From positions 1 to 34,271 of the forward strand of contig CAWKAR010000015.1 of assembly GCA_963847625.1 (NCBI GenBank): a stretch of 34,271 nucleotides of DNA, in the 5' to 3' direction. Below, in pieces: positions 1 to 34,271 of this stretch. A program made the translations under genes and the position numbers. The notes beneath the pieces were generated by a model that was not told the origin of the DNA, did no database searches, and saw only the letters and a program-made list of their open reading frames with translations. The stretch comes from a candidate division FCPU426 bacterium (GTDB lineage: Bacteria > Oederibacteriota > Muellerivitia > Muellerivitales > Muellerivitaceae). The stretch's first letter is position 1. Each line of letters opens with the position of its first letter.

Positions 1-157
1 CGGTTGGCAAGGCCTTTGGTACAATGAAAAGAAAGGGTAAAGCCCATTTGTAAAATATAAATAAAATGTTTATATTTTATAAATTACGACATTAATTCCT
101 CGGGTATATTTCTAATAACAATCCAAGCTTCTTCGCCACTGATACCTCGAGGAAAAA

Positions 158-3100
158 ATGTGTGTGCACAAAGATAAAAACGATTTTCTTTCCCGGCCAA
201 TTCTTGGAAGGGTTTTCAGGACACTTGCGGTCGCTACGCTCCTCCTTTTCGGGTTCCAAAGTCTCGCCTTCGCTCAGGCCTATAACTGGCAGAACGTCGT
301 CATCATGGGCGGCGGTTTCGTCCCCGGGCTCGCTTACAGCCCGGTTTCCCAGGGCCTTCTTTACGCGAGAACCGACGTCGGCGGTTTCTACCGTTGGAAC
401 AATTCCGTCGGCCAGTGGATTCCCCTGACCGACATGTATGGAGGGGGCAACAACTTCGGGGGGGAGAGCATCGCGCCTGATCCGGTGAATGCCAACGTGG
501 TTTACGCGGCGGCGGGTTTCTCCGGCCCCGGCACGATCCTCAGCTCCACGAACCAGGGCAATTCCTGGACCGCCAACGCCATACCGGTCACCATCGCGGG
601 CAACAACGACGGCAGGGAGGCGGGCGAGCGCCTGGCCGTGGACCCCAACCTGACTTCCAAGCTTTATTTCGGCTCCCGCTGGCAGGGGCTGTGGGTCAGC
701 ACCAACTCGGCGGCCAGCTGGTCGCAGGTGACCTCCTTCCCAGTGAATGGCGACACCGGCTACGGGCTTTCCTGGGTGATCTTCGACCCCCACGGCACCT
801 CGGGCTCGGCTTCGGCCACCGTCTACGTTGGTGTCTTGGTCATGAGCTCGGGAAACAGCAACGTCTACCGCTCCACCAACGCGGGCGGGAGCTGGGCCCT
901 CATTTCCGGCGGGCCGTCCAACATGGTCACACCCCACGCCAGCCTGGGCACCGACGGCAACCTTTGGATCGTTTATGACAGCGGCGGCTACGGACCCAAC
1001 AGCATCTCGACCGGTCAAATCTGGAAACTCAACACGAGTACCCTGGCTTGGTCCAACGTGACCCCCTCCAACGGGCCGCCCAGCGGCAGCGGCGGCTATG
1101 CCGGTATCTGCGTTGACCACGAGAACGCCAGCCATGCCTTGGTCACGACCATCGATTGGTGGGGCGGACCCGACAGGGTCTTTTCGACCACCAACGGCGG
1201 CAGTTCGTGGTCGGTCATCGCCGAGGCTGGTTCCAGCTCCTCGGTCTTCAACGTCAACGGCGCCATATACCAGGAGGGATGCAGCGGCGGCTCGGGAGGG
1301 GCGGGTTGGGCGGGGTGCGTGGCCATCGATCCGTTCAATTCCAACAACGCCATTTACACGTCCGCCGGGGCGGGTGGGGGGGGCGGGGTTTGGAGCAGCA
1401 CCAATATCCAGGCGAGCCCCGTTTCCTGGACCTACACCGACAACAACCTTGAGGAGACGGTGCCCATTTACATGCCCCCTGCCGCGCAGGGAGGCATCCT
1501 CTTTTCCTGCTTGGGCGACGTGGACGGCATGCGCCATACGAACCTGGCCCAATCGCCCTCCTCGGGCATGTACTGCAACCCCCAATTCTCAAACACCAAC
1601 ATGCTGGACTTCGCCGAATCGGCCCCCAATACCGTGGTGCGGGTGGGGAACAGCAACTCCTCCACCAGCGACGACGTGGCTTATTCCACCAACAACGGCC
1701 AGTCCTGGACGCCCTGGGGAAGCGCCCCGTCCGGTTACACCACCGACAATAACATGGGCGCCGTGGCGGTCGCCGCCGACGGTTCCCACGTGGTGGTATC
1801 ACCTTATAGCGGCTACGGGTCCCCGGCCTACGCCACCTCCCTCGGCGGTGGCTGGACAACCTGCGGGGGACTTCCCAGCGGAGCCATGGTGGCCGCGGAC
1901 CGGTCCAGCCCTTCCACCTTTTACGCCACCTATCCCAGCGAGTGGGTTTATGGAAATTCCGTGACGGTTTACGTGAGCACCAACTATGGGGCCAGCTTCA
2001 CCCAGGTGAACACCGTCCCGGTGAATTGGGGCGACGCCAACGGCAACGGGCAGTGGGTCATGCCCCGGCCCGTTTTCGGCGAGCCCGGGGAATTCTGGGT
2101 CTCCACCTACAACGCCCTCTACCGTTTCACCAACGCGGGTTCCAGCGTGGTTACTATCTCCAACGTGTATGAGCCCATGGGGCCGGTGGGGTTCGGCAAG
2201 GCAGCCCCCAGCCAGGCCCACCCGGCGGTCTTCCTGTCCGGAACCGTCAACGGAACCCAAGGTATTTTTCGGTGCGACGACGGGGCGGGCGTGACCTGGA
2301 CCTCGATCAGCAATGCCAGCAAGCCGTTCATCCCGGGTTGGATCGAGGGGGATGAAAGCGTCTACGGCCGTTGTTACATAGCCCCCGGGGCCCGGGGCAT
2401 CCTTTACGGGGATATTCCAGTCTCAACTACGACCAACACCCCCACACTGACCCGGACGCTTACCCCCGCCAATACGCCGACCTCTACCGCGACTCGGACC
2501 AACACTTTTACCAGCACAGCCACAAGTACGGCGACGGCCACTCTTACGCCGACCAGGACGAATACATTAACTTATACGGCCACGAATACGGCGACCTTTA
2601 CATCCACCGCTACCCGAACGAACACCTTCACCAGTACGGCCACCAATACGGCAACCCTTACCTCCACCCCGACGAGGACAAACACACCGACTAATACGGT
2701 GACATCCACACCTTCTAATACCCCGACGAACACCATCATGAATACGGCGACGGCCACTGCAACCCCGACAAGGACGAATTCGCCCACCAATACCATCACG
2801 GTTACACCCACTAATACCCCTACTAGCACTCCCACGAGTACGGCTACCCCCACAGCAACCCCGACTAGGACGAATTCACCCACCTACACAGCCACACTTA
2901 CACTTACGAATACACCGACTAGCACTCTCACGAGTACGGCGACGCCCACGGCAACTCCAACCCGAACGAATTCGTCCACCAATACCATCACAGTTACACC
3001 CACGAATACCCCGTCCAATACACCCACGAAAACCCCGACCAACACCATCACGAATACGGCGACACTTACTTTAACCCCGACTAGAACGAATACTCCGACC

Positions 3101-5641
3101 AATACAGCCACAGCTACCCTGACGAACACCTCAACCAATACACTCACGAATACGCCGATATTTACTTCAACCCCGACTAGGACTAATACTCCGACCAATA
3201 CAGCCATGGCTACTCCGACGAGCACCTCAACCGCTACTCCGACCCCAACAGTAACGAATACATCCACCAATACCCCAACGCCCACGCCGACAAGGACATC
3301 CACTCCCACTACCACCAACAGCGCGACAGCCTCCCAGACTCCTACGGCTTCCTTAACATCAACTGGGACACCCACGAACACTTCCACCTATACCAGGACA
3401 AACACACCTTCCTCTACTCTCACCGCAACGGCCAGCAACACGCCGACGGTCACCACCACCGTCACCAATACCAGCACGGCAACCGCATCATCCACACCAA
3501 CTTACACAACCACTCCGACCCGGACGAATACCCCCACCCCGACGAATACGGGAACCTCGACCCCGACCGTAACCAACACGTCCACCAGTACGTCTACGGT
3601 GACACCCACTCGGACTTTGACGCCCACCTTCACCAACACTCCATCCAATACGGCTACCTCCACGCCGACCGTAACCCGGACAAACACCCCATCGAATACG
3701 GCGACATCCACCTCGACCATTACTTCAACGAATAAACCCACATTGACGCCCTCAAACACATCCACGAACACTTCCACCTATACCAAGACAAATACGCCGA
3801 CCGTTACTACCACCTCAACGGTCACCAGTACGCCGACGGTAGCGTCCACGGCCACCAATACTTCCACGGGAACCGCGCCGCCCACGAATACGTTCACCAA
3901 CACCCTTACGTTCACTAATACGCCGACTCATACCCTGACCCCAACCTCGACGAATACGTTAACCTTTACACTGACCCCGACGTTGACGAACACGTTTACC
4001 AATACTTTGACGGTGACCCGGACCTCCACTGCCACATTCACGAATACTGGGACGAATACACTGACATTCACACCCACATTGACGAATTCTTACACGAATA
4101 CGAGGACGAACACCCCGACCAACACGCTAACGCCGATAGTAACATCCACAACAACCAACACCCCCACAGGAACTGCGCCACCCACATCGACTTACACGAA
4201 CACCTTAACCAAAACCCAAACTCCAACATCGACGAATACGGCGACCTTAACTTCGACCCCGACTGCGACAAACACCTCCACCAACACTTTAACTTTGACC
4301 CGGACATCAACACTCACCTTCACGAACACGCCTACGGCGACGAATACGGCGTCACTCACTTTGACCTATACTTCGACGAATACCTTTACGCCCACGATGA
4401 CTTCCACCAGCACCAGGACCAACACGCCGACAGCTTCGACTACAGCGACTCCTACGTCGTCGCCTACGCTCACCGCTTCGCCTTCGGCTTCGCCAACTCC
4501 AACGGTGATGTCCACGGCCACCAATACCCCTACGGGAACCGCGCCACCCACGTCGACCTACACGAACACCTTAACCAAAACCCAGACTCCAACATCGACG
4601 AATACGGCGACCTTAACCTCGACCCCGACTGCGACAAACACGTCCACCAACACTTTAACTTTGACCCGGACATCAACACTCACCTTCACGAACACGCCTA
4701 CGGCGACGAATACGGCGTCACTCACTTTGACCTATACTTCGACGAATACCTTTACGCCCACGAGCACGGCCACCAACACCTCAACGAATACCTTGTCTAT
4801 TACGCCCACTCCCACGCCGACCTATACACCCACGTTCACCCCCACCCTGACGAATACGTACACCAGTACATCTACCAACACGCCGACCAACACGCTCACT
4901 CCAACGGTGACGTCCACGGCAACCGATACTCCCACTGGGACTCAATCGTCTACGAACACGCCGACTAATACGTTCACCGCCACTCATACGCCGACCAGGA
5001 CACCCACTCAGACTCCGACGAGCACCCTCACCAGGACGCCCACATCCACTGCAACCCCGACCCCGACCGTGACGAACACCCCCACGGTTACGGATACGCC
5101 CACGAATACCCCGACGAATACGCCCACACCGACTTACACGAGTACGCTCACCGCGACATCCACGCCGACCGCAACCCCGACCCCTACGGCCACAAGTACG
5201 ACGCCGCCGACCTCCACCCCGACCCGGACATCGATATCCACCGCCACTTCAACACCGACCGCGACAGCCACACCTACCCGGACTTCCACGCCGACAACCA
5301 CTCATACCGCCACCGCCACGACCACGGTGACTTTGACAAAAACCGCGACGCAGGTGAGGAAGAACGGGGTGTTGGTCTATCCCAACCCGGTGTACGGCCC
5401 GGGGTCGGTGACATTCCAGATCACCTTGGTTCAAGCGGAACCGCTTGTTCGGGTCGAAATCTTCACGCTTGCGTTCAGGAAGGTGAACGAGGTGGACTTC
5501 AACCAAGTGCCGGAAGGGACTATGACGATTTCCTTCAACTTGGTGGACAGGTCAGGGAAACCCCTGGCCAACGGACTCTATTACGTGGTGATCAATACGA
5601 ATCAAGGTCGGTTCATTGCCAAATTACTTGTGTTGAGGTAA
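158..5641 (+). CDS. Secreted GH74 xyloglucanase/endoglucanase-like protein with ~975-aa Thr-rich stalk and C-terminal T9SS type-A-like/FlgD-Ig-like tail
   Basis: GAGG RBS at 149-152; signal peptide (..SLAFA/Q). GH74 hallmark N-terminus [27 protein letters not shown] (catalytic Asp), [13 protein letters not shown], second Asp in LGDVDG, BNR/Asp-box repeats (STNxGxSW), ending ARGILYGD. (T-X)n linker ~2423-5350; tail [33 protein letters not shown]. Confidence 0.92.
4178..4763 (+). repeat. Near-identical ~220-bp internal duplication in the GH74 stalk (~4178-4397 and ~4544-4763, offset 366 bp)
   Basis: Peptide [73 protein letters not shown] occurs twice with nearly identical DNA. Confidence 0.9.
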
Positions 5642-5706
5642 ACATTCTGAAAATTAACAGACGATTCCTAAAAAAGGAAATATTTTGATTTAAAGAGAGT
5701 TTTTAA

Positions 5707-8700
5707 ATGCTGAGAGTTTTGATAAAAAAATCCTTGAATAAGTCCATTTTCCTTGGTTTTTGCTTTTGGACATTGGCGGTTTTAGGAACCTACTCCGTAA
5801 CATTCGCACAATGCACCCCAACGAGTGCGAATATTCAAGCCTACGGTGACGATAACATCTGGGTTTATTTCAACGGCAATTATATTGGGGGCTGTACCGG
5901 CGGTTGCTATTACTCTGGAAGTCCTGTCAATTTAAGCATACCCATCAGTTTGTTCAACAGCGCACCCTCGGACAACGTGCTGGGAATCGCGGATGAAACC
6001 GAAGACGTTGGCCCCGGCGACAATAACGGCGCCAGTTGGCTCTTGACCATTGTATGCTCAAGCGGCGCGACCCAGTATATCGAGAGTGATGGAACATGCA
6101 CGGTCACCAAATATGCCGGCAACGTAATAAGCGCCGGCTGTAATAACCCCCCCTCCTGCATTTTCCCTGCAGGTTGGAGCAGTCCAGGCTCAAGTGAAAG
6201 CGGATGGACCGGCCCTTATGTCGGAACCTCTGCTTCTACGACGACTTACTGCACTTGCTGGGGAACATTCACCAACCCGGCAACTGGAAATGTGGTGCCC
6301 TGGATTTGGGGAATCAACGCCTTTCTTTCGAATGGGACTGGCGTCCAATCAGGCGACGTCTATATGTTTCAGCAGCATTTCACGTTGGGAAGTACTGCAT
6401 GTCCTATCACGCCCCAACCAACTGTGACCCCTGCGTTGGATGTCACCCCTACCCCCATCCCCACTGCCACTTTCACATCAACGCCTACGGTCGGTTCTCC
6501 CACCCCGACTTACACCCCTTGGTCAGGTTGCGGAAGCGCTGGAGTCACCACTCCCATGCTGAACCTTCAGGCGTCCTGTTATAACCAGAACAACCAATAC
6601 ATGGACTACAGCATACGGGTTTACAACTGGGGAACCGCACCTGTCACAATCGCCAACCTTTGCGTCAAGGCCTGGGCCTATGAATCAGGAACCATCAACA
6701 TGGCGCAGTTCAACAACTCGACCGGAACCACCTGTACCGCCGGGGGGGCTTCCTGCGGAAACATCACCAATACCGGCACGGTTTCCGTGGCTTCCTACGG
6801 CCCCTGCACCCAGGTAGCCAACCACTTCGCCAACCAAATGATCACTTATTGCTTCTCCTCCACTTCCACGGCTTATGTCATCCCGCCCAACGGCGGGTAT
6901 TGGTACCCTCAATACGACACGCTCCGGTACGGGCGTAACAACTCGCAAATGGACAACGGGAATTTCGCGGACGACTGGTCGCATTTCGGGACCGGCAACG
7001 GTGATTGTTCCTCCAATTCCTCATACCAGGAAAGCCCGTATTTCGCGCTTTATTACAACGGGACCCTGGTGCGAGAACAGTTGGACGGTTCGGGAACAAA
7101 CTTTGACACGGCTACCGGGATGGAACCGTGCATGTCTATTTTAACTTGTACGCCGACCCCGGGAATAACCAATACCCCAACGCGGACGCTTACGAAAACC
7201 CCTACAAACACCCCAACTTGGACGACTACTAATACCTCGACTCTCACGCCCACGATCACGCCCACCCCTACGCCGACCAATACGCCCACGAGGACGCCCA
7301 CTCCCACTCCTACACCCACTCCGACCAATACACCGACTTCGACCCCGACCCGGACCAATACACCGACGAATACACCGACCCCCACTCTCACAATATCACC
7401 CACCCCCACTTCGACTCCGACCCGGACGTCCACCTCTACTCCTACGAACACGCCAACCCCTACTCCTTCGCCGACGAATACCCCCACGAATACCCCGACC
7501 CGGACGCTGACTCCTACACCAACGAATAGCCCAACCCCAACACCCTCGCCCACCTTGACGAATACCCCAACTCCCACCCCGACCCGGACAAACACCCCAA
7601 CTTCGACGAATACGCCGACTCCGACCCCGACCGTCTCGCCCACCCCTACGCCGACCAATACTCCCACGCCTACACCGACCCGGACGAACACCCCTACCCC
7701 GACGAATACCCCGACAGTCTCACCCACCCCCACACCGACCAATACTCTTACGAACACCTCGACCCGGACGCCAACTCCCACCCCGACGAACAGTCCAACT
7801 CCAACACCCTCACCCACTCCAACTCCGACGAATACCCCGACGCCAACACCCACAACAAGCCCCACGCCTACACCCACAAACACCCCAACGAACACACCCA
7901 CGAATACTCCTACACCCACTCCGACCCGGACGCCCTCTCCTACGCCTACGAACACACCCACCAACTCACCCACGAACACGCCCACACCCACCCCGACAAT
8001 CTCACCCACACCCACCCCGACGAATACGCTCACAAGAACGCCGACCCCCACACCGACTCCGACGCCAACCACAACCCCCACCCCGACGCCGACGAACACC
8101 CCAACCAACACGCCCACGAACACGCCAACATCCACCCCGACGACGACACCCACACCCACCCCAACGTATACCCCGACAAGGACGCCTACACGTACTCCCA
8201 CGCCGACCCTGACGACAACCCCCTCACCGACGCCGACGAACACCCCAACCAACACGCCCACGAACACGCCAACACCTACCCCGACGACCACACCTTCACC
8301 CACCCCGACGAATACCCCGACAAGGACGCCCACTCCCACTCCAACCCCTACGCCTACCATTACCCCCACCCCGACGCCAACCAACACGCCGACGAACACG
8401 CATACACCGACTCCCAGCCCGACCGGCACCACATCGCCCACCAACACCCCGACCAACACGCCAACTCGTACCCCTACACCCACTTCGACACCAACGCCCA
8501 CGATCACACCCACGCCCACCCCAACGAATACCCCGACCAACACGCCCACGCGCACGCCCACACCGACCCCGACGACGACACCCTCGCCAACGCCGACGAA
8601 CACCCCAACCAACACCCCCACGAACACGCCCACACCGACCCCGACGACTACACCCACACCCACTCCGACGAACACGCCGACCAATACCCCAACGAGGACC

Positions 8701-10974
8701 CCGACCCCCACCCCGACGACCACGCCCACTCCGACCCCGACCAACACGCCGACTCGTACGCCCACAGCCACACCAACCCCTACGCCTACCAATACCCCCA
8801 CCCCGACGCCGACCAACACGCCCACGAACACTCTCACGCCGACCCCCAGCCCGACCGGCACCACATCGCCCACGAACACCTCGACCAACACGCCCACAAG
8901 AACGCCTACACCCACTCCGACACCGACGCCCACGATCACACCCACGCCGACCCCAACGAATACCCCGACCAACACGCCCACGAGCACGCCAACACCCACC
9001 CCGACGACGACACCTTCACCCACTCTGACGAATACCCCCACCAACACGCCCACGCACACGCCGACGCCCACCCCGACGACCACACCTTCACCCACCCCGA
9101 CGAATACGCCCACGCGAACGCCTACAGCCACACCAACTCCCACGCCTACCATTACCCCCACCCCTACGCCAACCAACACGCCGACGAACACTCTCACACC
9201 GACTCCCAGCCCGACCGGGACCACATCGCCCACTGCAACACCGACCAACACTCCCACCCGCACGAACACACCCACGCCAACCCCAACACCCACCATCACA
9301 CCCTCGCCCACGCCGACGAACACACCGACCAACACGCCGACTCGTACACCCACACCTACCCCGACGACGACACCCTCGCCAACGCCGACGAACACCCCAA
9401 CCAACACCCCAACGAACACGTCAACATCCACCCCGACGACGACACCCTCACCCACCCCAACGAATACTCCGACTAACACGCCTACGCGCACGCCCACGCC
9501 GACCCCGACGACAACTCCCTCGCCGACGCCGACGAATACCCCCACCAACACGCCCACGAACACGCCAACATCCACCCCGACGACCACACCTTCACCCACC
9601 CCGACGAATACCCCGACAAGGACGCTCACTACCACCCCGACTCCCACGCCTACCATTACCCCCTCGCCCACCCCGACGAATACGCCGACGAACACGCTCA
9701 CGCCGACCCCCAGCCCGACCGGGACCACATCGCCTACAGCCACACCGACCAACACTCCCACACACACGAACACACCCACCTCGACTCCCACCCCAACCAT
9801 CACACCCTCGTCCACACCGACGGCTACCCCAACCAACACACCCACTTCCACGCCGACTCCTACTCCCACCACCACACCTACCCCTACTCTGACCAACACA
9901 CCCACGAGAACACCCACTCCCACCCCGACCAACACCCCCTCGAACACGCCAACCTCTACGCCCACCATCACGTCTTCGCCGACTCCCAGCCCGACCGGAA
10001 CGACATCGCCCACGAATACACCCACGATTACGTCCACGACAACGCCGACCCCCACTCTCACGAACACCCCGACGAATAGCGCGACAACCTCACCGACTCC
10101 AACCGCTTCTTTAACATCAACTGGGACTCCGACTCGGACACTGACCCCCACGCCGACTTCGACTCCTACCCCGACTCCGACCAGCACGCCCACTACAACA
10201 TCGACTCCGACTTCAACCGCCACCCCCACCCCGACCTGGACTCCCATCTTCACGTATACGTTCACAAACACGCCCACGAACACCCTGAGTCCGACCCCGA
10301 CCTTCACGCTTACCAATACCAGCACACCTACGAACACGCCGACTGATACCCCGACATTGACCCCGACGAATACGCCGACAGAAACTTACACGCCGACGAA
10401 TACCAGCACTCCCACGGACACGCTGACGGAAACCCCGACCTTGACCTCCACCAACACACCCACGCCGACCAACACGCCCACGGAAACTTCCACGGCCACG
10501 GACACATCGACAAGCACCCCGACTCCCACCCCGACAGTAACTTCCACCAATACCCCCACGCGGACGAAGACCCAAACTCCCACGAATACTTGGACCCATA
10601 CTTCCACTTCGACCCCCACCATCACGCACACAAAAACAGCTACCGGGACCGTCACCAACACGCCGACCGTCACACCTTTCCCGAAATGCGATCAGTTTTA
10701 CGTCTCAAAAAATATATTCAACCCGGTCTTGGGGCCGGTATCGATCTTTGTTTCCTATTGCCAGTTTCCGGGCGTTTATTCGCTGAGGATTTACAACTCG
10801 GCCGGGGAACATGTGCAAACCCTGGATGAACAGTATTTGGAAGGCGCTTATGCGGCTTCTTACCATTGGGACGGGAAGAACAAATTCGGGGATCCATGCG
10901 CCAGCGGGGTCTACATTTTCTACCTGGTCGAGCCCTATGACCGGAAAATCAAACGGGTCCTTCTCTTAAAATAA
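5707..10974 (+). CDS. Secreted, apparently non-catalytic carbohydrate-binding/adhesin protein: Cys-rich lectin-like jelly-roll + CBM3-like domain + ~1180-aa Thr/Pro stalk + FlgD-Ig/T9SS-like tail
   Basis: Signal peptide (..VTFA/Q). Domain 1: [38 protein letters not shown]. Domain 2 (~6556-7140): [40 protein letters not shown], resembling the CBM3 pattern. TP linker ~7147-10680; tail [41 protein letters not shown]. Confidence 0.8.
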
Positions 10975-11090
10975 AGTTGTTTCCTGATATGAGTAAGCCG
11001 GTCAAACTCGTCGATATCGAATTGTCCAATCCTCGGTGGCGACCTCATGTGTCCATCGTGTGACCTAAGCTAATTGAAAGGAGTTTTTCA

Positions 11091-13865
11091 ATGCGAGCAT
11101 GGGGTCTCTTCATCGTGTTCGTTTTGACTGGATGCGTTTTTCCAATGCACCCTGCCAGCGGGGCCGCGATTCCAGTGGTGTCTTTCCACAAGGTGCCCGA
11201 TGGGTTGGTGTTCAAAATGGAACCTGGCATCTTGAAATTACAGGTATTTTCTCCATACGTGATTCGGGTCCTCTATGCGCCTGGGAAGTCCCTGTCAAAA
11301 ACCAAGAGCATGGCGGTCATCACCAAGCCCTTTCCTGTGACTTGGAGAGAGGAGGACGATGAAAAGGAGGTGCGGATACTTACGGATGAATTGCAGGTTC
11401 ATGTGAACTGCGCCACGGGAGCCATTGGGTTTTACGATAGAGCAGGCTCGCCGGTATTGGTCGAGGAGGCGGGCGGGGGAAAATCCCTGACGCCTAACCA
11501 GGTTGGAAACTTGAAAACCCTCAAGAGCCAACAGTCATTTGTGTTGGAACCTGGAGAAGCCATTTATGGGCTTGGTCAACACCAGCAGGGATTAATGAAT
11601 TACCGGGGAGCAAATGTCCGCCTTTTGCAGGCAAACCGTGAAGTGGGGGTGCCGGTGATGGTCTCCAGCCGCGGTTACGGCCTGCTGTGGGACAATCCCG
11701 CCGTAACCGATGTGAGCGTTGGAGCTGGGATAGAACAAACGGTGCCTTCTAGCCACCTTTACACGGAGGATGGCAAGCCTGGTGGGCTGACTGGAAAGTA
11801 CTATAAAGGCGAGAACTTTGAAACTTTTGCGGTTACCCACAATGATGCCCAGGTGGATTTTGATTGGTCCACCACGCCCCCTCCGGGTATGCCACACGAC
11901 CATTACAGCGTTCGATGGACTGGATATGTGGAGGCCGGGCAAGGGGGGGAGTACACATTTCTAGCCACTGCCGACGACGGCGTGAGGCTTTGGATAGATG
12001 ATAAACAGGTGGTTAATGACTGGAACTCGCGTCCGGTGGAAACTTTTTTTGCGAAGGTAAACTTCTCGGCCAACAGCCGGCACCGTATCAAGATGGAATA
12101 TTATCAGGACCGCTGGGGCGCAGTTGCCCGCTTGGTCTGGCGATTACCCACTAAAACCGTTTTGCCCCTGACTTGGACTTCTGAAGCCGCCGATTCCATC
12201 GACTATTACTTCATGTATGGCGCCAACTTGGACAAGGTGATCGGGGCCTACCGTGGCTTAACCGGCGCAGCGCCCATGTTTCCAAAATGGGCTTGGGGCT
12301 TCTGGCAATCAAAGGAACATTACCAATCCCAGCAGGAATTGCTGGATGTGGTTGATAAGTATCGAAGCCTTCATGTGCCTATCGATGGCATCATCCAGGA
12401 TTGGCAGTACTGGTCGCCCCATCCCTGGGGATCACACCAATTCGACAAGGCCCGTTATCCCGAGCCCGGGAAAATGATGGAGGATATTCACGCGAAAAAT
12501 ACCCATATGATCATCTCGGTCTGGCCCAGGTTCGATGACGGAAGCCCGAATTCCAAAGAGCTTGGAAAAGCTGGCTGCCTTTACCCACAAGTGATCTCTT
12601 ACGACTCGCCCCCGATTAAAAGCCATTGGTACGATCCCTTCGACAAGAAGGCCCGCCGAATTTACTGGGAACAAATATCCAGGGAGCTTTTCGCTTACGG
12701 AATAGACGGTTGGTGGCTTGATGCCAGCGAGCCGGAGCTTAGTGGGAATCCCGGGGAATACCACAATTACACCACCGCGATGGGTCCAGCGACGAAAGTT
12801 TTCAATGCTTATCCCTTGATGCACACCGGGGGCATTTATATCGGACAACGGGCGGAAAATTCCGATAAGCGTGTTTTCGGCCTGACTCGTTCTGCCTACG
12901 CGGGCCAGCAACGCTACTCCATGGTGACCTGGTCGGGTGATATTCAAGGAAGTTGGAGCGCTTATTTGAAACAGATCCCTGCGGGGATTAATTTTTGTTT
13001 GAGCGGAATCCCCTATTGGAACACGGACACGGGTGGTTTTTTCGGTGGTAACCCGGCTCAATCAGATTACGCCGAATTATTCACCCGTTGGTTCCAGTTC
13101 AGTGCTTTCTGTCCCATGTTCAGAGTCCATGGCACCAACTATCCCAAGGAAATGTGGCGCTTCGATGATGCTACCCGGAAAATCCTGGTCGACTATGACC
13201 GGTTGCGTTATCACATGCTGCCTTACATTTATTCGGTCTCTTGGATGGTCACTCACGAAAATTATTCCATGTTTCGCGGTTTGATAATGGATTTCCGCGA
13301 GGATCCCAAGGTTTATGACATTTCGGATCAATACTTGTTTGGCCCTTCGTTGATGGTTTCGCCCGTTACTAAGGCTAAAGCCAAATCCCGCAGTGTTTAT
13401 CTTCCGGAAGGGGCGAACTGGACCGATTTTTGGACAGGGAAGACTTACATAGGGGGGAAAACGGTCGAAGCGAAATCCCCCATGGATATTGTTCCACTGT
13501 TTGTTCGTGCTGGTTCCATCATTCCTTATGGTCCCTCCATTGAATACGCGACAGAAAAGGAGGACCCGATTGAAATAAGGGTTTACCCGGGGGCGGACGG
13601 GGCCTTCACGCTTTATGAGGATGAAGGCGATAACTACAATTACGAAAAAGGCGCCTGGGCTACTATTCCATTAACTTGGAATGAGGCTACCCGTACTTTG
13701 AAAATCGGGAAACGCTCAGGAGGTTTTGCGGGAATGTTAAAGGACAGAACTTTCCGTGTTGTGTGGGTTTCTCCCGGCCACGGAACCGGAATTTTCTCCA
13801 CTGAGAAGCCTGATACCATCGTTCAATATGATGGAATGGAATTGAGCGTGATTGCGCACAAATGA
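11091..13865 (+). CDS. GH31 alpha-xylosidase-like glycoside hydrolase with PA14 domain
   Basis: AAGGAG RBS; signal peptide. IYGLGQHQ, PKWAWGFWQSKEHY, nucleophile region WWLDASEPE, acid/base region WSGDI, RWFQFSAFCPMFRVHG, LYEDEGDNYNYEKG. PA14: GLTGKYY..DFDW..YSVRWTG..ADDGVRLWIDD..KMEYYQ. Confidence 0.93.
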   Translation: MRAWGLFIVFVLTGCVFPMHPASGAAIPVVSFHKVPDGLVFKMEPGILKLQVFSPYVIRVLYAPGKSLSKTKSMAVITKPFPVTWREEDDEKEVRILTDELQVHVNCATGAIGFYDRAGSPVLVEEAGGGKSLTPNQVGNLKTLKSQQSFVLEPGEAIYGLGQHQQGLMNYRGANVRLLQANREVGVPVMVSSRGYGLLWDNPAVTDVSVGAGIEQTVPSSHLYTEDGKPGGLTGKYYKGENFETFAVTHNDAQVDFDWSTTPPPGMPHDHYSVRWTGYVEAGQGGEYTFLATADDGVRLWIDDKQVVNDWNSRPVETFFAKVNFSANSRHRIKMEYYQDRWGAVARLVWRLPTKTVLPLTWTSEAADSIDYYFMYGANLDKVIGAYRGLTGAAPMFPKWAWGFWQSKEHYQSQQELLDVVDKYRSLHVPIDGIIQDWQYWSPHPWGSHQFDKARYPEPGKMMEDIHAKNTHMIISVWPRFDDGSPNSKELGKAGCLYPQVISYDSPPIKSHWYDPFDKKARRIYWEQISRELFAYGIDGWWLDASEPELSGNPGEYHNYTTAMGPATKVFNAYPLMHTGGIYIGQRAENSDKRVFGLTRSAYAGQQRYSMVTWSGDIQGSWSAYLKQIPAGINFCLSGIPYWNTDTGGFFGGNPAQSDYAELFTRWFQFSAFCPMFRVHGTNYPKEMWRFDDATRKILVDYDRLRYHMLPYIYSVSWMVTHENYSMFRGLIMDFREDPKVYDISDQYLFGPSLMVSPVTKAKAKSRSVYLPEGANWTDFWTGKTYIGGKTVEAKSPMDIVPLFVRAGSIIPYGPSIEYATEKEDPIEIRVYPGADGAFTLYEDEGDNYNYEKGAWATIPLTWNEATRTLKIGKRSGGFAGMLKDRTFRVVWVSPGHGTGIFSTEKPDTIVQYDGMELSVIAHK

Positions 13866-13966
13866 CATCACCTTTTCCGGGTTTCGATCACCCGAAAGAT
13901 GCGAAACGGTTAAGTGGTTTTGCCGATTGGATGAAAATTAGTCGTGTCTGGCCAGGAGGAATTTAC

Positions 13967-15985
13967 ATGAAGATCGCTGTAAAGCCGCTTTCGCTTTTCG
14001 CGCTGTTTTTTGCGGGCATTGGCGCTAATGCCAGTGCCTCAGAGAGGACCATCCGGGCCGACTTTCAAAAGATCAAGGGCCCCAAGGATATGGCATGGCG
14101 AGTCTGCGTTGGGGCCTGCCACGCAGCATTGGATCTCCGCGAAGACTGGCGCCAACAGCTGGAATTCATCCACCGGGAATGCGGATTTGAGTATGTCCGT
14201 TTTCATGGCCTTTTGGATGACGACATGGGGGTCTACAGCGAGGATGCCCAGGGCAGGCCCGTCTATAACTGGAAAAAACTAGATGAACTTTACGATTCCA
14301 TCCTCAAAGCCGGCATGCGCCCGTTTGTCGAGTTGGGCTTCATGCCCCAGGCCTTGGCGAGCGGCACCCAGACGATCTTCTTTTACAAGGGATACGTGAC
14401 CCCGCCTAAATCATACGAGAAATGGGGCGACCTTGTGGAAGCCTTGGTGCGTCATTGCGAGTCTCGTTATGGCCGGGATGAAGTCAAACGGTGGTACTTC
14501 GAAGTCTGGAACGAACCCAACCTGGGCGGCTTTTGGACGGGCACTGAGGGTGAATATTACAAGTTATATGAGGCTTCATCGAAGGCGATCAAGCGCGTCT
14601 GTGAGGACTACAGGGTGGGCGGACCTGGCTCGGCGGGTGGGGGCCTCATCAAGGAGACCATTAATTTTAGCCAGGGAGCACTTGGAAACATTGATGACCT
14701 GGGGGCCCCGCTCGTGAATATGAAGGGAGAATATTACCTCGGCATGGCCCTGGAGGGAAAACCCGTGCTGAGACGCGCCAACGAGACCTTGGATTTCAAC
14801 TGGGACAAGGTCTCGCCGGATCCAGCCGTGCCCCGGGAAAATTTTTCGGCGCGATGGGTGGGGGAATTGAGACCCGCCCACGACGGGCGGTACCTTTTCT
14901 CAGTCAGGGCCGACGACGGGGTGCGTGCGTGGGTTGACGGAAAGCAAGTGGCGGACGACTGGAGCGACCATGCCCCCGAGACCACGACGGCCCTGTTGAC
15001 GCTGCGCGGAGGCGTGCCGGTCCCGGTTCGTATTGAGTACTACCAGAATGGGGGCGGTGCGCTCCTGCAGGCCTTTTTGCGCGAAGCAAAGCCGGAGGAA
15101 ATAGAGCGCGACATGGCAAAAAACCGCAAGGCTGTGGCCTCCCTGGACTTCCTCTCCACGCACACCTACGGCACAAGCGGACACCTGGACGAGTTTGGCA
15201 AGTATCAGGAGTGGCTGGTCCCGGACATCGACAGTGTCTACAAGTCCCTGGTGGATATCCGAAAAAAGGTGCGCCAATCCCTGCTGCCCGATCTGCCGAT
15301 CCACATCACGGAATGGAGCACGTCCTACTCCCCCCGGGACGTCACCCACGACAGCTACATCTCCGCAGCCTATATCTTGAACACGCTAAAGAAGTCGGAG
15401 GGCCTAGTCAGCTCGCTCTCCTACTGGACCTTTACCGACATTTTTGAGGAGCCTGGTTTTCCCGATGAGGAGCTGCACGGAGGCTTTGGCCTTCTCACGA
15501 TCAGCGGGCTTAAGAAACCGTCTTTCTTCGCCTATCACTACATGAATCTCCTAGGTTCCACCGAACTGGAATCTGCGGACACATCTTCGTGGGTCTGCCG
15601 AAACGAAAAGGGGGTGCAGGTTCTCTTGTGGGACGCCATGTTGCCTTCCCAGGATCAGAAAACAGAGCCCAATCAGGTATTTTTCCGGAAGGACCTGAAG
15701 GCCAAAGACATTGGTTTAACCCGGGTTGAGCTTGTCAACGTCCCGCCAGGTTTGTACCGCCTTAGCGTACACAAGGTTGGCTACGCCGCCAACGACCTGT
15801 TTGACGCCTATCGCAGGCTGGGAATGCCCAAGAAGCCGGACGCCCGTCAACTCGCCGCCCTCAAGGGCGCCACGCAGGATAAAGCGGTGGTAGAAAAAGA
15901 TGTGAAGGTGGGAGCAGATGGTTTGTTCAAGACACAAGTGCCGTTGCGTCAGAATGACGTCTATTTCATCGAATTGACGAAATAG
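13967..15985 (+). CDS. GH39 beta-xylosidase-like glycoside hydrolase with internal PA14 domain
   Basis: Start moved to ATG 13967 (AGGAGGA at 13954-13960, then signal peptide MKIAVKPL..ASA). GH39 motifs GFEYVRFHGL, RPFVELGFMP, WYFEVWNEPNL (acid/base), HITEWS (nucleophile), SYWTFTDIFEE, HGGFGL. PA14 at ~14720-15085. Confidence 0.9.
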   Translation: MKIAVKPLSLFALFFAGIGANASASERTIRADFQKIKGPKDMAWRVCVGACHAALDLREDWRQQLEFIHRECGFEYVRFHGLLDDDMGVYSEDAQGRPVYNWKKLDELYDSILKAGMRPFVELGFMPQALASGTQTIFFYKGYVTPPKSYEKWGDLVEALVRHCESRYGRDEVKRWYFEVWNEPNLGGFWTGTEGEYYKLYEASSKAIKRVCEDYRVGGPGSAGGGLIKETINFSQGALGNIDDLGAPLVNMKGEYYLGMALEGKPVLRRANETLDFNWDKVSPDPAVPRENFSARWVGELRPAHDGRYLFSVRADDGVRAWVDGKQVADDWSDHAPETTTALLTLRGGVPVPVRIEYYQNGGGALLQAFLREAKPEEIERDMAKNRKAVASLDFLSTHTYGTSGHLDEFGKYQEWLVPDIDSVYKSLVDIRKKVRQSLLPDLPIHITEWSTSYSPRDVTHDSYISAAYILNTLKKSEGLVSSLSYWTFTDIFEEPGFPDEELHGGFGLLTISGLKKPSFFAYHYMNLLGSTELESADTSSWVCRNEKGVQVLLWDAMLPSQDQKTEPNQVFFRKDLKAKDIGLTRVELVNVPPGLYRLSVHKVGYAANDLFDAYRRLGMPKKPDARQLAALKGATQDKAVVEKDVKVGADGLFKTQVPLRQNDVYFIELTK

Positions 15986-16061
15986 GATCTTTTGGATCTT
16001 CTGATAACCCATCGCTTAATAAGCCTTGAAGATCAATCCGTTTATGACAGTGTGGACAAGT

Positions 16062-16092
16062 GTAGGGTAGGTCTCTTCGAATCCTACCCTAC
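16062..16092. terminator. Hairpin downstream of the GH cluster (terminator or GTAG-type REP-like element)
   Basis: GTAGGGTAGG (16062-16071) and CCTACCCTAC (16083-16092) form a perfect 10-bp stem with an 11-nt loop; a T-rich tract follows after a few bases. Confidence 0.5.
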
Positions 16093-16270
16093 TGCTGATT
16101 TTTATTAGAGGGATGCAAACTAAAAAGGTTGCGCGCGACCACATAGGAAGCTAATACTCACGCTAAATATTTTTCCCAATCGGCTTAATTAGGGGACTTT
16201 TGTTTTATTACAAAAGCGCTTAAGAACATTTAAAAACTTGCAATAAGTAGTTCATTTTTGGTAAAACTAA

Positions 16271-16380
16271 CAACCGTGTTTAGGTTGCAACTTTGCCACG
16301 GCTTTGCCACAGCGTTTTTAGGGATATAAAAATACAGAAAAGCCCTAATAAAACAATGATGTTATTAGTGGAGTGCAACC
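16271..16380. repeat. Recombination-site-like unit: CAACC-N7-GGTTGCA core, TTTGCCACGGCTTTGCCACA repeat, GAGTGCAACC half site
   Basis: CAACC gtgttta GGTTGCA at 16271-16289; repeat at 16292-16311; GAGTGCAACC at 16371-16380. Confidence 0.7.
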
Positions 16381-16458
16381 TATAAATTTTTAATTCTTTA
16401 TTTTAGGCCCGAAATTTAATTGTGGGTTTTGTGACAAGTCGCGAATTTTGCTGTAAAT

Positions 16459-16495
16459 GCGGGAATAACTCAGCGGTAGAGTGCAACCTTGCCAA
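16459..16495 (+). pseudogene. 5' half of tRNA-Gly(GCC), truncated at the end of the anticodon loop
   Basis: GCGGGAATAACTCAGCGGTAGAGTGCAACCTTGCCAA gives the acceptor 5' strand, D arm, anticodon 5' stem and loop with GCC. The following sequence (CGAGCAGCTCC..) cannot complete the stem, and I saw no 3' half in the window. Confidence 0.88.
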
Positions 16496-16597
16496 CGAGC
16501 AGCTCCTCGATCAGTTCTTTTCTGAAAAACCCCTATAAATAAACAAAAAAACTAATTTTTTTGCCCCGGCTTCCTGATCAAATGTCACTGGGGAAGG

Positions 16598-16790
16598 TGC
16601 CACAAAATGCCACAATATGACAGGGTGTGACACCAAGATTTTGCCACGGCTTTGCCACAAAATGCCGTGTTAGGATTTGGAATGCAACCCAGATATGGTT
16701 GCACTCTATCGGAATGTTTGAAATTTTTCAGTGATGGTGTGCCAGAAGTAAAAAGTGCCATTTTTGAACTTTGCCACTTTTTGTGGCAAA
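16598..16790. repeat. Recombination-site-like unit: core GAATGCAACC-N7-GGTTGCACTC with multiple TGCCAC arm-like repeats
   Basis: Core at 16680-16706 (spacer CAGATAT); TGCCACAAAATGCCACAA from 16598; TTTGCCACGGCTTTGCCACAA at 16640-16660; TTTGCCACTTTTTGTGGCAAA at 16770-16790. Confidence 0.75.
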
Positions 16791-17075
16791 GGCTCGTTTG
16801 GACTGGTGGTACTTGTGCCATATTTTTAACCGCGAAGACGGTTGAGCTTTCTTCAAATTTCCAATGATTTTAAAATCCAAATAACTTCTCTTAAATTCAA
16901 TGGTTTTTGGGTGAAACCATTAGCTTCAAGGGGTTATGCATAAAAGAATATTTGAATCATGATTTGTTTTATTGAAATTGAAGTGATTCGTTTGATCGTT
17001 TATTCAATTCCGCTAAAGCGCTAATGCTCAATGGACTTGAATAACAAGTGAATCTTACAAATGTAAATTCCAGCC

Positions 17076-17104
17076 TTGACAACCTACCTACCGGCAGGTA
17101 GAAT
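17076..17104 (+). promoter_or_regulatory. Sigma70-type promoter of tetR overlapped by a palindromic operator; likely leaderless transcript
   Basis: TTGACA (17076-17081), 17 bp, TAGAAT (17099-17104); ATG begins 7 nt after the -10. Operator CTACCTACCGGCAGGTAG at 17084-17101. Confidence 0.8.
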
Positions 17105-17110
17105 ATAGTC

Positions 17111-17713
17111 ATGGCAAAGAAAAAATCAACCCATTTAGAACAAGTTGAAAGAATAGTTTCGATTGCCCGCCGGTTGTTCGCCCAAAAGGGCGTTAATGAA
17201 ACCAGTTTGCAGGATATAGCCAAGGAATGCGGAATCCGCAAAGCATCCCTCTATTATCACTTTAAAAGTAAGGAAGAAATTCTAAAAAATATTTTCGATA
17301 GTGAGTTTAGGCGGAAGGAAACCGCTCTTAATTCCTTGGATTCCTCCAAGACTCTTGAGGAAATTTTGCAAGCGATAGGTTCCCATTTTTTTTCTGACTT
17401 TGAAAATGAAACCAATATTCAATTCATGAAAATATTGATCAGTGAAGGATTAAAGAATAGTAAGGCGAGTAAGCTTTTTTTCAATTTTTTCAAGGAACAG
17501 GGGGAAGACCCGATTTTAAAAAAGCTGAAGCCATTGCTGGCTGGAAAAGTGCCTGAAAAGCAAATGCAACTTTTTGTTTTTTGTTTTTTGGGGACGATCT
17601 TCAATTTCGCCATTCACACAAAGCTCATGAAACATGAACTGCCAGTTGAGGATGGTTTAAGTGCCGAAGAGTGTTTAAGGTTAGTTTGCCGAATTTTTAG
17701 CAAAGGTCTTTAG
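17111..17713 (+). CDS. TetR/AcrR family transcriptional regulator
   Basis: N-terminal HTH ARRLFAQKGVNETSLQDIAKECGIRKASLYYHFKSKEEIL; 200 aa; upstream of efflux genes. Confidence 0.95.
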   Translation: MAKKKSTHLEQVERIVSIARRLFAQKGVNETSLQDIAKECGIRKASLYYHFKSKEEILKNIFDSEFRRKETALNSLDSSKTLEEILQAIGSHFFSDFENETNIQFMKILISEGLKNSKASKLFFNFFKEQGEDPILKKLKPLLAGKVPEKQMQLFVFCFLGTIFNFAIHTKLMKHELPVEDGLSAEECLRLVCRIFSKGL

Positions 17714-17729
17714 TTTTTTTGATGTTGTA

Positions 17730-17751
17730 ACCTACCTGTCGGTAGGTAGGT
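17730..17751. promoter_or_regulatory. Second TetR operator immediately upstream of the TolC-family RBS
   Basis: ACCTACCTGTCGGTAGGTAGGT has palindromic arms and matches the reverse complement of the 17082-17101 operator; GAGGAGG follows at 17752-17758. Confidence 0.8.
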
Positions 17752-17763
17752 GAGGAGGAATCT

Positions 17764-19227
17764 ATGAAAAAATTTACATTAACGATTTCTCTTATTGGGA
17801 TCCTTCTGCCGGTTTCAGGCTGGGGAGAGACGCTTACGCTTTTGGATTATTTGCACCAAGTGCAAACACGGGGGCCGGATTACCTTTCGTTTAAAGCCTC
17901 AGCGGAAGGGTTGAAAGGACAAGCCCATCAACTGGACCTGACATATTCACCGATTTTAACTGCCGGGTACAACCACTTGGACGACAACGAATCCCCCGAA
18001 AACATCCAAGCTATGCCTCATACACTATCCGACTCCGCAGGGGCTTCCATCACCACGAAATTTCCATTCGGCCCCTCCCTCACGTTGGGTTATTCCTTCG
18101 TCAATACGAACATGGAATTCAACGAACTTTATAGTGCGCTGGGAAATTCCTTAAACCTGCCCGACTCCTATTACCAAACCGCCCCTACATTGTCCCTTTC
18201 CATTCCCCTTTTGAAAGATTTCGGCGGAAGTCAAACCAGAGCGGAAGTCCACAAGTCCCAATACCAGTTTGAGTCATCCTCCGAAACCGAATTTTTCCAG
18301 ATGGAGCAGGCGCTCTACAAAGCCAAAGTGGCGTACTGGAACCTGACCCTGGCCCGAGTGGAGGTGGCGATCTGGCAGGATACCCTGGAACGGAACCGAA
18401 AAATTTGGAACTGGACCCAGAAGCGGCTGGCGCGCCAACTCGCGGACGAGACCGATGATTTGCAGGCCGAAATGGCGGTTCGGCGGGCCGAATTGAATTT
18501 GCGGAAGGCCCAGGAGGACGAACGCTCCGCACGATTCGAATTCAATAAATATCGAAACGTGGAGTCGGGGGACGTTCCGGAAATTTTGGAGACTTTGGAG
18601 AATTCCTTGGTCCAAATCGAAGTGGACATTCCCGATGATCCGCCGGAAAGGCTGGACTTAAAGGCAGAGGAAATGAGGGCCGAGCAGCAAAAAGCCGTAT
18701 ATGACTACGCCAAGCAGGACATATATCCCGATTTGACGCTCAAGGCTTCGTGGTGCGGTAACGGCTATGACCCGGATTTTGGGTCGGCCAACCAAACCTC
18801 ATTCAGGAATAACTATCCTTCCTACAGTATCGGCGCCCAATTTAGCCTTTCCCTGGACGTGTTCACCGCCTCCCAGGTGGCGGAGGGTTACTGGCGCTGT
18901 TATGAAAGCTCCTTCTTGACCCTGAAAAACAAGCAGATCGAAGTCGCCCAACAATGGGCGGACTTGAAGGAAAAACTTCTGGACGTGGATGAACAGCTGG
19001 CCATGTCAACCCGAATTGAAAAGCTCCAAAAAAGGAACGCCGAAGAACAAAAGGAGGAATTAGCGCAGGGGCGCACGACCCAATACCAATTATTGTCGTG
19101 CGAGAACGATTATTCGCTTTCCCGATTGGATCGAATACGCCTGATCCAGGAAAAGTTGACGCTTCTCGCCGAGGCACAGTGGTGGCTCTCGGGGGTTGAT
19201 CCGAACGGGAAAGGAGACGCGAAATGA
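17764..19227 (+). CDS. TolC-family outer membrane efflux protein
   Basis: Signal peptide; 487 aa with twice-repeated OEP-like pattern (LSLSIPLLKDFG..KVAYWNL; YPDLTL..FSLSL..GRTTQYQLL); ATGA overlap with the RND gene. Confidence 0.85.
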   Translation: MKKFTLTISLIGILLPVSGWGETLTLLDYLHQVQTRGPDYLSFKASAEGLKGQAHQLDLTYSPILTAGYNHLDDNESPENIQAMPHTLSDSAGASITTKFPFGPSLTLGYSFVNTNMEFNELYSALGNSLNLPDSYYQTAPTLSLSIPLLKDFGGSQTRAEVHKSQYQFESSSETEFFQMEQALYKAKVAYWNLTLARVEVAIWQDTLERNRKIWNWTQKRLARQLADETDDLQAEMAVRRAELNLRKAQEDERSARFEFNKYRNVESGDVPEILETLENSLVQIEVDIPDDPPERLDLKAEEMRAEQQKAVYDYAKQDIYPDLTLKASWCGNGYDPDFGSANQTSFRNNYPSYSIGAQFSLSLDVFTASQVAEGYWRCYESSFLTLKNKQIEVAQQWADLKEKLLDVDEQLAMSTRIEKLQKRNAEEQKEELAQGRTTQYQLLSCENDYSLSRLDRIRLIQEKLTLLAEAQWWLSGVDPNGKGDAK

Positions 19228-22200
19228 ACCTGCCCAAACTCTCTATCGAAAGGCCTGTATTCGTATCGAGCATCCTGGTCCTTATCCTGATCCTGGGATT
19301 GGTCTCTTACCGGAAGCTGGGTGTGGAACAGTTCCCGGATATCAATTACCCTGTCATCTCCGTGACCACAACGTACAGGGGGGTAGGGCCGGAGGAGATA
19401 GAGGATCTAGTGACCAAGCCCCTGGAGGAGGAACTCTCAGGGCTGGCTGGAATCAAAAAAATCACCTCCAACAGTGTCGAGGGAACTTCCCAGGTGGTGG
19501 TGGAATTCACCCTGGAGACCGATACCGACTGGGCGGAGCGGCACGTTCAGGACAAGGTTAATCAAGCTCGTTCCAAGCTTCCGACGGATGCCGACCTCCC
19601 CGTCGTCCGGAGGTTCGATCCATCCGATAGCCCGATCGCCATCCTAAGTTACCGCTCTGAGCTGCCTAATAGCCAAGCCTATGACGTGGCAGATCAATAC
19701 CTGAAGCCCAGGCTGTCCCAGGTCCCGGGAGTGGCGGTTGTTGATATTTACGGGGCCACCAAACGCGAGATCTGGGTGGAACTGGACCGTGACAAGCTCT
19801 ATGCCCACCGGTTGACGCTTGGCCAGGTCGCGTCAAAGATCGGCAACAACGGATCCAATACCGCCGTCGGAAAGGTCCATTTGGGGCCGCAGGACTTGAT
19901 TTTTAGGGTGCTTGGGGAATACCGGGACATGGACCGGCTCCGGCAGACGGTGGTGAATTTCAACGGGTCCGACGTGGCGGTTCCCTTGAGTAGCTTGGGG
20001 AACGTCCGGGACACGGTTCAGGACCCGACGAGCCGGGTCTTCGACAACGGCCAACCCTCCGTCTTCCTCCAAGTTTATCGGCAGACCAAGGCCAACGTCG
20101 TCCAGACGGTGGATGGCATCGAGCGGGTGCTTCCGAAGATCAACCAGGAACTCCAGGCGCATGACCCGGGTGCGAGCGTGGCCTTGGTTTATAATACGGC
20201 CCGCAGCACCAAGGAAACCTTAGCAGACGCCAAGGGAACGATCCTGCTAGCCATCGTCCTGACGGTTCTCGTGGTCTACCTGTTCCTGGGAAGTTTCCGC
20301 TCGACCATCATCACCATAACCGCCCTCCCCGTGTCGCTCTCCGGGGCCTTCATCCTCATGAAATTGATGGGATTCACCCTGAACGTCATCAGCCTCCTCG
20401 CCCTTTCCATGGCGGTGGGGCTTCTGGTCGATGACGCCATCGTGGTCCGCGAGAACATTTGGCGCCGGGTGGAGGAAGGCGAAGAACCGGTTCAGGCGGC
20501 CGAAAAAGGGACTTTGCAGGTGGCGATGGCCGTGGTGGCGACCACCAGCGTGGTCATTGCGGTATTCCTGCCCATCGGATTTCTTTCCGGGTTCTCGGGC
20601 GAGATATTCCGCCAGCTTGGTTTGACAGTCTGTTTCGCGATGGCCGTATCGCTTTTCGAGTCCATGACGATGGGACCCATGCTCTCAGCCTATTGGGTCA
20701 AGCGGGGGAGCGCGCATGGCCGTAAACCGGACGGGAGGAGGGGTGGGAGTGGACTGTTGGCCATTTTCGGGCGATTCCAGGACGGGCTGGTTGACCGTTA
20801 CGGACACGTGATGGACTGGTGCCTATGCCACCGATGGAAGGTAATCGGAGCGGCACTGATCGTCACCCTCCTCAGCCTTGGCCTGATGCCCTTCATCCCG
20901 ATGAACTTCATGTCTAATTCAGACACCGGCGAGTTTGAAGTGGCGCTCAAGGCAAAACCGGGTACTTCCCTGGAGGGAATGACTGACTGGGCACTGAAGG
21001 TCGAGGGGATTATCCGCAAACACCCGGAAGTGGCCTTGATCACGACCACGGTGGGTGGGGAGAATGGGTCGTCCAATACGGGACAGATGTACATCCGGTT
21101 AGTGGACCGCCAACGGCGCAAGTTAACCACCAGCGATTTCAAAGAGTTGATGCGGGCGGAACTGAAGCCATACGAGGTAACGCTCCAACCTGAGATCGGG
21201 GACGTTAATCCCGCTGGCGGGAGCGAATCGCCTTTCAATTTGGTGTTGGAAGGGCCGGATTTCGAGAAGGTCGTCGGCCTCGCCGGTCAAGTGATGGAAA
21301 CACTTAAATCGGTGAAGGGGCTGACCGACCTGCGGATGGACTACGAGGGAGGCGAGCCGGAATTCCAGGTCAAGACGGATCCGGTGCGCATGAAGTTGTT
21401 TGGGGTTTCGGCGGCCCAAGTAGGACAGGAACTGCGCGACCAGGTGGAGGGGGCGAAGCCCGCCAAGTTCCGGGAGAACGGGCTGGAATACGATATCCGG
21501 GTCCGGTTATTGGAACCCCAAAGGAATATTCAGGCCAATTTCACGCGGATCATGGTGCCGAACCAAAACGGAAACTTGGTCCGGTTGTCCGATGTGGCCT
21601 CGCCGATCACCGTGGAGGGACCCTCAAAGATCGACCGGCATAACCGCGTCCGGTCCGTCATGATCTCCGGGCAATTGGCAAAGGGAGGGGCCATCGGCAA
21701 TGTGACCGCGGATGTCAAAAAGCTACTGGCGGGCTTTACCTTTCCCTTGGGTTACCGTTATTCGTTCGAGGGGCACACCGAGGACCTCCAGGACTTAATC
21801 GGGAATATCCTGACGGCCATCGGGTTGGCCTTGGTGTTGACCTACTTAGTTTTGGCCAGCCTTTACGAGTCACCTGTGACGCCCTTCACTATCATGCTGG
21901 CGATTCCACTGGCGATGGCCGGAGCCCTGACTGCGCTTTTCTTGACCCATACCCAGTTGGACCTTTTCAGCATGATCGGCATAGTGATGCTGTTCGGGCT
22001 TGTGACGAAAAATTCCATCCTTCTGGTGGACTATACCTTGCAACTCCAGCGCAGGGGAATGCCCCGACGGGAGGCGTTGATCCAGGCGGGCCGGGTGCGC
22101 TTGAGGCCTATCCTTATGACGACCATCGCCATTATCGCCGGGATGTTGCCGGTTGCCATGGCGCTTTCTGAAACCGGAAGGTTCCGGCAATCTATGGGCG

Positions 22201-22319
22201 TGGCTGTGGTGGGAGGCATCATCAGCTCGTTATTCTTGACCTTGCTGGTAGTGCCATCGGCCTACGGCATCATCGACGACGTCCGGCTCTGGTTCCGGCG
22301 GGTCTTACGGATGGATTAA
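19224..22319 (+). CDS. RND efflux transporter permease (AcrB/AcrD/AcrF family)
   Basis: 1031 aa; SIERPVFV, EQFPDI, GLLVDDAIVVRENI, VTKNSILLVD, RLRPILMTT, GGIISS motifs. Confidence 0.96.
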   Translation: MNLPKLSIERPVFVSSILVLILILGLVSYRKLGVEQFPDINYPVISVTTTYRGVGPEEIEDLVTKPLEEELSGLAGIKKITSNSVEGTSQVVVEFTLETDTDWAERHVQDKVNQARSKLPTDADLPVVRRFDPSDSPIAILSYRSELPNSQAYDVADQYLKPRLSQVPGVAVVDIYGATKREIWVELDRDKLYAHRLTLGQVASKIGNNGSNTAVGKVHLGPQDLIFRVLGEYRDMDRLRQTVVNFNGSDVAVPLSSLGNVRDTVQDPTSRVFDNGQPSVFLQVYRQTKANVVQTVDGIERVLPKINQELQAHDPGASVALVYNTARSTKETLADAKGTILLAIVLTVLVVYLFLGSFRSTIITITALPVSLSGAFILMKLMGFTLNVISLLALSMAVGLLVDDAIVVRENIWRRVEEGEEPVQAAEKGTLQVAMAVVATTSVVIAVFLPIGFLSGFSGEIFRQLGLTVCFAMAVSLFESMTMGPMLSAYWVKRGSAHGRKPDGRRGGSGLLAIFGRFQDGLVDRYGHVMDWCLCHRWKVIGAALIVTLLSLGLMPFIPMNFMSNSDTGEFEVALKAKPGTSLEGMTDWALKVEGIIRKHPEVALITTTVGGENGSSNTGQMYIRLVDRQRRKLTTSDFKELMRAELKPYEVTLQPEIGDVNPAGGSESPFNLVLEGPDFEKVVGLAGQVMETLKSVKGLTDLRMDYEGGEPEFQVKTDPVRMKLFGVSAAQVGQELRDQVEGAKPAKFRENGLEYDIRVRLLEPQRNIQANFTRIMVPNQNGNLVRLSDVASPITVEGPSKIDRHNRVRSVMISGQLAKGGAIGNVTADVKKLLAGFTFPLGYRYSFEGHTEDLQDLIGNILTAIGLALVLTYLVLASLYESPVTPFTIMLAIPLAMAGALTALFLTHTQLDLFSMIGIVMLFGLVTKNSILLVDYTLQLQRRGMPRREALIQAGRVRLRPILMTTIAIIAGMLPVAMALSETGRFRQSMGVAVVGGIISSLFLTLLVVPSAYGIIDDVRLWFRRVLRMD

Positions 22320-22393
22320 GGCAATATATATCCCGGACTGAAGACCACTTTGGATTATAAAATCTCAGTATTATTTGATTGTTCTTGTTAGGG

Positions 22394-22497
22394 GAGTGCA
22401 ACCGTGATCAGGTTGCACTCGTCTCTCTAAGCGATTCTTTTTCCTGCACTTTTTGTATTTTTTTTTAAAAAACTTCTTGTGGCAAAGCCGTGGCAAA
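22394..22497. repeat. Recombination-site-like unit: perfect GAGTGCAACC-N7-GGTTGCACTC core plus inverted copy of the TTTGCCAC repeat
   Basis: GAGTGCAACC gtgatca GGTTGCACTC at 22394-22420. TTGTGGCAAAGCCGTGGCAAA (22477-22497) is the exact reverse complement of 16640-16660. Confidence 0.8.
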
Positions 22498-22536
22498 TAA
22501 ATTTTAAAAATATTCTTCCGCTTTTTTCCGCTTTAA

Positions 22537-22565
22537 TTGCCCCTTCCAAAAATCCATCCTAGAAT
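22537..22565 (+). promoter_or_regulatory. Putative sigma70 promoter of the coupling-protein operon
   Basis: TTGCCC (22537-22542), 17 bp, TAGAAT (22560-22565); ATG at 22575 with no SD sequence. Confidence 0.5.
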
Positions 22566-22574
22566 TACCGCACC

Positions 22575-24440
22575 ATGTCCTTTTTCAAAACCGTCGAGAA
22601 GCACACGCCAACTGTATTGGTCGGATTTGCCGTCTATTCTGGCGTTAAATTCATCCTGGAAGTCCTGGGAGTCCTATCCCCATCGGTTACCCCCTTTGAC
22701 ACTCTTTCGGCTCTTTCTGTCGGTTTCCTCTTCATGTTTGAGAAGCATGTCCACATGGATCACCTTCTGGCTTTTGCCCCGGCAGTCATCGCCCTGGCTT
22801 TTTTTCATGACTTTTTCGGGGTGTTCCTGGGGAACGAAGGGTTCACTGGGGACGTGGTGATGGGGCTTTCCATCCTGATTGGCTTCTGCATTTATTTCAT
22901 CCATTTTTACATGAGGCACACCACGGAACACCAGGGCGAGTCGCCCCGGCACGAAGGGGGTAAGAATTCCCTGTACCTGGACGCAGAAAACAAATATTTC
23001 ATTCCAGATGAACTCCTCAAATACCACACGGAAGTGATCGGATCTTCAGGAATGGGGAAGACCAACATCTTCAACCACTTGATCGAGCAGGGGATCAGGA
23101 ACGGCCTGGGAATGTTCGTTTTCGACGCCAAATCCAATTACAACAAGCACATCCCCTATTACGCCCAAAAATATGGACGTCTCCACGATTTAAAGTATTT
23201 CGATTTGGCTGACATAAAACGAAGCCAGACCTACAACCCCGACTTCAAGGACAAGCCGGACGAAGTTTTTAACGGCCTAATGAAGTCGATTTTTTATGGG
23301 CCTGTGACCCAGGAATTTTATCGGGACCAGGCCAGCGATGTATTGAGTAACCTGACCAATCTACTTTTCATGGAGTTCAAGCACGTTACCCGGATGGATT
23401 ACCAGAACCTGATATCCAACGAGATCAGGTCTTTTGACACAATCAAAGTATTGGCTAAGAAACATGAGGACACCGTCTCGGGAAAATACTTTTTGGAGAA
23501 GTGGGTCAATATGTCGGAGAAGGACCGGGAATTGAACCTTTCGGGCCTGACTAGCAAACTTGCTCGGTTCACAAATAGGGAATGGTCACCTCTTATCAAT
23601 ACCCTGAACCCAGATATCAAGATGAAGGACGTGGTTGAGAAACAACAGATATTCCTATTTGGGACCTCTTCCCTGGTGAACCAGGAAGACTCTAAACCGG
23701 TCATTATTTCGGCCCTAATAGACCTGGCGGGGGTAATAGGGAGGCGGCTAATTGAGAAGCCGGAAAGACCCTTTTTCGTGTTTTTGGACGAGTTCTATAC
23801 CGCTGCATATCCCGGCCTAAACGACCTTATTTCCCTTGGTCGGGAAGCCAATGTTTGCTTCTTCCTGGCCCATCACAGTCTGGGCCAACTGGGGGCAGTC
23901 AGCCAGGAATTCAAGGACGATATCCTTACCAACACTAATCACAAGATCGTGATGAACATCACCGAAAAAGACACAGTGGATTTTTTTGCCGCCATATTCG
24001 GAACCAAAGTCACCATGAAGGACGTTTTATCTTATGACACGCGAGTACCCCAACCCAGGGGGAAGACCGTGAAACCGGATGAGGAATTCATCATCCATCC
24101 CAATTATTTAAGGGGAATGAAACGTGGGGAAGCGGTATGCAGAATCGTCTATGTCTCAGGGCCGAAAGTTTTCAAGATGAAGCTTAAGGAAGTCAAACCT
24201 CCACCCCGAGAATTTGATTATGTGGGCTGTGTTCCTATAAGGGATAACCACAAAAAATCAAATCAATACAACAAAATCGATTTACCAAAAGTCGAGACAC
24301 CCTCGAAAACGATCCCTAAAAATGTTGAAGCAAAAAAACCGCCCAAAGAAATCCAGAAAGAAGAACCTAAAACTGACGCGGAATTATTATCCAAGGGGGA
24401 GGTTTATTCTAAAAAACTAGGGAAAGGAGAAGTTCATTGA
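22575..24440 (+). CDS. Type IV coupling protein (VirD4/TraD/TrwB-like ATPase) with N-terminal transmembrane helices
   Basis: Hydrophobic N-terminus; HTEVIGSSGMGKT (Walker A), FVFDAK, YNP, FVFLDEF (Walker B), GREANV..HHSLGQL, IHPNYLRGMKRGEA. Confidence 0.85.
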   Translation: MSFFKTVEKHTPTVLVGFAVYSGVKFILEVLGVLSPSVTPFDTLSALSVGFLFMFEKHVHMDHLLAFAPAVIALAFFHDFFGVFLGNEGFTGDVVMGLSILIGFCIYFIHFYMRHTTEHQGESPRHEGGKNSLYLDAENKYFIPDELLKYHTEVIGSSGMGKTNIFNHLIEQGIRNGLGMFVFDAKSNYNKHIPYYAQKYGRLHDLKYFDLADIKRSQTYNPDFKDKPDEVFNGLMKSIFYGPVTQEFYRDQASDVLSNLTNLLFMEFKHVTRMDYQNLISNEIRSFDTIKVLAKKHEDTVSGKYFLEKWVNMSEKDRELNLSGLTSKLARFTNREWSPLINTLNPDIKMKDVVEKQQIFLFGTSSLVNQEDSKPVIISALIDLAGVIGRRLIEKPERPFFVFLDEFYTAAYPGLNDLISLGREANVCFFLAHHSLGQLGAVSQEFKDDILTNTNHKIVMNITEKDTVDFFAAIFGTKVTMKDVLSYDTRVPQPRGKTVKPDEEFIIHPNYLRGMKRGEAVCRIVYVSGPKVFKMKLKEVKPPPREFDYVGCVPIRDNHKKSNQYNKIDLPKVETPSKTIPKNVEAKKPPKEIQKEEPKTDAELLSKGEVYSKKLGKGEVH

Positions 24441-25246
24441 GGGGCCTGAAAGAAATGACTGGAATTGAAATTGAACACCTGGCATGGATTCATTCCAATA
24501 AATTTACAACTCCAGAATTGTTTCATCTGAAGTTCCTTCCTAATCAGAGTTCCAGGAACGCCTACAAAATCCTAAAAAAATACACCAGCTTGGAAAGAGA
24601 CCTTTTACACGTTTTTAAGACACCAGTGGGAAACAGTAACCTTTTTTTCTTAACTGCGGGGGCTTTAAGAACGTTGGATGAAAATAACAAAATTTTAGTG
24701 AGATCCAACAAGTATCCAATCAAGATCAACACTCATGAAAAAGAGCACGACCTAATGGTTCAGACAGTCCGAATAACATTCGAATCTTTGGATGAACTTA
24801 GGGATATTTTTTGGGTTTCAGATTTTGAGATGCGGTCAGGAATTACACCTTCAATTAAGGCGGAATACCTGGAAGGGAAGCTGAATAAGGAAAGATGGCG
24901 CTCTAATGGGGCCAATCCAAATCCAAAAGGAAGAAGAACACCTGATGGATATTTTGAGGCAGACATTGAAGGTCGAAGAGTCTCTTTTACACTTGAACTT
25001 GAGAACCATCATTACAACGACACTATTCTTCAAAGAATGATCGATAATTTAAAGAATGGCTTTCCTCGTGCCCTCAAACTAATCGTTTCCGCCACTCCTG
25101 GAAATGCGGTCCGGATGATCCGTTCCCTTCAAACTAGGATTAAACCCGACGAACAGCAACAATGGTTCGTTTCCGATTTTGAGAGGGTAACCACCAAACC
25201 GTTTAAAAAATGCTGGCACCAATTGAATAAACCATTGGCGGATTAG
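24437..25246 (+). CDS. Replication-relaxation (Replic_Relax)-like protein: winged helix + PD-(D/E)XK-like domain
   Basis: Overlaps the coupling-protein stop; wHTH-like N-terminus (..FFLTAGAL), EHDL, RTPDGYF, LELE motifs typical of this family. Confidence 0.7.
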   Translation: MRGLKEMTGIEIEHLAWIHSNKFTTPELFHLKFLPNQSSRNAYKILKKYTSLERDLLHVFKTPVGNSNLFFLTAGALRTLDENNKILVRSNKYPIKINTHEKEHDLMVQTVRITFESLDELRDIFWVSDFEMRSGITPSIKAEYLEGKLNKERWRSNGANPNPKGRRTPDGYFEADIEGRRVSFTLELENHHYNDTILQRMIDNLKNGFPRALKLIVSATPGNAVRMIRSLQTRIKPDEQQQWFVSDFERVTTKPFKKCWHQLNKPLAD

Positions 25247-25268
25247 TCGAAATATCGAAAAACGGCCC

Positions 25269-25309
25269 TTGAAATAGTGTCAACCATAGGCGACAATGAA
25301 AAGGAGAGG
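25269..25309 (+). promoter_or_regulatory. Toxin-antitoxin promoter with overlapping imperfect palindromic operator
   Basis: TTGAAA (25269-25274), 17 bp, GACAAT (25292-25297); TGTCAACCATAGGCGACA at 25278-25295; AAGGAGAGG RBS at 25301-25309. Confidence 0.6.
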
Positions 25310-25312
25310 TAA

Positions 25313-25663
25313 TTGGAAACAACACCTTTTGAATTAAAGGATTATGAAACACCGGATGGGCGGTGTCCTTACCAGGAATGGTATTCGGAGTTAATTAAAA
25401 AAGACCTAAGGTCTGCAACCGCTTTAGAAAATAGGGTTAGGCGGTTAGAAAATGGCTTGCTTGGGGATTATGACGACGTTCAGGACGGTATCCTTGAACT
25501 CAGAATTCATGTAGGCCAAGGTTTTCGCATATATGTCCGTAGGATTGGTAGAACCATGATGCTTTTGCTTTCCGGCGGGGAAAAGAAAACCCAGGACCAA
25601 GATGTTAAAAAAGCCAAGGAATATTGGAACGAATTTAAAAGTAGAAATAAAGGAGTAAAGTAA
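25313..25663 (+). CDS. Type II TA toxin, RelE/ParE superfamily (addiction module killer protein type)
   Basis: YETPDGRCPYQEW..RVRRLENGLLGD..GILELRIHVGQGFRIY..LLLSGGEKKTQDQDVKKAKEYW; TTG start with strong RBS. Confidence 0.9.
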   Translation: METTPFELKDYETPDGRCPYQEWYSELIKKDLRSATALENRVRRLENGLLGDYDDVQDGILELRIHVGQGFRIYVRRIGRTMMLLLSGGEKKTQDQDVKKAKEYWNEFKSRNKGVK

Positions 25664-25962
25664 TGAAAGGCATTAGAGACCATAAATCAGCGATCATTGA
25701 ACATTTAAAAACCAATGAGAACTTCCGAAAAGCTTACCTAAATGAAGCCCTTAACGAGGATGAACCTGCGGTTGTTCTTTCTATGCTTCGCGACATCGTA
25801 GATGCGACTAGGGGGTTCACAAAACTTGCAAAAGAAACAGGCTTGGCTAGGCAAAGTCTTTATAAAGTCTTGTCTGAAAAAGGGAATCCTGAATTTGGAA
25901 GTGTTTGGAAGATCGTCCGCATATTGCGGAAAAAGAATCAAGCTTTGGTGAATGCTCGGTAA
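25663..25962 (+). CDS. Type II TA antitoxin (HTH, addiction module antidote type)
   Basis: AYLNEAL..LRDIVDATRGFTKLAKETGLARQSLYKVLSEKGNPEF; TAATG overlap with the toxin (toxin-first order). Confidence 0.9.
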   Translation: MKGIRDHKSAIIEHLKTNENFRKAYLNEALNEDEPAVVLSMLRDIVDATRGFTKLAKETGLARQSLYKVLSEKGNPEFGSVWKIVRILRKKNQALVNAR

Positions 25963-28085
25963 AATTTCATTTACCACCGTGTGGAAGGCTTTCTAAAATG
26001 TTTTGAGCCGAAGGATTGCTCGGATCGTTTTTCAAGACACGTTCCAAGCATAGTCTGGCTTCGTCGTACCGTTTAGCTAAGTAATAAAAGACGCCGAGTT
26101 TGTAGTAAAGGTCGAAATATTTCCCGCCTGATAGATTTAATGCTTCCAAGAAAAATGCCTCGGCAGTTTGAGGATGGTTTTCCAATAAAAAAAAAGTCCC
26201 CATATTTGAAATCCCGATGGGATAATTCGCCCGCGTGTAAAAACCCATCAATAAAAAATCCCATATAGTGGGTTCGGGAAGTTTGATGAATTCAGTTGCC
26301 CTTTCCAGGACCTGATTCTGGATATTGTATTCGGCCATAATTCTGGAATCGTCAAGGGTCGGTACTTGAGGCGCATAACCTTTTTTCAAATAAATTACGG
26401 TATTCTCATCCAAGTAAACCGGTCGCCAATCACTGTTATTTTGGAGATCAGCGACCCAACTCGTGGATATAGCTGGATTGAAAAATAGAATATTTGCGGA
26501 ATTTTGGTCCGCCAAGGATGTTATTTTTCCTGTGTACTGGGCTGAAATGTATTCTGTGAATAGTTTCTCGCCCATTACCTCCAGACGGCCATCGATAAAT
26601 ACCTTTTGAGGACCTTTCCAGTCCAACCAGCCTCCCGGATTCAAAGCATTTAATATCCTTCCATCTAAATGGTTTTGAATAAGGAAATCCGTGGCCCGAA
26701 CGGGTTGACTTTCATCGTTCACCCCAAGGCCGAAGCGTTCGGTTCGGCGGTCGTCCACATAATAGGCGTTTGTGATAACCCGCAAACCTAGACCCGAAAG
26801 TAGAGTTATTAGGATCAACGCAACCCATGATCTGGATAGAATCCCTTCTGTTATTTTGCGTAACCATGCCCATTCCAGGTCCTTCAAACAAGCGGCCGTA
26901 ATGGGCAGGCAAATGAGGATGAAAAGCGGAATGTTCCGTACGGCGTTTGCGGATAAATAAAAGAAAATGGCGACCAGGAAAAACTCGTGAATTTTCCGTT
27001 TCTTCCAGGTGATCAAGATCAAAAACAATAAAAGGAAACTGAATAGCTTACAACCCCATAACTGGGCAACCGGCATAATGGGAATGTCGTAATGGACCCA
27101 AGGGGACATGAATTCATTTATATTTGAATGGAAAAGTTTAGTGTGAAGTGTCTGCCAAAGTTGGAACGGGAATAATATCCCTCGGAAAAAATATGGGTTT
27201 AACAGGCATAAAACCATAGCCAGGCCCGAAAACCGCACCAACTTCGAATCTGCCCGGCGTTGATGGAAGATACCAGAAACCAAAAAACCAACCATCAATC
27301 CCCAACCCAGGATAAATAAACCTTCCATGTTGGCCCAAACAACCTGGAGGATTGGAAGAAGGAATAGAAAATCCCTTTTCCGGGCCGTTCTTTGCTCCAA
27401 TGTCCAAAGCATAACACTCATAAGCAACCAACTAATGATTTCGGGCCGGACCTGGAAACGAATTTCACATTCCCATATAGCCCATGCAAACAATAGTGTG
27501 GATATCCATGTAGGCGCACCGGTCAATCGAAGACGTGCCCATAGAAATGAAAAGACCGCGATTATTAAAACAACATTAAATAATGTAAGTAGCGGATAGC
27601 TGCCGGAAATAAAGAGCAGGTAAAGAACGACTTGATAAAGCCAATGGCCATCAACATAATCGTGATCGGGAACTGTGTAGGTGAAGGTATCCTTTGCGGG
27701 GAAACTATGATTTTGAAGTATCCACTGGCCACTCCTTAGGTGAAAACCCAAATCCAAGTCTTGAATGGTATGTGCGCTTAATAGGGCCAGTAGGAGGAAA
27801 CAAGAAATAAGTGCCCAGGACCAAGGATTAATAAAAAAAGATCGGATTGAGGCCGAAAGAGGACGGGTTTGTAGGGAAGATTGAGTTGACATTAGGTGGA
27901 TTATAACAAACGTTCCATATTTCAAATGGAGAAGAGATATTGAACTAGGGAGACCAAACAACAACCTTCTAAAAGCCCGATTTAAATCCATCTATTATCG
28001 ATATCGGGTCAATTTGAAAGAACATGTTATGATTTTGGGGATTAAAAAAGAATCAACCTTTGGTTCACGCTCGGTAAAATTCCAT
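25930..28085 (+). repeat. 41-bp imperfect direct repeat (25930-25970 and 28045-28085) flanking the membrane/TPR gene
   Basis: AAAAAGAATCAAGCTTTGGTGAATGCTCGGTAAAATTTCAT versus AAAAAGAATCAACCTTTGGTTCACGCTCGGTAAAATTCCAT, 36/41 identical. Confidence 0.85.
25967..27892 (-). CDS. Multi-pass membrane protein with C-terminal TPR (possible GT-C-fold glycosyltransferase-like)
   Basis: DLGFHLRSGQWI..DTFTYT..WLYQV, RPE, WANME, LLNPY, KVFIDGRLEV motifs; many TM segments; TPR-like C-terminus. Start moved from 27991 to ATG 27892 because a TGnTATAAT extended -10 lies 7 nt upstream. Confidence 0.75.
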   Translation of the reverse strand: MSTQSSLQTRPLSASIRSFFINPWSWALISCFLLLALLSAHTIQDLDLGFHLRSGQWILQNHSFPAKDTFTYTVPDHDYVDGHWLYQVVLYLLFISGSYPLLTLFNVVLIIAVFSFLWARLRLTGAPTWISTLLFAWAIWECEIRFQVRPEIISWLLMSVMLWTLEQRTARKRDFLFLLPILQVVWANMEGLFILGWGLMVGFLVSGIFHQRRADSKLVRFSGLAMVLCLLNPYFFRGILFPFQLWQTLHTKLFHSNINEFMSPWVHYDIPIMPVAQLWGCKLFSFLLLFLILITWKKRKIHEFFLVAIFFYLSANAVRNIPLFILICLPITAACLKDLEWAWLRKITEGILSRSWVALILITLLSGLGLRVITNAYYVDDRRTERFGLGVNDESQPVRATDFLIQNHLDGRILNALNPGGWLDWKGPQKVFIDGRLEVMGEKLFTEYISAQYTGKITSLADQNSANILFFNPAISTSWVADLQNNSDWRPVYLDENTVIYLKKGYAPQVPTLDDSRIMAEYNIQNQVLERATEFIKLPEPTIWDFLLMGFYTRANYPIGISNMGTFFLLENHPQTAEAFFLEALNLSGGKYFDLYYKLGVFYYLAKRYDEARLCLERVLKNDPSNPSAQNILESLPHGGK

Positions 28086-28153
28086 AAGAGGGTTAGGAAG
28101 CCTAAATATGTTGCTATTTCGATATAGCGTTTAACCCGTGAAACCGAATTTTA

Positions 28154-28335
28154 CTTGCCTATACGGAAAGCGCATCTTAAGTTGGATTCTACTGGTGCAC
28201 TCATGACACAAGTCTCCCCCTCTGAAAGAGGGGGAATAAGGGGAAGTTAGCCTTTTATCAACGACAAATACCCCCCCACCCCCCTTTTCAAAGGGGGGCA
28301 AAGAATTCGTGAGATGCACTTTCCGTATAGGCATG
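28154..28335. mobile_element. 182-bp MITE with 24-bp terminal inverted repeats and 8-bp target-site duplication
   Basis: Left CTTGCCTATACGGAAAGCGCATCT; right end reverse complement CATGCCTATACGGAAAGTGCATCT (22/24). GAATTTTA directly repeated at 28146-28153 and 28336-28343. Confidence 0.85.
28215..28298. repeat. Inverted pair of REP-like GC hairpins inside the MITE
   Basis: TCCCCCTCT-GAA-AGAGGGGGA (28215-28235) and CCCCCCTTT-TC-AAAGGGGGG (28279-28298), with G-rich/C-rich tails facing each other. Confidence 0.7.
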
Positions 28336-28415
28336 GAATTTTAATATAGACAATGAATATTCATTGATGTATTAACCGTAGTGATTTTCATCACTTTTAT
28401 TTTGGTGGTTTTCAA

Positions 28416-28625
28416 ATGGACGAATTCATATTTGAACACGCACCTACAGGAAAAAGATCAAAAATTAAGGCAAATAACTCAGATATAGCCATGATCCTTT
28501 GTTTCCAGATAAATGGCTGGTTACCAGGTGAAATCCTTTATCTTGGTCGTGCTTCCACTGTCGAAAACCTCTCCTTTTTAAAATACAGAGACGAACTCCA
28601 TTACATCCCCGGTGGTCGTTTCTAA
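28416..28625 (+). CDS. Small hypothetical protein (69 aa)
   Basis: ATG ORF with GGTGG upstream and protein-like composition; no recognised motif. Confidence 0.45.
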   Translation: MDEFIFEHAPTGKRSKIKANNSDIAMILCFQINGWLPGEILYLGRASTVENLSFLKYRDELHYIPGGRF

Positions 28626-28848
28626 AAAATTGCCTAAATTCGGGGAATCTTTTTTTTCAAGAAAGATACCCTTTTGAAGCGTAAAAACAGGAGAAGTAAT
28701 ATAATTAGATGACAAATTAAGTTGGGATCATTAGGGCCAACCTCAGTAACTGATAAATCCATAAAAAAATATAACGAGACGGGGAATAAAACCGCGCATA
28801 CCACCACTATATAGCAGAGATAAAGTCGTTTCTGTTTGGAGGCCACTC

Positions 28849-29943
28849 ATGGGAATCAAGAATTTTTGGACAGCGGGAATTTTATTAATAGTGTTTGTCT
28901 TGCCATTGGCTTGCCAACGTTACCTTCCTACCGCACCCAAACCAAAGGGAATAACCACACCCAATGGTGGTGTGGTATCGACTATTGCGGGGTCTGTTAG
29001 TGCGTTCGCTAACGGAACGGGAACTGGTGCAGCTTTCAATTGGCCCGCTGGTATAGCTGTCGATGCCTCTGATAATTTGTACATCGCAGATGCTGGCAAT
29101 CAATTAATCCGGTTAATAACAACCGGAGCCGTGGTTTCGACTATAGCTGGTCAAGTTGGGGTTACTGGTTCTATGAACGCAACTGGAACTTCAGCATCTT
29201 TCTTTGATCCAAGCGGAGTCGCCGTTGATACCTCGGGAAATATATACGTTGCGGATTACGCCAACTCACTTATTCGTAAAATCACATCGGGTGGCGTGGT
29301 TTCGACCCTGGCGGGTCAAGTTGGGGTTACAGGAGCTACTAATGCGACGGGGACTTCTGCGTCATTTAATTATCCTGAAGGAGTCGCGGTGGACACCTCT
29401 GGAAATGTATATGTCGCTGACACTGGTAATAATCTGATCCGGGTTATCTCTCCGGGGGGTGTTGTGTCAACTTTGGCGGGACAGGCTGGTGTTACAGGTG
29501 CCACTAACGCAACGGGCACTTCAGCATCTTTCAATAATCCCTATGGGGTTGCGGTTGACACTTCCGGAAATGTGTACGTCGCGGACACTGGTAATAATTT
29601 GATCCGGGTTATCACCTCAGGGGGTGTTGTGTCAACTTTGGCGGGATCAGGATCAGTTGGTTCGGCCAATGGAACAGGATCAGCTGCGTCGTTTAATAAT
29701 CCTTATGGGGTCGCTGTTGACTCTTCCGGAAATGTATACGTCGCGGACACTTACAATAATCTAATCCGGAAAGTAACTCTTGGGGGCGTTGTTACTACTT
29801 TGGCTGGATCAGGATCCATAGGGTCCGCAAATGGCACGGGAACGGCAGCTTCATTCTTTGCTCCTAATGGAGTCGCTGTTGACGTTTCCGGTGTTGTTTT
29901 CGTTGCAGATAGCGGCAACTACATAATCCGAGAAATTCAATAG
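28849..29943 (+). CDS. NHL-repeat beta-propeller lipoprotein
   Basis: GGAGG RBS; lipobox-like LPLAC; six repeats of FNxPxGVAVDxSGNVYVADTGNNLIRxI..VSTLAG. Confidence 0.9.
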   Translation: MGIKNFWTAGILLIVFVLPLACQRYLPTAPKPKGITTPNGGVVSTIAGSVSAFANGTGTGAAFNWPAGIAVDASDNLYIADAGNQLIRLITTGAVVSTIAGQVGVTGSMNATGTSASFFDPSGVAVDTSGNIYVADYANSLIRKITSGGVVSTLAGQVGVTGATNATGTSASFNYPEGVAVDTSGNVYVADTGNNLIRVISPGGVVSTLAGQAGVTGATNATGTSASFNNPYGVAVDTSGNVYVADTGNNLIRVITSGGVVSTLAGSGSVGSANGTGSAASFNNPYGVAVDSSGNVYVADTYNNLIRKVTLGGVVTTLAGSGSIGSANGTGTAASFFAPNGVAVDVSGVVFVADSGNYIIREIQ

Positions 29944-30345
29944 TTATGTTTTAAGGTGTTTAAGATATTTAATCGTGAAACAGGTAACATTATTAATCCG
30001 ATAACTTTTAACAAATACTCTTCCGCCGTAAAACTGCACGATAATTGACTTTTTTGCTTTATTGCGTGTAAAACATTCTGCCTAAATTGCACTTATTATG
30101 GCTATTTTTATTTTTTTCGAAAAATTAAACGGTTAACTCAAGTCATAATTTGCTCCTCCATAACAATCCGTAATAATTACTAGAAGAATGTTCCTTTTTT
30201 ATTTATTAAAAATAGAAACGTTAAAACTAAATTTTCCTTTTTTGTTTTGATTTTATTTTTTTAAGGACTAGTATTTTTCCCTGGCAGTATCTTTTTCAGC
30301 AACGTCTGACATTTGTAAGTTGATTTATAGTGGTTGGAGGCAGTG

Positions 30346-31413
30346 ATGCGCAGAGATTATTATTTTTTTATTTCTGTTTTTTCACTCATAACATTTTTTG
30401 GTTTAAGCTCTTTAGCTTATTGTCAAAATAGTGGCGCGGTATCCACTCTTGCGGGGTCGGCAGGGGTTAGTGCTTTTGCGGACGGAACAGGGAACGCCGC
30501 TGCATTTAATTGGCCCTTTGAATTAACGGTCGATTCGTCCAGTAATATTTACATTGCTGATTCCGGCAATCAAATAATCCGGAAAATTACTTCTGGGGTC
30601 GTGGTTACCACTTTTGCAGGCCAAGTCGGAATTATAGGTTCAACCAACGGAACGGGAACTGCCGCTTCCTTCTTTAACCCTTCAGGAATCTCCTTCGATT
30701 CGGCCGGAAATATTTATGTAGCGGACACGCTCAACAATCTGATTAGAGAAATTACCCCTGGTGGTGTAGTGACAACCCTGGCAGGGTCGGCGGGTGTCAC
30801 GGGTTCAACCAATGGGACTGGATCAGCCGCTTCTTTTAATAACCCTTATGGAGTTGCCGTTGATTCTAACGGCAATGTCTACGTCGCGGACACTCTCAAC
30901 AATCTGATTAGGGAAATTACCCCTGGTGGTGTAGTGACAACCCTGGCAGGGTCGGCGGGTGTCACGGGTTCAACCAATGGGACTGGATCAGCTGCTTCTT
31001 TTAATAACCCTTATGGAGTTGCCGTTGATTCTAACGGCAATGTCTACGTCGCGGACACTGGAAATAACCTTATACGGGAAATTGCCCCAGGGGGTGTTGT
31101 GTCTACTCTGGTGGGGTCTGGGTCTGCTGGATCATCCAATGGGACGGGAATTGCAGCGTCGTTTAATGGACCTTATGGAGTCGCGGTTGGTACTTCCGGA
31201 AATGTATATGTCGCGGACACATTCAACAATCTGATACGGGAAATTGCCCCAGGGGGTGTAGTGACAACCCTGGCGGGGTCCGGATCTATAGGTTCAGCAG
31301 ATGGAACTGGATCCGCGGCGTCATTCTTTTCTCCGAACGGAATCTCGGTTGACGCTTCCGGAAATGTGTACGTTGCGGATAGTGGTAATTACATCATAAG
31401 GATCATTCAATAA
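30346..31413 (+). CDS. Secreted NHL-repeat beta-propeller protein (paralog of 28849-29943)
   Basis: GGAGG at 30336-30340 favours ATG 30346; signal peptide; six NHL repeats; same C-terminus (ADSGNYIIRxIQ) as the paralog. Confidence 0.9.
   Translation: MRRDYYFFISVFSLITFFGLSSLAYCQNSGAVSTLAGSAGVSAFADGTGNAAAFNWPFELTVDSSSNIYIADSGNQIIRKITSGVVVTTFAGQVGIIGSTNGTGTAASFFNPSGISFDSAGNIYVADTLNNLIREITPGGVVTTLAGSAGVTGSTNGTGSAASFNNPYGVAVDSNGNVYVADTLNNLIREITPGGVVTTLAGSAGVTGSTNGTGSAASFNNPYGVAVDSNGNVYVADTGNNLIREIAPGGVVSTLVGSGSAGSSNGTGIAASFNGPYGVAVGTSGNVYVADTFNNLIREIAPGGVVTTLAGSGSIGSADGTGSAASFFSPNGISVDASGNVYVADSGNYIIRIIQ
30721..31050 (+). repeat. Tandem 165-bp (55-aa) NHL blade duplication
   Basis: 30721-30885 and 30886-31050 encode the same peptide and differ at 3 synonymous positions. 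Confidence 0.9.
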
Positions 31414-31459
31414 TTTATTTTCCTGTTTCATTGGTTTTTATTGGTAGGAGGACTCGTTT

Positions 31460-34271
31460 ATGCTGAAATCGTTTTTGCAAACAATTCGAATTTCCTTCAC
31501 CTATATCTTTGTGTTTTTTACTACCATTTCTTTTTTTCTTTTTTTATTTCCACAACAATGTCTTTCTCAAGTCACCCCAGCAACTATTTGCGTCTGCCTT
31601 AACAGTGGTGACGGAGGAGATTTAATCACCACCGACATAGGGAATCCTCAGGACGTTGGAAAGATTGGTGTAGTTGTTACGAATCCTTACTCAGGATGGG
31701 GAGCGGGTTGGCCGGGCTCCGTATGGATTTCAGACACCGCTGCTGCTCAAGTTGCGCCTCCTAATTCGAAAGGAACGGACCAAATTATATTTACACGGAC
31801 TTTAAATCTAACTTCTGATGAACTTGCCCAAGCGACTTTTTCATTACATACAAAATCCGATGATGCCGTAACGGTTCTTGTGAATGGTGTTCCAGTGGTA
31901 AGTTGCGGTGGCTTCACTCCACCTCCTGCACACGCTCCTTTACCTTTTTGTTTTCCTTACTTTACTTCTTTGTCAGGTTCAAACAGCACCTTTAATAATC
32001 AATTTCAATCTGGACCCAACACCATCACATTCGTTGATCAGGATGTTTATGGGGGAAATATCGCAATAGATTACAGTTTTTGTGCCTGCTATCCGGCACC
32101 TACCAACACACCGACAAAAACCGCAACTCCAACATCAACTTGGACTCCAACAATTACTCTTACACCCACACCAACCAATACCCCGACGAACACCCCTACT
32201 TTAACTTCTACAAACACTCCAACAATTACGCCTACACCTACTCCAACCAATACCCCAACCAATACACCCACACCAACGCCTACACCTACGAATACACCTA
32301 CACCCACTTTCACTTTTACCCCTACGAATACTCCAACAGCTACACCAACAAATACTCCAACTTACACATTTACATCGACTTCAACAAATACCCCGACTTA
32401 TACATCCACTAATACCCCAACGCCCACACCCACTAATACCCCTTCTTACACTCCCACATTAACACCAACAAATACCCCAACATTTACACCAACCCCAACC
32501 CCTACAAATACACCAACCTACACACCCACCTACACCCCCACCTCTACTAATACGCCGACTATTACTAATACACCAACTAAGACTCCAACAAGCACTAATA
32601 CCGGAACGTCGACCCGGACGCCCACGCGCACACCCACAGCTACTAAGACTCGAACACCAACAATCATGCCTACTGTTACGCCGACTAATACACATACGAG
32701 GACACCTACTGTTACACCCACGCGCACACCGACAGTTATGCCCACGTTTACACCTACTAATACTAGCACTCGCACGCCCACTGTGACTTTCACGCGAACG
32801 GGGACAATACTTCCTACAGCGACGCCGACTGTTACTAGGACCAGGACTCCCACACAAACTTACACTCGCACGAATACTGTCTTGCCAACTGCAACGCCTT
32901 CTAATACCCCAACCAGAACACCAACCATTACTCCTACACGAACTCCAACAATTCTACCTACTCATACACCATCCAACACCTCCACCAGGACACCAACAGT
33001 GACTCCAACCCGCACACCGACAATCTTGCCTACTATAACGCCGACCAATACACCGACTCGGACACCTACAGTGACTAATACTAGAACACCAACAATTACA
33101 GCGAGTGTAACGCCGACACCTACAATCACTATTTCTGCTACACAAACTTCTACAATTACATCGACACCTACGCCCATGTGCTGCGATCTATATTCGTTAG
33201 ATTTTGGATCTTCAGGTTCCGGATTGGGTCAGTTTAGTGGCGCGTGGGGTATAGCAACTGGAAGTGGGAGTGCAGCGGGAACTGTTTTCGTTGCGGACCA
33301 AGCAAATAATCGGATTGATGTATTTAACACAAATGGCATTCCCATCACTTATTTTGGTAATCCGGGCAGTGGAAGTGGGTCTTTCAGCGGCCCCTATGGG
33401 GTTGCTGCTGATTCTTCTGGAAATGTTTACGTCGCGGATCAAGGTAACAACTTGATTCAGAAGTTCACTTATAACGGAGCTGGTAATTATGGGTTTACTT
33501 CCCAATGGGGTGGCGGCGGAAATGGGAATGGTCAATTTGCTGGAATTTATGATGTTGCGGTTGATCCGACAGGAAATACTGTCTATGCGGTAGATATGGG
33601 TGATAACGGAGGAAGAATACAAGCCTTTTCTTCTATCGGAGGGTTTGAGGCTACCGCAAACAATTCTTTAACTTCTGGGTTATTTAGTAATCCTATGGGT
33701 GTAGCTGTGGGGCCTAATTATGTTTATGTAGCTGATGAAGGGCATAACCTCATCAAGAGGTTTGACTATCACCTAGATGTTTCCGGTTCCGCTTTTATAT
33801 CTTGGGGCGGAGGAGGTTCTGGAAATGGCAAATTTGGTTCTCCTCACCGCTTAGCGACTGACAGTTCGGGTAATGTGTATGTTTCCGATAGTGGTAATAC
33901 TCGTATTCAAGTATTCGATGCAAATGGAAATTATTTATGTCAGGTTAGTGATGCTGCGTCTACTTTTACAGGAGACTCACTTTTTGGAATTGCAGTCGAT
34001 CCCTCCTTAGATTTTTTTATTATTTATGCTGATGGCGGTGCTCAAGATAAGGTTTTTAAATATATTCCATGCGCAATTAATACACCCACAAACACACCGA
34101 CATTAACCAATACTCCAACCACAACGCCAACTGTGTGTTGCGGTCAGTTTTCTGTGTCATTTGGTTCTGCGGGATCTGGAAATGGCCAATTTAATTCCGC
34201 GTGGGGTATAGCTACCGGAAGCGGGGGTGCGGCAGGTACTGTATTTGTCGGCGATAAAAGTAATAATCGGA
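31460..34271 (+). CDS. Large secreted protein (3'-partial): lectin-like jelly-roll + Thr/Pro stalk + tandem NHL propellers; not in the ORF track
   Basis: AGGAGG at 31446-31451, ATG 31460; frame read by eye stays open to the window end. MLKSFLQ.. signal; VWISD..IFTRTLNL..KSDDAVTVLVNG..GPNTITF; TP linker ~32095-33175; NHL from CCDLYSLDFGSSGSGLGQFSGAWGIA; second propeller begins ~34136 CCGQFSVSFGSAGSGNGQFNSAWGIA. Confidence 0.9.
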   Translation, partial: MLKSFLQTIRISFTYIFVFFTTISFFLFLFPQQCLSQVTPATICVCLNSGDGGDLITTDIGNPQDVGKIGVVVTNPYSGWGAGWPGSVWISDTAAAQVAPPNSKGTDQIIFTRTLNLTSDELAQATFSLHTKSDDAVTVLVNGVPVVSCGGFTPPPAHAPLPFCFPYFTSLSGSNSTFNNQFQSGPNTITFVDQDVYGGNIAIDYSFCACYPAPTNTPTKTATPTSTWTPTITLTPTPTNTPTNTPTLTSTNTPTITPTPTPTNTPTNTPTPTPTPTNTPTPTFTFTPTNTPTATPTNTPTYTFTSTSTNTPTYTSTNTPTPTPTNTPSYTPTLTPTNTPTFTPTPTPTNTPTYTPTYTPTSTNTPTITNTPTKTPTSTNTGTSTRTPTRTPTATKTRTPTIMPTVTPTNTHTRTPTVTPTRTPTVMPTFTPTNTSTRTPTVTFTRTGTILPTATPTVTRTRTPTQTYTRTNTVLPTATPSNTPTRTPTITPTRTPTILPTHTPSNTSTRTPTVTPTRTPTILPTITPTNTPTRTPTVTNTRTPTITASVTPTPTITISATQTSTITSTPTPMCCDLYSLDFGSSGSGLGQFSGAWGIATGSGSAAGTVFVADQANNRIDVFNTNGIPITYFGNPGSGSGSFSGPYGVAADSSGNVYVADQGNNLIQKFTYNGAGNYGFTSQWGGGGNGNGQFAGIYDVAVDPTGNTVYAVDMGDNGGRIQAFSSIGGFEATANNSLTSGLFSNPMGVAVGPNYVYVADEGHNLIKRFDYHLDVSGSAFISWGGGGSGNGKFGSPHRLATDSSGNVYVSDSGNTRIQVFDANGNYLCQVSDAASTFTGDSLFGIAVDPSLDFFIIYADGGAQDKVFKYIPCAINTPTNTPTLTNTPTTTPTVCCGQFSVSFGSAGSGNGQFNSAWGIATGSGGAAGTVFVGDKSNNR

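Follow-up and report, generated by a model that had tools for sequence, protein, structure and literature searches.

The window, by which we mean the whole stretch of DNA that was analysed (34,271 nucleotides), is probably part of a composite island in a tRNA-Gly(GCC) gene, where tandem ICEs and integrase-less passengers have accumulated in a CIME-like manner through an ICE integrase that tolerates overlap heterology; the window would form the left side of this island. Throughout, G000 is the genome carrying the window, G001 is its sister species and C numbers are contigs. The links from the window to C14 and on to C19 cross assembly gaps, and the C14-C19 link is inferred solely from common architecture.

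Core sites, arm repeats and the displaced tRNA half

The core sites in the window are real and non-random: a search for the core pair at up to 2 mismatches gave three matches against 0.17 expected, a number reached in 0 of 100 shuffles. Each site is the anticodon stem of tRNA-Gly(GCC) with its loop exchanged. Junction 1 (AACAACC-GTGTTTA-GGTTGCA, 16269-16289) has a degenerate left core with 2 mismatches, junction 2 (16680-16706) is a core pair around CAGATAT, and junction 3 (22394-22420), around GTGATCA, is the left terminus of the element that we call ICE-a, as indicated by identity to contig C6 of G001 and by the ends of sister ICEs. In addition, a half site GAGTGCAACC on the forward strand (16371-16380) is followed by the 7-mer TATAAAT (together 16371-16387) and lacks a right core. 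The five junction 7-mers in the window are all distinct; the site coordinates and the differing spacers of the preliminary description both hold. Its spacer length of exactly 7 bp fits the pairs in the window and does not extend to the wider set, because 6 of the 28 junctions tabulated in G000 and its relatives have 6 or 8 bp. Halves of the GAGTGCAACC type also occur by chance (17 in G000; shuffled words had a median count of 6).

The arm doublets TTTGCCACGGCTTTGCCACA are part of the same system as the cores. Arm-type repeats flank the core sites and the doublets adjoin cores, at 16292-16311, at 16640-16659 and, on the minus strand, at 22479-22497, the last being the doublet of the ICE left end, oriented toward junction 3. 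The pattern search for doublets was incomplete, and some further ones turned up outside its matches.

ARAGORN found no whole tRNA in the window. There is, however, an attL-like displaced 5' half of tRNA-Gly(GCC) on the forward strand (16459-16495), made up of the half proper (16459-16488) and the anticodon loop TTGCCAA (16489-16495); positions 16458-16495 are 100% identical to the intact tRNA-Gly gene on C19. Further upstream, a promoter-like motif (TTGCAA, 18 bp, TAAAACT; 16229-16268, forward strand) may, judging by its conservation, have served the tRNA-Gly(GCC) gene. It also lies 5' of an unoccupied intact tRNA-Gly in G009, G011, G022, G026 and G030 (5 of 13 family tRNA-Gly loci) and was not among the predictions of a promoter scanner. 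Between the two, on the forward strand, is a 98-bp mini-unit (16283-16380) consisting of a core half, the first of the arm doublets and an A-type end terminating in GGAGTGCAACC. It aligns to the integrase-side ICE end on C14 and to the ICE left end, either score being reached in 0 of 500 shuffles, and is probably an internally deleted element. An empty-site reconstruction for this unit was rejected: past the half site the alignments to the C29 and G001 leaders were poor, with scores equalled in 123 of 500 and 12 of 500 shuffles.

The tRNA half is followed by a conserved non-coding unit of 194 bp, the B unit (16496-16689, forward strand), with an A/T tract, arm repeats (16598-16613 and the doublet at 16640), GACAGGGTGTGAC and a terminal core half GAATGCAACC. 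It is 59-86% identical to seven further copies (in G000, G001, G019, G025 and the metagenome locus L082), and a B-unit pattern search of metagenomes gave one locus. In G019 and L082 the left half joined to a B unit is not a tRNA half, and CATAGAA precedes one B unit. The B unit was absent from the preliminary description, in which the units abutted; the 98-bp unit ends at 16380, the efflux unit begins at 16697, and 78 bp, the tRNA half and the B unit separate them.

The conjugative element and its integrase

The window from 22397 to 29620 matches the end of G001:C6 over 7,225 bp with 4 differences (99.945% identical), and 31265-34271 matches the end of G001:C16 (99.97%). Syntenic chromosome between the two species is about 79-87% identical. 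The near-identity of the element across two species points to transfer. The identity to G001:C6 begins exactly at 22397, within the GTGATCA core site; the left flanks are unrelated, and G001 has a Cas12b CRISPR block in place of the efflux block. At the other end, C19 matches over 154712-158795 with no mismatch, and all 95 mismatches of the alignment fall past the tRNA. The GTGATCA core is thus placed as the left end of a conjugative element whose right junction, on the inferred scaffold, is TTGCCAA, a different overlap.

The left part of ICE-a (22404-34271, forward strand, by the G001 matches and the inferred scaffold) runs on past the window. Pfam and NCBIfam place in it, on the forward strand, a type IV coupling protein (22575-24440) and a toxin-antitoxin-like pair (Gp49-like plus HI1420-like antidote, 25313-25962). 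Between them is a probable MOB-C-type relaxase (24437-25246), with a weak NCBIfam MobC match below cut-off (E 2e-4) and no Pfam match. Beyond the window, G000:C14 and G001:C16 carry mating-pore genes, an integrase, an arm doublet and a 5' tRNA half; in the annotation of the G025 copy, TraG P-loop ATPase and VirB6-like genes stand beside the integrase. The gene set of an ICE is therefore present (integrase, coupling protein, weak MobC-type relaxase and mating-pore genes), apparently linked across contigs. What had been taken for a cassette starting at 22411 is instead a full ICE end. C14 as a free circle was rejected, because G001:C16 runs on into the window's own ICE.

Measured from the coupling-protein gene, sister ICEs terminate where junction 3 lies. 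Among 14 close coupling-protein loci, 5 have a core and an arm 164-303 bp upstream and 9 do not; the core sits at the position of the sister-ICE end, since 8 of the 9 core-less loci start, as read by eye, just past a tRNA 3' end.

A cognate tyrosine integrase lies just upstream of the intact tRNA-Gly on C19, with the same flanking motifs, where the preliminary description had proposed to look for one, and C14 carries a second copy. In G000, an arm doublet and then a 5' tRNA half come after each of the two integrase genes, and on C19 that half completes the intact tRNA-Gly. This is the layout of a tRNA island with a 5' fragment: the integrase lies by the intact tRNA, and the displaced 5' half, oriented the same way, lies upstream. 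Both ends of one such island are on a single contig in G025 (C2), and they are split across contigs in G000 and G001. The abutting ICE most likely provides the recombinase itself, from an integrase gene about 54 kb downstream on the inferred scaffold, in place of the free-standing, trans-acting enzyme first proposed.

The integrase matches PF00589 above cut-off. Residues R251, K288, R360, H383 and Y392 show no variation across 8 aligned sequences, and in the H-x-x-R motif the first His is replaced by Tyr. Its sequences form an isolated cluster, and a profile search of solved-structure sequences returned only XerA and XerH, weakly. The structural model has an N-terminal domain of three strands and a helix (residues 4-67, pLDDT 52-80). 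In a fold search that covered mostly residues 75-411, the best matches were Tn1549 Int (Z 19.6, rmsd 3.7, 286 aligned) and lambda Int (Z 18.2). The integrase is thus an isolated subfamily with a predicted fold nearest to these two; the lead of Tn1549 Int is only about 1.4 Z, too small for the fold to settle the mechanism. The arm doublet occurs in 4 of 31 family genomes, 3 of which have the cognate integrase; in the fourth, G019 (99% complete), the integrase was not found despite arms, B unit and cores. An integrase alignment search of genome_contigs gave one locus, and in viral contigs there were 8 core-pattern matches, all of them lacking arm doublets.

Overlap heterology, passengers and competing readings

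Among three B ends that differ by 0-1 positions in 60 bp, 2-3 of the 7 spacer positions differ and the right flanks are unrelated (binomial P 1e-4 to 0.02). From a comparison of such end products, near-identical ends with different spacers and partners, we infer heterology-tolerant recombination, and it is in this form, as an apparent tolerance of the integrase, that the earlier claim of no need for spacer homology stands. The GTGATCA spacer, identical in G000 and G001, fits homology-dependent exchange equally well. The last spacer base is A at 20 of 28 junctions, a count whose P value is not to be trusted, as orientation was chosen and the sites are hand-picked and related.

Between junctions 2 and 3 is an integrase-less passenger unit (16697-22403, forward strand). 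By Pfam and NCBIfam it holds only a TetR-family regulator (17111-17713), an outer membrane efflux protein (OEP, 17764-19227) and an AcrB-family RND permease (19224-22319), all on the forward strand. Its left end has single arm-like repeats (16769-16791) and its right end is a bare half-site 75 bp past the last stop. The efflux gene is an extra paralog of a family-wide efflux gene, and no near-identical copy of the unit was found in G001 or G025. The unit has the make-up of a CIME: it lacks genes for integration or transfer, is bounded by att-like sites on either side and lies in tandem with an ICE. It lies outside the segment common to both species, the single transfer seen.

In the composite island that we favour, the cores would be core-type sites bound by a three-domain tyrosine integrase that the ICE encodes and that has the anticodon stem-loop as its home target, and the TGCCAC doublets would be the arm-type sites of this integrase. 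The element would bear the 5' tRNA half at its integrase end and would therefore rebuild the gene on integration. Strand exchange would proceed across non-matching 6-8-bp overlaps, as for the Tn916/Tn1549 and CTnDOT enzymes, perhaps requiring merely a terminal A:T pair, and junction heteroduplexes would segregate following insertion. A working tRNA would be retained only in cells with TTGCCAA at the right junction, so that the element's spacer would land on the left junction. If such elements arrived, decayed and were partly excised again and again, what accumulated between the displaced 5' half and the rebuilt tRNA would be a stack of ICEs, mini-remnants with arms, and passengers that lack an integrase (the efflux genes here, Cas12b in G001).

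The strongest competitor, which we consider unlikely, is a system of integron-like cassettes, with the B unit as attI analogue and the ICE integrase as cassette recombinase; units beginning GGTTGCA and ending GAGTGCAACC would excise as circles and insert serially whatever the spacer. The B unit is kept across three genera and a metagenome contig, ends with arms and a core in every full-length copy compared, and is followed by varying cargo (efflux, Cas12b, a Fic gene, an IS). Units of 31, 51, 74 and 98 bp that are bounded by core halves on either side also form arrays, a bare GGAGTGCAACC half is often found just past a stop codon, as behind the RND gene, and pieces of the efflux unit match with 0 mismatches in two peat runs of one study. 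On the other hand, in four genomes and one metagenome locus, a small sample, no cargo unit was found a second time with both its ends unchanged, and the units are heterogeneous, with arms on some only; the chance occurrence of GAGTGCAACC halves weighs on the same side. A test for fixed-end cassettes failed at both breakpoints: the nearest cores lie about 170 bp and 1.3 kb beyond the ends of a GH2 cargo block shared at 96%, and a 1.5-kb indel between C14 and G001:C16 is 43 bp off a core. The expectation that breakpoints fall at the sites thus holds exactly at GTGATCA and not for these two.

In integrons the recombinase is IntI, and its attC sites are folded single strands, long imperfect palindromes with extrahelical bases. 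The island shares with them recombinase-less cargo modules between short two-part, variable-spacer sites, but on inspection these are 19-27-bp palindromes around 6-8 bp, not of the attC form as generally known. TIGR02249 (IntI) was above cut-off in 0 of 4 genomes, a search with no positive control since the control genomes likewise gave none, and P0003 and P0004 had no match to it. The circle junction proposed earlier (22403 to 16697) was not seen: across 15500-29700, no circle joints appeared in three sparse peat contig sets from one study with shares of only 0.10, 0.07 and 0.00 of the window, which is no evidence of absence. The peat contigs have no cover at 24980-27823 although efflux pieces match exactly, which is a hint only. 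As cargo ends do not recur, two breakpoints are off-site and no joint was seen, an integron-like system is not shown; movement of the efflux genes as a free cassette is unproven, and "integron-style" serves as an analogy. It is likewise doubtful that the locus is a homology-independent cassette platform, with a conserved landing pad of about 190 bp in a split tRNA-Gly at which the ICE integrase takes in and exchanges recombinase-less cargo as circles. CIME-like accretion, rather than a dedicated cassette machine, is the best reading.

Less probable still is a lambda-type, homology-dependent ICE with the B unit as P' arm and attL at TTGCCAA, the other cores being secondary or decayed att sites whose spacers mutated after disuse. 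TTGCCAA precedes 8 of 8 full-length B copies compared, the two species share the GTGATCA spacer, several spacers form a mutation-like series (GTGATCA, GTTATCA, GTGTTTA, GAGTTTA) and as a fold match lambda Int is almost level with Tn1549 Int. Against this, the 99.9%-identical segment begins at the GTGATCA core rather than at TTGCCAA, spacers of near-identical B ends diverge far more than the adjoining 60 bp, and 6- and 8-bp spacers exist, one 6-bp spacer being inverted between homologous flanks. The B unit is unaccounted for in the composite-island reading: it is placed like a lambda-type P' arm, yet at 86% identity versus 99.9% for ICE-a it did not co-transfer with that element.

Operators are commonly inverted repeats around a variable spacer, a shape that these palindromes have, with a TetR gene 400 bp from site 2, but transcription-factor operators or RNA hairpins are very improbable and already largely refuted: the exact motif occurs in 3 of 61 related genomes (in G026 with no DNA similarity to the G000 islands), clustered at island junctions beside arm doublets and not dispersed like a transcription-factor site, as the preliminary description had allowed it might be; a horizontal-transfer breakpoint falls on it; and it is the anticodon arm of the tRNA adjoining the integrase.

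Relation to known elements and significance

The following comparisons rest on the parts of each source consulted. Tn916 and Tn1549 have a tyrosine integrase and inverted ends around a variable crossover (5-7 nt in Tn1549), and require homology at just a single base (PMC5871717, PMC5812530). The inverted ends around a variable crossover are shared here, and Tn1549 Int is the best structural match at about 18% sequence identity; unlike those elements, which use many A/T-rich targets (consensus TTTT-n6-AAAA; PMC5871717, PMC5812530), this one has a G+C-rich anticodon-stem core and carries half a tRNA. With such cores, weak XerA/XerH matches only and an isolated integrase cluster, it falls outside the Tn916 family proper. 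CTnDOT likewise has core-type and arm-type sites, and IntDOT tolerates mismatches in a 7-bp overlap if 1-2 bp match at first cleavage; it is a Bacteroides element with GTANNTTT cores, for which the portions consulted describe no tRNA target and no stacked passengers (PMC2817482, PMC5812530).

ICESt1/ICESt3 and the S. agalactiae tRNA-Lys composite exemplify CIME-ICE tandem accretion, with attL' as alternative left end and composite co-transfer (PMC5704250, PMC5812530). There, too, integrase-less, att-bearing remnants are stacked beside an ICE at a tRNA end; those examples use the 3' end of the target (PMC5704250, PMC5812530), whereas here the overlap changes from one internal junction to the next and the 5' half comes with the element. 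Islander reports a displaced 5' fragment in 159 of 3,919 islands, similarly with an anticodon-centred attachment site and a gene restored by the island; in that scheme the tRNA fragment marks the island end (PMC4383910), whereas the interspecies segment here ends at an internal non-matching core. Acinetobacter pdif modules also place recombinase-less cargo between short two-part, variable-spacer sites; they use host XerCD, and their recombination has been observed only between identical or near-identical spacers (PMC13141974). A literature search, covering few subscription papers, found no description of this element family.

Integrases of tRNA anticodons are generally thought to depend on a matching 7-bp overlap, and the mismatch-tolerant integrases that we know of are of low specificity or not tRNA-targeted. 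In the isolated subfamily described here, a fixed tRNA target seems to go together with free overlaps. Its natural site series, with 28 different spacers, offers ready substrates for gauging the overlap-homology need of a tyrosine recombinase, and a site-specific, overlap-tolerant integrase could serve for serial DNA stacking. If the cassette platform were true, it would be an integron analogue with double-stranded att sites, in which the tRNA loop is preserved by selection and not by overlap homology, and its cargo would comprise RND efflux, a Cas12b CRISPR system, and toxin-antitoxin and Fic genes. A fixed target with free overlaps would let ICEs and their passengers, such as the Cas12b system and the efflux pump, pile up at a single locus and pass there from one species to another.

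Recombination sites in the window and in its genome

The site array is real. Its core, a tRNA-Gly anticodon-stem half (TGCAACC or GGTTGCA) beside a spacer, occurs three times in the window in the paired form TGCAACC-N7-GGTTGCA at ≤2 mismatches, against 0.17 expected, and three were reached by none of 100 shuffles. The preliminary description had located the three paired sites, a half site and the tRNA half correctly throughout, and its statement that all spacers differ holds for the five junction 7-mers (GTGTTTA, TATAAAT, TTGCCAA, CAGATAT and GTGATCA). It lacked two components. First, TGCCAC repeat pairs of period 11 (arm doublets) lie at 16292, 16640 and 22479. Second, a conserved non-coding segment of 194 bp, the B unit (16496-16689), separates the tRNA half from site 2. 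Because the B unit intervenes, the 98-bp unit (16283-16380) and the efflux unit (16697-22403; TetR, OEP, RND permease) are not adjacent, and not all of the proposed units abut. A 294-base contig from run X2 matches window 16225-16313 (promoter motif, site 1 at 16269-16289 and arm doublet) without difference, with 122 bases at its start and 83 at its end unplaced.

In the 4.43-Mb assembly of this genome (G000; 63 contigs, the window being C15), 14 distinct paired sites were found at ≤1 mismatch per half; nine lie in island contexts (C14, C15, C19, C29 and C32) and five are chance-like. The doublet scan gave 14 matches, 11 of them with a core or half core ≤110 bp away and one further match (C16) with a degenerate core. 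Behind two of 18 PF00589 matches, an arm doublet and a tRNA-Gly 5' half come next. On C19, integrase, doublet and 5' half continue into the sole intact tRNA-Gly(GCC) detected by ARAGORN, which is the neighbourhood, motifs included, where a tyrosine integrase had been suggested. On C14, the same parts lead into a B unit with three further cores behind it; then come some 2 kb of cargo, a fifth core and a coupling-protein gene with 96% identity to that of the window. From these two layouts, the element sits on the upstream side of the tRNA gene and supplies its 5' half, a 5'-fragment type to which the Islander survey assigns 159 of 3,919 islands (PMC4383910).

Promoter-plus-5'-half copies occur twice in G000, in the window and on C29. 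Cores and arms also cluster, together with PIN-type TA genes, at a second place (L070 9050-12050, that is G000:C29 57050-60050; L125, G001:C7 52001-58000). This cluster adjoins an apparent disrupted tRNA gene, read by eye, and stands upstream of two genes, one encoding 675 aa and one presumably smpB-like. Three tyrosine recombinase genes, presumably a RIT-like trio, lie side by side at G000:C20 38768-42101.

Since a search of 30 family genomes (this query, E≤1e-60) did not detect the GH39 gene left of site 1, the left part of the window, too, may consist of island cargo. At 11091-15985, GH31 and GH39 genes carry PA14 domains. Very large ORFs (1827, 1755 and at least 937 aa; 158-10974 and 31460-34271) contain low-complexity repeats with a strong skew, and their paralogs are numerous; those of 1827 and 1755 aa gave no Pfam match.

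Probable conjugative elements common to two species

Where the chromosomes are syntenic, another species of the genus (G001) has about 79-87% identity to G000. Four differences in 7,225 bp separate contig C6 of G001 from window 22397-29620, and the match starts at TGCAACC/GTGATCA; a gene-content breakpoint in a relative, as the preliminary description had predicted, thus coincides with the core of site 3 (22394-22420). To its left in G001 come, in order, a promoter, a 5' tRNA half, a B unit (86% identical), a core with an 8-bp spacer, a mini-unit of 31 bp, a core with a 6-bp spacer and a Cas12b-Cas4/Cas1-array block, which occupies the position of the window's efflux genes. The G000 position syntenic with this left end is on C32. 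The CRISPR block itself (G001:C6 309341-316880; L029 12341-19880) is type V-B-like, lies between two cores and contains Cas12b above cut-off, a Cas4/Cas1 fusion and a repeat array.

Contig C16 of G001 is 99.97% identical to window 31265-34271 and runs on via mating-pore genes to the integrase of C14 type; along this path the integrase and the core are about 54 kb apart. At the opposite end, C19 154712-158795 aligns to G001:C3 with 0 mismatches, all 95 mismatches of the alignment lying downstream of the tRNA gene. We read this as two tandem ICEs, recently common to both species, which would be bounded on the left by the GTGATCA core and on the right by the tRNA gene, the C14-to-C19 link spanning assembly gaps. 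Among 14 control loci of close coupling-protein homologs, core plus arm lies upstream in five and not in nine, and eight of these nine start directly behind what reads by eye as the 3' end of a tRNA gene; the core is therefore an ICE terminus.

Mismatched overlaps and the integrase

The element starting at site 3 (ICE-a) has GTGATCA at its left junction and TTGCCAA at its right. Three B ends with 0-1 of 60 bases different carry the spacers CTTTATA, CTTCGCA and CTCCACA before unrelated right flanks, and under drift at the flank rate these spacer differences have P values of 1e-4, 1e-3 and 0.02. In G019, another family genome, and L082, a metagenome locus, the left halves next to the B units are not those of the tRNA, and CATAGAA precedes one truncated B start. 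Every spacer is different in a hand-picked set of 28 junctions, shared ones being entered once (22 of 7 bp, five of 6 bp, one of 8 bp). Between homologous flanks, one 6-bp spacer stands in opposite orientations, GGGAAG in G001:C6 (L029 11819-11838) vs CTTCCC in L082 (about 1830-1849), a small inversion at the core.

Tn1549 and IntDOT enzymes use crossover regions of 5-7 nt with one matching base, a tolerance that would permit the spacer variation found here (PMC5871717; PMC2817482), whereas in pdif modules recombination was confined to spacers that were identical or nearly so (PMC13141974). Anticodon-loop selection would fix TTGCCAA at the right junction, with the element's own spacer staying at the left.

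The two G000 integrases are 55-57% identical to each other and retain R251, K288, R360, H383 and Y392; at position 357 of alignment A1, the first His of H-x-x-R is an invariant Tyr (8/8 aligned family members). Only 12 proteins were found at E≤1e-20, and a profile search over 1.84 billion representatives gave three clusters at E≤1e-30, the next matches falling to 1e-18. The predicted structure (mean pLDDT 79.7), with an N-terminal module of three strands and a helix, best matches Tn1549 Int (286 aligned at rmsd 3.7, Z 19.6), and small gaps in Z separate this match from those to lambda Int (Z 18.2) and to entry 2a3v, an integron integrase (Z 17.1). Of 31 family genomes, 3 gave strong integrase matches and 4 contain the arm doublet; in the remaining doublet genome, G019, sites are present and no cognate integrase was found. 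Its contig C54 (L123 4330-9330) holds a B unit, three degenerate cores, four ORFs, an armed end at the close and, read by eye, a tRNA-Cys-like 3' fragment.

Accretion versus a cassette platform

Judging from sequence comparison, the array is probably a variant of tandem ICE accretion. The enzymes driving it would belong to an isolated subfamily of integrases that target tRNA-Gly and probably accept mismatched overlaps. The mechanism first proposed survives in part: the sites are element ends of a tRNA-Gly integrase, and an integron-like cassette system is the less likely reading. In the accretion-built tandem, the efflux unit fits the definition of a CIME-like passenger (PMC5704250). It represents an additional paralog of a gene present throughout the family, with host-like GC (0.54) and arm-like repeats near its left end only, and no near-identical copy was found in G001 or G025, a further family genome. 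The B unit could be a landing pad, or it could serve as P' arm in an attP of lambda type.

The rival reading, a dedicated platform in the manner of an integron, is unlikely. The B unit is kept at 59-86% in seven other copies, each ending in arms and core, and decay alone is a difficult origin for arrays of 31-98-bp units; yet no cargo unit was seen twice with two identical ends, a GH2 block 96% common to G001:C7 and G000:C32 stops about 170 bp and 1.3 kb before cores, a 1.5-kb indel in the C14 inter-core unit lies 43 bp away from the core, and no circle joint appeared in three contig sets, all of low coverage. No integron integrase exceeded the cut-off in the four genomes searched. Empty-site reconstruction for the 98-bp unit failed.

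Published descriptions of this element family were not found in the literature searched, a library of limited coverage. The same ICE backbone also occurs with other integrases and other tRNA genes (G000 C3, C36 and C52; L176-L187), and the integrase module is therefore exchangeable within the ICE family.
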